The notes beneath the pieces are model-generated. The model saw only the letters and a list, made by a program, of their open reading frames with translations. It made no database searches and was not told where the DNA came from. Below are positions 1-61,970 of a stretch of 61,970 bases of DNA, one piece after another. This DNA is from an uncultured Clostridia bacterium. Lineage in GTDB: Bacteria > Bacillota > Clostridia > Christensenellales > UBA1242. Position 1 is the first letter of the stretch; each line of letters starts with the position of its first letter. The stretch covers positions 1-61,970 of the forward strand of contig CALVMX010000003.1 in assembly GCA_944349415.1 (NCBI GenBank), read 5' to 3'. The position numbers and the translations under genes were made by a program.

Positions 1-282
1 GTGGAAAAGGCTCTTGAATTTTTAAGAAAAGAGCATAAAAAAGCCACTCATATTTGTTATGCCTATTCTCTTAAAGCCCCCTTTCTTGAAAAAGCAGTTG
101 ATGACGGAGAACCGGGTGGGACAGCAGGACGGCCTATTCTTTCCGTTATTCAAAAACGAGGTGCCACAGACACTTGTGTTTTTGTGGTTAGATATTTTGG
201 TGGAATAAAGCTTGGTGCTGGTGGGCTTGTCCGTGCCTACACGAAAGTGACAAGTGAAGTTTTAAAGGAAGAAGAAAAATGA
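1..282 (+). CDS. yigZ: YigZ/IMPACT family protein (5' truncated by window edge)
   Basis: Motifs ATHICYAY, DDGEPGGTAGRPIL, VVRYFGGIKLGAGGLVRAY. Confidence 0.93.
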   Translation: MEKALEFLRKEHKKATHICYAYSLKAPFLEKAVDDGEPGGTAGRPILSVIQKRGATDTCVFVVRYFGGIKLGAGGLVRAYTKVTSEVLKEEEK

Positions 283-905
283 TAATAACTGAAATTAAGA
301 AAACTAAAAATGCAATGCGTTATCATCTATATGTGGATGATAAGTTTTTTGGTATTTTTTTAGATGAAATCTTGGCAAAATATGCCTTGAAAACTGGTCA
401 AGAAATTGAAAAAGAAGATTTGGAAGAAATAAAAAAAGAAAATGACGGCAAACTTGCTTTTTTGTTGGCAATTTCATATCTTGAAAAATATAATGTTTCC
501 AAAAAGGGAATTGTGGACTATCTTAAAAAGAAAGGGCTCGACAAAAATGCTATTGATGAAGCCGTTGTAAAGCTTGAAAATTATGGTTATATTGACGACA
601 AAGTTTTTGCAAAAAACTATTTTGAGAGTTTACAGGGCTCTAAGGGGAAGCGAGTAATTGTGCAAAAACTTAAAGAAAAAGGAATAAGCGGAGAAATTAT
701 TTCGCTCCTTGTGGAGAACATTGATGACGAAGCGGAAGAAGAGCGAGCGTTAGCACTTGCTAAGAAATTCGTCAAAAATCGCGAGAATAACCTAAAAAAC
801 AAACAAAAGTGCCTTGCTCATTTAGTTTATAAAGGGTATGATTATAGTGTAGCACAAAGAGTGGCGAACAAAGTTTTTGAGAACATTGATGAAGAATGGT
901 CTTAA
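279..905 (+). CDS. recX: RecX family regulatory protein
   Basis: N-terminal RYHLYVD, then LENYGYIDD..FA, LKEKGIS and LVYKGYD helical repeats; 4-bp overlap with yigZ. Confidence 0.9.
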   Translation: MIITEIKKTKNAMRYHLYVDDKFFGIFLDEILAKYALKTGQEIEKEDLEEIKKENDGKLAFLLAISYLEKYNVSKKGIVDYLKKKGLDKNAIDEAVVKLENYGYIDDKVFAKNYFESLQGSKGKRVIVQKLKEKGISGEIISLLVENIDDEAEEERALALAKKFVKNRENNLKNKQKCLAHLVYKGYDYSVAQRVANKVFENIDEEWS

Positions 906-998
906 AAATTTTATAACCACTTAAATTTGCTTACATAGTTTTTGAGGTTTAATTTACTTTTAAATTTGTGCTATGGAGTTTATGTTTTAGCATGCTGG

Positions 999-1082
999 GC
1001 AAAATCACAGTTCGCTAAAGCGAACGCCAAGTTTTGAAAAAACTTGGACGAAAAATTTGAAAAATTTTTCGAGTGATTTTGC
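999..1082. repeat. Perfect four-way-junction (cloverleaf) palindromic element A
   Basis: Outer stem GCAAAATCAC/GTGATTTTGC (10 bp) encloses hairpins of 6, 9 and 10 bp with single-nt linkers. Confidence 0.85.
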
Positions 1083-1191
1083 TGTTTTCAAAAGAGTGTT
1101 GGATAGGTCAACAAATTTTTTTTACGCCTTTTTCATAAAAATAAAACCTTTTGGCAAAATAATTTTAAAATTTTGAAAAAAGGAAAAAATT

Positions 1192-1419
1192 ATGGAAAAA
1201 GAATATCTAGAACTTTTAGAGAAAGTAAAAAAAATTGAAAAGGAATATGGCTCGCTTGAAAATTTTGCTATTTTATCAACTTGCGGAAGAATCAAACATA
1301 AACTGAGAATAGGACGGAGTGTAGACTTAGAAAGTGTCTATGAAGAACTTTCTGACCTAGAATATGCCGACCTAATAGACTATCAAAATTTAAAAGGCGA
1401 ATATGGAGAAAGATTTTAA
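1192..1419 (+). CDS. Putative antitoxin for the adjacent MazF (atypical, no clear RHH domain)
   Basis: 75 aa, SD-like AAGGA, acidic C-terminus, overlaps the mazF start by 17 nt; called on position. Confidence 0.6.
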
Positions 1420-1756
1420 ACGAGGAGAGATATACTTTGCTGACCTTAGTCCCGTGGTTGGGAGTGAGCAAGGTGGCGTTCGTCCTGTTTTAATCATTCA
1501 AAACAATGTCGGAAACAAATATTCGCCAACCGTCATAGTGTCTGCAATTACCAGTCAACTTTCAAAAGCGAAACTTCCAACTCACATTGAACTTCCATCG
1601 TCAAAATATCACTTACCTAAAGACTCAGTAGTTTTACTTGAACAAATACGAACACTTGATAAACGTCGACTTAAAGATAAAATTTCGGCAATAGACACAT
1701 ATAAGATGAAAGAAATTGATAAAGCGATTTTAATTTCATTAGGTTTTGTAAATTAG
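1403..1756 (+). CDS. mazF: MazF/PemK family mRNA interferase (NdoA/EndoA type)
   Basis: [44 protein letters not shown]; [13 protein letters not shown]. Confidence 0.97.
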
Positions 1757-1758
1757 AG

Positions 1759-1778
1759 AGAGGCGTTGCCTCTTTTTT
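1759..1778 (+). terminator. Intrinsic terminator after mazF
   Basis: AGAGGC-GTT-GCCTCT then T-tract. Confidence 0.75.
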
Positions 1779-1853
1779 CGTTTAAGTATTTTATCCAAAT
1801 TAATATGACGATTTTTATCAAATTTAGCCTAAAAATAAATTTAAAATAAGGGG

Positions 1854-1882
1854 TTTACAAATGTCGAAATTTGTGATATACT
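1854..1882 (+). promoter_or_regulatory. SigA promoter with a Spo0A box in the spacer
   Basis: TTTACA 1854-59, 17 bp, TGn-TATACT 1877-82; TGTCGAA at 1862-68. Confidence 0.65.
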
Positions 1883-1899
1883 AAAACTAAGGAGAGGGT

Positions 1900-2499
1900 A
1901 TGATGCAAAAAGAAAAAGTAAATTGGGCAGAAAATATCTATAGTTTTAGCAATAAATATGGAGATGAAGAATTGCTCAAAGCTTATTTTAAAGAGGATTT
2001 ACAGATAAAACTTGTAAATTATTTTGCCAAGCTTAACCTTATGTATGACGTTTTAGATTTTGTATATAAAAAGTCTAGAGAGGGCAAAAACATCATGGAT
2101 TATGCCCTTAAATATAATATGAAAAATCTTATTATTAAAGTTTTAAATACATACCCGCAATTTCGTTTTGAAAATTCTAATAATGAAAATCTTATCTTAA
2201 AAGCTGCCCAATTAGGAAATAAGGCAATGGAAGTTGGAAATAAAAAAGAGGCTACAGAGTATTTTGAAATAGTTAAATGGGCTCTCAGTAACGGGAACTT
2301 ATATATAAGAAGATTATGTTATGAAAAAGAGAAACCTAGTGCCCCTGCAAATCCTGAAGAAAACACTAAATCAGCTTTAGATTACTTTCATAAATATGAA
2401 AGAAGTATGCCAAGAAGTGATGATAACTATTATCCAAAAAGAAGAAGAGAATTTATTCAAGGAATTGACGATCCACAAGATTACTATGAGTTAAACTGA
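1900..2499 (+). CDS. Hypothetical protein with degenerate ankyrin-like repeats
   Basis: GKNIMDYALKYNMKNLIIKVL, NENLILKAAQLGN..EIVKWALSNG; SD AAGGAG. Confidence 0.55.
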   Translation: MMQKEKVNWAENIYSFSNKYGDEELLKAYFKEDLQIKLVNYFAKLNLMYDVLDFVYKKSREGKNIMDYALKYNMKNLIIKVLNTYPQFRFENSNNENLILKAAQLGNKAMEVGNKKEATEYFEIVKWALSNGNLYIRRLCYEKEKPSAPANPEENTKSALDYFHKYERSMPRSDDNYYPKRRREFIQGIDDPQDYYELN

Positions 2500-2577
2500 A
2501 AAATTTTTAAAAATACTTTACAAAAGTTTAGAAATATGATATAATGTCTAAGATTATTTTTAAGGAGCAATAAAGTT

Positions 2578-2787
2578 ATGATGAACAAACCGCCTATTGA
2601 TGAACTTGCAAAGAAAACAAACGGAAACAAATATATTCTTTCTATTTTAGCATCAAAAAGAGCAAAAGAAATTGAAACAACAAGAAGAAGTGAACTTGCA
2701 ACAGCTGATAAAAAAGCTATTTCTATTGCACTTGAAGAAATTTACAACGGAGATGTAACATATACTGGTGTTGAAGGCGAAGAATAA
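2578..2787 (+). CDS. rpoZ: RNA polymerase omega subunit
   Basis: PPIDEL..NKYILSILASKRAKEI..KAISIALEEI; upstream of priA. Confidence 0.95.
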   Translation: MMNKPPIDELAKKTNGNKYILSILASKRAKEIETTRRSELATADKKAISIALEEIYNGDVTYTGVEGEE

Positions 2788-2788
2788 T

Positions 2789-2845
2789 TTGCAAAAACAT
2801 TATGTTTGTGCTATAATTTCACTGCGGTAAAAGCAGTGATTTTTT
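2789..2845 (+). promoter_or_regulatory. priA promoter overlapping the rpoZ terminator
   Basis: TTGCAA 2789-94, 17 bp, TATAAT 2812-17; hairpin TCACTGC/GCAGTGA 2819-39 plus T-tract. Confidence 0.65.
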
Positions 2846-2863
2846 ATTATCTAAGGGGAAGAT

Positions 2864-5038
2864 ATGAAGTTTGCAAAAGTTGTCATTGACCAAGATGCCA
2901 AAGCAATAGACAAAGAATTTGAATATAAAGTTCCAGAAGAACTTGATGTAAAACTCGGCGAAAGGGTAAATGTGCCTTTCGGAACAAGAGTTTTGCAAGG
3001 CTTTGTTGTTGGTGAAAGCGACACTTCTTCTTATGATGAAAGTAAAATCAAAAATATTTTGTCTACAGTGGACGGCTTCCCTGTAATAAAGAGTGAAATG
3101 CTCGCACTTATGAACTATATGGCGGAAAAACTCCACCTCAAACTTGCCTCTATTTTAAGGCTTTTTCTTCCAAGCGAGATGAGAACAGGAAAAGTAAAAG
3201 AACTCCTTGTCAGGTATTGTGAACTTGAAGAAAATTTTGAATATCCTTCTAAGAATGCCAAAAAGCAGATAGAAATTGTAGAATATTTAAAGGAAAAGAA
3301 AAGAGAAAAATTTTCCGAGCTTTCTTCTCAATTTGGTTATGCTCCACTCTCTGCACTTGTCAAGAAAAATGTAATTAAGGTTTCTTTTGAAGAAGTGAAA
3401 AGGCAGATAGACTACGACCATATCTCTGGCGAAAAGAAACATTTGACCGATTTACAACAAAGAGCGGTGGATACCATCTCGGAGAATAAAACCTATCTTC
3501 TTCATGGCGTTACGGGAAGCGGAAAAACTGAAGTATATATGAATCTTATTGAGCGAGAACTCAAGAAAGGCAAAACTGCACTTATGCTTGTGCCAGAAAT
3601 TTCTTTGACACCGCAAGTTCTTGCAAATTTTAAGGCTCGTTTTGGAGAAGCGGTGGCTCTTATTCACAGCGGACTTTCTGCTGGCGAACGTTTTGATGAG
3701 TGGAGGAGAATATTTTTCGGCGAAGCAAAAGTGGTGGTTGGTGCGCGTTCTGCCATTTTTACTCCACTTGAAAACCTTGGAATTGTCATCATTGACGAAG
3801 AACACGAGCAAAGTTACATTTCGGAAAGTAATCCGCGTTATGACACACACGATATTGCACTTTTTAGACGTCAGTATAATGACTGCATTTTGGTTCTGGG
3901 CAGTGCCACACCTTCCATTGAAAGCTACACAAAAGCACTCGACGGCGAATATACACTTGTGGAGATGCCGGTTCGCGTGAATGGCATGGAAATGCCAAAA
4001 ATTGTCATTATTGATATGCTCAACGAATTAAGGCACGGAAACAGTGAAATTTTCTCTATTCCACTCTTAGCGGAACTTGGAAATGTTGTGGAAAAGAAAA
4101 AGCAAGCCATGATTTTCATAAACCGCCGAGGTTTTTCCTCCTTCCAGCGTTGCCGAGAATGTGGATATGTGGCAAAATGTAAAGACTGTGACGTTTCGCT
4201 TGTATATCATAGATATGAAAACAGATTAAAGTGTCACTATTGTGGAAAAAGATATAAAGCCCTTGATATTTGTCCAAGTTGCGGAAGTCACAACATAAAG
4301 CAGGGGGCTGTCGGGACTGAGCGAGTGGTGGAAGAGTTAAAAAGATTTTTCCCTGACGTTGCTATATTTCGTATGGACAATGATACCACTTCCACAAAAG
4401 GCGCACATAGAAGTATTTTGTCACAGTTTCGCGAGGTTAAACCTGCTATTTTGGTGGGGACTCAAATGATAGCGAAGGGTCATGATTTTGAGGATGTGAT
4501 TTTGGTGGGAATTATTGATGCCGACCAAAGTTTGTATCAAGCGGACTATCGCTCTATTGAGAGAACTTTTCAACTAATCACTCAAGTGAGCGGAAGAGCA
4601 GGACGAAGCAAAGACCAAGGGAAAGTCATTCTTCAAACCTATTCGCCAAGGCACTATGTCTATCGTTTTGCACAAAATTATGACTTTAAAGGTTTCTTTA
4701 AAAAGGAAGCAAATTTAAGAAAAGTGACCAACTTTCCACCATACACAAAAGTGCTTCGAATATTATTTTCACACGAAGATGAAAATATTGTAGCAAAAGA
4801 GATAAAAGTATGCTATAATAAAGTGCAGAAAGTTAAAGAAAAATATCCTGACGACTTCATTTATCTCGACGTTATGAAGTCGCCACTTAATCGAATTAAA
4901 ACAAAGTATCGTTATCAAATTCTTATGCGTTTTAAGCTTGAAAAAGCAGACGAAATTGAAAAAGAAATATATAATTGCGTTGACGAGAAGTGCAAAAGTT
5001 CAGTGTTTTATGAAATAAATCCAAACAATTTAAGTTAA
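2864..5038 (+). CDS. priA: Primosomal protein N'
   Basis: LLHGVTGSGKTEVY, DEEH, two CxxC zinc pairs, QVSGRAGR. Confidence 0.98.
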   Translation: MKFAKVVIDQDAKAIDKEFEYKVPEELDVKLGERVNVPFGTRVLQGFVVGESDTSSYDESKIKNILSTVDGFPVIKSEMLALMNYMAEKLHLKLASILRLFLPSEMRTGKVKELLVRYCELEENFEYPSKNAKKQIEIVEYLKEKKREKFSELSSQFGYAPLSALVKKNVIKVSFEEVKRQIDYDHISGEKKHLTDLQQRAVDTISENKTYLLHGVTGSGKTEVYMNLIERELKKGKTALMLVPEISLTPQVLANFKARFGEAVALIHSGLSAGERFDEWRRIFFGEAKVVVGARSAIFTPLENLGIVIIDEEHEQSYISESNPRYDTHDIALFRRQYNDCILVLGSATPSIESYTKALDGEYTLVEMPVRVNGMEMPKIVIIDMLNELRHGNSEIFSIPLLAELGNVVEKKKQAMIFINRRGFSSFQRCRECGYVAKCKDCDVSLVYHRYENRLKCHYCGKRYKALDICPSCGSHNIKQGAVGTERVVEELKRFFPDVAIFRMDNDTTSTKGAHRSILSQFREVKPAILVGTQMIAKGHDFEDVILVGIIDADQSLYQADYRSIERTFQLITQVSGRAGRSKDQGKVILQTYSPRHYVYRFAQNYDFKGFFKKEANLRKVTNFPPYTKVLRILFSHEDENIVAKEIKVCYNKVQKVKEKYPDDFIYLDVMKSPLNRIKTKYRYQILMRFKLEKADEIEKEIYNCVDEKCKSSVFYEINPNNLS

Positions 5039-5047
5039 GGAGAGAAA

Positions 5048-5527
5048 ATGTCAGTTAGAAATATTGTTAAAATTGGAAATGCAACATTGAGAAAAAAGTC
5101 AAAACCTGTGGTTGATTTTGGCGAGAGTTTATCTACGCTTTTAGAAGATATGAAAGCAACTATGCAAGAAAAAGGCGGTGTTGGAATTGCCGCTGTGCAA
5201 GTGGGTGTTTTAAGGCGTGCTATTGTCATTGAAGTGGAAGAAGGGGAATATCTAGAAATTATCAACCCTGAAATTGTTAAGACTCGCGGGAAAGTGACTG
5301 ACAGCGAAGGGTGCCTTTCTATTCCTGACTTCTATTGTGACGTTGAAAGACCAAAATATGTCAAAATTAAGGCTCAAGACAGAAACGGCGACGAGTTCTA
5401 TTTTGAAGCAAAAGACTATATAGCAAGGTGCATATGTCATGAAATTGACCACTTAAATGGGGTTTTGTTTGTGGACTACACAGAAGAAGGACAGATTTAC
5501 CGTGATAGATTTGAGAGGTTAAACTGA
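5048..5527 (+). CDS. def: Peptide deformylase
   Basis: GVGIAAVQVG, EGCLS, HEIDHLNG. Confidence 0.98.
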   Translation: MSVRNIVKIGNATLRKKSKPVVDFGESLSTLLEDMKATMQEKGGVGIAAVQVGVLRRAIVIEVEEGEYLEIINPEIVKTRGKVTDSEGCLSIPDFYCDVERPKYVKIKAQDRNGDEFYFEAKDYIARCICHEIDHLNGVLFVDYTEEGQIYRDRFERLN

Positions 5528-6444
5528 TGAAAATTCTATTTTTTGGAACACCTCTTTTTGCTGAAATCGTGCTAAAAAAACTACTTGAAAAACATGAAGT
5601 TGTCGGCATTGTATGCCAACCAGACAAACCAGCAAATCGTGGAAAGAAAATGCAATCTCCAAATATTGTGAACATTGCAAAGGTTTTGAATATTCCTGTC
5701 TATCAATTTGAAAAATTGAAAGACCATATTGAAGATTTCAAGAAAATTAAATGTGATTTGTTTGTGACCGCTTCTTATGGAAAAATTCTTCCAAAAGAAG
5801 TGCTAGATCTTAAAATGTGCATAAATGTTCATCCGTCAATTCTACCGAAATATCGCGGAGCGACTCCAATACAGTCCGCTCTTTTAAACGGTGACAAAGT
5901 GACCGGTGTGACAATAATGCAAACCGCTGTTGGTATGGATGACGGAGATATAATTCTCCAAAAAGAAGTGAAAATTGAAAAAGAAGAGGATTACAACTCT
6001 CTTATGCCAAGACTTGCCGAGATTGGCGGAAATTTACTGCTTGATGCAATTGAGAAAATAGAGAGTGGCATTGCCATTTTCCAAAAGCAAGATGACAGCA
6101 AAGCCACTTTTGTTAAATTGATAAAAAAAGAGGACGGACTTTTAGATTTTAATGAAACCGCTGAAAGTCTAGTTAACAAAGTGCGTGCTTATGTCGAATT
6201 TCCTGTGGCTTTCTTTAATATCGGCGATGAGAGAATAAAAGTTTATAAAGCGGAAGCGGTGGAAGGTTTTGAAAATTTAGAAGTTGGCGAAATTTACACT
6301 TCAAAAAAGGAATTTGTTGTGAAAGCAAAAGACAAAGGCTTCAAAATTTTGAAATGTCAAGTCTCTGGTGGTAAAGTTTTGGATGTTAAAGACTTTTTAA
6401 ACGGACACAAAATAGAAGATAAAAAGGTGAATGAATGTTGTTAG
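5527..6444 (+). CDS. fmt: Methionyl-tRNA formyltransferase
   Basis: FFGTPLFA, NVHPSILPKYRGATPIQ, MDDGDI. Confidence 0.97.
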   Translation: MKILFFGTPLFAEIVLKKLLEKHEVVGIVCQPDKPANRGKKMQSPNIVNIAKVLNIPVYQFEKLKDHIEDFKKIKCDLFVTASYGKILPKEVLDLKMCINVHPSILPKYRGATPIQSALLNGDKVTGVTIMQTAVGMDDGDIILQKEVKIEKEEDYNSLMPRLAEIGGNLLLDAIEKIESGIAIFQKQDDSKATFVKLIKKEDGLLDFNETAESLVNKVRAYVEFPVAFFNIGDERIKVYKAEAVEGFENLEVGEIYTSKKEFVVKAKDKGFKILKCQVSGGKVLDVKDFLNGHKIEDKKVNECC

Positions 6445-7460
6445 ATTTGTCTTTAGAAGAGATAACAGAATATGCACTAAATTTAGGTTTACCAAAGTTT
6501 CGTGGTAAACAGATTTTTGATGCTCTCTATAAGGCAAAAACTCTTGACGAAATCTCAAATTTATCTAAAGATATTAAAGAAAAAATAAAAGATGACTATC
6601 CAAATTGGGAGATAGTCAAACTTTTGGAAAGCAAGGACGGCACAAAAAAAATGGCTCTTAAACTTTTGGACGGAAGTTTGGTGGAAAGTGTGCTTTTGTC
6701 ATATAAGTATGGCAACACTGTTTGTGTGTCCACTCAAGTTGGCTGTCGAATGGGGTGCAAGTTTTGTGCATCCACAATTGGTGGTTTGAAAAGGAACTTA
6801 TCGGCAGGAGAAATTCTTCTTCAAGTTCTTTTATACAACAAAATTTTAGGTGGAACAGAAAAAGAAAGAAAGGTGACAAATGTTGTTTTAATGGGCTGCG
6901 GCGAGCCACTTGATAACTATGAAAATGTCACAAAATTTTTAAAGTTAGTTTCAAGCGAAAATGGACTTAATATCAGCGAAAGAAATATCTCTCTTTCTAC
7001 CTGTGGGCTTGTAGAAAAGATAAAAAAGCTTGCAGATGACGGCTTTAAAGTTACACTCACAATTTCTCTTCACGCACCAAATGATGAAATACGAAAAAAG
7101 ATTATGCCGGTTGCCAATGCCTATAAAATTAAAGATATTTTGTCCGCTTGTGACTACTATTTTGAAAAAACAGGCAGGCGAGTTATTTTTGAATACGCTC
7201 TCATTGAAAATGTCAACTCAAGTGAAGAAAATATCAAGGAACTAGGAAAACTTTTGAAAGGTCGAAGTTGTCTTGTAAACTTCATTCCTCTTAACTCCAT
7301 AAAAGAACAAAATTTAATTGGTGTTTCAAGAAAACGAGCATATTTTTTATCCTCTCTTTTAGAAAAAGAAGGAGTAAATTCCACTGTCAGACGCACAATG
7401 GGCGAAGATATTGAAGGTGCTTGTGGACAACTTAGAAATAAACTTGGAGGTGCAACTTGA
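6435..7460 (+). CDS. rlmN: Dual-specificity RNA methyltransferase RlmN
   Basis: CVSTQVGCRMGCKFC radical-SAM motif, MGCGEP, GACGQL. Confidence 0.97.
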   Translation: MLLDLSLEEITEYALNLGLPKFRGKQIFDALYKAKTLDEISNLSKDIKEKIKDDYPNWEIVKLLESKDGTKKMALKLLDGSLVESVLLSYKYGNTVCVSTQVGCRMGCKFCASTIGGLKRNLSAGEILLQVLLYNKILGGTEKERKVTNVVLMGCGEPLDNYENVTKFLKLVSSENGLNISERNISLSTCGLVEKIKKLADDGFKVTLTISLHAPNDEIRKKIMPVANAYKIKDILSACDYYFEKTGRRVIFEYALIENVNSSEENIKELGKLLKGRSCLVNFIPLNSIKEQNLIGVSRKRAYFLSSLLEKEGVNSTVRRTMGEDIEGACGQLRNKLGGAT

Positions 7461-8293
7461 AAGGTCTTGTTTTAAAGAAAAATGCCGACAAGTTTACTGT
7501 GGAAATAGAAGATAAAAAAGAAATATGCACTGCACGTAATTTGAAAGAGCAAGGTATCTTTGTTGGCGATAGAGTGGAAGTAAGCGGAAACGTTATTGAA
7601 AAAGTGCTTTCTCGAAAGAATCTACTTGTTCGACCGCCACTTGCTAATCTCGACAAAATGATAATCGTAATTGCCAAAACTCCAAAGCCTGATTTTCTTC
7701 TTGTTGATAAACTTTTAATTTTTTGCACTCTCAATGATATTGAACCTCTTTTATGTATCAATAAAAGTGATTTGGGAGAGGACTTTGTGGAAGAAGTAGT
7801 AAAAAATTACGAAAAAGCTACAAAAATTGTTGTGATTTCCACACTTGATGACACAGTTTTATGCCTAAAAAAAGAAGTTAAAGGAATAACCACACTTGCT
7901 GGACAAAGTGCTGTTGGGAAATCTTCCATCATTAATGCGATTTTTAAAAGTGAAATTACGCAAATTGGTGATTTTAGTAAGAAAGTGGAACGTGGAAAAC
8001 AAACCACTCGTCTTGTTGAGTTATATGAAGTTGAAAAAAGTAAATATCTAGCGGACACAGCGGGTTTTTCCAAACTTGATGAAAAACTACTTAATGTTGA
8101 TGAATATGAATTAAGAAAATATTATCCGGAATTTATTGCTCCTTCGCATAATTGTAAGTATAAAAGTTGCTTGCATTTATCGCCAAAAGATTGCGGTGTT
8201 TGTGAGGCGGTAAAAAACGGTAAAATAAGCAAATTAAGGTATGAAAACTATAAAATTTTGCAAGAAAATATAAAAAATGTAAAAAGATTTTGA
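7457..8293 (+). CDS. rsgA: Small-subunit ribosome biogenesis GTPase RsgA/CpgA
   Basis: NKSD, GQSAVGKSS, GKQTTR, DTAGF, C-terminal CKYKSCLH..C zinc site; TTG start. Confidence 0.95.
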   Translation: MKGLVLKKNADKFTVEIEDKKEICTARNLKEQGIFVGDRVEVSGNVIEKVLSRKNLLVRPPLANLDKMIIVIAKTPKPDFLLVDKLLIFCTLNDIEPLLCINKSDLGEDFVEEVVKNYEKATKIVVISTLDDTVLCLKKEVKGITTLAGQSAVGKSSIINAIFKSEITQIGDFSKKVERGKQTTRLVELYEVEKSKYLADTAGFSKLDEKLLNVDEYELRKYYPEFIAPSHNCKYKSCLHLSPKDCGVCEAVKNGKISKLRYENYKILQENIKNVKRF

Positions 8294-8376
8294 TTTTTTA
8301 AAACAATTTGATAGAATACAAATATATTTAATTTTGCCATGTAAATTTATTAAAGTTTGCATATAAAAGGAATTAT

Positions 8377-9045
8377 ATGAAAAGAGTTGTTGACGTGGCG
8401 GTTTCTACCGACCCTATTGATGATTATCAAAATATTGTGGAATATGCCAAAGAGTTGCAAGGACATGCTGATTTTCTTCATTGCGACATTATGAATGAAA
8501 ATTTTGTAAATAAAAGCACTTATGACTATAATGTCGTAAAATCAATAAACAGTGCAAGTGGTATTATGCTTGACTGTCATTTAATGGTGGACGAACCGGC
8601 CAATGACGTTTCGAAATACATTGACGCTGGAGCAAATATCATAACTCTTCATTATGAGGCTTTTGAAGATAAGGATATGCTGGCAGAAGTTATAACTTAT
8701 ATTAAGAAAAACTCCATTTTGGCAGGTTTAAGTATCAAACCATCAACACCGTTTAAAGAAATTCGTGCTTTTAGTTATAACGTTGACATAATTTTAGTTA
8801 TGGGCGTGGATCCGGGTTCAAGTGGACAAGAAACTTTGCCTGAGACTTATGATAAAGTGGCAGAAATAAGCAAGTTTAGGCAAGACAACAACTTGAATTT
8901 CAAAATCGAGTTTGACGGCGGTGTAAACGAAAAAAATGCTGAAAAATTAAGAGATTTAGGTGTGGACATCTTAGTTTCAGGCACTTTTGTTTATAAGGCA
9001 AAAGATAGAATAAAAGCGATTAAATTCTTAAAAGGACAGGAATAG
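8377..9045 (+). CDS. rpe: Ribulose-phosphate 3-epimerase family protein (divergent)
   Basis: HCDIM, DCHLMV, ILVMGVDPG..GQ, DGGVN; position after rsgA. Confidence 0.85.
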   Translation: MKRVVDVAVSTDPIDDYQNIVEYAKELQGHADFLHCDIMNENFVNKSTYDYNVVKSINSASGIMLDCHLMVDEPANDVSKYIDAGANIITLHYEAFEDKDMLAEVITYIKKNSILAGLSIKPSTPFKEIRAFSYNVDIILVMGVDPGSSGQETLPETYDKVAEISKFRQDNNLNFKIEFDGGVNEKNAEKLRDLGVDILVSGTFVYKAKDRIKAIKFLKGQE

Positions 9046-9049
9046 GGAT

Positions 9050-9712
9050 ATGGAACAAAAGATAAAAGTTATTGTTTTTGATTTTGATGACACATTATAT
9101 ATTGGAAATGTTTGGAAAAACCTTTATAACTATAAGATTGAAACCTTAGAGACCTTCCTTGATAAAGATGAAGCAAAGAGAATTCTTGATGAAAGTATAA
9201 GAATCAAAACAAGCAATTCAAATAATGGCAACATTAACAATGATAAAATTATTTTAGTTTTAGAGCAAAATGGTTATGACACATCAAAATATAAAAAAGC
9301 TGTCAATAAAAGCATTTATAAACATACGGGAGAAGTTGAACCTATTTTAAATGAATTTTTAGAAGAATTATCAAAAAAATATTCACTTTACTGTGTTTCA
9401 ATGTCTCATAAAGCATATTTAGACTTTTATTTTGAAAAATATAAAATTAAAACAAGTTACTTTAAAGCAATTATGTCTGCCGATATATACGCAGAAGATA
9501 AATCAAAAACTCCTATTTTAAGAAAAATTATCGAAAAAGAGCACATCTCTCCTAATGAACTTTTAATGATAGGTGATAGCCTTTCTCATGATATTGAGCC
9601 AGCAAAAAGAATAGATTGTCAAACTTTTCATTTTACAGAAAAAAATTTTAATCAGATTTATGACTTTTTTACAGCAAATGGAATTTTAAATAGTGAAAAA
9701 TATAAAAAATAA
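9050..9712 (+). CDS. HAD-superfamily hydrolase
   Basis: VFDFDDTL motif I; MIGDSLSHDIEPAK motif IV. Confidence 0.9.
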   Translation: MEQKIKVIVFDFDDTLYIGNVWKNLYNYKIETLETFLDKDEAKRILDESIRIKTSNSNNGNINNDKIILVLEQNGYDTSKYKKAVNKSIYKHTGEVEPILNEFLEELSKKYSLYCVSMSHKAYLDFYFEKYKIKTSYFKAIMSADIYAEDKSKTPILRKIIEKEHISPNELLMIGDSLSHDIEPAKRIDCQTFHFTEKNFNQIYDFFTANGILNSEKYKK

Positions 9713-9736
9713 AAGAATGTAGATACATTCTTTTTT
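9711..9736. terminator. Bidirectional terminator
   Basis: AAAAGAATGTA-GA-TACATTCTTTT between convergent genes. Confidence 0.75.
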
Positions 9737-10010
9737 AATTTCGCATATCTTGTGTAAATTCGTTTAGTCCTTTTTCAAATTGTTCTTTGCTTGTAGGATC
9801 AAGCATAAAAAGGAGTCCAAAAAGTTGACCAACATGAACCTTTTCTTCATTTACTATGTCGGTCAATGTGTTTTTGTAAATTGGGTCAGAAGAGGAAGCA
9901 ATGTGCTTTTCATATTGAATAATGGCGTCAAGCTCGCCGATTATGTCAAGTCGTGTTTGTTGAGCAAGTGTGTTTACGCTTGTCGTTTCAAGCGAATAAA
10001 AATTTCTCAT
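9735..10010 (-). CDS. Small ferritin-like protein (encapsulin-associated-ferritin-like half fold)
   Basis: ELDAIIQYE and EEKVHVG di-iron motifs; 91 aa; SD AAGGAG. Confidence 0.8.
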   Translation of the reverse strand: MRNFYSLETTSVNTLAQQTRLDIIGELDAIIQYEKHIASSSDPIYKNTLTDIVNEEKVHVGQLFGLLFMLDPTSKEQFEKGLNEFTQDMRN

Positions 10011-10138
10011 ATTTTTCTCCTTATACCTTGTTATATATGAGAAAATTTTAGACAGTGTTCTAAAAGAATTTGAGCCAAGTGCTTAAGTTTTTTTAGCAAA
10101 ACAATTATTAAATATGTTAGTAAAATAAACGCTAAATA

Positions 10139-10378
10139 ATGTTAATTCGTATAAAAGATGGCGCTGTCACTCAAAATAACTTTATGTTTTTTAATTATCA
10201 TGCTAAGGTCAAAAGATTAATAAAAGAAGGCAAGGCGACAGGTTATGAATTTTTAAAGTCATATCATAATATTTCACCTTGCCTTTTAATATATTTTCAA
10301 GATGAAAAGCCGATGCCAATAAGAGAAGACCATTTTGATGAATATTTAAAACTTTTGAACGACAATAATGTGTTTTAA
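10139..10378 (+). CDS. Small conserved hypothetical protein (start may be ATG 10184)
   Basis: NYHAK..ISP..PMPIRE pattern recalled from small gut-Clostridia proteins; function unknown. Confidence 0.6.
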   Translation: MLIRIKDGAVTQNNFMFFNYHAKVKRLIKEGKATGYEFLKSYHNISPCLLIYFQDEKPMPIREDHFDEYLKLLNDNNVF

Positions 10379-10405
10379 TCTTAAAAATTGAAATAAGGAA
10401 ATTTT

Positions 10406-10867
10406 TCAGTAGTTTTTCTTATTTTTTATATTTGCATATTCATCATATAGTTTTAAACATTCTTCTCTATCAATACAAATAAGATAATCTTTCAAATTTT
10501 CTCGACCATTTAAAATACTGTTAAATTTGTTATCGCGAAAGCCAATATTCTCGTTATCTTGCAGAGTGCAACCATAGTATATTTTGTCAATGTTCGCCCA
10601 AAAGCATGCACAAAGGCACATAGGACAAGGCTCGCCAGTAGTATAAAGTTCACACCCTCTTAAATCAAAAGTATTTAAATTTTCACTGGCAGCTTTTATA
10701 GCTTCAATTTCGCCGTGGCAGGTTGCATTATTATTTTTCAAAACTTTGTTATGTCCTTGACCGACAATTTTTCCATTTTTAACTACGACAGAGCCGAACG
10801 GCCCTCCTTCACCATTTTTGATTCCTTCTCGGGCTTCTTTGATGGCAATTTTCATGTATCTGTTCAT
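10406..10867 (-). CDS. guaD: Nucleoside/guanine deaminase (CDA fold, GuaD-like)
   Basis: GGPFGSVVV, HGEIEAI, EPCPMC zinc motifs. Confidence 0.85.
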   Translation of the reverse strand: MNRYMKIAIKEAREGIKNGEGGPFGSVVVKNGKIVGQGHNKVLKNNNATCHGEIEAIKAASENLNTFDLRGCELYTTGEPCPMCLCACFWANIDKIYYGCTLQDNENIGFRDNKFNSILNGRENLKDYLICIDREECLKLYDEYANIKNKKNY

Positions 10868-10991
10868 AATTCCTCCTTAATTTAATGATATCATAAAATT
10901 AAATTATGACAAAATAATTTTCAATATAAAAAATAGGTTGTATTTAAAATAATAATAAAGTGCATATTTTTAAGAAAAATAATAAAATTGT

Positions 10992-11020
10992 TTGCAAAAT
11001 CTTTTAGTTTAATGTATAAT
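10992..11020 (+). promoter_or_regulatory. SigA promoter of the metK leader
   Basis: TTGCAA 10992-97, 17 bp, TATAAT 11015-20. Confidence 0.8.
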
Positions 11021-11025
11021 AATCT

Positions 11026-11110
11026 TATCCATAAAGAGTGTGTGAGGGACTGCCCCTTTGACCACACAGCAACCTGAGTTTTCAAGGTGCTAAAGGCAGA
11101 CCGATGGAAT
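11026..11110 (+). ncRNA. SAM-I (S-box) riboswitch aptamer, compact variant
   Basis: AAAGAG, GAGGGACTG, GCAACC, GGTGCTAA core motifs; P2 GTGTG/CACAC; upstream of metK. Confidence 0.9.
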
Positions 11111-11125
11111 TTGAATATAATTTTT

Positions 11126-11152
11126 AACCATCGGCGACGATGGTTTTTCTTT
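11126..11152 (+). terminator. Riboswitch terminator
   Basis: AACCATCG-GCGA-CGATGGTT plus T-tract; its 5' arm CCATCGG can instead pair with CCGATGG 11101-07 (antiterminator). Confidence 0.85.
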
Positions 11153-11249
11153 TACTCTCTTTTTGGAAATTAATTTTTAAAAGGAGAGATATATGAAATA
11201 ATTTTGACAATTTTACTAAGATATGAAATAATAAATAATAGGAGTAGAT

Positions 11250-12344
11250 ATGAAAAAGATAGAAACATGCGAAAGTGTAAATATAGGGCATCCTGATAAA
11301 ACCTGTGACTACATTGCGGATGCTTTTTTGGATGAGGCTTTATCTCAAGACAAAGACAGCCAAATGGCAGTTGAATGTGCCATAAAAAATGACAAACTTT
11401 TTATTTATGGCGAGGCAACAACAAAAGCAAATATTGATTATGACCAAATTGCTAAAGATATTTTAAAGAAAATAGGCTATAAAAATGATTTTATAATTGT
11501 AAAAGAAATAAGCGAGCAAAGCCCAGACATACATCAAGCTGTAGTGCAAAAAGAACTAAAAGCAAACGATCAAGGCATGGTTTATGGCTATGCAACAAAT
11601 GAAACACCGGAGTTTATGCCACTTCCGATTATGGTCGCTCACGATTTAATGCATGAATACGAAAACTTTAGGCAAAAAAATCCCAGTCTTTTCTTCGCTG
11701 ATGCTAAAAGTCAAGTTTCGGTTATATATGAGGACGAAAAGCCTATTTGTTTTCACACAATTTTAGTGAGTGTTTCACATTCTGAAAATTTAGATTATGA
11801 GAAGTTAAAGAAGATGATAAAAAATGATGTCGTTGATAAAGTTTTAGAAAAATATTCAAAATATAGAACTAAAGACATCAAAATTTTAATTAATCCAAGT
11901 GGGAAATTTACAATTTGGGGGAGTTTTTCTGACAGTGGTTGTGTTGGACGAAAAATTATCGTGGATACTTATGGCGGTGTGGCAAGAGTTGGTGGAGGAT
12001 GCTTTAGTTCGAAAAATGCCACAAAAGTGGATAGGTCGGGAGCGTATTATGCTCGTTATGTTGCGAAAAATATTGTGGCAAATAATCTGGCGGACAGGTG
12101 CGAAGTTTCGCTTAGTTTTGCTATTGGCATTGCAGAGCCTATTGCCGTAAACATTGACTGTTTTGACACAAACAAAGTGCCTATGGCGGAGATAACGAAT
12201 CTCGTTTTTAAGAATTTCAATTTTAGCGTTTCAAATATTATAAAAGAACTAGATTTACTTAAACCAATTTACAAACAAACCGCCTGTTACGGGCATTTTG
12301 GAAATAAAAATTTCCCATGGGAGAATGTGAAAATCTTTTCTTGA
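11250..12344 (+). CDS. metK: S-adenosylmethionine synthetase
   Basis: ESVNIGHPDKTCD, NDQGMVYGYA, GRKIIVDTYGG, KVDRSGAY. Confidence 0.97.
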   Translation: MKKIETCESVNIGHPDKTCDYIADAFLDEALSQDKDSQMAVECAIKNDKLFIYGEATTKANIDYDQIAKDILKKIGYKNDFIIVKEISEQSPDIHQAVVQKELKANDQGMVYGYATNETPEFMPLPIMVAHDLMHEYENFRQKNPSLFFADAKSQVSVIYEDEKPICFHTILVSVSHSENLDYEKLKKMIKNDVVDKVLEKYSKYRTKDIKILINPSGKFTIWGSFSDSGCVGRKIIVDTYGGVARVGGGCFSSKNATKVDRSGAYYARYVAKNIVANNLADRCEVSLSFAIGIAEPIAVNIDCFDTNKVPMAEITNLVFKNFNFSVSNIIKELDLLKPIYKQTACYGHFGNKNFPWENVKIFS

Positions 12345-12440
12345 TTTTTTAAAACTTAGTTTAATTTTTATAAAAGGAATTTAGTAAAATAGTTTGTATT
12401 CTTTATGAAGTTATGATATATTACAAATGGAGAGGGGAAT

Positions 12441-13544
12441 ATGAGTAAAACTAAAAAGATTCTAGTTGGTATTTTTGGTGTTATTTGTATGCTGTTTGTG
12501 GGTTTTACATTAACCGCTTGTGGTGAGGGAAAACCGCAAAATGATAATAAAGTTTACTCAATAACGTATGAGGAAGGTGATTACTATTCGTTTACAAGTA
12601 GGACAACAAAACAAACAGCAGGAGAAATAGCAACGTTTAAACTTGAAAATGAACCATTTATTCAAATTGATAAAGTTTATGCAAATGAAATTGAGTGTGT
12701 AAAAGGTGAGGATGGAGAATATACTTTTACAATGCCACAAGAGGACGTTTTAGTCACAGTAACCTATACTGACGCTCCAGAAATATTGGAAGCACAATAT
12801 GGGATGACATGGGCAGTTGCTCCATCAACAATAACAACAGCAAAAGATGGAGATTCGAGTTTTATTGCAAATCAAAATTTTAGAGTTGATTTTGGAGAGC
12901 AAGGAATTTATCATAAAATTAATGCAGAAGGGTATTTATCAGAAGTTGAGATAATTTCAACTAATGAATCTGTCATTCCACTTAGTGCAATTTCAGGTGT
13001 CAATTCTACAGACGATTCAGTAATATATGAGTGTTATTTTAGTATTGATTTAACTCAAGTCTCAGCAGGGGAAACAACTTTAGTTGTTGTAGAGAAAGAG
13101 CATGATAGAATAATTTCTAAAACAGTTAATGTCGTGCCTTATGGCGAAGCAACGCCAAATGACCTTTGGGAAGTTTCGGTTACAGTCGATTTGAGTGATA
13201 TTGAGCATACTGAATATAAGGATAAAAATTTCCGCATTTTCTTCAGTGATGAGAGTGAAGAGTATGTTTATGGTAGTATATATTCAGCAACACAATTTGA
13301 AGATTTTACTTGGGAAGATTTGAAAGATGAGGAAATAACTTTTACATTTGATTATAACCCTGACCATAAATTCACAGTTGATGTTGCTTATGAATACTAT
13401 GTTGATAGATTTAAAGAGTTTAGATACAATAATTTCACAGTCGTACGTGGTGCTGAAGAAGATGGCGAAGTTACATTTGATTTTAATGGTGACAATACCG
13501 AAGTTTCCTTTGACACATCAAATCTTGCAGAAGAAATTGTTTGA
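12441..13544 (+). CDS. Acidic lipoprotein with a divergent InlB-B-repeat-like (Flg_new-type) domain
   Basis: Signal peptide with lipobox LTACG; YSITY...YTFTMPQEDVLVTVTY. Confidence 0.75.
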   Translation: MSKTKKILVGIFGVICMLFVGFTLTACGEGKPQNDNKVYSITYEEGDYYSFTSRTTKQTAGEIATFKLENEPFIQIDKVYANEIECVKGEDGEYTFTMPQEDVLVTVTYTDAPEILEAQYGMTWAVAPSTITTAKDGDSSFIANQNFRVDFGEQGIYHKINAEGYLSEVEIISTNESVIPLSAISGVNSTDDSVIYECYFSIDLTQVSAGETTLVVVEKEHDRIISKTVNVVPYGEATPNDLWEVSVTVDLSDIEHTEYKDKNFRIFFSDESEEYVYGSIYSATQFEDFTWEDLKDEEITFTFDYNPDHKFTVDVAYEYYVDRFKEFRYNNFTVVRGAEEDGEVTFDFNGDNTEVSFDTSNLAEEIV

Positions 13545-13560
13545 AATAGAATTAAAAAAT

Positions 13561-13599
13561 AAATAAAAGCATCAAATTTTCTGGTGCTTTTATTTTTTT
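13561..13599. terminator. Bidirectional terminator
   Basis: AAAAGCATCA...TGGTGCTTTT flanked by A and T tracts. Confidence 0.65.
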
Positions 13600-13628
13600 G
13601 TTTAATTTTAAAGTGCAAATATTTCACA

Positions 13629-14096
13629 TTAGACAGTGCTGCGAGCGCTCTTTTTTTTCTTTGATGGTTTAAAAACTTTATCAATAAGAACGTCCAAAAC
13701 TTTATCCATCTTTTTCACTTCATCTTTTTCGAGTGATTTTTCAATATTGTTTAAAATCATCTCGCCGTAATTTGCTTTACTGCCATAAAATTTATAGAAT
13801 TTATCTGTTGGCACTAAGCGATATTCTCTTCCGTCCTTTTTACTTTTTTCTTTTTTAATATATCCTTTTTTAATAAGTTGTTTAACTTTGTATGTGGCAT
13901 TAGGAGAGGAAATATCAAGGAAAGTGGCAAATTCAGAAACCGTTGGATTATCTAAAAGATAAATACATTCAAGGCAAAAATAGTCAGCTGATGAAAGACT
14001 GTCATCGGTTCTGTCTTTCAACCCTTTAAAAACATTTTTATAAACCATCAATTTAAAATTTTTGTAGATGCAGTCAAGTTTATTTTTTGTTCTCAA
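13629..14096 (-). CDS. MarR family transcriptional regulator
   Basis: PTVSEFATFLDISSPNATYKVKQLIKKGYI..DGRE winged HTH; TTG start with GGAGG. Confidence 0.9.
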   Translation of the reverse strand: MRTKNKLDCIYKNFKLMVYKNVFKGLKDRTDDSLSSADYFCLECIYLLDNPTVSEFATFLDISSPNATYKVKQLIKKGYIKKEKSKKDGREYRLVPTDKFYKFYGSKANYGEMILNNIEKSLEKDEVKKMDKVLDVLIDKVFKPSKKKKSARSTV

Positions 14097-14311
14097 TGCC
14101 TAATCCCTCCAATACACAATATTTTATCACAATGCAAAAAACAAAAGCAAGTAATATTATAAAATATTTTAAATTTTTTAACTAAATTTATTTCTTTCTT
14201 TAATAAATTATAACCAATTTACATATTATTAAAAAAAATTAAAATATTGTTTAACAATGTTTTTATTATTATGTTATCTTAAAATTAAGATAAAGAAAAG
14301 GAGTTTTATTC

Positions 14312-14731
14312 ATGAAAAATTCATTTTTTAAAATGGTGTTTGGACCAAGAGGACAATATTTGTCACTTGTCGGCAATGAAGAACTTAAAGACAAAAGCAC
14401 TCGACTAGGAACGCAGTCTCTTATTTTGTCAATTGTAGGAACAGTGCTATAACTTACTTTTGTCGCAGTTGGTTCAATATTTGCAGCAAATGTCAGCAAT
14501 GCAATGCAAACAGAGGGTTACAGTTTTCCAATAACAAACTTTTTCCTTGCAATAGTGTTTTATGTTTTAGCTCTCGTATGCTTGTTTTTGGTGCTGGATG
14601 GAATTTCGTTTGCAGTATATCAACGAAAACTCAATAAGCAAAAAATTGGAACTGCAGCACTTATTGTTTCTCTTGTAGGTCTTGGGCTCTCAGTTATCGG
14701 CACCATTCTTATGTGCGTTTTAATAATTTAA
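14312..14731 (+). pseudogene. Three-TM membrane protein interrupted by an in-frame TAA at 14450-52
   Basis: AAGGAG plus ATG 14312; same frame as ORF 14504-14731; the stop lies inside a hydrophobic helix (IVGTVL*LTFVAVG). Confidence 0.75.
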
Positions 14732-14752
14732 CAGGCATTGCCTGTTTTTTAT
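14730..14752 (+). terminator. ACAGGC-family palindrome/terminator, copy 1
   Basis: AACAGGC-ATT-GCCTGTT plus T-tract at the stop codon. Confidence 0.8.
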
Positions 14753-14850
14753 TTAATACAAGAAAGATACGGTTATAAAGAGTTTTTTCTTTAATAATTA
14801 TTTTTGTTAAATACTTGATTTGTTAGGACTTTTTATGCTATAATCATATT

Positions 14851-14925
14851 GGTCCTATGGTCAAGCGGTTAAGACGCAGCCCTCTCACGGCTGAATCAGG
14901 GGTTCGATTCCCCTTAGGATCACCA
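14851..14925 (+). tRNA. tRNA-Glu (anticodon CUC)
   Basis: Acceptor GGTCCTA/TAGGATC, anticodon arm CAGCC-CTCTCAC-GGCTG, T-loop TTCGATT, encoded CCA; promoter TTGATT 14815/TATAAT 14839. Confidence 0.97.
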
Positions 14926-14950
14926 ACAGGCAATGCCTGTTTTTTTTATT
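14925..14950 (+). terminator. ACAGGC-family palindrome/terminator, copy 2
   Basis: AACAGGC-AAT-GCCTGTT plus long T-tract directly after CCA. Confidence 0.85.
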
Positions 14951-15008
14951 TTTAAAATATGGTAATAAAGGGAATCGAACGGGCAGTTAAGAAAAGTTGC
15001 CTGATCAA

Positions 15009-15029
15009 TAAAAACAGGCGAGGCCTGTT
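15009..15029 (-). terminator. ACAGGC-family palindrome/terminator, copy 3 (glmM)
   Basis: AACAGGC-GAG-GCCTGTT overlapping the glmM stop. Confidence 0.8.
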
Positions 15030-16323
15030 ATATTTTTAATACAAGTGATTTTATTTCGCGGGCGAGTTTATTGGCTTTGCTTTGGCTTGGATGCTCTACC
15101 ATTATTCTAATTTTGTTTTCTGTGCCACTTGCTCGAACAAGCACTCTTCCAGCGGGAGAAATTGAGAAAGTTATGTCCGTTATGAGTTTCTTTAGTTCCT
15201 CGTTGTTTACAACTTTGATTTTATCTTTCACAACGACATTGATATTTGCTTGTGGTAAAAGTTTGGCATCGAAAAGTTCGGATAAAGTTTTGTTTTCCTT
15301 GCAAATCGCATTTGTGAGGGTTATCGCAGTAAGTAGTCCGTCGCCAGTGCTAATTTTATCACGCAAAATGATATGACCGGACTGCTCGCCACCAAGAGTT
15401 AAATTCATTTTTTCCATAGCGTCAATAACATATTTATCGCCAATATCCGTCCTTATGAGATTTATTTTGTTTTTGTTTAAAGCGGTCATAATTCCACTGT
15501 TGGTGTGGCTTGTGCCTACAATAGTGTTAGCATAAAGCCGGTTTTCGCTTTTAAGCTTTTTGGCAAGTATGTAGAGAATTTTATCGCCGTCAAAAACTTC
15601 GCCATTAGAGTCTACCGCAATAACTCTGTCAGCATCTCCGTCAAAAGCAAAACCAAAATCGGCATTTTTGCTTTTAATGAGGCTTTGCAAGTTTTCAATG
15701 TTTAAACTACCACATTTTTCGTTGATTAATTCGCCTTTGTTTTTGCATGCAGTGGTAAAAACTTGAGCGCCAAGTTTACGAAAAACGAAAGGCGCAATTT
15801 TGTAAGAAGCACCATTGCTGGCATCAATGCAAATTGTGTATTTACTCAAGTTAAATTCCGAATTCGACAAAAGAAAATCTTTATATTTTTTCGACAGATT
15901 TTTTTGCTTATAGGTGCCATAATGCTCACTTTCAAAAGTGGAAGAAAAGTAGTTTTCAAGTTCACTTTCCTCTTCGTCATTCATTTTTCGACCGCTTTTT
16001 AAAAAGATTTTGATGCCGTTGTATTCTGGGGGATTATGAGATGCTGAAATCATAACGCCGTAGTCAAAATTGCCTTTTGTGAGATAGGAAATTGAGGCGG
16101 TGGGCATAATTCCGACGTCAACCACATTTCCGCCACCAAGCATAACGCCATTTGCCAGCGAGCATTTCAAAATGTCACTGGAAAGGCGAGTGTCTGAGCC
16201 GATTAAAACTTTTGGATTTTTGATTTTTTGTGTCAACGCATTGCCGACAGTTTGAGCCAAATTAATTGTTAAATTTTGACCGAATATTCCTCTTATTCCG
16301 TCAGTTCCGAAAAAGTTTGCCAT
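15028..16323 (-). CDS. glmM: Phosphoglucosamine mutase
   Basis: FFGTDGIRG, MISASHNP, FDGDADR, GGEQSGH, VRASGTE. Confidence 0.97.
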   Translation of the reverse strand: MANFFGTDGIRGIFGQNLTINLAQTVGNALTQKIKNPKVLIGSDTRLSSDILKCSLANGVMLGGGNVVDVGIMPTASISYLTKGNFDYGVMISASHNPPEYNGIKIFLKSGRKMNDEEESELENYFSSTFESEHYGTYKQKNLSKKYKDFLLSNSEFNLSKYTICIDASNGASYKIAPFVFRKLGAQVFTTACKNKGELINEKCGSLNIENLQSLIKSKNADFGFAFDGDADRVIAVDSNGEVFDGDKILYILAKKLKSENRLYANTIVGTSHTNSGIMTALNKNKINLIRTDIGDKYVIDAMEKMNLTLGGEQSGHIILRDKISTGDGLLTAITLTNAICKENKTLSELFDAKLLPQANINVVVKDKIKVVNNEELKKLITDITFSISPAGRVLVRASGTENKIRIMVEHPSQSKANKLAREIKSLVLKI

Positions 16324-16377
16324 ATTTTTCTCCTATCTTAATTTTTATGAGATAGAAAAAAAGAAAGTTCGCGGTAT

Positions 16378-16845
16378 TTACGCAAACTTTTTGTCTAAAC
16401 TGTCACTTTTCAAAACTTTCATGATAAGCGCAAAGGCCTTTTCATCTTCAGTTTTAACTAATGTATTTTCAGAATGGTAGTAGACCACAAACTTTTGGTA
16501 AAGGAATTCTGTCACAAAATTAACTATCATGGAAAAGGCGGTGACGAGTATATCTTCCACACCTGCAACTTCCATTGCGTGTCCCCACCAAGTTGAAAGC
16601 GGTGTGAACGCAACATAATATAGGAAAACAAGGAACATAGCCCAAGGAATGTTTTTTGCACTTTTAAAGGTATAGTGACGGTTTAAAGTAAAATTCCAGA
16701 CAACCGACAAAACAAGTGAAGTGAGATACGCCACCCAGTAAGTCCAATGAAAGACATAATCAAACAGTGAAAAAGTGCCAATTTGAATTATGCCGGCAGA
16801 TATGGAAAAAAGTGTGAATTTAACAACTTGAATAAAATTTCTCAT
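16378..16845 (-). CDS. GtrA family membrane protein
   Basis: Four TM helices, VWNFTLNRHYTFKS motif. Confidence 0.85.
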   Translation of the reverse strand: MRNFIQVVKFTLFSISAGIIQIGTFSLFDYVFHWTYWVAYLTSLVLSVVWNFTLNRHYTFKSAKNIPWAMFLVFLYYVAFTPLSTWWGHAMEVAGVEDILVTAFSMIVNFVTEFLYQKFVVYYHSENTLVKTEDEKAFALIMKVLKSDSLDKKFA

Positions 16846-17026
16846 AACGCTTATTATATACTTATTTTTTCAAATTTCCAAATGTTTGGCAAAAAATTAT
16901 TAAAATTTTTTAAGTATCGTTGATACTTTTTAGTGGATACTTTCTAATCGTTAATATATTCTATATAAATTCATAATCTATCGAAGATAGTTTGTTTTTG
17001 AGATAAATTTGTGATATAATCAAAAT

Positions 17027-17605
17027 ATGAAAATTCTAAGTGCAAAATATTTAACAAGTGTAGTTAGCGAAAAAGATATTTTAAATGACGAACTTTTGGA
17101 GTTTGCTTTTGTCGGCAGAAGTAATGTCGGCAAATCCTCTCTTATCAACGCCTTAACAGGTGTAAAAAATTTGGCGAAAACTTCTTCCACTCCAGGACTT
17201 ACCAAAATGATAAACTATTTTTTAATCAACAACTCTTTCAAGTTTGTCGACCTTCCAGGTTATGGCTATGCAAAAACAGGACAAAACCACATTGCCAACT
17301 GGGCGGGGCTCATGGAGAAATATCTTTTAAATTCCACTCTTTTAAAGACGGTTTTTGTGCTTGTCGACAGCCGTCACGAGCCAAGCGAACTTGATAAGAT
17401 GATGATAGAATTTTTAAATCACTATCAAATTCCATATATGCTCATTGCCACAAAGGTGGACAAACTCGCCAAAAGCAAAATACCGCAAAATTTGTCGAAA
17501 ATTGCCAAAACATTAGAAGTTCGAAGAGAACTGATTTTGCCATTTTCAAGCGAAACCCTTTTTGGTAAGGAACAGATTTTGGAATATATTGAAGGAGTGA
17601 TTTGA
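17027..17605 (+). CDS. engB: GTP-binding protein EngB/YsxC
   Basis: FVGRSNVGKSSLIN, DLPGYGYA, TKVDK. Confidence 0.97.
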   Translation: MKILSAKYLTSVVSEKDILNDELLEFAFVGRSNVGKSSLINALTGVKNLAKTSSTPGLTKMINYFLINNSFKFVDLPGYGYAKTGQNHIANWAGLMEKYLLNSTLLKTVFVLVDSRHEPSELDKMMIEFLNHYQIPYMLIATKVDKLAKSKIPQNLSKIAKTLEVRRELILPFSSETLFGKEQILEYIEGVI

Positions 17606-17717
17606 GTTGCCAAGGGCAACATGAAGAGCAAAACTTATGTTTTGCGTAAAAAAGTGGCACGGACACTGTGAAGAACTCGCATTCGCCCGTGTGAAGAACA
17701 AAACTTATGTTTTGCGT
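17606..17717. repeat. Hairpin-rich intergenic repeat with two 26-bp direct repeats
   Basis: TGAAGA(G/A)CAAAACTTATGTTTTGCGT at 17622-47 and 17692-717; GTTGCC-AAG-GGCAAC at 17606-20. Confidence 0.8.
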
Positions 17718-17955
17718 TGTGTTTTTTTATTATTTTAAATTAGTCCTAAAAAATTAGATATTATTAAAAAATTTATTATTTAATCGTTTAACTGCGATAA
17801 AATTAGAAAAACTTACTTTATAAAAGGACATTATTATATATAGAATGAGGCACGGCCTCAAATTTTTTTGAAAAATATAGTAAATTCGTTTGCCTTTTTA
17901 CTATATTTTTTTGTATAATTAATTCGACACTAAAAGGAGTTTATAAGGAGTTTTT

Positions 17956-20583
17956 ATGAAAAAATACGTTTATCTTTTTAAAGAAGCAAAAGGTGACAAC
18001 AAAGCACTCTTCGGTGGTAAAGGTGCTAACCTTGCTGAAATGACAAAAATCGGTTTACCTGTGCCACAAGGTTTCACTATCACAACTGAAGCCTGCACAA
18101 AATATTATGAGGACGGCAAAATGATAAATGAAGGCATTATGGCTCAAATTTATCAAAAACTTGCTCAAATCGAAAAAATGGCAGGAAAGAAATTTGGTGA
18201 TGTAAATAATCCACTTCTCGTTTCTGTTCGTTCTGGCGCTAGAGTTTCTATGCCAGGTATGATGGACACAATTTTAAACCTCGGTCTTAATGACGAAGTT
18301 GTGGAAGGTCTTGCAAGACTTACAAACAACCCACGTTTCGCTTATGACTCATATCGTCGTTTCATCCAAATGTTCAGCGACGTTGTTATGCAACAAGACA
18401 AGTCTAAATATGAAAGAATTTTGGATGACATTAAAGAAAAGAAAGGTGTTAAATACGATAAAGATTTAACTGCTGAGGACTTAAAGGAAATTGTTAAACT
18501 CTTTAAGAAATTATATAAAGATGCTCAAAAACAAGAATTTCCACAAGAACCTAAAGTTCAACTTATTGAAGCCGTTAAGGCTGTGTTTAGATCTTGGGAC
18601 AATGACAGAGCAAACGTATATCGTAGAATGCACGACATTCCATACAACTGGGGCACTGCTGTAAATGTTCAGTCAATGGTATTCGGTAACATGGGCGAAG
18701 ATTCCGGAACAGGTGTTGCTTTCACAAGAAACCCTTCAACCGGTGAAAATGCTCTCTATGGCGAATATCTTATGAACGCTCAAGGCGAGGACGTCGTTGC
18801 AGGTATTAGAACTCCTCAACCTATCGCTAAACTTGAGGAACAAAATCCTGAAGTTTATAAAGAATTTGTGGCTATTGCTACAAAACTTGAAAATCACTAT
18901 AAAGATATGCAAGATATGGAATTTACTATCGAAAGAGGTAAACTCTATATGCTTCAAACAAGAAACGGAAAGAGAACTGCTAAAGCTGCTCTCAAAATCG
19001 CCGTTGACCTTGTAAAAGAAGGAAAGAGAACGGAAAAAGAGGCACTTCTCATGCTTGACCCTAAACAACTTGATGCTCTTCTTCACCCAACTTTTGATGA
19101 AAAAGTTGTGAAAAAGGCTACTGTTATCGGCGAAGCTCTTCCTGCTTCTCCAGGTGCTGCAAGTGGTAAAATTTGCTTTACTGCTGAAAAAGCCAAAGAA
19201 CAAGGAAAGAAAGAAAAAGTCGTTTTGGTTAGACTTGAAACTTCCCCAGAAGATATTGAAGGTATGGCTGCCAGCCAAGGTATCTTGACAGCAAGAGGCG
19301 GTATGACTTCTCACGCTGCCGTTGTTGCTCGTGGTATGGGAACTTGCTGCGTTGCAGGTTGTTCACAAATCAAATTCGCTGATGACGGAAAATCTTTCAC
19401 TCTCGGCGGAAAGAAATACAAAGAAGGAGATGTTATCTCTTTTGACGGCTCAACAGGTAAGATTTATGACGGCGAAATCGCCACTGAATCTGCTAAAATT
19501 GTTGGCGAATTTGCCACAATTATGGAATGGGCTGATAAATATCGTAAATTAAACATCAGAACAAATGCTGATAATCCTCGTGATGCTTCTGTTGCTTTCT
19601 CATTCGGTGCTGAAGGTGTTGGTCTTTGCAGAACTGAACATATGTTCTTTGAAGCAGACAGAATTCCTGCAGTTAGAGAAATGATAGTTTCTACAACCAC
19701 TGAAGAAAGAGAAAAAGCATTAAAGAAAATTCTTCCAATGCAGAAGAAAGACTTTAAGGGCATCTTCAAGGCTATGCAAGGTCGTCCAGTGACTATTCGT
19801 TTCTTGGATCCACCTCTTCACGAATTCTTACCACATGAAGATGAGGAAATTAAAGCTCTTGCAAAAGAAATGGGTCTTACTTTTGAAAGTTTGAAAGCAA
19901 CTGTTGAAAGTTTACACGAATTCAACCCTATGATGGGTCACCGTGGACTTCGTCTTGCTGTGACATATCCTGAAATTGCAAGAATGCAAACAGAAGCAGT
20001 TATCTCTGCAGCTATTGAAGTGGAAAAAGAAGAAGGTTTCAAGGTTGTTCCTGAAATTATGATTCCTCTTACTTGCGACAGCAAAGAATTTAAGTATGTA
20101 AAAGACATTGTAACTGATACTGCAGACAAAATTTTGGCTGAAAAGAAAGTTGACATGCATTACAAAGTCGGCACTATGATCGAAATTCCAAGAGCGGCTA
20201 TTACTGCTGACCAAATTGCTAAATATGCTGAATTCTTCTCATTCGGAACAAACGACTTAACTCAAATGACTTATGGATTCTCTCGTGATGACGCTGGTAA
20301 ATTCCTTGACGTTTACTACGAAAAGAAGATTTTCGAAAGCGATCCATTTGCTAAACTTGACCAAAACGGTGTTGGTAAACTTGTTCGTATTGCTGCTGAA
20401 CTTGGCAGAAGCACAAGACCTGACATTAAACTTGGTATCTGTGGTGAACACGGTGGTGATCCATCATCTGTTGAATTCTGCCACAGAATTGGACTTAACT
20501 ATGTTTCTTGCTCTCCATACAGAGTGCCTATCGCTCGTCTTGCTGCAGCTCAAGCAAACATTAAATATCCAAGAAAGGGTTAA
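17956..20583 (+). CDS. ppdK: Pyruvate, phosphate dikinase
   Basis: GGKGANLAEM, GGMTSHAAVVARG (phospho-His), SFGTNDLTQ, GICGEHGG. Confidence 0.99.
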   Translation: MKKYVYLFKEAKGDNKALFGGKGANLAEMTKIGLPVPQGFTITTEACTKYYEDGKMINEGIMAQIYQKLAQIEKMAGKKFGDVNNPLLVSVRSGARVSMPGMMDTILNLGLNDEVVEGLARLTNNPRFAYDSYRRFIQMFSDVVMQQDKSKYERILDDIKEKKGVKYDKDLTAEDLKEIVKLFKKLYKDAQKQEFPQEPKVQLIEAVKAVFRSWDNDRANVYRRMHDIPYNWGTAVNVQSMVFGNMGEDSGTGVAFTRNPSTGENALYGEYLMNAQGEDVVAGIRTPQPIAKLEEQNPEVYKEFVAIATKLENHYKDMQDMEFTIERGKLYMLQTRNGKRTAKAALKIAVDLVKEGKRTEKEALLMLDPKQLDALLHPTFDEKVVKKATVIGEALPASPGAASGKICFTAEKAKEQGKKEKVVLVRLETSPEDIEGMAASQGILTARGGMTSHAAVVARGMGTCCVAGCSQIKFADDGKSFTLGGKKYKEGDVISFDGSTGKIYDGEIATESAKIVGEFATIMEWADKYRKLNIRTNADNPRDASVAFSFGAEGVGLCRTEHMFFEADRIPAVREMIVSTTTEEREKALKKILPMQKKDFKGIFKAMQGRPVTIRFLDPPLHEFLPHEDEEIKALAKEMGLTFESLKATVESLHEFNPMMGHRGLRLAVTYPEIARMQTEAVISAAIEVEKEEGFKVVPEIMIPLTCDSKEFKYVKDIVTDTADKILAEKKVDMHYKVGTMIEIPRAAITADQIAKYAEFFSFGTNDLTQMTYGFSRDDAGKFLDVYYEKKIFESDPFAKLDQNGVGKLVRIAAELGRSTRPDIKLGICGEHGGDPSSVEFCHRIGLNYVSCSPYRVPIARLAAAQANIKYPRKG

Positions 20584-20596
20584 ATTTAAAAAATTT

Positions 20597-20627
20597 AAAA
20601 AGTGGGTTAATTTTATCCACTTTTTTT
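20597..20627 (+). terminator. Terminator after ppdK (GTGG/CCAC type)
   Basis: AAAAAGTGG...TCCACTTTTTTT. Confidence 0.75.
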
Positions 20628-20740
20628 ATGAAATTGCAAAAGATATGTGGAAAGGCTATCCATTTCATACAATAATTGCTTGACAAAGAAAATATTTAAG
20701 ATTTATAATAAAACTAAGACTTATTAATTTTGGAGGGGAA

Positions 20741-22834
20741 ATGAGCGAAGATAACATTTTAGTAAGAACAGGCGAAACTTTTAAGGAACTAGGCGAGAAA
20801 ATAGGAGATTTTTTCAGCAATTTGAAGTATTCCATAACAAATTTTTGGGAAGAACATGAAATAACTGAAAAAATAAAAGAATTTTGGGAAAAAATAGGCG
20901 AGTGGTTCCAAAATGGTTGGGAGATGCTCAAAAAAGGACTTCAGTCGGTAGGCGAAGGCTTTGCTTGGCTAGGGCATAAGGTTGTAGAAATAGGTGGAAA
21001 AGCTGTTGAAGGTATTAAAACTGCCGCAATTTTTATCAGCGATAAGATAAAAACTTTTGCATCCTTTATTGGCGAAAGGTTTACGTCTGCTATTGGCTGG
21101 TTTAAAGAAAATTTACCAAAACTTGGAGACAAAATCAAAAGCGGTTTTTCAATAGCTGTTGAGAACACGAAAAAGTTTATAACAGGGGTTGCAGAAAAAT
21201 CTAGAGAGTTTTTCTCTACTGTTGGAGAAAAAATAAAGGAGTTTGCGGGCAATTTCGTCTCATCAATGAAAAATCTAAAAGATAAAATGGGTGAAAAATG
21301 GAAAGAAATTAGTCCGAAAATCAAAGATTTCTTCTCAAATGCCAAAGTTAAAATTATTGCAGGCGCAACAGCTGCTGTGGCTGGAGTTAAATTGGCTGCC
21401 AACAAGTTTAAAAATTATTTTGTTGGATTAAGAGAAAACATGAGTCAAAAATTTACCGCATTTAAAGAACATTCTCGCGAAAATAGAGAAAAGAAAAAAG
21501 AACTCAAATTAGAACGCCGTGAGGCAGCTAAAGAGAAAAAAGAAGAAAAACAACAAGCTAAGGAAGAAAGACGACAAAGTTTACAAGCTGAGCAAGAAGC
21601 AAGAAAAGCAGAGAGAAGTGAGCGTAATGCTGAAAGAAGATTAAAAAAAGAAAGAGAAAAAGCTGAAAGAGAAGCGGAGAGAGAGGCTGAACGAGAAGCT
21701 GAAAGAGAACGCAAACGTCAAGAAAAAGAAAATGATGAAATGCAAGAATATGAAGAGCCAACACAAAAAAGACCTAATAAAAAAGTGTTTGATTCTTCAG
21801 AAGATGACGAATTTAATGATGACTTTGAAGATTTAGACGAAGAAGACATCGTTACTCCTAAAGATATAAAAAATTATTGGGAAATAGTTAAAACTCAATT
21901 AGAAAGATCAAAAAATTTTGAAGCTTTAAGTAAATCGTTTGACGTTAAAAAATTCATGGAAAAAATGGATAAAATTATCGGCAAAACTTCAGGTTTCATT
22001 GCAAAACATGGAGATGATATGTTCGATAGTTTTGAAGAATGTTTAGCATTCATTCCAAATTATTATCCTACACTGAAAAATGATGTCTTAGATGTTTTTG
22101 ATATGTTGGACAAGTTAAGTAGCGACTTAGAATCAGATGACACCTTGAGTTTTAACGATAAGAAAACTATTCAAAAATTCCTTGACGACATGGATAATGA
22201 ATATTTTGATTATGGTTTTGGCTTTGACAAATTTATAAGAGAAGAATTAAAACAAAAATTAGAGGAAACTTCTGCTAGTTCTGAAGATGGTTCAAGCGAA
22301 CCAAAAGTTGAAGAGCCAACTGATGAAGGTATGGTTGATAATTTAAATCCAAGCGAAGATGGCCCTTTGACAAAACATGCTATTTTGATAGAAGAAAATA
22401 AAGGCAAAGGTGATCTTACAGAAATTGGAGTAGACGAAATTGATACTGAATTAGAATCATCTGACACTGCCACTCTTGATGATGTGTTTTATGGTAATAG
22501 TTTTAGCGACGAAAGTGATACTAAGTTATTTAATGATAAAGATTTCTTCAAAAATATAATAAATAATATTTATCTTCGTGGCAATTTAAGTAATAATGCT
22601 CTAGATTCTTCATTCTATCAAAGACCTGATAATGATAGCTATGTTGAAAGACCTGATTCGCCTTTCTATCAAAGACCAGATCATGACATTCATATCGAAG
22701 GACCGGACTCTCCATTTTATCAAAAACCAGACAATAAAAAATTTGTGCCGGAAGAAGATATGGATCCTGCTATTAGATATGTTATAGCCAATTTTTATAA
22801 AACACTTTCAAATAATGATAGCATACGTTTGTAA
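20741..22834 (+). CDS. Orphan 697-aa protein: amphipathic repeats, charged coiled coil, acidic C-terminus with 17-aa repeats
   Basis: Long ORF with SD GGAGG, TTGACA/TATAAT promoter (20680-20709) and its own terminator. Confidence 0.85.
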   Translation: MSEDNILVRTGETFKELGEKIGDFFSNLKYSITNFWEEHEITEKIKEFWEKIGEWFQNGWEMLKKGLQSVGEGFAWLGHKVVEIGGKAVEGIKTAAIFISDKIKTFASFIGERFTSAIGWFKENLPKLGDKIKSGFSIAVENTKKFITGVAEKSREFFSTVGEKIKEFAGNFVSSMKNLKDKMGEKWKEISPKIKDFFSNAKVKIIAGATAAVAGVKLAANKFKNYFVGLRENMSQKFTAFKEHSRENREKKKELKLERREAAKEKKEEKQQAKEERRQSLQAEQEARKAERSERNAERRLKKEREKAEREAEREAEREAERERKRQEKENDEMQEYEEPTQKRPNKKVFDSSEDDEFNDDFEDLDEEDIVTPKDIKNYWEIVKTQLERSKNFEALSKSFDVKKFMEKMDKIIGKTSGFIAKHGDDMFDSFEECLAFIPNYYPTLKNDVLDVFDMLDKLSSDLESDDTLSFNDKKTIQKFLDDMDNEYFDYGFGFDKFIREELKQKLEETSASSEDGSSEPKVEEPTDEGMVDNLNPSEDGPLTKHAILIEENKGKGDLTEIGVDEIDTELESSDTATLDDVFYGNSFSDESDTKLFNDKDFFKNIINNIYLRGNLSNNALDSSFYQRPDNDSYVERPDSPFYQRPDHDIHIEGPDSPFYQKPDNKKFVPEEDMDPAIRYVIANFYKTLSNNDSIRL

Positions 22835-22860
22835 AGTAATTTTTAAATTTATTCTAAGTT

Positions 22861-22891
22861 AAAAAAGTGGACGAATATCATCCACTTTTTT
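22861..22891 (+). terminator. Terminator (GTGG/CCAC type)
   Basis: AAAAAAGTGGA-N9-TCCACTTTTTT. Confidence 0.8.
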
Positions 22892-22985
22892 ATTTATTAA
22901 TATTAGAGGCAGTGAAAGTCATTATTTTATTTTGAATTTATTGCTTTTTATGGTATAATAAACGTATAATAACATAGGAGGAGAT

Positions 22986-23522
22986 ATGTTTGATAAAATA
23001 TTAGATAAAGATGAAGAAATTGTGGATATTTTTAAACCTAATAAGACCAAATTGTTTGTGAAAACTATTCTTGTTTCGTTTTTATATCTACTTTTCTTTG
23101 TTGCTATTGCTTGTATTGGTATGTTTGTGCCAGGAGAAGGGTTTGAACCATTAGATGCAATTTGGCTTTTGTTACCATTTGGAATTTTGATTTTGCTGGA
23201 AGTTTTGGTAATTATTTTCACATATATGTGGTATAAAAAGACCTTCTATGCTTACACAAACAAGCGCGTTATTATGCGAACGGGAATTATTGGAATTGAT
23301 TACAAATCTCTTGACATCAAAATGATAGGTGCTATCGATGTGTATGTTTCACTTTTTGATAAAATTGTTCATAAAGATACTGGTTCACTTCGTTTTGGCA
23401 GTATGTCGAGCCCAATAAATGGTCAGGCAAGCGCCTTCATCTTTTCACACATTGAAAAACCATATGAAAACTATAAGAAGATAAAGGAATATATTGAAGA
23501 GCAAAAAAAGAATTTAAATTAA
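22986..23522 (+). CDS. Membrane protein with a bacterial PH (bPH_2-like) domain
   Basis: Two TM helices, then YAYTNKRVIMRTGIIG..TGSLRF. Confidence 0.8.
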   Translation: MFDKILDKDEEIVDIFKPNKTKLFVKTILVSFLYLLFFVAIACIGMFVPGEGFEPLDAIWLLLPFGILILLEVLVIIFTYMWYKKTFYAYTNKRVIMRTGIIGIDYKSLDIKMIGAIDVYVSLFDKIVHKDTGSLRFGSMSSPINGQASAFIFSHIEKPYENYKKIKEYIEEQKKNLN

Positions 23523-23580
23523 AGCGATTTTATATTTAATAAATTATAGCTTTTAAAATATATTTTAATGATTATATTAT

Positions 23581-23612
23581 AAAAACAACTTCAATTTCGG
23601 AAGTTGTTTTTT
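23581..23612. terminator. Bidirectional terminator
   Basis: AAAAACAACTTC...GAAGTTGTTTTT. Confidence 0.75.
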
Positions 23613-23646
23613 CTTTGTTAGTTTTAAGAAAAATAACCTTATTGTA

Positions 23647-23886
23647 TTAAAGATTATCACTAATACAAACATCTCCACAAAGGACATCAAAATAAGAAAA
23701 AGTTTGAAGTTTTTCGTCAAGGGTTTTAATGGTAAACACGCTTGGATAGACGTCGGTTATTGTGGCGGTGACGGTGTCTATCTTTTTTCGCCCTCGATTT
23801 ATTTTCATTTCTACATTTTGTCCCTTTAAGTTTTTTATCTTTTCCTTTACTTCGGCTAATCCATATATTATTTTTCTCATAAACAC
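23647..23886 (-). CDS. veg: Veg family protein
   Basis: NRGRKK..TITDVYPSVFTI..TFSYFDVLCGDV. Confidence 0.92.
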   Translation of the reverse strand: MFMRKIIYGLAEVKEKIKNLKGQNVEMKINRGRKKIDTVTATITDVYPSVFTIKTLDEKLQTFSYFDVLCGDVCISDNL

Positions 23887-23907
23887 CTCTTTTAATTTAA
23901 TACAAGA

Positions 23908-23967
23908 CTTTATAATAGGGCTTTATAATAGGATTTTATAATAGGGCTTTATAATAAAACTTTATAA
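23908..23967. repeat. 13-bp tandem repeat, about 4.5 copies
   Basis: CTTTATAATAGGG / CTTTATAATAGGA / TTTTATAATAGGG / CTTTATAATAAAA / CTTTATAA. Confidence 0.9.
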
Positions 23968-24079
23968 ATTTAATAGCTCTCATATCCATTTTTGCCTAAA
24001 TTGAAGGTTTTTAAACTTTTTTGTTCTAATGGCGAAATTTTATCAGTATATTATAATAGTTTTTGATTTTGGAGGGGTT

Positions 24080-25600
24080 ATGTCTTTTGAAAAAAATAAG
24101 TTTCAGGTTGTGAAAAAGAAAAGATTACCTAAAAGCGAATTCAATGTGGAATGCAATATTCCGCTTGAAAACGAAATTGGCAAAATCTTTTCGGTATGTC
24201 ACTCTGCTCAAGCCGAAAATGCAGAAGTGATAAATGGTGCTGTGAATTATAGTGGCAGTATTGATATTTGTGTGCTATATTCCACAGTTGATGGCGAAAT
24301 TTGCACTCTCAATTCATCTTGTCCATTTTCTTCAAAGTTTGAAGATAGTCAAATTTCAGTTGGTGACAAAGTCGGAATAAAGTGCGAAGTGGTTAACTAT
24401 TCTATAGATAGTATGACAAGCTCTAATTTAAAAATTAACTGCACAGTTGAACAAACTGGAGTTGTTATTTCTTGCTGTGATGTAGAAACAATTATGCCTT
24501 TAGATGACGACATCTGCACAAAAAAAGAAGAAATATTTGTTAACACTTTTATCGGCGAAGCCAGCGAAATTTTTACGATGGATAGCGAAATTTCCATTAA
24601 AGAACCTATTCGAAAGGTTATACTTTGTGAAAGCCAAGTCTCTATTAAAGATGCGGAAAGTGGAATCAATTTTGTTTCAGTTTCCGGCGAAGTGGTAAAC
24701 AGAATTTTATATCTTACTGAAAATGATAGATTTGAAACAAGTTTTGTGACCGAAAACTTTAAAGAGGAAATTGAACTTGAAGGCGTAAGTCAAAATTCTA
24801 TTGTTGAAGCAAAGGCCTTAGTTAAACATAGCCAAGTGAAATGTGATGTCATAGAACAAGAAAAAGGTGTTTCGATTAAAATAAACGTTCCAGTTGAAAT
24901 TAAAGTATGTGCATTTGAGGAAAAACAAATTGATGTTATTAAAGATATCTACAGTCAAACGGAAGAACTTGAAGTCTCAACATCATCTTTTGAAATGACT
25001 AAGAGTATGCCATCTGATTATTTTGAAACAAAAATTGATGGGAATTTGACACTTGATGAGGATAAACCAAGAATTGATAAAGTTCTATTTGTTGCAGGAA
25101 CTGAACTTTCACTTTCCAATGCCTATATCCAAAATGGCGAGATTTTTGTGGAAGGTGTGGCAAAAGCCAATGTAGTTTATCTTAATGATGAAGAGAATTC
25201 CAACAATTCAGTTGTTGTAGAAGTTCCGTTTGTGGTTTCTGATAAAACTACAGCACCTTGTGAAAATCCAAAAATTTCAGTTAGTGCAGTGCTATATGAT
25301 GTCGATGTGGTGGCCAAGAAAGGCAGAGAACTTTTTTTTGACGGCAAATTAAAAGTAAGAGTGGAATATGACTGCGAGGAGGTTTCTGCAGTAATTAGTA
25401 GTGTGGAAGCTAAAGGCGAGACAATAGAACGTGACTGCAGTGTTGAACTAGTTTATGCTAAAAGCGGAACAGAGGCATGGGACATAGCTAAATTATATAG
25501 AGTAAGTGAAGAAATGGTGCAAATTCAAAATCCTGAAATAACTTTTCCTCTTCAAGAAGATACAAGTATTGTTTTATATTTTCAAAAAGTTAAGAAATAA
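24080..25600 (+). CDS. sipL: SPOCS (DUF3794)-repeat coat morphogenetic protein with degenerate C-terminal LysM (SipL-like)
   Basis: Three beta-rich acidic repeats, WDIAKLY LysM remnant, next to veg and spoIIR; start moved to ATG 24080 after GGAGGGG. Confidence 0.8.
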   Translation: MSFEKNKFQVVKKKRLPKSEFNVECNIPLENEIGKIFSVCHSAQAENAEVINGAVNYSGSIDICVLYSTVDGEICTLNSSCPFSSKFEDSQISVGDKVGIKCEVVNYSIDSMTSSNLKINCTVEQTGVVISCCDVETIMPLDDDICTKKEEIFVNTFIGEASEIFTMDSEISIKEPIRKVILCESQVSIKDAESGINFVSVSGEVVNRILYLTENDRFETSFVTENFKEEIELEGVSQNSIVEAKALVKHSQVKCDVIEQEKGVSIKINVPVEIKVCAFEEKQIDVIKDIYSQTEELEVSTSSFEMTKSMPSDYFETKIDGNLTLDEDKPRIDKVLFVAGTELSLSNAYIQNGEIFVEGVAKANVVYLNDEENSNNSVVVEVPFVVSDKTTAPCENPKISVSAVLYDVDVVAKKGRELFFDGKLKVRVEYDCEEVSAVISSVEAKGETIERDCSVELVYAKSGTEAWDIAKLYRVSEEMVQIQNPEITFPLQEDTSIVLYFQKVKK

Positions 25601-25745
25601 TTAAATATATTAAATTATATAAATAAAGGCTGAATTTTTCAGCTTTTATTTTTTGTTTTGAAATTTCCATAAAAATTAATAAAAAACAACAATTTTTTCC
25701 ATTTTTTTTATATTTTTCGGTCAAAAATCAATTTGTGAGGTTATT

Positions 25746-26270
25746 ATGAAATACATTTTGTCTTCTGTAAGTGTTATTGCGATAATTTTAATTCTAATAT
25801 TTTGTGGAACGACAACCGCAAGTGCTGAAAGTGAATATTTTCGCATCCATATAAGAGCAAATTCAAATTCGGCTGTGGATCAAAATGTGAAATATCTTGT
25901 TAAAGATGAAGTTGTGGAATATCTTATTCCTCTTTTAAGTGAAGCCGAAACAAAAGATGAGGCAGAAAGAATTATGAATGAAAATTTAAAAAATATTGAA
26001 AGTGTGGCAGATACTGTTTTGTCGGCAAACGGTTTTTCTTATAAATCAAAAGCTTATATTTCTTTCGAAGAGTTTCCAACCAGAGAATATGATGATTTAG
26101 TTTTGGAAGAAGGTTTTTATGATGCTCTTATTTTAGCTCTAGGCACTGGCGAAGGAGACAACTGGTGGTGTGTGGTTTATCCACCGTTTTGTTTTCTCGA
26201 AACAAAAAATTCCGAAAATTATGTTTATATTTCAAAAATTTGGGAAATTATAAATAATATCATAAATTAG
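25746..26270 (+). CDS. spoIIR: Stage II sporulation protein R
   Basis: FRIHIRANSNS..DQNVKYLVKD; GEGDNWWCVVYPPFC. Confidence 0.96.
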   Translation: MKYILSSVSVIAIILILIFCGTTTASAESEYFRIHIRANSNSAVDQNVKYLVKDEVVEYLIPLLSEAETKDEAERIMNENLKNIESVADTVLSANGFSYKSKAYISFEEFPTREYDDLVLEEGFYDALILALGTGEGDNWWCVVYPPFCFLETKNSENYVYISKIWEIINNIIN

Positions 26271-26278
26271 GAGGGGAA

Positions 26279-26962
26279 ATGAAAAAAAGAATTTTTGCCC
26301 TGATCTCTGTTCTAGTTTTTATAGTAGCAGGGGTGAGCATAACAACAATTATGATAGGTACATACCATACATATCATGCGGAAAGTGTGTCAGCGGCTTC
26401 ACTTTCCACAAGTCAAATTCGTCTTGTGCAACAAAGACTAAAAAATTGGGGATACTATACTGGCAATGTGGACGGTATATATGGTAGTAAAACGAGAAGT
26501 GCTGTTCGTAAATTCCAACAAAACAATGGACTTGCTGTGGACGGAATAGTTGGACCTAACACAGCAGCCGCTATTGGTTTCTATCTTGCAAGCGACGACG
26601 ATTCCGTCTCTAATAATGACTTATATCTTCTTGCAAAATGTGTTTATGCAGAAGCACGTGGAGAAAGTTATGTTGGACAAGTTGCAGTGGCAGCGGTAAT
26701 TTTAAACCGCGTAGAAAGTGAAAAATTTCCAAATACCATTGCAGGTGTCATCTACCAACCATACGCTTTTACAGCAGTAACTGATGGGCAAATTAATCTT
26801 GAGCCAGATCAAACAGCTTACAATGCTGCTCGTGATGCCTTAAATGGCTGGGATCCTACATATGGTAGTTTGTATTATTATAATCCGGCAACAGCAACAA
26901 GTTCATGGATTTGGTCAAGACAAACAGTTGTGACAATTGGGAAGCATGTATTTGCAATATAG
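26279..26962 (+). CDS. sleB: Spore cortex-lytic enzyme
   Basis: PG-binding VDGIYG..T domain plus Hydrolase_2 (AEARGE, FPNTIAGVIYQPYAF). Confidence 0.95.
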   Translation: MKKRIFALISVLVFIVAGVSITTIMIGTYHTYHAESVSAASLSTSQIRLVQQRLKNWGYYTGNVDGIYGSKTRSAVRKFQQNNGLAVDGIVGPNTAAAIGFYLASDDDSVSNNDLYLLAKCVYAEARGESYVGQVAVAAVILNRVESEKFPNTIAGVIYQPYAFTAVTDGQINLEPDQTAYNAARDALNGWDPTYGSLYYYNPATATSSWIWSRQTVVTIGKHVFAI

Positions 26963-26972
26963 GAGGTAAAAA

Positions 26973-28457
26973 ATGAGTAATAATGAAAAAACACAAAATA
27001 ATGCACAAAATTTGCAAAAAAATGCTAATTTAAATGCAAAAAATAGCAATTATGTTGAACAAATTCAACAAGAAAGTAGACAGCAAAGAAGAAACAGAGA
27101 ACGTTTAGAAAGAAAAAACAAAGCTAAAATAAAAAAATATAAAAGTGCAGTAATAGGTCTCACTGTCGCAGTTAGTATCTTGGCAGTAACAACAGCGGGA
27201 CTTGGAATTGCCTATGGAGTTACTCAATCACAGGCAAATACATATGGCACTCAACTTGAAAGTGTGTATCAACAAAATTATTATGACTTAGTTGACAATG
27301 TAAACAATGCAGATATGGAGATAAGTAAACTTGTCAATTCAGACGATACAATATATCAAAAGAAGCTACTTCTCGAAATTGCAGATGCAGCAAAAAGTAT
27401 GCAAAACAATATGTCCATGCTTCCTCTTACTGGTGAAAATGTGCTAGACAGTGTAAGATTTGTAAATCAACTTTCTGGTTACACTCAGACATTGGAAGAA
27501 AAAGTGGCAAATGGAGGAACTCTTTCAGATGAAGATGTAGAAACTTTAAAAGAACTTCATGAAACACTTATAAGTATGAAACAAAATCTAAACAGAATGT
27601 CAGAAAATATGCGCGACGGTTATAGCATTCTACTTTCTAGCAACGAAGCAAATGGAGAACTCAACACCTTTACAGTTGATTTTAACCAAATAAAAGCTAT
27701 GGATGTAGATTATCCATCTATGATTTATGACGGACCATTTTCAGATTCTGTTGTAAATTCAAAAATCAAAGGAGTTAGCGGTAGCGAGGTATCTAAAGAA
27801 GATGCTGTCAAAGAAATTGAAGAAGTTTTTAAAGATGTAAGTTCGATAAATTACGAAGGTGAGACAAATGGGAACTTTAAGACTTATAACTATTCTCTTA
27901 TGACTACCGATTCACAAGACCTTTATGTCCAAGTTTTAAAACAAGGTGGGCACATTTTAACGGTAAGCGGACAAAATCTTTCTGATGTAAAAAATATTGA
28001 TATGGAAAATGGCGCTAAAATTGCTCTAGATTTTGCCAAAAGAAATGGCATAGAAAATGCAGAAATAGTTTGGCAAGAAGAATTAAATAATCAAGCCTAT
28101 TTCAACATAGCTCCAGTGGTTGACAATGTTATAATTTATCCAGAACTTGTGAAAGTTAAAGTGGACATGGAATATGGAAATGTCATTGGCTATGATGCTA
28201 TCACGTATTTTACAAATCACACATCTCGCGACCTTAGCGGTGCTAGTGATTTGAATGTTACTCTTCCGTCTGGTTTTACTTTAAAAGAAAAACGTCTAGT
28301 GCTTGCTCCACTTGATTACAATAGAGAAGTTTTGTGTTATGAGTATAGGGCAGAAAAAGAAGGAATAACATATTATTTCTACTTCAATGCTAAGACTGGA
28401 AAAGAAGAAAATATTTTGAAGGTTGTGGAAACCAACGATAGTTCTAAATTAATGTAG
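26973..28457 (+). CDS. ypeB: Germination protein YpeB (PepSY)
   Basis: One TM, LESVYQQNYYDL, YPSMIYDGPFSD; follows sleB. Confidence 0.93.
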   Translation: MSNNEKTQNNAQNLQKNANLNAKNSNYVEQIQQESRQQRRNRERLERKNKAKIKKYKSAVIGLTVAVSILAVTTAGLGIAYGVTQSQANTYGTQLESVYQQNYYDLVDNVNNADMEISKLVNSDDTIYQKKLLLEIADAAKSMQNNMSMLPLTGENVLDSVRFVNQLSGYTQTLEEKVANGGTLSDEDVETLKELHETLISMKQNLNRMSENMRDGYSILLSSNEANGELNTFTVDFNQIKAMDVDYPSMIYDGPFSDSVVNSKIKGVSGSEVSKEDAVKEIEEVFKDVSSINYEGETNGNFKTYNYSLMTTDSQDLYVQVLKQGGHILTVSGQNLSDVKNIDMENGAKIALDFAKRNGIENAEIVWQEELNNQAYFNIAPVVDNVIIYPELVKVKVDMEYGNVIGYDAITYFTNHTSRDLSGASDLNVTLPSGFTLKEKRLVLAPLDYNREVLCYEYRAEKEGITYYFYFNAKTGKEENILKVVETNDSSKLM

Positions 28458-28473
28458 GCTTAAATGAAAAAAT

Positions 28474-28503
28474 AAAAAGTATGCAAAATTGCATACTTTT
28501 TTT
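28474..28503. terminator. Bidirectional terminator
   Basis: AAAAAGTATGCAA-AA-TTGCATACTTTTT. Confidence 0.8.
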
Positions 28504-28514
28504 GATATTCACAC

Positions 28515-28784
28515 TTAGTTTTGTTCACTTGCAAGTGCTTTTTCGTATTCAGCAAGGATCAATTCTTTCAAGTTTTCTCTAACTTCAGTTTTGATTGGAT
28601 GAACGATGTCTTTGAATTCGCCTTCAGTTGTTTTTCTTGATGGCATTGAAAGGAAATATCCATCCTTACCATTGATGACTTTGATGTCGTGAACAACAAG
28701 TTCGTCGTCGATTGTGATTGAGGCAACCGCTTTAAGTTTGTCATTGTTGTTTACAAGTCTTACTCTAATGTCTGTGATTTTCAA
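28515..28784 (-). CDS. spoVG: Septation regulator SpoVG
   Basis: MKITDIRVR..KAVASITIDD..VVHDIKVI..MPSRK..FKDIVHPI; TTG start. Confidence 0.97.
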   Translation of the reverse strand: MKITDIRVRLVNNNDKLKAVASITIDDELVVHDIKVINGKDGYFLSMPSRKTTEGEFKDIVHPIKTEVRENLKELILAEYEKALASEQN

Positions 28785-28906
28785 TTGCTTACACCTTCCT
28801 TTTTTAGATTAACCTTATTGGTCAAAATAATTATAGCATATTTAAATTTTTTTTCAAACGATTTTAAGGCATTAGCAAATATTTTTTTAAAATCATAAAA
28901 GAGTTT

Positions 28907-30307
28907 ATGAAATATTATTTAATAGGTATATGCGGAATATCTATGAGTGCTCTTGCGCTTTTTTTGAAGCGAGAAAGGAACTTAGTGTGTGGAAGCGACA
29001 GTAATCCTGAAAACCAAATTCTTTTAAAAAATGGAATTGAAATTTTTAAAGATAAAAATTTAGAAAAAGTGAAAGAATGTGATGTTGTTGCTTTTTCCTC
29101 TGCGATAAAAGAAGATAATGAGGATTTAAAGTATGCTAGAATTTTAGGTAAAAAAATTTTATCTCGTGGAGAACTTTTAGGACAAATTTCAAAAGAGTAT
29201 CAAAATGTCATTGCGATTGCAGGGTCACATGGAAAAACGACAACGACAGCTCTTATTTATAACATATTGAAAGTTGCAAACGAAGAGCCTTCTCTCCATT
29301 TAGGTGGAATTCTAAAAGAAGAGAACACTAATTTTGTCGTTGGTAAGAAAAAATATTTTGTAACTGAAGCGTGTGAGTATTGTGATAACTTTTTGTTTCT
29401 TAGTCCTAAAATTTCTGTTATCACAAATATAGAGCCTGAACACTTAGATTATTTTAAAACTTTTGAAAATCAACTAAAATCATTTGAGAAATTTAGGCAA
29501 AAGAGTGAATATGTGTTTGAAAAAAATAACGAATATTATGCAAAAAATATTCACTATAATAAAGAGGGAAAACTTTATTTTGATTTATATAAAAATTCTT
29601 TTTTTAAACAAAATTATAAAAAAATAAATAAAAATAGTAAAAAATGTAAAAAAAATATAAAAAAATCAAATTTTTTGCTAAAAAATTCAATTTTAAAAGC
29701 AATTTTTGAAAATAAAATTAAATTGAAAAAATATGAAAACGGTGTTAAAATTTGTAGTCTTTGTGTGAACATATGTGAAAAAGTCAATATAGATAATATC
29801 ATTATGGCTTATCGTGTCTGTAAATTTTTGAAAATACCAAAAAATAAAATTGTCGAGGGGATTGAAAGTTTTCAAGGAGTTAAACTAAGATTCGAAAGTG
29901 TGAGATCTAAGAAGTTCAAAAATGTTATTTTAGATTATGCACATCATCCAACTGAAATCAAAAACACAATTAATACGGCAAAAAAGGTTTTTAAAAACAA
30001 AAATATTATCTTCATTTTTCAGCCTCATACATATTCTAGAACAAAAAATCTTTTAAGTGAATTTATCGGTGTTTTTGAAAATGTTGAGAATCTTGTTTTA
30101 TTTAGAACGTATGAGGCTAGAGAAAAGGAAGAGGATGGAATAAGTGCAAAGAACTTAAGTTATTATTTAAAAAATAAGAATATATATTGTGACAATTTGA
30201 TAGAGCTTTTTGAAGTTTTGAAGAATTTAGATTGTGAAACAGTTTTGATATTTATAGGGGCGGGCGATTTACCTAATCTTTTATACAAAAAGAATTTTAT
30301 CTTTTAA
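28907..30307 (+). CDS. murC: UDP-N-acetylmuramate--L-alanine ligase with a K/N-rich insertion
   Basis: GICGISMSALA, AGSHGKTTTT, EACEY, DYAHHPTEI, FQPHTYSRT. Confidence 0.93.
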   Translation: MKYYLIGICGISMSALALFLKRERNLVCGSDSNPENQILLKNGIEIFKDKNLEKVKECDVVAFSSAIKEDNEDLKYARILGKKILSRGELLGQISKEYQNVIAIAGSHGKTTTTALIYNILKVANEEPSLHLGGILKEENTNFVVGKKKYFVTEACEYCDNFLFLSPKISVITNIEPEHLDYFKTFENQLKSFEKFRQKSEYVFEKNNEYYAKNIHYNKEGKLYFDLYKNSFFKQNYKKINKNSKKCKKNIKKSNFLLKNSILKAIFENKIKLKKYENGVKICSLCVNICEKVNIDNIIMAYRVCKFLKIPKNKIVEGIESFQGVKLRFESVRSKKFKNVILDYAHHPTEIKNTINTAKKVFKNKNIIFIFQPHTYSRTKNLLSEFIGVFENVENLVLFRTYEAREKEEDGISAKNLSYYLKNKNIYCDNLIELFEVLKNLDCETVLIFIGAGDLPNLLYKKNFIF

Positions 30308-30383
30308 TATGCTTTTATAAAAATTCTTATTAAAAACTCTCAACTTTAAAACATTGTATTAATTTTGGGCATAAAATGAGAAT

Positions 30384-31106
30384 ATGATATTTAACTATAA
30401 AGGTAGCAAAATATTTTATAGATTTATTAACAAAAAAACTGACGTGGTCAATGTTTATCTGCATGGCTGGGGTGCAGATTATAAATCTTTATATTTTTGT
30501 CAAGATTATTTAAGAAACTCTGCTCTTTTTGTGGATTTTCCGCCTTTTGGGAAGAGTGAAAAAAGGATTAAAGACTGGACAATATTTTCATATACAACTA
30601 TGGTAGTTTCATTATGTGAACATCTGAACATACATAAAGTTAATCTTATTGGACACTCTTTTGGTGGTCGCATTTCCATACTTTTTTCCTGTTTTTGTAA
30701 AACGCGAGTAAACCGACTGGTGCTGGTGGATAGTGCTGGGCTTAAGCCTAAGCGAAAACTTTCTTATTATATAAAAGTATCTAACTTTAAATTAAGAAGA
30801 AAACTTCATCTAGATACATCTAAATATGGAAGTTGTGACTATCTTGCGTTAGACAAGGATATGAGAAAAGTTTTTAATAATATTGTTAAAACAAATTTAG
30901 ATGATTTTTTAGAAAATATAGAAGCAAAGACACTTATTATCTTTGGAGAGAAGGATAATGTCACTCCTCTATATATGGCAAAGAAATTTAAAAAGAAGAT
31001 AAAAAATAGCAATTTGAAGATTATTCCAAATGGTTCACATTTTTGTTTTATAGATAATCGTTATCTATTTATTCGTTATTTAAAAGAGTTTTTGGAGGAG
31101 GTATAA
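30384..31106 (+). CDS. Alpha/beta hydrolase
   Basis: LHGWG, GHSFGG nucleophile elbow, GEKD, GSHF. Confidence 0.92.
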   Translation: MIFNYKGSKIFYRFINKKTDVVNVYLHGWGADYKSLYFCQDYLRNSALFVDFPPFGKSEKRIKDWTIFSYTTMVVSLCEHLNIHKVNLIGHSFGGRISILFSCFCKTRVNRLVLVDSAGLKPKRKLSYYIKVSNFKLRRKLHLDTSKYGSCDYLALDKDMRKVFNNIVKTNLDDFLENIEAKTLIIFGEKDNVTPLYMAKKFKKKIKNSNLKIIPNGSHFCFIDNRYLFIRYLKEFLEEV

Positions 31107-32518
31107 TGGCTTTTCTTTATGGATTAATTTATGCTATCGTTTTTATTTTGTTATCTTTACCGCTTTTTAAAGTTTATCAATTAGAGGGTTATAAAGTAAA
31201 AAACTTCATAAAAAAAATATCTCATTTCAACTTTGCTTTTGGCGACAAAAATAAAATCAATTTCACAAAAAGGCTAAAAAGATGTATTTTTTGTGATTTT
31301 TTAATAATTTTTATTGTTTTTTCGTTAATTTTTTACTTTTTAAATTATTTTTATGTATACATTATAATGATTTTTGCTGGAGCTATGATGCTACCTTGTT
31401 TTTTAATCATTTCTCATTTTTTATGTTTACCTATAGAAAAATTAATCACAAATTCTTATATTAAAAAAGCTAAGATTAAACTTCAAAACATGCCTTGTAA
31501 GAAAATCGCCATAACTGGAAGTTTTGGAAAAACATCCACAAAAAATATATTATTTCAAATTTTGTCGCAAAAATATAAAGTTTGTGCCACGCCAAAAAGT
31601 TATAATACGCCAATGGGAATTTGTAAAACAATTTTGGAAAATCTAACCGAAAAGGACGATTTCTTTATTGTGGAAATGGGAGCAAGACACGAAGGCGACA
31701 TCGCTTTTTTGTGTAAGTTAGTAGGTGCAGATTTTGGCATTTTGACACCAGTTGGAAATTGTCATATAGAGACTTTTAAAACGCTGGAAAATGTGGAAAG
31801 AACAAAATTTGAGATTTGCGAAAATGTCAAAAGTCTAATGATTATAAGTTCAAAAAGTGCATCGAATAGAAAGTTATATGAAAAATGTGAAAAGAAAAAG
31901 TATTTAATCTCTGACGAAAATTCTTTTGCATATGCTAACAACATTCATTTTAAAGATTTTAAAACGCATTTTGATTTACATATAGATGAAAAAGTTATCT
32001 CGGTTTCCACCAATTTACTAGGAAAAGTAAATGTAGACAATATTGTTCTAGCATCCGCTTTAGCATACCTACTTGGAGTGAATCTATTAGATATAAAAAA
32101 GGGAATTTCTGAACTTAAAAGTGTGCCACATAGAATGGAGCTTATCAAAGGTTTTGCCAACGTCATTGATGATTCCTATAATAGTAATTTTGTCGGCTTT
32201 AAAGAAGCTCTAAATACTATTGCGTCTTTTGAGGGGGATAAAATTTTAGTTACACCAGGAATGGTCGAATTGGGCGATAAACAATACGAAATGAATTTTA
32301 AAATAGGGCAAGAAATTTCTAAAGTGTGTGATTACGTAATTATTATGAACAAAACAAATAGTTCGGCGCTTACAGAAGGGCTTTTAAATAAAGGATTTAA
32401 TCGCAAAAATATTTTTTACGCGAGCACTCGCTTGGAACAAAAAGAAATTTTAAAGAAACTTGTGAAAAAAGGTGATATTGTCCTTTTTGAGAACGATTTA
32501 CCAGACAATTATAATTAA
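31106..32518 (+). CDS. murF: MurF-like ligase with N-terminal transmembrane segment
   Basis: ITGSFGKTSTK, SYNTPMG, EMGAR, DDSYNSN, TPGMVELG. Confidence 0.88.
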   Translation: MAFLYGLIYAIVFILLSLPLFKVYQLEGYKVKNFIKKISHFNFAFGDKNKINFTKRLKRCIFCDFLIIFIVFSLIFYFLNYFYVYIIMIFAGAMMLPCFLIISHFLCLPIEKLITNSYIKKAKIKLQNMPCKKIAITGSFGKTSTKNILFQILSQKYKVCATPKSYNTPMGICKTILENLTEKDDFFIVEMGARHEGDIAFLCKLVGADFGILTPVGNCHIETFKTLENVERTKFEICENVKSLMIISSKSASNRKLYEKCEKKKYLISDENSFAYANNIHFKDFKTHFDLHIDEKVISVSTNLLGKVNVDNIVLASALAYLLGVNLLDIKKGISELKSVPHRMELIKGFANVIDDSYNSNFVGFKEALNTIASFEGDKILVTPGMVELGDKQYEMNFKIGQEISKVCDYVIIMNKTNSSALTEGLLNKGFNRKNIFYASTRLEQKEILKKLVKKGDIVLFENDLPDNYN

Positions 32519-32564
32519 TCAACAAATATTTTTTAAATTCATATAAAAATTGAGAGGTCGGTTT

Positions 32565-33692
32565 ATGAAAAAAAATGTTTTAGTGTTATTTGGTGGAAAA
32601 AGTGTAGAGCATGATATTTCCATTATTACCGCTCTGCAAGTTTTAAAAAATATAGACAAAGCGGTTTATAATGTGATACCTATCTACATTGAGAGAAATG
32701 GAGTTATGTGCACATGCGAAAATATTGAAGAGCCATCTATTTATATGGACTTTGAAAAACGGGCCAAAAAAATTAAGTATTCAACTTTTATTTCTGGAAA
32801 ACCGTATATAGCATATCGAAAAAATGGAAAGTATTCCAAATTTCAAGTTGTGGATTTTGCTTTGCTATGCCTGCACGGACGTTTTGGAGAGGATGGAGCT
32901 TTGCAAGGGATTTTAGAGTGTTCGCATATTCCGTATTCTAGTTGCAACGTTCGTTCCAGTGCGCTTACAATGGATAAAATTTTCACAAAAGATATTTTAA
33001 TTTCAAGAAATTTGCCTTCTCTTCCGTCTGCTATTGTTCTTTATGAAGATTATAAAAGCGATAAAGAAAAGGTAATAAAGAATGTTTGCGGAAAACTTAA
33101 ATTTCCTATAATCTTGAAGCCGTCAAATTTGGGAAGTTCAATAGGAATCAAGGTTTGTAGGACTAGAGAGGAATTGCAAGAAGGAATTGAATTCTGTGCT
33201 AAGTTTGACAAAAGAATCTTGGCGGAAAAATACTTAGAAGATTTTGTGGAATATAACTGTGCATGTGTTCATATCAACAACGAAGTGAAAACGTCTCAAG
33301 TTTCCATGATGAAAAAAGAAGGAGAAATATTTTCTTTTGAAGATAAATATTTGGAAGAGAAAACAGAAAGCGGAGAAAAAGTTGATAAAGGAATGCTTTT
33401 AAAAATAAAAAGCTTAACCGAAAAAGTTTATAACGCCTTTGATTGCTATGGTGTTGTGAGGGTGGATTTTATTTATGATAAGCGAGCAAAAAAAATATAT
33501 ATAAATGAATTAAACAGTATTCCGGGCTCACTTGCTTTTTATCTTTTTAAAGATTTGTCCTTTAAAGATTTGATAACTTGTCTAATTGAAGAAGGCTCTG
33601 AAAGATTACTTAAAGAACAATATATTTCAGCTTATGACAGCGAAGCCTTGGAAGTTTTTGAAAAATTAGATTTTACAAAAAAGAAAAAATAA
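32565..33692 (+). CDS. ddl: D-alanine--D-alanine ligase
   Basis: FGGKSVEHDISI, LHGRFGEDG, GSSIG, FEDKY, NELNSIPG; start moved to ATG 32565. Confidence 0.95.
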   Translation: MKKNVLVLFGGKSVEHDISIITALQVLKNIDKAVYNVIPIYIERNGVMCTCENIEEPSIYMDFEKRAKKIKYSTFISGKPYIAYRKNGKYSKFQVVDFALLCLHGRFGEDGALQGILECSHIPYSSCNVRSSALTMDKIFTKDILISRNLPSLPSAIVLYEDYKSDKEKVIKNVCGKLKFPIILKPSNLGSSIGIKVCRTREELQEGIEFCAKFDKRILAEKYLEDFVEYNCACVHINNEVKTSQVSMMKKEGEIFSFEDKYLEEKTESGEKVDKGMLLKIKSLTEKVYNAFDCYGVVRVDFIYDKRAKKIYINELNSIPGSLAFYLFKDLSFKDLITCLIEEGSERLLKEQYISAYDSEALEVFEKLDFTKKKK

Positions 33693-33796
33693 TATAAAAA
33701 TCTAGTTAAAAATCAATAAAAAAATAAAAAAAATCGCAATTTTAAGCGATTTTTCTGTTTTTTTACTTTTTCGTTTTAATTTTTTTATTTTTCTAG

Positions 33797-34747
33797 TTAT
33801 TTGTTTATAAATTCCCACAGCATAGAATTTTCTGGAATTACAGATTTATCCAATTTTTCAGATGCATCTAAAGGTTTTAATAGGCGATAAATTTCTTTTG
33901 AGCCCTCAGTTTGCGTGAGAAGTGGTTTTAAATATTTTGCATAAAGCATTAGTTCATATCTATGTGTGGAGTTTATAATGTAATCTACAGTTTCCTTATA
34001 TGGATGAATATATAAATTTTCACTTATTATTGTATGATCCCAAGTTTGAAGTGTCTGCTCAATACTGGCACCGCGATTATAATAATCTCTAAGACATCTA
34101 CGCATAAGACGAAGTTCTTTGGCTTCCAAAACGATTTTATTTTTCAGATAAAAATTGACATTTGGAGAAATATAAATTTTATATGTGGCGCTTTTATTTT
34201 CCTTCATGTTCATTAAATTAGGATTAAGCGCGTGGAGTCCTTCCACTATCAAAACTGTGTTTTTGTTGATTTTCACATTTTGCGTATAATCTTCCGGCCT
34301 ATTTTTGACAAAATTATATATCGGCATTTCTGCTTCGCCTTTTACTCTTAAATCTTTCAAGAAAGAATTAAAATTTTTAACGTCAATTGTGGCAAAACTA
34401 TCATAATCAAGAGAGCCGTCTGATAAAACAGCCCTTTCGCTTAAAGGAACGAGAAAGTTATCCAAAGAAATGGTCACAGAATTATATCCAAAGTCGCTGA
34501 GCTTTTCTTTGATGATCTTAGAAGTTGTCGTTTTTCCAGCCGATGTTGGACCGCAAAGTAAAATTATTTTTTTATTTGGATAAGATAAAAAATCAATGAC
34601 AAGTTCGCTTACTTGGCTGTGATATTTTTCTTCTTCAAATTTAATCAGCGAATCTCTATCATTTAAAACTATTTCATTAAGTTTTTCAATGGACACCTTA
34701 TCTTTTAAAAGCAATGCGGGATTATTTATAAATTCAATTCTCTTCAT
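33797..34747 (-). CDS. Uridine/nucleoside kinase family P-loop protein
   Basis: CGPTSAGKTTT, SLDNF, EGLHALN, RLMRRCLRD; start moved to ATG 34747. Confidence 0.85.
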   Translation of the reverse strand: MKRIEFINNPALLLKDKVSIEKLNEIVLNDRDSLIKFEEEKYHSQVSELVIDFLSYPNKKIILLCGPTSAGKTTTSKIIKEKLSDFGYNSVTISLDNFLVPLSERAVLSDGSLDYDSFATIDVKNFNSFLKDLRVKGEAEMPIYNFVKNRPEDYTQNVKINKNTVLIVEGLHALNPNLMNMKENKSATYKIYISPNVNFYLKNKIVLEAKELRLMRRCLRDYYNRGASIEQTLQTWDHTIISENLYIHPYKETVDYIINSTHRYELMLYAKYLKPLLTQTEGSKEIYRLLKPLDASEKLDKSVIPENSMLWEFINK

Positions 34748-34880
34748 ACTTCTTCCTTTACTTATAAATAATAGCACAACCAATTTACTTTCTCAAAATT
34801 ATTTTGTCATTTTTTATCTTTTTTTGTCTTGGCAACAAAAAATATAAATTGGCATATTAAAATATAGAAAAGGGGTGATT

Positions 34881-36341
34881 ATGAAAGCAAGTAAACTTTT
34901 AAACGAAATCAAAGTTTTAAATAATTTTGATCAAAATATAGATTTTAATGAAATTAAAAAAAATAGCAAAGAAGTAAAGACGGGAGACGCCTTTTTTGAC
35001 TTATCCTCTTCTTATGAAAAAGGATTAGATAATGCTAAAGAAGCACTTTCTAGTGGAGCATCTTTAATTGTAAGTGAAAATCGCTTGCCAGTTGAAAATC
35101 TTTGTCTTGTCGAGGACGCTCACTCGGCTTTTAGCACGGCTTGTGCTAATTTTTATGATAATCCAGCCAAAAAAATGAAACTTATTGGCGTTACTGGCAC
35201 AAATGGCAAGACCACATGCACGCACTTAATTTCAGAAGCTTTAAAAAGTTTAGGGAAAAGTGTAGGAACGGTTGGCACTATGGGTGTTAAATATAACGGT
35301 AAAGTTTTGGACTATTCCATGACAACTCCTGATGCCGACATCTTGCAAAAATCTTTTTATGATATGCAAAAAGACGGCGTTGAATATGTTGTCATGGAAG
35401 TTTCTGCGCATGCGATAGCTCAAAAGAGAATTGAGGGGCTTAAATTTGATATTGGTATTTTAACGAATATTACGCAGGATCATTTAGATTATTTTGGAAA
35501 CATGGAAAATTATCGAGACTGTAAATTGTCTTTTTTTACTGATAAGTATGTTAAAAGTGCCGTTCTTTGTGTCGATGATAAAAGCGTTTGCGATTTTTTA
35601 GAAAAAATTAAAATACCTTTTATAACTTATGGACTTTATAATCCCGCTGATGTGTTTGCAATCGGAATTAAGAGTAGGCTAGACGGAATGAAATTTTACA
35701 GCAATGTTTTTGATGATGTCTACAAAGTTGAAACTAACCTTGTTGGCGGATACAATATTTTAAATATTTTAGCAAGTTTATCGACAATTGCAAGCTTAGG
35801 ACTAGATGTGGGTAAAGCTGTGGAAAGTTTAAAATATATTCATCCTGTTGAAGGGCGCTTCAATGTTATTAAATATAAAGGGAAATATATAATAATTGAT
35901 TTCGCACACACGCCAGATGGCCTTTTAAATGTTTTAAGCACAGCAAAACAAATCTGCAAGGGAAAACTTTACTGCGTATTTGGTTGTGGAGGAAATAGAG
36001 ACAGCGACAAACGATCTAAAATGGGAGCAATAGCTGAAAACTTGTGTGACTATGTATGTTTAACAAACGATAATCCGCGGAAAGAAGATCCAGCAAAAAT
36101 TGTGGAAGATATTGAAAAAGGTATGAAAAAATCGCATTTTGTGGAACTTGATAGACAAACTGCCATTTCAAAAATGATAAACCTATCTAAAGAAGACGAT
36201 GTTATTGTCATTGCTGGCAAAGGCGGAGAAAAATATCAAATCGTTGGCGACCAGAAACTAGATTATAATGATTTTGATGCTGTCTATAAAGTTATAAATG
36301 GAGATTTGAAAAAAGAGGTAAAGGAAAAATATGGTAATTAA
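34881..36341 (+). CDS. murE: MurE ligase, meso-DAP type
   Basis: GVTGTNGKTT, TTPD, MEVSAH, DFAHTPDG, DNPR. Confidence 0.96.
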   Translation: MKASKLLNEIKVLNNFDQNIDFNEIKKNSKEVKTGDAFFDLSSSYEKGLDNAKEALSSGASLIVSENRLPVENLCLVEDAHSAFSTACANFYDNPAKKMKLIGVTGTNGKTTCTHLISEALKSLGKSVGTVGTMGVKYNGKVLDYSMTTPDADILQKSFYDMQKDGVEYVVMEVSAHAIAQKRIEGLKFDIGILTNITQDHLDYFGNMENYRDCKLSFFTDKYVKSAVLCVDDKSVCDFLEKIKIPFITYGLYNPADVFAIGIKSRLDGMKFYSNVFDDVYKVETNLVGGYNILNILASLSTIASLGLDVGKAVESLKYIHPVEGRFNVIKYKGKYIIIDFAHTPDGLLNVLSTAKQICKGKLYCVFGCGGNRDSDKRSKMGAIAENLCDYVCLTNDNPRKEDPAKIVEDIEKGMKKSHFVELDRQTAISKMINLSKEDDVIVIAGKGGEKYQIVGDQKLDYNDFDAVYKVINGDLKKEVKEKYGN

Positions 36342-37290
36342 GTATATTTTAAGTGGACTTGTTGCCTTCTTATTTTCTTGCCTTATTGCGCCTTTTATAA
36401 TTTCTATGTGCAAAAAGTTTAAAGCTTCTCAAAGCATTTTGCACTATGTGGACAAGCATAAGGCAAAAGAAGGCACTCCTACAATGGGTGGAATTATTTT
36501 CTTGCTTAGTCTACTCATAGGGCTATGTTTTCTTCTTCCAGAAAGTCGGTTTACGAGTTTGTTTTTAATTATTGTTACGTTTGGATATGCTCTTTTAGGC
36601 TTTTTAGACGATTTTATCAAAGTGCATTATCATCACAATGAAGGCTTGAAGCCATATCAAAAAATTATAGGACAATTTGGACTAGCCTTAATTGTCGCTC
36701 TTTATATATACTTTTCAGGGCGGATAAGCCTTAACTTTTTTGGGCTCACGTTTGATATTGGCTTTTTCATTATTCCACTTGTTATTCTTGTTCTTTTGGC
36801 AACCACCAACAGCGTAAATTTAACTGACGGACTCGATGGACTTGCTGGAAGCGTAAGTTTTGTTTATCTTTTGATTTTCGGGATAATTTTAACCTTGTTT
36901 GATGCCACTGAGATGAGTAACCTCGCAATTATAACGTTTTCGCTTTGTGGGGGACTTTTAGGATTTTTATGCTTCAATGTCTATCCAGCCAAAATTTTTA
37001 TGGGAGACACTGGCTCGCTCGCACTTGGTGGATTTATAGGAACGGTTGCCGTTCTATCTTCCTTGGAACTTATCTTGCCAATTATGGGAATAATGTTTGT
37101 TCTTTCTGCTGTTTCGGACATTCTGCAAGTTGCTTACTACAAAAGAACGCATAAACGGATATTTCTTATGGCGCCACTTCATCATCATTTTGAACAAAAA
37201 GGTGTGCATGAAAATAGAATCGTTTTTGCATATTCTATGATAACTTTGGTTATGTCACTCATATCGCTTTGCATATATTTAATATTGTAA
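36331..37290 (+). CDS. mraY: Phospho-N-acetylmuramoyl-pentapeptide transferase
   Basis: GTPTMGG, LDDF, NLTDGLDGL, FMGDTGS, MAPLHHHFE. Confidence 0.98.
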   Translation: MVIKYILSGLVAFLFSCLIAPFIISMCKKFKASQSILHYVDKHKAKEGTPTMGGIIFLLSLLIGLCFLLPESRFTSLFLIIVTFGYALLGFLDDFIKVHYHHNEGLKPYQKIIGQFGLALIVALYIYFSGRISLNFFGLTFDIGFFIIPLVILVLLATTNSVNLTDGLDGLAGSVSFVYLLIFGIILTLFDATEMSNLAIITFSLCGGLLGFLCFNVYPAKIFMGDTGSLALGGFIGTVAVLSSLELILPIMGIMFVLSAVSDILQVAYYKRTHKRIFLMAPLHHHFEQKGVHENRIVFAYSMITLVMSLISLCIYLIL

Positions 37291-37300
37291 GGCGGAGAGT

Positions 37301-38596
37301 ATGAAATTTAAAAATAAAAAATGTTTAGTTTACGGACTTGGAAAAAGTGGAAGAAGTGCCATAAAACTTTTGAACCTTCTTGGAGCCCATGTCTTTTTCT
37401 ATGACGAAGATTTAAAATATATTAATCAAATAGGCTACGTAAAAGATTTAGAAAAGGAAAAATTTGATTATTGTGTGATAAGTCCAGGAGTAAAAATCAT
37501 AGGTAATGAAAATATTGAAGCATTAAAAAGAAATAGGGCAAAAATTTTTTCCGAACTTGATTTAGGATATATGTTTATTAGAGGAAAAATCATAGCCGTC
37601 ACTGGAACAAATGGAAAAACCACCACTTGCATGCTTTTGTATAAAATTTTAAAAGAAGCAGGAAAAGAAGTTTACTTGTGTGGAAATATTGGCCTTCCGA
37701 TAACTAATCTTTATGGAAAAACAAATAAAGACAGCTTTATTGTTTGTGAAGTAAGCAGTTTTCAGCTTGAAACGTCATCATTGTTTAGGTGCGACGTTGG
37801 TGCAGTATTAAATATTAAGCCTGACCATTTAGATAGGCACGGAAGTATGGAAGAATATATAAATGTCAAAAGTAAGCTTCTTAAAATGGCAAAATTGAAC
37901 ATCTTAAATTTGGATGATGAAAATGCGAAAAAACTTATAAACAACAAAAAATGTATTTATTTTACAAAAAATTTAATAAAAAAAGGCGTTTTTATTAAAA
38001 ATAACTGCATTTTTATTAACAAAACAAAAATTTTTGATTTAAATAATTTAAAGCTTTTAGGTGAGAAAAATTTAGAAAATGTGCTAGCAAGTGTTGCTTG
38101 CCTTTCTCCATATAAAATTCCAATATGTGCATATGATAAGGCAATATCCTCTTTTAAGCCGGCATCACATCGCATGGAAAAAGTTGGAGAATATAAAGGC
38201 GTAACTTTTATTGATGACAGCAAAGCAACAAATGTCGCGTCGACCATAAATGCTCTTTCTGCTTTTAAAAATAAAAATAAAAATAATATTCTTCTTTTAG
38301 GTGGTCAAGGAAAGGGATATCCATATGATGAGATTTTTAAGTTTGATATAAAGGAAGTAGTCACCTTTGGACAAGAAGGAAAAGTCATTTTTGAGTGTGC
38401 AAAGAAATATAATAAAGTAGGACAAACTTTTCTCACTTTTGAAGAGGCATGCAAATATGCTATTTCTAAAGCGAAAAGCGGCGACACTGTTTTGCTTTCG
38501 CCGGCTTGCTCAAGTTTTGATGAATTTTCGTCTTACGCTGAACGTGGAGAAAAATTTAAGGAAATTGTTTTGAGGTTTATTAGTGAACAAAATTAA
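37301..38596 (+). CDS. murD: MurD ligase
   Basis: GLGKSG, TGTNGKTTT, EVSSFQLE, DDSKATN, LSPACSSFD. Confidence 0.97.
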   Translation: MKFKNKKCLVYGLGKSGRSAIKLLNLLGAHVFFYDEDLKYINQIGYVKDLEKEKFDYCVISPGVKIIGNENIEALKRNRAKIFSELDLGYMFIRGKIIAVTGTNGKTTTCMLLYKILKEAGKEVYLCGNIGLPITNLYGKTNKDSFIVCEVSSFQLETSSLFRCDVGAVLNIKPDHLDRHGSMEEYINVKSKLLKMAKLNILNLDDENAKKLINNKKCIYFTKNLIKKGVFIKNNCIFINKTKIFDLNNLKLLGEKNLENVLASVACLSPYKIPICAYDKAISSFKPASHRMEKVGEYKGVTFIDDSKATNVASTINALSAFKNKNKNNILLLGGQGKGYPYDEIFKFDIKEVVTFGQEGKVIFECAKKYNKVGQTFLTFEEACKYAISKAKSGDTVLLSPACSSFDEFSSYAERGEKFKEIVLRFISEQN

Positions 38597-39737
38597 AAAA
38601 GCGAAAATATTGAATGTTTTTTCCATAAAAAGTGATAAAAAAACGCAAAAATTTGATAAAACAATATTTTTTGTGTATTTTTTAACCTTTTCTCTGGTGG
38701 CTTTTGGTTGTTTGATGGTGTATAGTGCAAGTTATTATACTGCTGGTGTTCGCTATGGAAATGAATACTTTTTTCTTTTTAAGCAACTCTTAGGCGTTGT
38801 GCTTGGCATTTTTGCTATGATTTTTTTCACTTTTTTTGATTACCATATCTTGAAAAAATTTCGTTATGTGATTTTAGCTGTCTGCGTTGTTTTACTTATT
38901 CTAGTTTTCGTGCCAGGCTTTGGTGTGCAAAGTTATGGTGCAAATCGCTGGGTCAATTTTTTTGGAATTTCCATTCAACCTTCTGAAGTCACCAAATTTG
39001 CTTTAATTTTGTTTTTAGCGTCATATCTATCAGAAAATCATGACAAGATAAAAACATTTAAAGGGCTTTTGCCAGCACTCATAGTGGCAGGAGTATTGTG
39101 CCTTTTAGTTATCATTGAACCTAGTATGAGTGTGACTATGTGTCTTGCTCTTCTTACATTTTTTATGCTTATAATTGGAGGAATCAATAAAAAACATACC
39201 TTGATGTTTACAGGTTTGGCAGCTGCCGCTGTTCCACTTTTAATCGTTGCCGAGCCTTACAGAATGAAAAGACTTTTTGCCTTTCTTGACCCATGGATTT
39301 CACCACAAGGAGAAGGTTTTCAACTTATTCAGTCCTTATATAGTCTTGGTAATGGTGGACTTTTTGGAGTTGGGCTTTTCAATTCTAGGCAAAAATATAT
39401 GTTTCTTCCCTTTGCCGAAAGTGATTTTATTTTTTCCATTATCGGCGAAGAATTTGGACTTATTGGAAGCATACTTTTAATTTTGGTTTTTGGGCTTTTA
39501 GTTTTCTTTTTAATCAAAATTGGACTCAACGCGAAAGATAGATTTGGTTGTTTACTTGCTTGTGGCGTAGGAATACTCATTGCTGTTCAAACTCTTCTTA
39601 ATATTGCGGTTGTGACAGGTTCCATTCCACCAACTGGACTCCCACTTCCTTTTATTTCAAGTGGCGGAACTTCCGTCGCTGTTTTTATGGCAGGAGTGGG
39701 AGTATGTTTAAATGTTCACAGGAATAGTCAAGTTTAA
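38583..39737 (+). CDS. ftsW: FtsW/SpoVE SEDS glycosyltransferase
   Basis: GANRW, IQPSE, TDFIF-like ESDFIF, TGLPLPFISSGGTS; in dcw cluster. Confidence 0.92.
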   Translation: MNKIKKAKILNVFSIKSDKKTQKFDKTIFFVYFLTFSLVAFGCLMVYSASYYTAGVRYGNEYFFLFKQLLGVVLGIFAMIFFTFFDYHILKKFRYVILAVCVVLLILVFVPGFGVQSYGANRWVNFFGISIQPSEVTKFALILFLASYLSENHDKIKTFKGLLPALIVAGVLCLLVIIEPSMSVTMCLALLTFFMLIIGGINKKHTLMFTGLAAAAVPLLIVAEPYRMKRLFAFLDPWISPQGEGFQLIQSLYSLGNGGLFGVGLFNSRQKYMFLPFAESDFIFSIIGEEFGLIGSILLILVFGLLVFFLIKIGLNAKDRFGCLLACGVGILIAVQTLLNIAVVTGSIPPTGLPLPFISSGGTSVAVFMAGVGVCLNVHRNSQV

Positions 39738-40028
39738 GTATATATTTTTGTTTAAAAATATTAATTTTTTATTAATTTTAATTTGGCGTAGAAAAAAGTT
39801 TTTTAAAATAAAAAAATTATCTAAATTTATAAAAATATTAATTTTTATCAAAAAAATGATTTTTTTGTTTAATTTTTTACTATTTTTTCACTTTTTATGT
39901 CAATTTTTTAAATATTTTCACTTTTTTTGTTGATTTAACTAAATATTAAATAAGAAATTTTTTTTAAATTTTACAAAATGAGAATGTAAAAAAGACACAA
40001 TGTGTCTTCTTTTTCCATATAATTTTAT

Positions 40029-41291
40029 ATGGATGAAGTTTTTTTAATACGTGGCGGAAAAACGCTGTCAGGCGAAATTGAAGTTGAGGCGTCTAAAAAT
40101 GCCTATTTACCTATTCTTGCCTCTTCCATTTTGTGTGATGGGGAGATGACTTTTACCAATGTGCCAGAATTTTCTGATATAGACAATATGTGTGAGATTT
40201 TAAAAATTTTGAATGTCAAGGTTTTACGAAAAGAAAACTATTTATCTTTAAACACAGAAAGTGTTATGAACACAAAAATTTCTCATGAGTTGACGGCGAA
40301 ACTGAGGGCGTCTATTTTTCTTTTAGGAGCATTACTTGGAAAATTTCGGCAAGCAGTGATCTCGTATCCTGGTGGGTGCAAGATCGGCACAAGGCCGATA
40401 GATATTCATCTTAAAGCCTTTCGAAGTCTGGGTGTAAAAATCGTGGAAAAACATGGATACATATATTGCAATGCCTCAAATATGAAAGCAGGTAAAGTGG
40501 TTTTTCCGTCAGTCAGCGTCGGTGCCACTGAAAGTTTAATGATGTGTGCCACACTCCTTGAAGGCGAGACAACTTTATATAATGTGGCGAAAGAGCCGGA
40601 GATAAAAGAGCTGGAAAAATTCTTAAATTCCTTGGGTGCTGATATTCGTGGTGCTGGAACTGACACAATAAAAATTAGAGGTGTTAAAAAGTTACATAGT
40701 GGTGAATTTAAAGTTTTTCCAGACAGAATTATTGCCGGAACACAACTAATTCTTGGTGCATTATGTGGGGAAAATATGACGATTTCCAATTTTAGAAGAG
40801 AAGATAATCAATTTCTACTTAATATTCTTAAAGAAAGTGCTTGCGATTTTAAACTAAAAAATGATAAGATAATAGTGACAGCACAAGGAAGATATCCTTC
40901 ATATAAGTTTGTCGAAACTCTGCCTTTTCCATATTTTCCAACCGACTTGCAACCACAGTTAATGGTTTTAGAAACTCTTTCTAAGGGAACCTCTGTTATT
41001 AAAGAAAATCTATTCGAAAATCGTTTTAATCATGTTATGGAGTTGACTAAAATGGGAGCGGACATTCTTGTTAAAGATAGGCTAGCGATAATAAGTGGTG
41101 TGGAAAAACTTTTTGGAGCGGACGTCTACTCTTCCGACCTTCGCGCAGGAGCAGGGCTTGTGATAGCAGGGCTTATGGCGGAAGGTTACACAACAGTTCA
41201 TAACGTTCACTTTATTGACAGAGGCTATGAAAAATTGGAAGAAAAATATCAAAACCTTGGTGCTGAAATTAAAAGGATGAATATTGAGTAA
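40029..41291 (+). CDS. murA: UDP-N-acetylglucosamine 1-carboxyvinyltransferase
   Basis: SKNA, LRASI, PGGCKIGTRPID, FPTDLQ, DLRAGA, IDRGYE. Confidence 0.97.
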   Translation: MDEVFLIRGGKTLSGEIEVEASKNAYLPILASSILCDGEMTFTNVPEFSDIDNMCEILKILNVKVLRKENYLSLNTESVMNTKISHELTAKLRASIFLLGALLGKFRQAVISYPGGCKIGTRPIDIHLKAFRSLGVKIVEKHGYIYCNASNMKAGKVVFPSVSVGATESLMMCATLLEGETTLYNVAKEPEIKELEKFLNSLGADIRGAGTDTIKIRGVKKLHSGEFKVFPDRIIAGTQLILGALCGENMTISNFRREDNQFLLNILKESACDFKLKNDKIIVTAQGRYPSYKFVETLPFPYFPTDLQPQLMVLETLSKGTSVIKENLFENRFNHVMELTKMGADILVKDRLAIISGVEKLFGADVYSSDLRAGAGLVIAGLMAEGYTTVHNVHFIDRGYEKLEEKYQNLGAEIKRMNIE

Positions 41292-42255
41292 AAAGGCGAT
41301 AATTTCTCTTTCGGTTGTTTTGGGAATAATAGCAGTGATTTTAATTTTGTTTTGGACACTGTTTGCTTTATCTACGGTGGAAGTAGACTACAAAACGACG
41401 ACTTCCAATTTGAATGTAACGGATGAAGAGATAATTGAGGCTGGAGATTTTCATTATGGTGCGAGTGTAATTTTTGACGGAAAAAGTAAGTATATTGAAA
41501 ATATAAATAACCATGCCTATGAAAACGAAAATTTTGCCTATCTTAAGGTTGTAAATATTGAAACAGTTTTTCCAAACAGATACATTATTCATGTTGCAGA
41601 AAGAGAAGAGGTTTTTGCCGTTCAAACGGATACGGAAGTGCTGATTTGCGATGACGATTTTCGGGTCCTACGAAAAGAAAGTGCATATGAAAGCACAAAA
41701 GAAAATCCGATTTTAATTCAAAATTTGACTATCTTAAATGAAGAAGTAAAAGTTGGAGACTTTTTGGAAGTTGAAGAGAAGGGCACTTTTGAAATTTACG
41801 ATGCTCTTCTTCGAAACAATCGTGATTTAACTGAGCAAAAAGGATTTTTCAAAAGTTTAACTCTTGGGACAAACTATGTTGAAATCACGGATAAAACTTA
41901 TGATAATATAACTATTGAAACTTTTTCTGGAAGGACATATGTTTTAAACAATATTGATTTTGCCCTGCCACAAAAATTTCAACTTTTGTTCGCTGTGGAC
42001 AGTGCCTTATTTTCTCAAATAAATGAATATGGACAACTTGTAGACGGCGAAGGAAATGTCGTTTATGACTATATTTATGATGATGACGGCAATATTTTGT
42101 ATGATGAAAACGGCGAACCTCAAAAAGGCGAAATGTGGACATATGAACGACTATGCAATTCATATGTTTTAATTGATAACTACATTTTAAATGACTATCA
42201 AGAGGTCGCTGTAACAGATTTATATTATAGGCTTGTTGATAAAGAAAGTAATTAA
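41284..42255 (+). CDS. FtsQ/DivIB-like cell division protein (divergent)
   Basis: N-terminal TM, POTRA-like region ending FPNRYIIHVAER; dcw position. Confidence 0.7.
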   Translation: MSKKAIISLSVVLGIIAVILILFWTLFALSTVEVDYKTTTSNLNVTDEEIIEAGDFHYGASVIFDGKSKYIENINNHAYENENFAYLKVVNIETVFPNRYIIHVAEREEVFAVQTDTEVLICDDDFRVLRKESAYESTKENPILIQNLTILNEEVKVGDFLEVEEKGTFEIYDALLRNNRDLTEQKGFFKSLTLGTNYVEITDKTYDNITIETFSGRTYVLNNIDFALPQKFQLLFAVDSALFSQINEYGQLVDGEGNVVYDYIYDDDGNILYDENGEPQKGEMWTYERLCNSYVLIDNYILNDYQEVAVTDLYYRLVDKESN

Positions 42256-42440
42256 TTAAAAAATTTTGTTTAAGTTTGGGATCTTTTAGAAATTGTGCTA
42301 TACTTTTATTATAGATGAAATGATTAAAAAGGGTATTTTTTTAAATGGCATATAGATGAGTATAAATTTTGTTTGGAATACATTAAAAATATTTGATTTT
42401 GTAAAAGAGTAAAATTTTTAGTTAATTAGAGTGAAAAATA

Positions 42441-42461
42441 AAAAACAGGCAAGGCCTGTTT
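42441..42461 (-). terminator. ACAGGC-family palindrome/terminator, copy 4 (serS)
   Basis: AAACAGGC-AAG-GCCTGTTT at the serS stop. Confidence 0.8.
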
Positions 42462-43746
42462 ATTTTATAGGTAAAATTTCTGTTTTTCCGCCCATATATG
42501 CTTGAAGGACTTTTGGAATTTTTATGCTTCCGTCTGCCTGCAAGTTATTTTCAAGGAGAGCAATTAGTGCTCTTGGAGAAGCAAGCACAGTGTTGTTTAG
42601 AGTGTGCAAGAAGTAGTTTCCCTTTTCGCCTTTCGCTCTTATTCCAAGTCGTCTTGCTTGAGCGTCACCAAGAGTCGAGCAAGAGCCAACTTCAAAATAT
42701 TTCTTTTGTCTTGGGCTCCATGCTTCAACGTCACAACTTTTAACTTTTAAGTCCGCAAGGTCACCACTGCAACATTCGAGTGTTCTTACCGGAATATCAA
42801 GATTTCTGAAAACATTGACGGTGTATTGCCACATTTTGTTGTAATAATCCATACTCTCTTCTGGCTTACAAATCACTATCATTTCCTGTTTTTCAAATTG
42901 ATGAACACGATATAGTCCTCTCTCTTCAAGTCCGTGAGAGCCACCTTCTTTTCTAAAGCAAGGAGAGTAGGAAGTCATTCTGATAGGCAAATCTTTTTCA
43001 TTTATAATTTGACCTTTAAATTTACCTATCATAGAGTGCTCGCTTGTGCCGACAAGATATAAATCTTCGCCTTCAATTTTATACATCATGGCTTCCATTT
43101 CGGCAAAAGACATAACGCCATTGACAACATCGCTTCTTATCATAAAAGGTGGAATGCAATAAGTGAAGCCTTGTTCGATCATATAGTCTCTTCCGTATGC
43201 AATCATTGCCTCGTGGAGGCGTGCGGCGTCACCCATAAGATAATAAAAGCCCGTTCCACTTGTGCGACCAGCACTCTCTTTATCAAGCCCGCCAATTCTT
43301 TCTAAAATATCAGCGTGATATGGAATTTCATAGTTTGGCACAACCGGCTCGCCAAATCTTTCAATTTCCACATTTTCGCTGTCGTCTTTTCCAATTGGAA
43401 CACTTTTGTCAATAATATTTGGAATGGTGAGCATTATCTTTCTTATTTTTTCTTCCACCACTTCAATTTCTTTTTCTATTTCGGCGATGCGGTCGTTGTT
43501 GGCTTTAACCTGTTCTTTTATTTTGTTTGCTTCATCCACCTTTTTTTCACGCATAAGTTTGCCGATTTCCGTGCTTAAGGTGTTTCTTGAGGCACGAAGA
43601 GTGTCGCACTCTTGTTTTAAGGCGCGATTTTGTTTGTCGAGTTCTTCAACTTCGTCCACAAGAGGAAGTTTTTCATCCTGAAATTTTTTCTTTATGTTTT
43701 CTTTAACCAACTCTTTGTTTGTTCTAATCAAATTTATGTCTATCAT
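42460..43746 (-). CDS. serS: Serine--tRNA ligase
   Basis: N-terminal coiled coil, GTSEH, FRKEGGSHG, VHQFEKQE, EVGSCS, TLNNT. Confidence 0.97.
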   Translation of the reverse strand: MIDINLIRTNKELVKENIKKKFQDEKLPLVDEVEELDKQNRALKQECDTLRASRNTLSTEIGKLMREKKVDEANKIKEQVKANNDRIAEIEKEIEVVEEKIRKIMLTIPNIIDKSVPIGKDDSENVEIERFGEPVVPNYEIPYHADILERIGGLDKESAGRTSGTGFYYLMGDAARLHEAMIAYGRDYMIEQGFTYCIPPFMIRSDVVNGVMSFAEMEAMMYKIEGEDLYLVGTSEHSMIGKFKGQIINEKDLPIRMTSYSPCFRKEGGSHGLEERGLYRVHQFEKQEMIVICKPEESMDYYNKMWQYTVNVFRNLDIPVRTLECCSGDLADLKVKSCDVEAWSPRQKKYFEVGSCSTLGDAQARRLGIRAKGEKGNYFLHTLNNTVLASPRALIALLENNLQADGSIKIPKVLQAYMGGKTEILPIK

Positions 43747-43990
43747 AATTTACCTCTTTATTAAGTATAATTCAAACACCCTATAAAAAGCAAGTTTTCC
43801 GCTTAAATTTTGAGAAAATTTTGCATAAGTTTTAGAATTTTGTTTAAAAGCGGACAAGTTTTGCATAATTATGAAAAAAAATAAATTTTTATAAATTTTA
43901 ATGAAATTTGTTTGACTTTTTATAAATTATTTACTAAAATATAACTATAAATATTAAAAATTGCCTGTTTTTGCAAAAATGAGGAGTGAT

Positions 43991-45115
43991 ATGGCACAAA
44001 ACTGCGTTACAGTTGTGGAAATTGGTTCATCAAAACTTTCTTGCATAATTGCAGAGAGAGGTTTAAACAACACCTTTATAATAAAAGCTAAGGCTACAGT
44101 CGAGTATGCCGGCTTTTTTGAAGGCGAGTTCATTGAAAGTGCTTATATTATGGATGCGGTAAAAACACTTTTCTCGCAAATTTCTTCTACATACAAAAAG
44201 AAAATTAAAAAAGTTTACGTTGGTGTGCCTGCAGAGTTCTCAAAAGTTGTCACTTGTGAAGAACAAATGAATTTCAAGTTTAAACATTCAATAAATGAAA
44301 AAGATATTGATTATTTGTATAGCCAAGCTTCAGAAAATCATTCTGTTGAAGATATGGAAGTTGTTTGTGTGAATCCTATTTCGTTTAAGCTTGACGATAG
44401 CAAAAATATTCAAAACCCTATTAGGCAAAAATCATATTCTTTGGGAGCAGAACTTTCCATAATTATGGTTCAAGCCAATTTTGTTAAGATATTCAATAAA
44501 ATTTGGGCAAGTCTTGGAATTGAACAAGTGGAATATCTGAGCGAGCCACTATCTGAGAGTATGTTCATTTTATCCAAAGAAGAAAGAGAGCGAACTTGCA
44601 TTGTTATTGACGTTGGAGCACGTTCCACTTCAGTTAGTTTTGTGAAAGGCGAGGCTCTTGCAAATTTAACCTCCTTTTCCATGGGTGGTTCTTACATAAC
44701 AAGCGATTTAAGTGAGGCATGTGGAATAAGTTACAATGATGCGAGAAACTTAAAGAAAGAAATTGTGCTCTCAGTCCGCGGAGATAAAGATGATGCTTAC
44801 GAACTTATGACTCTTGGCGGAAAAATCATTAAAATTCCACTTAATTATGTCAACGAAGCGGTATGCTATCGAATTGGAATTATCGCATCAACCATAAATG
44901 AGTGTATAAGACTTTTTGCAAAAGAGTATGTTCCATTTTATCCTATCTATCTTTGTGGTGCTGGTATAACTAAGATAAAAGGCGGTAAAGATTATTTAGC
45001 GAAATGCCTTGGGCGAAATGTTTCTTATGGTATACCTCCAGTGCCTAGTATGGACAAGCCGGAACTTTCTGCTATGCTTGGGCTGATAAATTCGGCACTA
45101 AATTCGGACTCATAA
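43991..45115 (+). CDS. ftsA: FtsA-like cell division protein (divergent)
   Basis: EIGSSK, IDVGARST, GGSYITSDL; upstream of ftsZ; start moved to ATG 43991 after GAGGAG. Confidence 0.85.
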   Translation: MAQNCVTVVEIGSSKLSCIIAERGLNNTFIIKAKATVEYAGFFEGEFIESAYIMDAVKTLFSQISSTYKKKIKKVYVGVPAEFSKVVTCEEQMNFKFKHSINEKDIDYLYSQASENHSVEDMEVVCVNPISFKLDDSKNIQNPIRQKSYSLGAELSIIMVQANFVKIFNKIWASLGIEQVEYLSEPLSESMFILSKEERERTCIVIDVGARSTSVSFVKGEALANLTSFSMGGSYITSDLSEACGISYNDARNLKKEIVLSVRGDKDDAYELMTLGGKIIKIPLNYVNEAVCYRIGIIASTINECIRLFAKEYVPFYPIYLCGAGITKIKGGKDYLAKCLGRNVSYGIPPVPSMDKPELSAMLGLINSALNSDS

Positions 45116-45189
45116 TTTGAAAATCATTTAAAAAACTTGCAATATTTTTCAAAATATATTAAAATATTAAAAAATAAAGGAGTTATCTT

Positions 45190-46374
45190 ATGGAAAATCA
45201 ACAACAGGAACTAAATCCAACTTCAATCGTTAAGATTAAAGTGCTTGGAATCGGCGGTGGCGGTAATAATGCCGTTAACAGAATGATTGAAGCAAATGTA
45301 GCTTCAGCTGAATTTGTTGCTATCAACACTGATAAGCAAGCACTTTTAATTTCTAAAGCAGAAAAAAGACTGCAAATCGGCGAAAGACTAACAGGTGGTC
45401 GTGGCGCTGGCGCTGTTCCAGAAATTGGAAGAAAGGCGGCAGAGGAGAGTAAATCTTCTTTAACAGAAATTTTGAAAGGAACTGACCTTCTTTTCATCAC
45501 TGCTGGTATGGGCGGTGGAACAGGAACAGGTGCTGCTCCTGTTGTTGCGCAAATCGCGAAAGAGCTTGGAATATTGACTGTTGGAATTGTTACAAAACCT
45601 TTCCAATTTGAAAATCCTAAGAGAATGGAAAATGCCGAAAAAGGTATCAACGAACTTAGAAAATATGTTGACACTATTGTTATTATTCCTAACGAAAGAT
45701 TACTCACAATTCTTCCTGAAAAAACCACTCTTGTTGAAGCTTTCCGTTATGCAGATGACGTGTTAAGACAAGGTATCCAAGGTATTTCTGACCTTATCGT
45801 TTTCCCAGGTATGATCAACCTTGACTTTGCTGATATCGAAACCGTTATGAAAAACCGCGGACTTGCACATATGGGCATAGGTAGAGGTAAGGGTGAAAAC
45901 AAGACCTTGGAAGCCGTTCGTCAAGCAGTTGCTTCTCCACTTATTGAAACCACCATTGAAGGAGCAACCGGCGTTGTTATGAACATCAAGGGCGGAAGCG
46001 ACATCACTCTTCGTGAAGTAAATGAAGCTGCAAAAATGGTTCAAGAAGTTATTGACCCAAGTTGTAACTTGATTTTCGGCTCTAGCATTGACCCAGATAT
46101 GAGAGATGAAGTGGAAATTACAATTATTGCCACAGGTTTCAAGAGTCCAAATACTGAAGAAGAAGAGGAAGAGGAGGAAGAACCTCAAAAAGAGCCAGAA
46201 AAAGAAGAAAAGAAAGACGAATTTAAAGGATTTAACCCTTTTGGATATAACGCTCAAGCAGAAAGAGATGTTAAGTTAGAACAAAACGAATCATCTTCTC
46301 GTGTTGATGTAAATCCAAGCATATCTTCTATACCACCTTGGATAGAGAAAATTAGAAACAAAGGTAAAAAATAA
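45190..46374 (+). CDS. ftsZ: Cell division protein FtsZ
   Basis: [25 protein letters not shown]. Confidence 0.99.
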
Positions 46375-46515
46375 AATTAAAAACACATTGCAAAATGTGT
46401 TTTTTTGTATCTATTTTTTTTGAACAAGTTTTTATAATTAATTTCTATTTATAATAGAATTTAAACTTCTTTTATGATATTATATATTCATAAATTTCAT
46501 TGATAGGAGATTCTG

Positions 46516-47694
46516 ATGGAAAACTTTTCAAATCTTACAAAAACAGAGCAAATTACAAAAAGTGCAAAAATAATTGAAGAAAAACTCTTACAACTTTTAA
46601 AAGATAATAACGCTAGCAGTAAATTTGTTGAAAAACAAACAAAAATCAATGCAAATGTGGATAAATTTGTTTCAAGCTTAGGAAATATAGACAACGTTGA
46701 CGATAAAACATATTTAAAATACCTGTTGAGATTTTGTGCACTATTTAAAAATGCACATTTGACTTTGAGTTATACAAAGTCTATTTCAAGTGAATGGAAC
46801 AAATATTTAAGCCAACGTCTAATTTGTTTTAATGACAAGATTTATGTTTGTCGTAACAATAAATTTTTTGAAGTTGAAAAAATTGGAAATTTAGAAGTTT
46901 CAAAACTTATAAAAATGCTAAGTAAATATATTTCATTTGAAACAAAAGAATGGTTTAACTTTTGTTTAAATATAAGACTCAATTATTCTGCCTTACCAAT
47001 AATTCTCGATATTGATTTTAATAAAATCACTTTGAAAAACGGCGAGGTTTTGACTTGTAATTTGGTGGATGATTTTTTTGATTTTGATGCTTGTTTTTCG
47101 CCTTTCAAAAGTAAATCTGAACCTTATGAATTTGAAATATTGCTGTCCGACATTCTTAAAATAGATTATATGGCATGTTATGAAAAAAATGAGGGAGATT
47201 TTCTTAAGTTTGTTGAAAAAGTAAAAGCGAAAATTGAAGAAGAAAACATTTCTACGTTTATTCTTGATATAAGAGGAAACACTGGTGGAAATTCTGAAAT
47301 TATTTGGCCGTTAATTAATTTGTTTGAAGATAAAAAGATGAAAGGAGTCACATTGGTGGATAACAGAGTCTTTTCTTCTGGAACTTTTGCTGCATATTAT
47401 GCAAAAAAAGTTCTAGGCACTCCGCTTATTGGTCAAAATTTAGCTCAAGAGAACATTCGTTTCGGACAAAGTAGTGGGACAATTTGTTTAGCAGAAAACC
47501 TTTTGATTCGCTATACTGAAAAATTCTTTGATTTTAGCGATGTTTTTAAAGAGAGTGGAGCAATAAAACCAGACATTGAAGTTCCACTTTATATAGAAGA
47601 TTTGGAAAATAAAAAGGATCTAACTCTAGAAGTAGCAAAAGAATATTTAAAAAGTAATTTTATGAAAAAAACTAAACAGTGTAACACAAAATAA
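46516..47694 (+). CDS. S41 family peptidase, no signal peptide
   Basis: ILDIRGNTGGNS, LVDNRVFSSG, AIKPDIEV. Confidence 0.75.
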   Translation: MENFSNLTKTEQITKSAKIIEEKLLQLLKDNNASSKFVEKQTKINANVDKFVSSLGNIDNVDDKTYLKYLLRFCALFKNAHLTLSYTKSISSEWNKYLSQRLICFNDKIYVCRNNKFFEVEKIGNLEVSKLIKMLSKYISFETKEWFNFCLNIRLNYSALPIILDIDFNKITLKNGEVLTCNLVDDFFDFDACFSPFKSKSEPYEFEILLSDILKIDYMACYEKNEGDFLKFVEKVKAKIEEENISTFILDIRGNTGGNSEIIWPLINLFEDKKMKGVTLVDNRVFSSGTFAAYYAKKVLGTPLIGQNLAQENIRFGQSSGTICLAENLLIRYTEKFFDFSDVFKESGAIKPDIEVPLYIEDLENKKDLTLEVAKEYLKSNFMKKTKQCNTK

Positions 47695-47759
47695 ATTTTC
47701 TAAATGGTTAAATTAAAAAAACAGATAGAAAATATAAAACATAATTTGTCAAACTCATA

Positions 47760-47832
47760 TAAAAAGATAGTGGTTAAAATTTTTCCACTATCTTTTTTAC
47801 TAATGTCAAATATCTTTTTTACTAAAGTCAAA
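47760..47832. terminator. Bidirectional terminator with adjacent 22-bp tandem duplication
   Basis: AAAAAGATAGTGG...CCACTATCTTTTT; TATCTTTTTTACTAA(T/A)GTCAAA at 47789-810 and 47811-832. Confidence 0.75.
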
Positions 47833-47846
47833 GGTTTTAAGCCTTA

Positions 47847-48488
47847 TTATATTTTTTGTGTTTCTACTTTTTTCAAAAAGTGTCTATAAGGAACTCCAAT
47901 TTTATCGCTCACTGATTGTATTAAATCTGCATCATTTGTGGTTTTTGCTGTGTAATCGTCGTGAGCTTTTACTTTTGCATTGAAATTAACATTTCGGCTG
48001 GTTTCTAGAAGTTGTCTATGATCTTCAAGTTCATAACCTCGCTTTTGTGCTATGTAACTTACGACATATGGCATTTCTTTAATGATTCCAAAAGGTGCAG
48101 TTTCATATTTTCTAGCAAAATCTTCAATGTCAAAACTCAATTCCTTTTTATTAGTGTTAAGACCTTCATAGGTTACTATCATAAACAATTCAATTATTTC
48201 ATTTATTTTTTGTTGATTTTGTTTTCTGAAAGCCGGATCTTTTAATCTTTCATCATTGTTAAACATTATTCGAATGGCATTTAAATAATGAACAAACAAG
48301 GTCTCTTTATAAGGAAGTTTATCGTAAACTCTTTCAAATTTTGTGTTTTTGTAGACCGATCCTTCAATATGGTCCTTTAAAACGCCTTCTTTATCACAAC
48401 AAGTAGGAAGTTCACTTAAAAGTAGCTCAGGCGTTACAACACTTGTTTTAAAATAATTTTTGTAGTATTTTTCAAAATTGATTTCCAT
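47847..48488 (-). CDS. Orphan hypothetical protein (213 aa)
   Basis: SD GAGG; TTGACT-17-TGnTATAAT promoter (48536-48508); no recognisable motif. Confidence 0.8.
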   Translation of the reverse strand: MEINFEKYYKNYFKTSVVTPELLLSELPTCCDKEGVLKDHIEGSVYKNTKFERVYDKLPYKETLFVHYLNAIRIMFNNDERLKDPAFRKQNQQKINEIIELFMIVTYEGLNTNKKELSFDIEDFARKYETAPFGIIKEMPYVVSYIAQKRGYELEDHRQLLETSRNVNFNAKVKAHDDYTAKTTNDADLIQSVSDKIGVPYRHFLKKVETQKI

Positions 48489-48544
48489 ATATCCTCACTT
48501 ATATTTAATTATAGCATAAGTTAAGCATTAAGTCAATATTTATT

Positions 48545-48551
48545 TTCGTCA
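48545..48551 (-). promoter_or_regulatory. Spo0A box upstream of spoIIGA
   Basis: TGACGAA on the minus strand; spoIIG is a known Spo0A target. Confidence 0.55.
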
Positions 48552-48636
48552 AAAAGAGTGCTGTTTTTTAATTTTACTCTCTTTTTTTCTTAATAATTTG
48601 ACTATTTATTTTAATAAAATTTGAAAAAGGGGAAAT

Positions 48637-49422
48637 ATGGAAATTGTTGTTGAGTATGTCTTGATACAAAATTTCATAATCGATTTTCTTATTTTTAAGA
48701 CCACTAGTTTAATTTTAAGAGTTAAATGCCGCTTTATTGCTCTTGCTTCGCTGTTAGGTGCTATTGTGGCTTTAATTCTTCCGATTTTTAATTTAGATAC
48801 AGTAGCGGAATTTTTTGTAAAATTATTTTTAGCAGTTGTGCTTGTTTCTTTGACATTTTCATATTCCAAACTTTCCTCTTTTTTGAAAATTTATCTAACT
48901 TTCTTCTTTTGCACCTTTTTATACGGCGGGGTTTGTGCTTTTTTTGTTCAGAGTTTCGGACAACTTCACACCCTCATCATATTAGGAATAGTTTTTGTCG
49001 CCTACTTCATCTTTAGATATCTCTATAAATTTATCAACAAGCGGAAAGAAATTGAAAATTTTTGTTTTGAGGTAAAACTAGAAAATGACGGAAAAGAATG
49101 TTCTTGTAAAGGATTTTTAGATACGGGAAATTTACTTTCCGATCCGCTTACAAATAGGCCTGTGAGCCTTATTTCTTACAAACTTTTTAAACAGCTTTTT
49201 AATATTGAGTTAGATGATATTCTTTTAAACAAAATAGATATGAAAAATTTAAAATATGCTCATTACATCAGTCTTGGAACGCTTTCAAGTTCTTCCAAAG
49301 TGCTCGCTTTTGAAATAGATAAAATTATGGTTGGAGAAAAAGAAACAGAAAGGCCTATGCTCGCATTATGTCTTAAAAATTTTAAAAGTTATGAAATGAT
49401 ACTTCATAATTCGTTTGCGTAA
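48637..49422 (+). CDS. spoIIGA: Pro-sigmaE processing aspartic protease
   Basis: Five TM helices then [11 protein letters not shown]; precedes sigE. Confidence 0.93.
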
Positions 49423-49435
49423 AAAGGGAGGATAT

Positions 49436-50164
49436 ATGAAATTTTTTCTTAAAATCAAACTTTTAATTTACAAATTTTTAAATCGTCATTTTTTAAAAGA
49501 AGTGGATAATGTTGTCTTTTATATCTGTGGAAATCAAGCATTGCCGGAGCCGTTAGAGCCAGAAGAAGAGCAGGTGCTTTTAGAGGAAATTCAAAAGGGG
49601 AGTAATGTGGCTCGTGACAAACTTATAGAGCATAATATTCGTCTTGTTGTCTATATTGCTAAAAAATTTGAAACAAGTGGAATTGAACTTGAGGATTTGA
49701 TTTCAATAGGTGCTATTGGACTTATCAAGGCCGTGAAAACTTACAGCTTAGACAAAAATATCAAACTTGCCACATATGCCTCTCGTTGCATTGAAAATGA
49801 AATCTTAATGCAATTAAGAAAAAATACACGTGTTAAAAATGAAGTGAGTTTGGATGAACCTTTGTCTAATGATGGCGAAGGCAATGAACTTCTTCTTCAA
49901 GATATCATTCCAGTGGACGAAGATACGGTGTCTAAAGATTTGGAAAGTGGCTCGGACAAACAAGTTTTATTCAGCATCTTGCGAAAGCTTGATGTCCGTG
50001 AACAACAAATAATGGTCTATCGTTTTGGTCTCAATGGGCAGGAAGAAAAAACTCAAAAAGAAGTAGCTGACCTTATGGGAATAAGCCAAAGTTATATATC
50101 TCGAATAGAAAAGAAAATATTAAATAAATTAAAAAGAAAATTAGAAAAAACAGATATAATATAA
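49436..50164 (+). CDS. sigE: Sporulation sigma factor E (with pro-peptide)
   Basis: Pro-sequence then [12 protein letters not shown]; [16 protein letters not shown]; [11 protein letters not shown]; start moved to ATG 49436. Confidence 0.96.
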
Positions 50165-50426
50165 TAAAAATGATTTTTTAAAATTAAATTTTAACATTTT
50201 TAATTTATTTAATCATTTGTTTTTATCGTATTTTCGTTTTTTTATAGTTTTATTTTTAATTTTTATTTAAATTAATAAAATAAATATATATTTTCTAATT
50301 TTTTTAACTTTTAAACACAATATTTTTTAAAATTTTTGTTATTTTTTGCCGATTTTTGCCTTTTATGTTGATTTTTGAATAATTTTCCTTAAAATTGAGA
50401 ACAACATTTAAAAATTAGGAGGCAAT

Positions 50427-51200
50427 ATGGCTAATCGTGTTGTGATTTCAGGAGTGAACACTTCTCTTCTTCCAAAACTCAAAAACACAGAAATTGTGGA
50501 ACTTATGAAAAAGGTTAAATCTGGAGATGAGTTTGCTCGAGACCAATTTGTCGTTGCCAACCTCCGACTCGTTTTATCTGTTGTGCAAAGATTTTCTGGG
50601 CAGTCTGACAAGGCGGATGATATGTTCCAAGTAGGATGCGTCGGACTTTTAAAGGCTATTGATAATTTTGACGAATCTTTAAATGTGAAATTTTCCACAT
50701 ATGCCGTGCCTATGATTATTGGCGAAATTCGACGCTATCTTCGTGACAATAATTCTGTTCGTGTAAGTCGCTCTATTCGTGACATTGCTTATAAGTCCTT
50801 AAAAGTTAAAGAAGAGATAATTAAAAAAGAAAATCGTGAGCCGTCTTTAGAGGAAATTGCAAAAATTTTGGAAATTCCACTTGAAGAAGTCACATTTGCT
50901 TTGGATGCGATAAGTGAAACGGTGTCGCTGTCAGAGCCTGTGTATAACGACGGAAATGAAACGGTCAGAATAATGGACCAAATTTCCAGCGATAAAGATG
51001 ATGATGAAAATTTAGTAGAAAAAATGACTCTTAATGATGCTATTAAAAATTTATCTGAACGTGAGAAAGAAATTCTTTTAATGCGTTATTATGTTGGTAA
51101 AACACAAATGGAAGTAAGCGAAGAGGTTGGAATCAGCCAAGCTCAAGTATCACGTCTGGAAAAAACCGCTTTAAAAACTCTCAAAAAGTTTTTTGAGTAA
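50427..51200 (+). CDS. sigG: Sporulation sigma factor G
   Basis: MANRVVISGVNTSLLP, NLRLVLSVVQRF, ISQAQVSRLEK. Confidence 0.97.
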   Translation: MANRVVISGVNTSLLPKLKNTEIVELMKKVKSGDEFARDQFVVANLRLVLSVVQRFSGQSDKADDMFQVGCVGLLKAIDNFDESLNVKFSTYAVPMIIGEIRRYLRDNNSVRVSRSIRDIAYKSLKVKEEIIKKENREPSLEEIAKILEIPLEEVTFALDAISETVSLSEPVYNDGNETVRIMDQISSDKDDDENLVEKMTLNDAIKNLSEREKEILLMRYYVGKTQMEVSEEVGISQAQVSRLEKTALKTLKKFFE

Positions 51201-51290
51201 CTTTCTTTAGTTTTTATTATTGGAAATAAAATCTTTGCAAATTTTTCGTTCTATAGTTGATTTATTTTAGGACTCAATAATAATTAAAAT

Positions 51291-51337
51291 AAAAACAGGC
51301 AATGCCTGTCATTTTTTGACAAATTTCAACATATAGT
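51291..51337 (+). promoter_or_regulatory. ACAGGC palindrome copy 5 overlapping a SigE-type ylmC promoter
   Basis: ACAGGC-AAT-GCCTGT 51295-309; TCATTTT 51309-15, 14 bp, CATATAGT 51330-37. Confidence 0.65.
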
Positions 51338-51342
51338 GCTTT

Positions 51343-51633
51343 ATGGAAACTTCATTTTTGGAATTAAGGTGTAAAGAAGTTGTCAATGTGGTTGACGGCA
51401 AAAGACTCGGACATATTGTGGATATTTGTTTCAACTTGCAGACGGGATGTTTGCAGGGTATTGTTGTGCCGGGCGAAAGAAATTTTTGGAATGTGTTTAA
51501 AAGTGGAATGGAACTTTTCATTCCTATATCTCAAATTGTCAAGGTGGGCGAGGATGCTATCCTAGTGGAACTTTATGCCTCTTCAAATCCAACACCTTAT
51601 GTGCTTGGCACGTCAAATAATAAAAAAAAGTAA
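51343..51633 (+). CDS. ylmC: YlmC/YmxH PRC-barrel sporulation protein
   Basis: LRCKEVVNVVDGKRLG..IVKVGEDAILV; follows sigG. Confidence 0.93.
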   Translation: METSFLELRCKEVVNVVDGKRLGHIVDICFNLQTGCLQGIVVPGERNFWNVFKSGMELFIPISQIVKVGEDAILVELYASSNPTPYVLGTSNNKKK

Positions 51634-51706
51634 TTTTGCAAACGCAAAATTACTTGATGTGACTATGTCACTTTCGTCATAGAGTGGGGGAGGGAGGAAA
51701 AAATTA

Positions 51707-52150
51707 TTACATTTCAGTAATTAGTTTGATGAAGTTTGTGACATCTTTAAATTGACGATAAACTGAGGCGAAACGCACATATGCGATTTCGTCCACTTTT
51801 TTTAAGCGTTCCATAATCATTTCGCCAATTTCACTTGATTTAACTTCTTGATTAAGTGAGTTTTGGATTGTTTTTTCAATATCTTCTGCCATTTCGTCAA
51901 TTTGAGCCATACTCACAGGACGTTTTTCGCATGCCTTAATCATTCCGCACTTAATTTTTTCTATATTAAAAGGTTGACGTGAGCCATCTTTTTTGATAAC
52001 CAAAATAGGCACAGTTTCCACTGTTTCATAAGTTGTGAAACGTTTTCCACAATTTAGACATTCTCTTCTTCTACGAATAGAATTTGACTCATCGGTGCTT
52101 CTTGAGTCTAAAACTTTGCTTTCTTCACAACCACAATAAATACATTTCAT
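51707..52150 (-). CDS. nrdR: Transcriptional repressor NrdR
   Basis: [30 protein letters not shown]-cone, YVRFASVY. Confidence 0.98.
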
Positions 52151-52239
52151 ATTTTTTCTCCTTGCAAAATTATATTATCACAAAATATAGTGTAAAAGCA
52201 AACTTTTTAGCACAATATTTACATATTTTTGAATTTTTT

Positions 52240-52268
52240 TCATAACTGCAAAAATTTTTCCATAAATT
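52240..52268 (+). promoter_or_regulatory. SigE-type promoter upstream of feoAB
   Basis: TCATAAC 52240-46, 14 bp, CATAAATT 52261-68. Confidence 0.5.
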
Positions 52269-52274
52269 TTTTAT

Positions 52275-52505
52275 ATGATGCCTTTAACGAATGGGAAATT
52301 GAATATACCATATAAAATTAAAGATATTTCAGGCGAGAACAAGAAGGTCGTTCGCCGTTTTTTAGAACTTGGAATAATTAAAGGACAAGCCATTAAAATT
52401 CTAAACACTTCCATTCTCAAAAAAGTGTTTTTGGTGGAAATTCGCGGTTATATCTTGAGTGTTAAAGCGGATTTACTGTCCTATATTTTAGTGGAGAAGA
52501 TGTGA
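52275..52505 (+). CDS. feoA: Ferrous iron transport protein A
   Basis: RRFLELGIIKG SH3-like motif; precedes feoB. Confidence 0.92.
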   Translation: MMPLTNGKLNIPYKIKDISGENKKVVRRFLELGIIKGQAIKILNTSILKKVFLVEIRGYILSVKADLLSYILVEKM

Positions 52506-52506
52506 T

Positions 52507-54612
52507 ATGGATGAGATACTTTTGGTAGGAAATCCAAATTCTGGAAAAACCACTTTATATAACGCGCTCACTCGCTCAAATGAGCATATCGGCAACTGGC
52601 ACGGCGTCACTGTGGAAGAGAAAAAGAAATTGATGAAAGTGGGAGAGTCTAATTTTCTTCTTGTGGATACACCTGGGCTGTATTCGCTAACGCCACTTTC
52701 GTTTGAAGAAGAGGTCTCTTTTAAGATTATTGAAAAAGGAAATTACAAAAAGATCATCAACATCTGCGACCGAAATAATCTTCAACGAAACTTGTATCTT
52801 TCGCTATGTCTTTTGGAAGAAGATTTAGATATTGTGATAGCTATAAATGAAATAGACAAAAAAGTAAAATTTAAGGTGGATGAAAAGAAATTGTCCACAC
52901 TTTTAGGCTGTGACGTTTTTCTTATCAATGCCGAAAAGAAGATAAATATAGCCAAGTTGAAAGAGAGCCTATTGAAAGAAAAGAAAACTTATTCTCTTCC
53001 GTATCTTAAGAAAATCGATTTTGAAAAAGTAAAAAATTATTTTAAAAATAAAAGCGAAAAAGAAAAACAAATCTTCGCCATAAAAGCTTACGAGAAAAAC
53101 GAAAATTTCTTTAAATTAAAGGGTTTTAGCGATGAGGAAATTAAAATTATTTTTTCCCTTGTGCCAGAAAATAGTTTGGAAATTTTGACAGAAGCAAGAT
53201 ATGCCTTTTTAGATGAAATAATAGAAAAAAGTTGTCAAAAAGTTGACTTTACTTACGGTAAAAGTAAATTAGATAAAATTTTATTAAACAAATATCTTGC
53301 TCTTCCTCTTTTTTTGGTTATTATTGCCTTTATTTTCTTTTTGACTTTCTTTTCTCTTGGCGCGTTTTTAAGTGACTTGCTTTCTTCATTTTTGAACCTA
53401 CTTTCTTCGCCAATACTCTCTTGGCTTAAAGGTGTTTTAGGGGGAAATTGGATTTATTATCTTTTTTCAGACGCCATATTTAACGGACTTTCCACCGTTC
53501 TCTCTTTTCTGCCACAAGTGGTCTTACTTTTCTTCTTTTTGAGCCTTCTTGAAGATAGTGGCTATATGAGCCGAATCGCTTTTACTTTTGAAGATATTTT
53601 GGGCAAGGTAGGTCTTTCAGGGAAAAGCATTTACACACTTCTTATGGGCTTTGGCTGTTCCACAACAGCCATTATGACAGCAAGAAATATGGACAATAAA
53701 AACAGCAAAATAAAGACAGCACTGCTTTGTCCGTATATGAGTTGTTCGGCGAAAATTCCAATTTATACAGTCATCGGTGGGGCATTTTTTGGGGTAAGCA
53801 ATATCTTTGTCATTATGGGGTTATATTTACTCGGTGTCGTTGTGGCAATTTTAGTTTCGCTTGTTTTAGATAAGACAATTTTAAAAAGTGATAACCAAAC
53901 TTTTATTTTGGAGTTTCCTCCGTATAGGCTGACTTCATTTAAGCGTCTTAAAAACATTCTCAAAAATAACGTCAAAACTTTTCTCGTCAAAGTGGGCTCA
54001 ATTATGATAGCTATGAATATCATTGTTTTTCTTTTGTCCTCTTTTACCTTCAAACTCCAATTTGTGTTAGACGGAAGTGGCAGTATTTTAGAGAGTATCG
54101 GCAAGTTTTTAGCACCAGTATTTGAACCACTTGGGTTTAATAATTGGGCGATAGTTTCCGCACTTTTAGCAGGCTTGGTGGCAAAAGAAGTGGTGGTCTC
54201 TTCCATTGCTATGTTTAACGGAATTGATTTCAACGCCACAAAACTTATATCCTCCTCCATACTTCTCTCTACAAGTGTGGTATATTTCCCGTCCACCGCT
54301 TCCGTTTTATCCTTTTTAGTTTTTTGTCTGTTATATACACCGTGCCTTGCTTCAATTTCTATGATGAAAGCAGAAATAGGCACAAAGTGGACAGTTATTG
54401 GAATTATAATTGAATTAATAGTGGCATATATTCTAAGTTTTATTGTTTACAACATTGCTCTATCTATCGAAGTTTTTGGCTTTTTACCAACCTTTTTGGT
54501 GATATTGGTAATTATTTTAGTTGTAATATCTTTCGCTTTAATTTATCGGGTAATTAAGCATAAAAAATGTCCGCATAACTGCCAAAATTGTCACAGAAAT
54601 TGCGGAAAATGA
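52507..54612 (+). CDS. feoB: Ferrous iron transporter B
   Basis: GNPNSGKTT, GNWHGVTVE, DTPG, LEDSGY, MGFGC, CSAKIP. Confidence 0.97.
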   Translation: MDEILLVGNPNSGKTTLYNALTRSNEHIGNWHGVTVEEKKKLMKVGESNFLLVDTPGLYSLTPLSFEEEVSFKIIEKGNYKKIINICDRNNLQRNLYLSLCLLEEDLDIVIAINEIDKKVKFKVDEKKLSTLLGCDVFLINAEKKINIAKLKESLLKEKKTYSLPYLKKIDFEKVKNYFKNKSEKEKQIFAIKAYEKNENFFKLKGFSDEEIKIIFSLVPENSLEILTEARYAFLDEIIEKSCQKVDFTYGKSKLDKILLNKYLALPLFLVIIAFIFFLTFFSLGAFLSDLLSSFLNLLSSPILSWLKGVLGGNWIYYLFSDAIFNGLSTVLSFLPQVVLLFFFLSLLEDSGYMSRIAFTFEDILGKVGLSGKSIYTLLMGFGCSTTAIMTARNMDNKNSKIKTALLCPYMSCSAKIPIYTVIGGAFFGVSNIFVIMGLYLLGVVVAILVSLVLDKTILKSDNQTFILEFPPYRLTSFKRLKNILKNNVKTFLVKVGSIMIAMNIIVFLLSSFTFKLQFVLDGSGSILESIGKFLAPVFEPLGFNNWAIVSALLAGLVAKEVVVSSIAMFNGIDFNATKLISSSILLSTSVVYFPSTASVLSFLVFCLLYTPCLASISMMKAEIGTKWTVIGIIIELIVAYILSFIVYNIALSIEVFGFLPTFLVILVIILVVISFALIYRVIKHKKCPHNCQNCHRNCGK

Positions 54613-54685
54613 CAAAGCCATGTGGTAAAAAGTAAACAACTTGACTTAAATTTATGTTTATGATATACTCTAAATAGGGGTTATC

Positions 54686-55099
54686 ATGAACAAAAGAAAA
54701 GTCAACACTAAAAAACTTTGTAAAATCTTAAAAATCGTGGGATTCTGTTCTTTCATAGTTTCTATAGTTTTTCTTGTGCTTGGAGTTGTTTTCCTTGTAA
54801 GACACGATTTAGTGCCAGGCTTTTCTCTTTTATTTGTCGGCATTTTGCTTGTGGCAATTTCTTCTTGTATGGTTGCTGTTGGATTTACACCAAATTTTTC
54901 CAATTATACGATTAAATCCACTCACTATATTGAAGATATTTCAAAAGAAGATTTTGAAAAAATGATGTCCTCAAAGGAGCAAGCGGTAAACAATTCCACT
55001 TCAGATTTCTTTTCAAAAGAAAAATGTTTTTGTAAACATTGCGGAAAAGAAATTGATATAGATTCTGAGTTTTGTCGTTATTGTGGCAAAAAACAATAA
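54686..55099 (+). CDS. Two-TM protein with C-terminal zinc ribbon
   Basis: CKHCGKEIDIDSEFCRYCGK. Confidence 0.85.
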   Translation: MNKRKVNTKKLCKILKIVGFCSFIVSIVFLVLGVVFLVRHDLVPGFSLLFVGILLVAISSCMVAVGFTPNFSNYTIKSTHYIEDISKEDFEKMMSSKEQAVNNSTSDFFSKEKCFCKHCGKEIDIDSEFCRYCGKKQ

Positions 55100-55197
55100 T
55101 TTTTTGTTAGCTTTACATTTTCAAAAAATTGAGATAATGTTTTATTTTATTTCACAAAATAATTGCTTTAAATCTTTAAATGTGATATATTTGAACT

Positions 55198-56505
55198 ATG
55201 GAAAAACCGATAGTCGCTATTGTTGGTAGAGCAAATGTTGGGAAATCAACATTTTTTAATAAAATATGTGGGAAAAGACTGAGTATTGTCGATGATGTCG
55301 CGGGGGTGACTCGTGATAGACTTTATGCGGACGCGGAATGGTGCGGACGTAAGTTTACTATTGTAGATACCGGCGGAGTGGAATTTAAATCAGACGATTA
55401 TTTTCAAGATGAGATTAAGGAACAGGTTGATTTAGCGCTTGAAAATGCCACAGTCATTGTCTTTCTTGTGGACGGACAAACAGGAGTGACACTTGGCGAT
55501 ATTGAAGTTGCAAAAATGCTTAGAAGAAAAAATATTCCTATTGTTTTGGTTGTAAACAAATTGGACAATTTCGACATCAGCAATTTATATGATTTTTATA
55601 GCCTTGGTATCGGCGACCCTATGCCTATTTCATGCACGCAAGGAAGAGGTATAGGCGATGTTTTAGATAAAATTGTCTCATATTTTCCTGAAAAAACAGG
55701 CGAGGAAGAAGTTGCGGGTATTAAAATTACACTGGTCGGCAGACCAAATGTTGGAAAATCTTCTTTAGTGAATCGTCTGCTCGGTAAAAAGAGAGTTGTG
55801 GTAAGCGAAATTGAAGGCACTACGCGTGATTCTGTAACTATTCCGTTTAGATGCAATAAAAAAGATTACTATCTTGTCGACACTGCAGGCTTAAGACGAC
55901 AACGTGGAGTGGAAAAAGAAAGTGTGGAAGGCTATTCCGTTCTACGCAGTATGAATGCCATTGAAAATTCAGATGTCGTTTTAATTGTCTTTGATGCGTC
56001 CAAAGAAATTGCTGAGCAAGACGTTCGAATTGCAGGATATGTGCATGAAGCAGGAAAGCCAAGTGTGGTTATTGTCAACAAATGGGACTTAAAAACTATG
56101 GACAAGAATAAATATATTGAAAGCCTTAAAGATAAGCTTTCCTTTATGTCTTATTTTGTGGTGCTTTTTGTTTCTGCTCTTACTGGCAAAGGCTTAAGTG
56201 AAATTATGGAAACGGTAGATAAAGTTTATAAAAATTCATCGAGAAGAATCACAACAGGTGTTCTAAATGATATTTTGCAGGATGCCATTCTCAATTTTGA
56301 ACCGCCGGCAAAAAATGGGCAAAAAGCAAAGATAATGTTTGTTACAGAAGTTTCAACAAATCCACCTAAATTTGTCTTTTTCTGTAAAGATCCAACGCTT
56401 ATCAATTTTTCCTATCAAAGATATTTGGAAAATAGACTACGCGAAAAAGTGGATTTTTCAGGAACACCAATAGAGTTAATTTTTAAAGGGAGGGAAGAAG
56501 AATGA
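55198..56505 (+). CDS. der: Ribosome biogenesis GTPase Der/EngA
   Basis: Two G-domains GRANVGKS and GRPNVGKS, DTGG/DTAG, KH-like C-terminus. Confidence 0.98.
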   Translation: MEKPIVAIVGRANVGKSTFFNKICGKRLSIVDDVAGVTRDRLYADAEWCGRKFTIVDTGGVEFKSDDYFQDEIKEQVDLALENATVIVFLVDGQTGVTLGDIEVAKMLRRKNIPIVLVVNKLDNFDISNLYDFYSLGIGDPMPISCTQGRGIGDVLDKIVSYFPEKTGEEEVAGIKITLVGRPNVGKSSLVNRLLGKKRVVVSEIEGTTRDSVTIPFRCNKKDYYLVDTAGLRRQRGVEKESVEGYSVLRSMNAIENSDVVLIVFDASKEIAEQDVRIAGYVHEAGKPSVVIVNKWDLKTMDKNKYIESLKDKLSFMSYFVVLFVSALTGKGLSEIMETVDKVYKNSSRRITTGVLNDILQDAILNFEPPAKNGQKAKIMFVTEVSTNPPKFVFFCKDPTLINFSYQRYLENRLREKVDFSGTPIELIFKGREEE

Positions 56506-57296
56506 TTTACCTTGCACTTGCCATTTGTGTCATTGTTGGCTATTTAATCGGAAGTATAAGTTTTGCACGTATTTTTTCTTGGGCTTTTGCCAAAAAAGAT
56601 ATAACTGAAGTTGGAAGTCATAATCCGGGGACTATGAATATGTTGAGGACTCGCGGATTTGGTGAAGCTATTTTGACTCTTGTCATGGATGCCATAAAAA
56701 GTGGGCTTCCAGCACTTATTGCCTATTTTGTTGTAAATTATTTTTTTGCTGGAGAAGGTAATCTCGCATATTTTGTAACAGCTATTTTTGCTATCATTGG
56801 GCACTGTTTTCCAGTTTACTATAAGTTTAAAGGCGGAAAAGGAGTGGCATCCACTTTTGGACTTTTCACTTTCCATCCAAACTTTTGGTGGATTTCGCTT
56901 ATAGTGTTTGTGATTTGTTTTTTACTCCTTCTGTTTGTTTTAAAATATGGTTCCGTTGTTTCTTTCCTTTATATTTTAACAATGTCTATAACTTCTACAT
57001 GTTTGATCGCTGTTTGGAGTGTGCCAAATTATATTCCTATCATAGTTCTCATTTGGTTTAATGTTATTTTAATTTTTATTCTTCACCACGAAAACTTAAA
57101 AAGACTTTTTACTGGCAAGGAAAACAAAGTGGATTTAATGGCAAAAATCAAAGGGAAAAAGGATAAAAGCGAGGATATTGATGAAAAAGAAATTTCCGAT
57201 GTAGAAACGGAAGATAAAGCTTCAAGTGATGAAAGCAAAGTTACAGAAGAGGTTGAAAACGTGGAGAAAATTGATGACGAAGGAAAATCTAATTAA
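56502..57296 (+). CDS. plsY: Glycerol-3-phosphate acyltransferase PlsY with acidic C-terminal tail
   Basis: GSHNPGTMN, GHCFPVYYKFKGGKGVAS, HHENLKRL. Confidence 0.95.
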   Translation: MIYLALAICVIVGYLIGSISFARIFSWAFAKKDITEVGSHNPGTMNMLRTRGFGEAILTLVMDAIKSGLPALIAYFVVNYFFAGEGNLAYFVTAIFAIIGHCFPVYYKFKGGKGVASTFGLFTFHPNFWWISLIVFVICFLLLLFVLKYGSVVSFLYILTMSITSTCLIAVWSVPNYIPIIVLIWFNVILIFILHHENLKRLFTGKENKVDLMAKIKGKKDKSEDIDEKEISDVETEDKASSDESKVTEEVENVEKIDDEGKSN

Positions 57297-57639
57297 GTTT
57301 GTTGAAGAAGAGTATGGTGTCAAGTTTGACACTCCTTTCAAAGATTCAGATATTTTAATTTTTCGTCACAAATCAAACAAAAAATGGTTCGGAGCGATTT
57401 TAAAAGTATCTGCAGATAAACTTGGAAAAAAGGAGAAGGAAATCGTCGACATTTTAGATGTCAAAACTGATCCACTGATTCGTGAGCCTATGCTTAAAAA
57501 GAAAGGTGTTTATGTTGCGTATCATATGAACAAAGTGCATTGGCTGACCGTTGTTTTAAAGGAAATTTCCGACGATGATCTAAAATTTTTGGTGGATTTA
57601 AGTTTCAATTTAACTCGACCGAAAATAAAAGTTAATTAA
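57274..57639 (+). CDS. MmcQ/YjbR family protein
   Basis: FRHKSNKKWFG, DVKTDP, AYHMNKVHW, LVDLSF; start moved to ATG 57274 after GGAG. Confidence 0.9.
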   Translation: MTKENLIKFVEEEYGVKFDTPFKDSDILIFRHKSNKKWFGAILKVSADKLGKKEKEIVDILDVKTDPLIREPMLKKKGVYVAYHMNKVHWLTVVLKEISDDDLKFLVDLSFNLTRPKIKVN

Positions 57640-57722
57640 TGAGGAGGTTTTAAAAAGCAAACTTCCTTTTTTGTTCTTTTTTTCATTTGATCTTCATAAA
57701 ATAGGATATGCGTGGAGGTCTT

Positions 57723-61970: not shown

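Follow-up and report, generated by a model that had tools for sequence, protein, structure and literature searches.

The genome of an uncultured Clostridia bacterium carries a dispersed family of short intergenic elements, each of which consists of a closing stem around three hairpins and folds as a closed four-way junction with essentially mismatch-free stems, and which we consider, with a probability of roughly 0.55, to be mobile palindromic DNA elements that resemble REPs but have a new architecture, and whose stems are maintained at the DNA level. The window, that is, the whole stretch of DNA that was analysed (61,970 nucleotides), is contig C3 of an assembly of 51 contigs (1.18 Mb in total, 33% GC). 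The host bacterium occurs in chicken-gut metagenomes. Two members of the family, hereafter called the 999 element and the 59262 element after their first positions, lie in the window and are listed with their parts in Table 1.

Table 1. Positions of the two elements in the window and of the parts of the 999 element
Feature	Position	Strand	Remark
5' flank TGG	996..998	+	Abuts the closing stem; recurrent TGG/NCCA flank motif of the family
Closing (outer) stem, 5' arm, GCAAAATCAC	999..1008	.	Read directly and with RNAfold
Hairpin H1, 6 bp, GTTCGC 1010-1015 / GCGAAC 1020-1025, loop TAAA	1010..1025	.	
Hairpin H2, 9 bp, CCAAGTTTT 1027-1035 / AAAACTTGG 1039-1047, loop GAA	1027..1047	.	
Hairpin H3, 10 bp, CGAAAAATTT 1049-1058 / AAATTTTTCG 1062-1071, loop GAA	1049..1071	.	
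Closing stem, 3' arm, GTGATTTTGC	1073..1082	.	Read directly and with RNAfold
Second family member in the window, GGGCGAAG subfamily	59262..59342	.	Polarity opposite to the 999 element

In the 999 element the stems are connected by four linkers of 1 nt each (positions 1009, 1026, 1048 and 1072), and 100% of the pairs are of the Watson-Crick type; H1 forms the short GC-rich end of the element and H3 the long AT-rich end. The four-way junction was both the minimum free energy structure and the centroid structure predicted with RNAfold (-37.5 kcal/mol, against -20.8 ± 3.3 for dinucleotide shuffles; z = -5.05, with 0 of 200 shuffles equally good). A preliminary description of this DNA, made from the letters of the window, had claimed a perfect four-way junction here and a second one of matching topology at 59262; the former was confirmed base for base at the same coordinates, and the latter (59262-59342) was likewise found to fold as a perfect four-way junction (RNAfold, z = -7.95). 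When it was held out of a covariance model of the family (R2, see below), the 59262 element still scored 49.6 bits with the filters switched off, the noise in the window being at most 18 bits.

The size of the family was estimated by two scans of the genome. In the strict scan, a locus had to combine a perfect closing stem (6 bp or longer) with three or more perfect hairpins side by side within it, the linkers being no longer than 2 nt; this gave 20 loci in the genome and 0 in five block-wise dinucleotide shuffles, and two-hairpin versions of the element occurred at the shuffle (chance) rate only. The sliding scan with RNAfold gave 29 clean elements of 74-97 nt each in the 1.18-Mb genome and, performed in the same way on 295 kb of unrelated genomes, none. 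The topology, for which the preliminary description had proposed such a comparison with shuffled controls, is therefore present far above chance. In the 29 elements the loops are of 3-5 nt (rarely 7 nt), the linkers are of 0-1 nt and the junctions have 0-4 unpaired bases; the closing stems of the family are of 8-14 bp and always enclose exactly three hairpins. Most elements have the same polarity: the hairpin at one end is short and GC-rich, and that at the other is long and AT-rich.

Subfamilies were assigned by pairwise comparison of the elements in both orientations, and it is mostly the outer stem that the copies have in common. The outer stem GGGCAAAATCAC is common to the 999 element, C8 28733 (inverted), C9 27686 and C22 7946 (an element is named by its contig and position), and the outer stem GGGCGAAG to the 59262 element, C8 11942, C10 18749 and C5 48542; a third subfamily is held together by common AAAATTTTTAAC hairpins, and a fourth consists of near-identical 74-nt copies within a unit of ~165 nt that is located at contig ends. 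The outer arm of the 999 element (10-12 nt) is common not only to its three paralogs but also to elements in six other species. These groupings modify the preliminary description, which had taken the elements for a purely structure-defined class of unrelated sequence that sequence-based repeat finders would miss. A class of intergenic elements with one architecture does exist; however, sequence subfamilies exist within it, and the three paralogs of the 999 element have common hairpin modules in addition to the same outer stem. Plain BLAST did find one paralog of the 999 element; sequence-only finders get pieces of the architecture only.

When the four orthologs of the 999 element were the sole input to a covariance model (R1), this model detected every other element at full length, with 20-54 bits and usually far better on the polarity-matching strand. 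Because of this detection and the common polarity, all subfamilies look, from their sequences, like one old and diverged superfamily and not like independent inventions. Since most copies are 25-40% diverged from one another, there is no recent burst of copies, one subfamily apart. Note that a MAFFT alignment of all elements gave no consistent structure, and that trimming to one geometry still left it gapped; the second model (R2) was therefore not taken from it but obtained from R1 by bootstrapping from the four orthologs and subsequent realignment with Infernal. Of the 29 copies known from the genome itself, a pre-filtered genome search with R2 brought back 3, and at the class level it gave nothing; because such a search scores no more than a few pre-filtered candidates, it is no census, and no distribution was drawn from it. 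With its default filters cmsearch missed the 59262 copy, which was detected with the filters off.

The pairing was evaluated in an Infernal alignment of 50 rows from both strands, in which 98.5% of the 1642 aligned pair cells were standard pairs, a value that leans towards the structure because the alignment was fitted to the model. Double-sided changes were found in 800 cells and in all 35 pairs, one-sided changes in 3 cells, and G·U pairs in ~14 of the 1642 cells; when the partners were slid by 1-3 columns, pairing fell to 31-49%. The loops had no strand asymmetry (A = T and G = C), eight tetraloops were self-complementary (palindromic), and the loop motifs GNRA and GNA, which were sought in the elements, were not found. 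The scarcity of G·U pairs, the strand-symmetric loops and the mixed orientation of the copies (see below) point to a constraint that acts on both DNA strands.

Variation among strains was pooled for six elements over strain contigs from four DNA metagenomes. The stems are less variable, and the loops and linkers several-fold more variable, than the adjacent DNA: variable positions amounted to 19 of 76 in unpaired sites, 6 of 92 at stem edges, 6 of 358 in stem cores and 32 of 845 in the flanks, so that variability at unpaired positions was ~6.6 times that of the flanks (p = 1.7e-9) and differed likewise from that of the stem cores (p = 4e-11). In the H1 region of the 999 element the strain variants affected the loop (1017) and the linkers (1009 and 1026) alone, and in its H2 the substitution 1035 T>A together with a deletion of 1037 gives a perfect 8-bp stem with the loop AGAA. 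The sole variant within the 59262 element was at the loop position 59325. In one strain the H2 loop of C8 28733 was exactly inverted (AAC to GTT), and in other loops two to three adjacent bases changed together. The published footprints of template switching in hairpins are loop inversions and multi-base compensated changes (PMC8794818). Corresponding patterns were found here, namely the loop inversion, replacements of 3-nt loops where the flanks are 4% diverged, and the excess of double-sided over one-sided changes (800 against 3), and from these sequence patterns we infer template switching as their probable cause.

Gain and loss of copies were examined by comparison of the strain contigs at the six elements and by BLAST of the concatenated flanks against four sister genomes (G344, G345, G346 and G347). 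The block of 103 nt at C8 28733, composed of CTCTCTTAC, the element and CCA, corresponds to AAAAT in G345, G346 and one metagenome contig. The copy C2 42336 is absent in G344 and G347, where its flanks abut (98 nt corresponding to 8 nt in G344); C1 57931 and C1 11869 are absent in G346, and C2 34118 and C5 48542 in G345. The genomes with empty sites have similar elements at other loci. No target-site duplication was found at the filled/empty pairs of C8 28733 and C2 42336, the two cleanest; the filled sites have the element with 3-9 extra nt per side in place of 5-8 nt, with sharp borders at the closing stem. This pattern matches no known transposition chemistry cleanly. Copy density also differs between sister genomes, by about two-fold, as contig 1 of G345 (373 kb) has only 4 clean elements against 29 per 1.18 Mb here. 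In the more distant G008, a search with the filters off gave about 3 elements in 200 kb; a copy in G008 makes use of the 3' end of a tRNA gene, on which it is built. Copies are thus shown to have been gained or lost between sister species, and some of them, including the 999 element, to have been kept through several speciations.

In the reading that we prefer, what matters would be the fold of the DNA, in which either strand may form hairpins or cruciforms, and not that of one RNA. The stems would be kept perfect by selection against mismatches in combination with hairpin-templated copying of one arm from the other (template switching) at replication, a process that would also invert loops and yield multi-base compensated changes in one step. 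Spread would most likely require a folded single-stranded DNA intermediate and an enzyme supplied in trans, which would not be a resident RAYT/IS200 transposase, and whatever the elements might do for the host, for instance separate transcription units as an insulator or structural block, would be secondary. Several points weigh against this reading: the searches for Y1 and TnpB gave no mobilising gene, most copies are strongly diverged, the exchange at the filled sites matches no known transposition chemistry cleanly, and the 999 copy is better conserved at its locus than would be expected of a purely selfish element. A bolder version, to which we give a minor share of probability, is that the elements are self-maintaining DNA four-way junctions, a new kind of element in which the fold itself would be recognised, copied and repaired, and which would spread without a dedicated transposase, either by template switching at replication or through a host enzyme that processes junctions or hairpins. 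New closing stems might then arise by inverted copying of adjacent DNA, for which the copy built on the tRNA end in G008 may be compared.

The locus of the 999 element was compared among species. A scan with the outer-stem pattern, with one genome per species, gave 52 stretches, six of which were true four-way junctions, all in uncultured Clostridia; the pattern scan of metagenome contigs gave one true element, identical to that of locus L068. Orthologous copies upstream of mazEF (between recX or acpS and mazEF) were found in four other species, at L028, L061, L068 and L070, where the neighbouring proteins are 76-92% (RecX), 88-97% (MazF) and 88-97% (PriA) identical. The gene acpS precedes the element in L028, L068 and L070 and has been lost from the site here and in L061. 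Five distant members of the genus (G001, G008, G018, G019 and G020) have an acpS-mazE spacer with a terminator made of a hairpin and a T-run and without the element, and a sixth (G022) has almost no acpS-mazE spacer. The empty site that the preliminary description had proposed to look for at this junction thus exists in distant members of the genus, as do empty sites of six other copies in sister species. However, the link to the toxin-antitoxin pair that it had proposed to test was not borne out, since the locus was ancestrally acpS-mazEF and the element stands where distant relatives have the terminator.

Between the 999 element and its ortholog in the sister species L061, the flanks differ at ~9 of 225 positions (~4%), the stems at 0 of 70 and the linkers at 2 of 4, and the H3 loop is TCC and not GAA. 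The comparison with L028 showed two compensated changes of stem pairs from T-A to C-G (one in H2 and one in H3) and differences in all loops. The ortholog in L068 has one C·A mismatch; in L070 the outer stem is kept, with different hairpins and the opposite polarity; and in L072, which belongs to a species farther removed, the outer stem is again the same, but the hairpins inside it are GC-rich and unrelated.

As for genomic position, 29 of the 29 elements are intergenic in a genome that is ~90% coding. The preliminary description had proposed a test for enrichment near stop codons; 25 of 27 elements adjoin the 3' end of a gene, the other two lying between divergent genes, as against 100 of 424 background spacers. 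In co-directional spacers, 15 of 18 elements are nearer to the upstream stop than to the downstream start. The distance from a stop codon to the copy downstream of it is mostly 0-100 nt, both orientations occur, and seven copies begin 0-7 nt past the stop codon or overlap it. Enrichment of the elements at any gene class was not seen. The position behind genes, together with the strong covariation, would also be expected of a cis-acting structured RNA at transcript ends, such as a barrier to exonucleases in the 3'-UTR, an unusual (bidirectional) terminator or a processing signal. In favour of this explanation, which we nevertheless judge to be unlikely, the 999 copy falls within one metatranscriptome contig, distant relatives have an ordinary terminator at the orthologous locus, and 17 of 21 element-bearing spacers are without another terminator-like hairpin in a crude scan. 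However, by the same crude scan such a separate hairpin is present in 4 of the 21 spacers with an element and in 124 of the 455 without one, a difference that is not significant, and on this ground the substitution of terminators by the elements was rejected. Furthermore, RNA stems normally tolerate G·U pairs and one-sided changes, both of which are almost absent here. The orientation relative to transcription is mixed (12 sense and 6 antisense), and the loops, many of them self-complementary, are without motif or strand bias. Most 3' flanks have no T-run (the U-tract of a terminator) after the closing stem, no terminator was predicted on the + strand at 999-1082, L028 and L068 have a separate hairpin with a T-run beyond the element, and the copies are dispensable between sister species.

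The transcript data around the 59262 element bear on the same question. The RNA contig of spoIVA (depth 80) ends at 59218, inside its own terminator and ahead of the element, and the next RNA contig begins at 59458. The 59262 element, in contrast to the 999 element, is covered by no contig in four RNA runs, which is weak evidence for an absence of RNA because these data are assembled contigs. A perfect copy behind a working terminator, in DNA that is apparently untranscribed, is hard to reconcile with a function as RNA. Searches for known RNA families gave the following results. With Rfam at the gathering threshold, the window contained only a tRNA and a SAM riboswitch, both elsewhere; at 950-1130 the best match had an E value of 0.53 (14 bits against a threshold of 50 bits), and 25 further loci gave 0 matches at E ≤ 0.1. 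In the literature, no description of four-way-junction or cloverleaf intergenic repeats was found. Accordingly, there was no match to an Rfam motif, which according to the preliminary description would speak against a new class, and none to a described repeat in the literature.

The copy between recX and mazEF has been kept in place across five species while its flanks became unalignable. A purely selfish element should decay at its locus; the conservation therefore suggests that some constraint acts in situ, whether a host function or the cost of imperfect palindromes, and gives a domesticated, functional reading a small probability. The elements would in that case be cruciform sites that buffer supercoiling or bind a junction or hairpin protein (HU, gyrase or a RuvA-like protein), as has been proposed for REP/BIME. 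We regard this as no likelier than a structured RNA. The strand-symmetric, DNA-level signature agrees with it, as do the location between transcription units and the preservation of the outer-stem sequence even in L072, where the hairpins are unrelated, and the hypermutable unpaired positions suggest that the hairpins form in vivo. However, a function for the host fits poorly with the absence of six copies in sister species without any replacement and with the two-fold difference in copy density between sister genomes; in addition, there is no known binding protein or phenotype, and a preference for particular neighbouring genes, as stated above, was not seen.

The flanks of the elements have a recurrent motif. 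In 7 of 52 flanks the closing stem is followed on its 3' side, without a gap, by NCCA (mostly ACCA; 0.64 expected, p = 3.6e-6), and CCA stands within 7 nt 3' of the stem in 14 of 52 flanks (3.2 expected, p = 1.8e-6); on the other strand the motif reads TGG(T), often behind a T-run. Several copies have TGG as well as CCA, by which the closing stem is lengthened, and in the filled/empty pair of C8 28733 the CCA belongs to the inserted block. We interpret TGG/NCCA either as the place where the mobile unit frays at its outer end or as a preference for certain targets. A tRNA-like reading of NCCA was rejected, as ARAGORN found 0 tRNA genes in 26 element loci, the strand with CCA mostly runs antisense to the genes beside it, and TGG and CCA are in several copies no more than a frayed continuation of the closing stem.

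The same motif (p ~1e-6) is reminiscent of the tag of REPs (GTAG/CGTC) and of the tetranucleotide at which IS608 is cleaved, and the elements are extragenic, palindromic and without target duplication. It could thus be supposed that they are true members of the RAYT-REP system, that is, miniature elements of the REP/REPIN type or derived from IS200/IS605, which a Y1 (HUH) transposase would mobilise; indeed, a decayed Y1_Tnp fragment is present in the genome, and the TGG tag is on the leading strand, as judged by GC skew, in 9 of 10 unambiguous cases. We hold this to be quite improbable for several reasons. The leading-strand bias is not significant given the GC skew (p ~0.08). The search of the own genome with PF01797 (Y1_Tnp) gave only the fragment at C16:27410-27592, with 27 bits and four in-frame stops, and no intact Y1; a Y1 match is present in 3 of 31 genomes of the genus, and elements are present in genomes without one, such as G008. 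TnpB was searched for, and none was found. The leader hairpins of the IS200 copies in G006 and G010 are of the ordinary kind and score at most 21 bits with the element model, and these copies are not flanked by four-way junctions, and among the Y1 and TnpB families examined, no element carries ends of the element type. The copies, unlike REPINs, are not near-identical, and a four-way junction of ~85 nt stands against REP hairpins of 20-40 nt. The link to HUH nucleases raised in the preliminary description thus found no support, the genome having only the stop-ridden fragment. Finally, an origin as chance inverted repeats of AT-rich DNA or as an assembly artefact has a negligible probability. 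The genome is low in GC (33%), and a few candidates made of A and T only (C1 72495 and C40 3223) look like chance; however, the elements are GC-richer than the surrounding DNA, had no match in the shuffles or in the 295 kb of other genomes, and recur in independent metagenome assemblies and in the assemblies of other species.

If the elements are, as we prefer to think, REP-like mobile palindromes maintained at the DNA level, small genomes of gut Clostridia would carry a dispersed palindromic class that is defined by a closed four-way DNA junction, an architecture not listed in the catalogues of REPs, MITEs or Rfam. The family would be a natural experiment on the persistence of perfect palindromes in bacteria, and, with its frozen or compensated stems and its variable, invertible loops, would make template-switch mutagenesis directly observable in population data. 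In practice, the elements break short-read assemblies (one subfamily stands at contig ends) and may be mistaken for sRNAs or terminators in annotation.

The elements resemble several known systems in part. They resemble intrinsic terminators in that both lie downstream of genes, are perfect palindromes on two strands and take the same place in the acpS-mazEF spacer; they differ by their multibranched stems, by the lack of a U-tract in most copies and by the one copy that is located behind a working terminator. The only resemblance to tRNA is the NCCA flank, since the loops, of 3-5 nt, are unlike the 7-nt anticodon and T loops of a cloverleaf and ARAGORN was negative. The attC sites of integrons are recombination sites recognised by their fold and not by their sequence, of 57-141 nt and sometimes with branched variable terminal structures; however, their R/L core boxes are conserved, extrahelical bases and mismatches are obligatory in them, and they form cassette arrays beside an integrase, whereas the present elements are perfectly paired without bulges, solitary between housekeeping genes and, as far as inspection of the sequence goes, without core boxes or an integron.

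The inverted terminal repeats of parvoviruses such as AAV are T-shaped nested palindromes with two inner hairpins, which occur in flip and flop forms at the ends of a linear single-stranded DNA genome; they contain binding and nicking sites for Rep, and one arm serves as the template of the other. The likeness, which is drawn for comparison and not as a claim of homology, consists in an outer palindrome around inner ones, perfect pairing and loops in both orientations; the present elements differ in that they have three hairpins and are chromosomal, dispersed and without an associated Rep. Bacterial MITEs (Correia/CREE, RUP, BOX and ERIC) are, like them, non-autonomous intergenic repeats; they measure ~100 bp, end in inverted repeats and are predicted to fold. 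However, MITEs have target-site duplications, an identifiable parent IS and similar copies, whereas here the filled/empty pairs have no duplication, there is no parent among the Y1/TnpB elements, and the interior consists of three perfect palindromes.

The closest comparison is with REP/BIME/REPIN sequences of Enterobacteria and Pseudomonas. REPs are single imperfect hairpins of 20-40 nt (two in REPINs) with high identity within a genome and a cognate RAYT gene, whereas the present elements are closed four-way junctions of ~85 nt with three nested perfect palindromes, diverged from one another and without an intact Y1, and their flank motif is TGG/NCCA and not GTAG/CGTC. Thus neither a RAYT gene nor the short hairpin was found; the position, in contrast, is that of REPs, extragenic, at the 3' ends of genes and in both orientations. 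Like REPs, the elements are short extragenic palindromes that occur in tens per genome, mostly after gene 3' ends and in either orientation, have no target duplication, are present or absent between relatives, and possess compensated arms and a short adjacent tag.

In the spacer downstream of the spoIVA-like gene, metatranscriptome contigs (window 59203-59458) gave a spoIVA-like transcript with a depth of 80 that stops at 59218-59250 in a hairpin and T-run terminator, and the following transcript begins at about 59458. Thus, the region between them (59251-59440), in which the 59262 element lies, appears to be untranscribed. The orthologous spacer of the closest sister species (G344:C36:1941-2039) was also occupied by a GGGCGAAG-family element, which resembled the 59262 copy less than it did the paralogous copy at 11942 of contig C8 of the window's own genome (G000), taken in inverse orientation. 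This sequence relationship implies that paralogs have been replaced, inverted or converted at one fixed locus.

At the other locus, between recX and mazE, the sister species and more distant members of the genus carry an acpS gene (holo-ACP synthase, MIGFDLQEVE...). This gene was lost at the site corresponding to window 906-998 in G000 and its closest sister (L061); an acpS-like ORF was found at about 7475-7849 of contig C30 of G000. The MazF sequences of the downstream pair were 88-97% identical among the sister species, and MazF was covered by RNA contigs in three runs. No Rfam match in the window reached the gathering score other than the SAM riboswitch and the tRNA listed below.

Coordinates of the annotated features and repeat copies
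Feature	Location	Remarks
MazE-like (75 aa) and PemK/MazF-like (117 aa) module	window 1192-1756	downstream pair; reading frames overlap
SAM riboswitch	window 11026-11110	54.6 bits; reaches the Rfam gathering score
tRNA	window 14851-14922	64.3 bits; reaches the Rfam gathering score
Copies of the ~165-nt repeat unit (G000)	C19:12537-12711; C7:45451-45639; C9:42369-42596; C10:32611-32723; C8:1-78	
IS200-type Y1 transposase gene remnant	G000 C16:27410-27592	27 bits; in-frame stops, 1 TGA and 3 TAA

A fold resembling the four-way junction was observed in the distant genus member G008 (C2:43123-43236; 3123-3236 of the stretch L199). Its closing stem and first hairpin are built from the genuine 3' end of a tRNA gene (GGTTCGAATCCCACC...CCA) together with its inverted copy downstream, the latter interrupted by two small inserted perfect hairpins. 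This architecture suggests that closing stems can originate through inverted copying of adjacent DNA. In a family member on contig C1 of the same genome (L191:2102-2241), an additional ~58 nt, including an apparent small terminator hairpin, lie within the third hairpin (AACACTGCCG/CGGCAGTGTT); insertions are apparently tolerated in hairpin loops. At the element at 23551 of G000 contig C6, the G-rich TGG-tag region directly 5' of the element (TTTTTGTGGTGGG) varied between strains by an inserted G, A or GTG (C6:23541-23543; L171:51-53), and this border variation is a small repeat-number polymorphism.

The listed Y1 transposase remnant was the sole Y1 trace in G000. The ~165-nt unit, with no Rfam match, combines a 74-nt four-way junction (GTGATG...CATCAC) with a conserved ~75-nt extension and has AATATAAA(C/T)TA at both borders. 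Its copies, which were 95-98% identical, were located at contig ends (in tandem on C9), and two more were found on contig 1 of the sister genome G345. Within the family, the unit looks like the branch that is active at present; alternatively, it looks like a distinct composite element.

Follow-up and report, generated by a model that had tools for sequence, protein, structure and literature searches.

The open reading frame at positions 20741-22834 of the forward strand encodes a 697-aa protein that is best explained as a native, constitutively transcribed, cytoplasmic and modular product, a member of a genus-restricted family. By sequence comparison, its N-terminal domain matches the repeats of phage tape-measure proteins better than it matches apolipoproteins. 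As a tentative reading of its role, we favor a constitutively made peripheral scaffold in which a sticky, cationic helical anchor would be joined through a spacer to an acidic adaptor.

The gene is real and expressed. Its ATG start is preceded by GGAGG within a ribosome-binding site, GGAGGG, at 20732-20737 (+), and the consensus promoter that the initial annotation had assigned to it is a perfect sigma-A-type TTGACA-18-TATAAT with 12/12 matches at 20680-20709 (+). The transcription start is predicted ~7 nt beyond 20709. In all eight distinct full-length family members, a near-consensus sigma-A promoter precedes the ATG by 49-65 nt. Sequence inspection places the upstream boundary of the unit at the ppdK terminator hairpin, a GTGG..CCAC stem followed by a T-run (20602-20627, +), and the gene has a terminator hairpin of its own, GTGGA..TCCAC with a T-run, at 22867-22891 (+). 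The two hairpins are similar, but a mobile-element footprint was given little weight as an explanation, as they look like ordinary terminators and terminators vary between species. The octamer CATACAAT reported earlier is indeed present at 20666-20673 (+), but it appears to be a chance match rather than a sporulation -10 box: the window, meaning the whole 61,970-nt stretch analyzed, contains three copies where 2.64 are expected, and the octamer was not found upstream of the orthologues. With CATACAAT at chance level and unconserved, and a sigma-A consensus in all members, a sporulation sigma-E/K promoter was rejected.

Metatranscriptome contigs align along the body of the gene at 0-1 mismatches and end at intergenic gaps, and near-identical copies of the gene occur in 20 or more metagenome runs on chicken gut, drawn from about 15 studies. 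Both its GC content (33.0% vs 33.1% for the genome) and its codon usage (91st percentile of the genome's ORFs) fit the genome, and recent horizontal acquisition was rejected on these grounds. The neighboring genes are ysxC, ppdK, a gene for a bPH_2 protein, veg, sipL, spoIIR, sleB and ypeB; these include no phage gene and no informative partner for the 697-aa protein, and the organism's own genome, of roughly 1,100 proteins, contains no paralogue.

Periodicity, helix geometry and the AF2 model together describe the N-domain (residues 1-245; 20741-21475, +) as hendecad F/W amphipathic helices of the tape-measure/class-A type. All four of the ~11-residue F/W units quoted in the initial annotation were found, and the lag-11 hydropathy autocorrelation reaches 0.47 vs -0.005 +/- 0.064 in 1000 shuffles (z 7.4), with z scores of 3.6-8.2 across all nine family N-domains examined; [FW]-x10-[FW] pairs number 10 against 3.6 +/- 1.6 expected. 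The structure prediction suggested at the outset yields helices at residues 6-34, 38-124 and 134-222 with pLDDT 70-89. Each of the two long helices (87-89 residues, ~13 nm, with shorter helices besides) carries a single coherent hydrophobic stripe, with z scores of 6.0 and 5.3, at ~98-100 degrees per residue. The stripe is continuous and made of F, W and I, with Lys along the interface and Glu/Asp above: 78% of K/R residues lie at the polar/non-polar interface (45-135 degrees from the hydrophobic center), 72% of D/E residues lie at the center of the polar face (135-180 degrees), and the D/E-K/R separation is 40.9 degrees vs -10.1 +/- 9.9 in shuffles. This is the class-A geometry of the apolipoprotein-type helix that had been proposed. 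The domain is cationic (charge +8, pI 9.35), ends in an A/G/V-rich helix with a K-x-K-I-x-A-G motif, and has a dN/dS of 0.063 against the orthologue of 54% identity (hereafter the 54% orthologue).

Two groups of proteins resemble this domain. ApoA-I, ApoA-IV, ApoE and apolipophorin-III likewise have class-A 11/22-mer helices and may form elongated helical bundles, and the family profile gives weak PDB matches to ApoA-IV (best E 2.5e-4), apoLp-III, ApoA-I and synuclein. The top PDB profile matches are to helical proteins of lipid surfaces or that insert into membranes (ApoA-IV, a BAR domain, apoLp-III and colicins), although the Pfam scores do not reach their cut-offs (PF01442, 23.9-26.9 bits vs 90; PF07464, 22.5 bits vs 36.3). 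Unlike apolipoproteins, the 697-aa protein is cytoplasmic, with no signal peptide, and its N-domain is F/W-rich and has no proline punctuation; the resemblance is almost certainly one of analogy, not homology.

The second group is the tape-measure proteins of siphophages, whose repeats have an 11-residue W/F period in a published pattern that requires runs of seven or more (Belcaid et al. 2011, PMC3271669). The N-domain has the same 11-residue period marked by F/W and the same unbroken hydrophobic stripe (~98 degrees per residue), with interfacial Lys and with acidic residues above; both are net positive. N-domains from 5-8 of the nine members match many tape-measure PHROGs (best E 2.8e-15). 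Against the tape-measure protein of a same-genus prophage, the Smith-Waterman score is 122 vs 46.8 +/- 7.1 for full shuffles (z 10.6) and also exceeds phase-preserving shuffles (z 6.9), blastp gives E values of 5.5e-8 to 3e-3 for six of eight members, and the helix geometry of the N-domain is identical to that of the repeat region. The likeness is limited to that region. The N-domain is only 245 aa long and lacks both the hydrophobic, TM-like block and the regions found C-terminally in tape-measure proteins; the maximum 19-residue Kyte-Doolittle mean is 1.33 in the 697-aa protein vs 2.63 in the genus tape-measure protein. The value of 1.33 and a hydrophilic N-terminus agree with the earlier statement that the 697-aa protein has neither a signal peptide nor a TM helix. 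Counted from aromatic positions, [FW]-x10-[FW] runs reach at most three, short of the published seven. Unlike tape-measure genes, the gene lies outside a tail gene module, has a housekeeping-type promoter, and fuses the repeats to an unrelated acidic domain. No tape-measure profile match was found in the organism's own genome at 1e-5, and the tape-measure PHROG profile is promiscuous, with matches in 9 of 14 control genomes, among them archaeal ones. The N-domain probably descends from, or converged on, the siphophage tape-measure repeat region. Homology to a tape-measure fragment or another known family had been named at the outset as the finding that would count against a surface-binding protein; the N-domain does show the resemblance in part, but the gene is neither a fragment of a tape-measure gene nor a prophage remnant.

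The N-domain is followed by a spacer (residues 246-369; 21476-21847, +) that, from its composition and the AF2 model, is predicted to be an ER/K-rich single helix to about residue 314 and then an acidic disordered linker; AF2 places the helix at 224-314 and disorder at 316-369. The highly charged segment EREAEREAERERKR noted previously is present here. Residues 246-335 contain 31% E, 17% K and 20% R (~68% together), and hydrophobic residues make up 11% of the linker at 246-378, where E/K/R reach 80% in a 30-residue window. ER/K single alpha-helix spacers occur in myosin X and caldesmon, and the composition and AF2 helix fit such a domain here, but the family as a whole does not keep this feature: of eight aligned members, five have ER/K-rich stretches (63% E/K/R or more per 30-residue window), and in the rest the linker is acidic or of mixed composition. 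The spacer has a higher dN/dS (0.40) than the N-domain, and across the family the linker measures 41-193 aa between two conserved domains.

The compact, acidic, all-alpha middle domain (residues 370-505; 21848-22255, +) is conserved in 10 proteins, with the motifs W380, EECLA and GFG-x-D and a dN/dS of 0.16 vs the 54% orthologue. It is modeled as six helices with pLDDT 90.1 and pTM 0.85. Pfam and PDB sequence searches with the domain gave no match, Foldseek against PDB gave no fold neighbor (best E 4.9), the whole model gave nothing below E 0.7 in PDB and BFVD, and a PDB sequence search with the whole protein gave nothing meaningful. The model thus makes the middle domain a candidate new fold.

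The remainder is an acidic, mostly disordered tail (residues 506-697; 22256-22834, +; alignment and AF2), so that the acidic region described after the charged segment extends over the C-terminal half. The tail has a dN/dS of 0.47-0.85, and the alignment identifies conserved islands at 22415-22429 (L-x-[ED]-[IV]-G), 22556-22573 (I-I-N-N-I-Y) and 22766-22810 (a C-terminal helix, also in AF2), all on the plus strand. The three 17-aa units with FYQ[RK]PD at 22604-22756 (+) were confirmed at residues 625, 642 and 659; Tandem Repeats Finder describes this region as a 51-nt unit in 2.5 copies (22607-22735, 74% matches). The units are allele-specific, being found neither in the 54% orthologue nor in any other member. 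A charge dipole, with the N-domain positive and everything after it negative, is kept in seven of eight members.

The protein had been called an orphan, a description that no longer holds: the homologue search found at least nine relatives of 521-747 aa with 27-58% identity and a common layout. By sequence, the family is small, fast-evolving and confined to one genus of uncultured chicken-gut Clostridia, in which it is present in 6 of 150 species; neither the order sample nor a pattern scan covering 185,579 species yielded a member from outside the genus. Nor did relatives emerge from IMG/VR when scanned with each domain, from a JGI metagenome scan or from tblastn against 50,697 phage records. 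Word-indexed protein searches with the whole protein, the N-domain region or the family profile returned only the 54% orthologue, because low-complexity words swamped the candidate list, and Protein Atlas scores of at most 0.75 were treated as leads only. Diversifying selection was considered as the cause of divergence and rejected, as dS to the 54% orthologue is also high (1.26, similar to 1.15 for sipL) and dN/dS is below 1 throughout. Where the contig reaches that far, five members (P0001, P0002, P0005, P0008 and P0009) lie just upstream of veg-sipL-spoIIR-sleB-ypeB. Other members adjoin serS/ftsA, rpmE or other housekeeping genes. The family occupies at least 4-5 different chromosomal slots, some of them beside accessory genes such as one for an Mrr-type nuclease. 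The most divergent members keep the same ppdK/veg-sipL slot, a pattern that looks like vertical descent with losses and not like mobility. In one relative (G042), coiled-coil sequence precedes the middle domain instead, and an overlapping upstream ORF has a TM-like helix (KD19 1.84); this arrangement fits interchangeable anchors.

Class-A geometry and the weak PDB matches to apolipoproteins and synuclein keep the surface-binding scaffold suggested by the initial annotation as the best reading, on a basis of sequence and models. The N-domain would anchor the protein on a surface that is both anionic and hydrophobic, with the inner side of the cell membrane as the likeliest candidate, and may self-bundle too; the spacer would keep the acidic domain away from that surface; and the acidic domain and tail motifs would recruit partners, making the protein a peripheral tether or adaptor. 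Since a genuine tape-measure protein has the same helix geometry, that geometry is no proof of membrane binding, and as the helices are packed together in the AF2 model at fair confidence (pLDDT 70-89), the hydrophobic stripes may lie buried in a bundle. Presence in only 6 of 150 species also indicates a dispensable role, which is unusual for a core scaffold.

The main rival to the scaffold reading is mimicry directed against phages. Here the N-domain would co-assemble with tail proteins of infecting siphophages (the tape-measure protein, chaperones or tube protein) or titrate them, and the bulky acidic C-terminal half would block tail polymerization, so that tail-less particles are released. 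We regard this as rather unlikely, and as somewhat less likely again in its fuller form, a chromosomal constitutive mimic that combines exapted tape-measure repeats with a new acidic domain to poison siphophage tail assembly. The PHROG, Smith-Waterman and blastp matches, the identical helix geometry, the strong constitutive promoter and a patchy, fast-evolving family in several slots are all consistent with it, and there is a precedent in Tab and Tai, constitutively expressed intracellular proteins that target the tape-measure protein or tail tip (PMC10884400, PMC11364771). Tab and Tai are, however, small proteins encoded in prophages or satellites (PMC10884400, PMC11364771), and the likeness is a conceivable, purely hypothetical functional analogy. 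The 697-aa gene sits among ppdK, veg and sipL, outside any prophage, satellite or recognizable defense island; its most divergent relatives share that slot; the PHROG profile also matches archaeal controls; no relatives were found in IMG/VR; and PADLOC-DB gives only weak matches, in three of six members, to ZorA in its coiled-coil tail (E 5e-5 to 5e-3).

Quite unlikely is a spore-associated role, in which the mother cell would deposit the protein at the membrane or coat of the forespore, the amphipathic domain anchoring it in the membrane and the acidic Tyr/Pro tail forming coat matrix. Such a role would suit the five members next to the sporulation genes, an acidic, fast-evolving protein with no signal peptide, lineage-specific Pro/Tyr/His tail repeats, the P/Q/Y-rich C-terminal tail of the G042 relative, and the sporulation transcripts present in the same metatranscriptome. 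Yet every member has the sigma-A consensus and no conserved sigma-E/K-type box, the sipL-spoIIR-sleB genes recur in relatives without a family member, the family is restricted to 6 of 150 species with other members beside housekeeping genes, and no SPOCS, LysM or known coat domain was found in the protein, which sets it apart from spore coat morphogenetic proteins of the SpoVID, SipL, SafA and CotE type.

A protective hydrophilin, phasin or YtxH-like protein, whose abundant amphipathic helices would coat membranes, inclusions or proteins under stress or desiccation, is improbable; the 11-mer layout, strong promoter and codon usage agree with it, as do matches to YtxH, ApoLp-III, Apolipoprotein and Synuclein in Pfam, but all of these are under curated cut-offs, and the conserved folded middle domain and tail motifs are left unexplained. 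More improbable again is the host-directed effector raised by the initial annotation, a secreted protein whose Tyr repeats would be phosphorylated or bound by host proteins. The organism is gut-dwelling and the disordered tail does contain three FYQ[RK]PD units, but such a role is made unlikely by the allele-specific occurrence of these units (in a tail with dN/dS up to 0.85) and by the lack of any sign of secretion, there being no signal peptide, TM helix or secretion-system gene among the neighbors examined. A functionless, decaying prophage tape-measure remnant, suggested by the repeats, is hardly credible given purifying selection on two domains (dN/dS 0.063 and 0.16), a conserved promoter, native codon usage, transcription, and neither phage genes nearby nor a tape-measure match in the genome.

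The 697-aa protein would show clearly how a repeat of the phage tape-measure type can be built into a host protein, whether as membrane or surface anchor or as decoy, and if the mimic reading were true it would be a single-gene, structure-mimicry type of defense not yet described. The middle domain adds a confidently folded module with neither a sequence family nor a PDB neighbor. The matches of tape-measure PHROG profiles to non-phage helical proteins, archaeal ones included, also call for caution, as a profile match alone is insufficient for annotation as a tape measure. The source genus is an abundant, uncultured lineage of chicken-gut Clostridia with genomes of ~1 Mb, and an accessory protein expressed strongly from so small a genome is likely to have a bearing on phage pressure, envelope organization or sporulation.

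Translation of the longest frame at 20741-22834 (+) gives a 697-aa protein, P0001, in which all of the sequence features quoted in the initial annotation are found. Upstream of its ORF are a GGAGG ribosome-binding site (+) and, at 20680-20709 (+), a promoter that matches TTGACA-18-TATAAT perfectly, bearing out the claim that the gene has a consensus promoter of its own; the octamer CATACAAT at 20666-20673, flagged at the same time, is present but at chance frequency (3 seen vs 2.64 expected). Each of the eight distinct full-length family members has a near-consensus sigma-A promoter 49-65 nt before the ATG (10-12 of 12 matches, with an extended TG in several), and no CATA-type box is conserved upstream of these eight. 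The best inference from these upstream regions is that the family genes would be expressed vegetatively, constitutively and probably strongly. Contigs from a chicken-gut metatranscriptome cover the gene body at 0-1 mismatches and break off in the intergenic gaps, as do those of ppdK, the bPH_2 gene and sipL, which is consistent with transcription of the family gene but no proof of it. Terminator hairpins flank it at 20602-20627 and 22867-22891 (+); the two have a common GTGG(A)...(T)CCAC stem with an A-run on one side and a T-run on the other, and the same paired style is seen in the orthologous contig (L003 7090-7110 and about 9350-9375). The match could mean that part of the ppdK terminator was duplicated on the gene's arrival, or it could be just the local terminator style.

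The host is an uncultured spore-forming Clostridia genus, the window is contig C3 of a source genome (1.18 Mb) rated 100% complete, and near-identical DNA occurs in at least 20 runs, the majority of them chicken-gut metagenomes, from ~15 studies. In metatranscriptome run X25, sipL and sleB-ypeB contigs have a depth comparable to ppdK (window 24029-28457: sipL, spoIIR, sleB, ypeB), which suggests that the organism is actively sporulating in the gut. Upstream of the family gene lie ysxC and ppdK, and downstream a bPH_2 membrane protein gene, veg, sipL, spoIIR, sleB and ypeB; there are no phage genes near it in the window and no paralogue in its own genome. Its GC content and codon usage are native, the latter at the 91st percentile of genome ORFs. 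Genes seem to turn over in the slot between ppdK and bPH_2, which in close relatives is empty or occupied by an unrelated 300-aa ORF. That ORF, which has its own promoter and no Pfam match, lies on the reverse strand of L005 (G046:C11; original coordinates 5867-6769) in the closest species representative, whose PpdK is 96% identical. In another genome, G112, the family gene stops ~10 nt before the bPH_2 start with a ribosome-binding site alone between them (L051 (G112:C3) 3843-3862; L037 2997-3008), and the two genes are likely an operon, whereas in the window a terminator and a separate promoter part them.

P0001 is not the orphan it had been taken for. Word-indexed searches returned a single relative, P0002, which is 54% identical and lies in the same synteny. 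Six further representatives of 521-747 aa came from an exhaustive search with a profile of residues 366-697, and genome searches contributed P0010 plus the variant P0011. All full-length members have an N-terminal repeat domain, a variable linker, a conserved middle domain and a variable acidic tail. Within the genus, 6 of the 150 species sampled have the family; ~380 genomes of the order outside the genus gave one weak match, to the N-domain only, and a pattern scanned across 185,579 species genomes gave 3 loci, each a genus member already known from the 150-species search. Five members, among them P0008 and P0009, the two most divergent profile-search representatives, occupy the slot adjoining ppdK and/or just upstream of veg-sipL; others adjoin serS/ftsA, rpmE or other genes. 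Distribution and slot pattern fit a gene that is old in the genus, fast-evolving, frequently lost and now and then relocated. The G139 copy is oriented divergently from an ftsA-like gene, with an Mrr-type restriction endonuclease gene nearby, adjoining serS (L050 (G139:C1) 4550-5728).

The proposed 11-residue amphipathic repeats are highly significant in the N-domain (residues 1-245), with a lag-11 hydropathy autocorrelation of 0.47 (z 7.4) and 10 [FW]-x10-[FW] pairs against 3.6 expected. Nor is there a TM helix, as had been noted: the maximum KD19 is 1.33 and the N-terminus is hydrophilic. AF2 predicts helices at 6-34, 38-124 and 134-222 (pLDDT 70-89) and a fourth, 224-314, that continues into the ER/K segment. 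Along their 87-89 residues the long helices each have one hydrophobic stripe, at 98-100 degrees per residue (z 6.0 and 5.3), and the geometry is class-A, with K/R at the polar/non-polar interface and D/E central on the polar face. All Pfam matches of the protein lie under curated cut-offs, and the family profile weakly matches ApoA-IV (E 2.5e-4), BAR domain, apoLp-III, ApoA-I, colicins and synuclein.

Matches to tape-measure PHROG families are stronger than the apolipoprotein-type ones (E 1e-9 for P0001 and down to 2.8e-15 across the family, with 5-8 of 9 members matching). The tape-measure profile phrog_1272 is promiscuous, matching 9 of 14 well-known control genomes, three archaea among them, as well as 56 of the 150 genus genomes, for the most part via coiled-coil-like stretches; its weak matches are no evidence of a tape-measure protein. 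We therefore aligned the N-domain to an authentic tape-measure protein from a prophage in the genus (L060), which gave a Smith-Waterman score of 122. Full shuffles scored 46.8 +/- 7.1, phase-preserving shuffles 61.6 and 11-residue-block shuffles 86.6 +/- 13, and blastp matched 6 of 8 members (E 5.5e-8 to 3e-3). Judged from these alignments, the similarity is real; it resides chiefly in the repeat unit, and the order of the repeats is partly collinear. The L060 repeat region has the same helix geometry, and 11-residue W/F repeats have been described in tape-measure proteins, those of Clostridium prophages included (PMC3271669). The N-domain is of the tape-measure-repeat type, through descent or convergence, but the family gene lacks a tape-measure protein's other defining features.

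E, K and R make up 68% of residues 246-335, which are predicted helical to about residue 314; in composition and predicted helix, 246 to about 314 resembles an ER/K single helix. Members of the family differ in linker length (41-193 aa) and in linker chemistry, in keeping with a spacer. When modelled by itself, the middle domain (370-505) forms six main helices (pLDDT 90.1, pTM 0.85); Foldseek found no neighbour in the PDB (best E 4.9), and Pfam, NCBIfam and PDB gave no sequence matches. The tail is acidic and disordered; conservation there is confined to three islands, namely L-x-[ED]-[IV]-G, a C-terminal helix and, between them, the hydrophobic motif N-N-I-Y. The Tyr-containing tandem repeats reported there do exist in P0001, but the FYQ[RK]PD units are confined to this allele. 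Different repeats occur in the tails of P0004 (about 545-585) and P0006 (about 625-660), short tandem units with L-P-[HY]-I-[EQ] that are unrelated to FYQRPD; each lineage has therefore evolved its tail repeats separately. The 243-aa database fragment P0003 differs from P0001 solely by Leu to Pro at residue 612, directly after N-N-I-Y; P0005 and P0006 also have this Pro. A charge dipole is kept: 7 of 8 members have an N-domain with net positive charge, and every member has a negative middle domain and tail. Against P0002, dN/dS is 0.063 for the N-domain, 0.40 for the linker, 0.16 for the middle domain and 0.47-0.85 for the tail. Since dS (1.26) is comparable to that of sipL (1.15), diversifying selection is ruled out as the cause of the low overall identity, which reflects relaxed disordered segments.

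The best-supported mechanism, which we put forward tentatively, is a peripheral tether or adaptor: the N-domain, being helical, cationic and sticky, would attach to the membrane or to some other surface that is anionic and hydrophobic, or self-bundle, and the spacer would keep it apart from an acidic adaptor domain with short binding motifs. The main rival, rather less probable, is a mimic of tape-measure proteins that would disturb the assembly of siphophage tails, for which the tail-assembly-blocking defence proteins Tab/Tai are precedents; patchy distribution, rapid evolution and a constitutive promoter fit it, but there is no defence-island or mobile-element context. A spore-surface role is improbable, having synteny as its sole support and being opposed by promoters and distribution, and a stress protectant, a host effector or a dead remnant are weak candidates.

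For the tether or adaptor, the G042 variant bears on how the middle domain is anchored, being preceded there by a coiled coil in place of the repeat N-domain. At L054 (G042:C4) 7665-11668, minus strand, an 882-aa ORF has the middle domain as its only family part; before it come a coiled coil and an extended acidic stretch rich in Pro, and after it a tail rich in P, Q and Y. Upstream, a second ORF overlaps this one in a different frame and encodes a TM-like helix (KD19 1.84), and the pair may be a single gene frameshifted in the MAG. The variant suggests interchangeable anchors on the middle domain, although its ORFs lie in different frames of a MAG. P0001 and its relatives are an undescribed, genus-restricted family that joins a known kind of repeat to a domain without detectable relatives.
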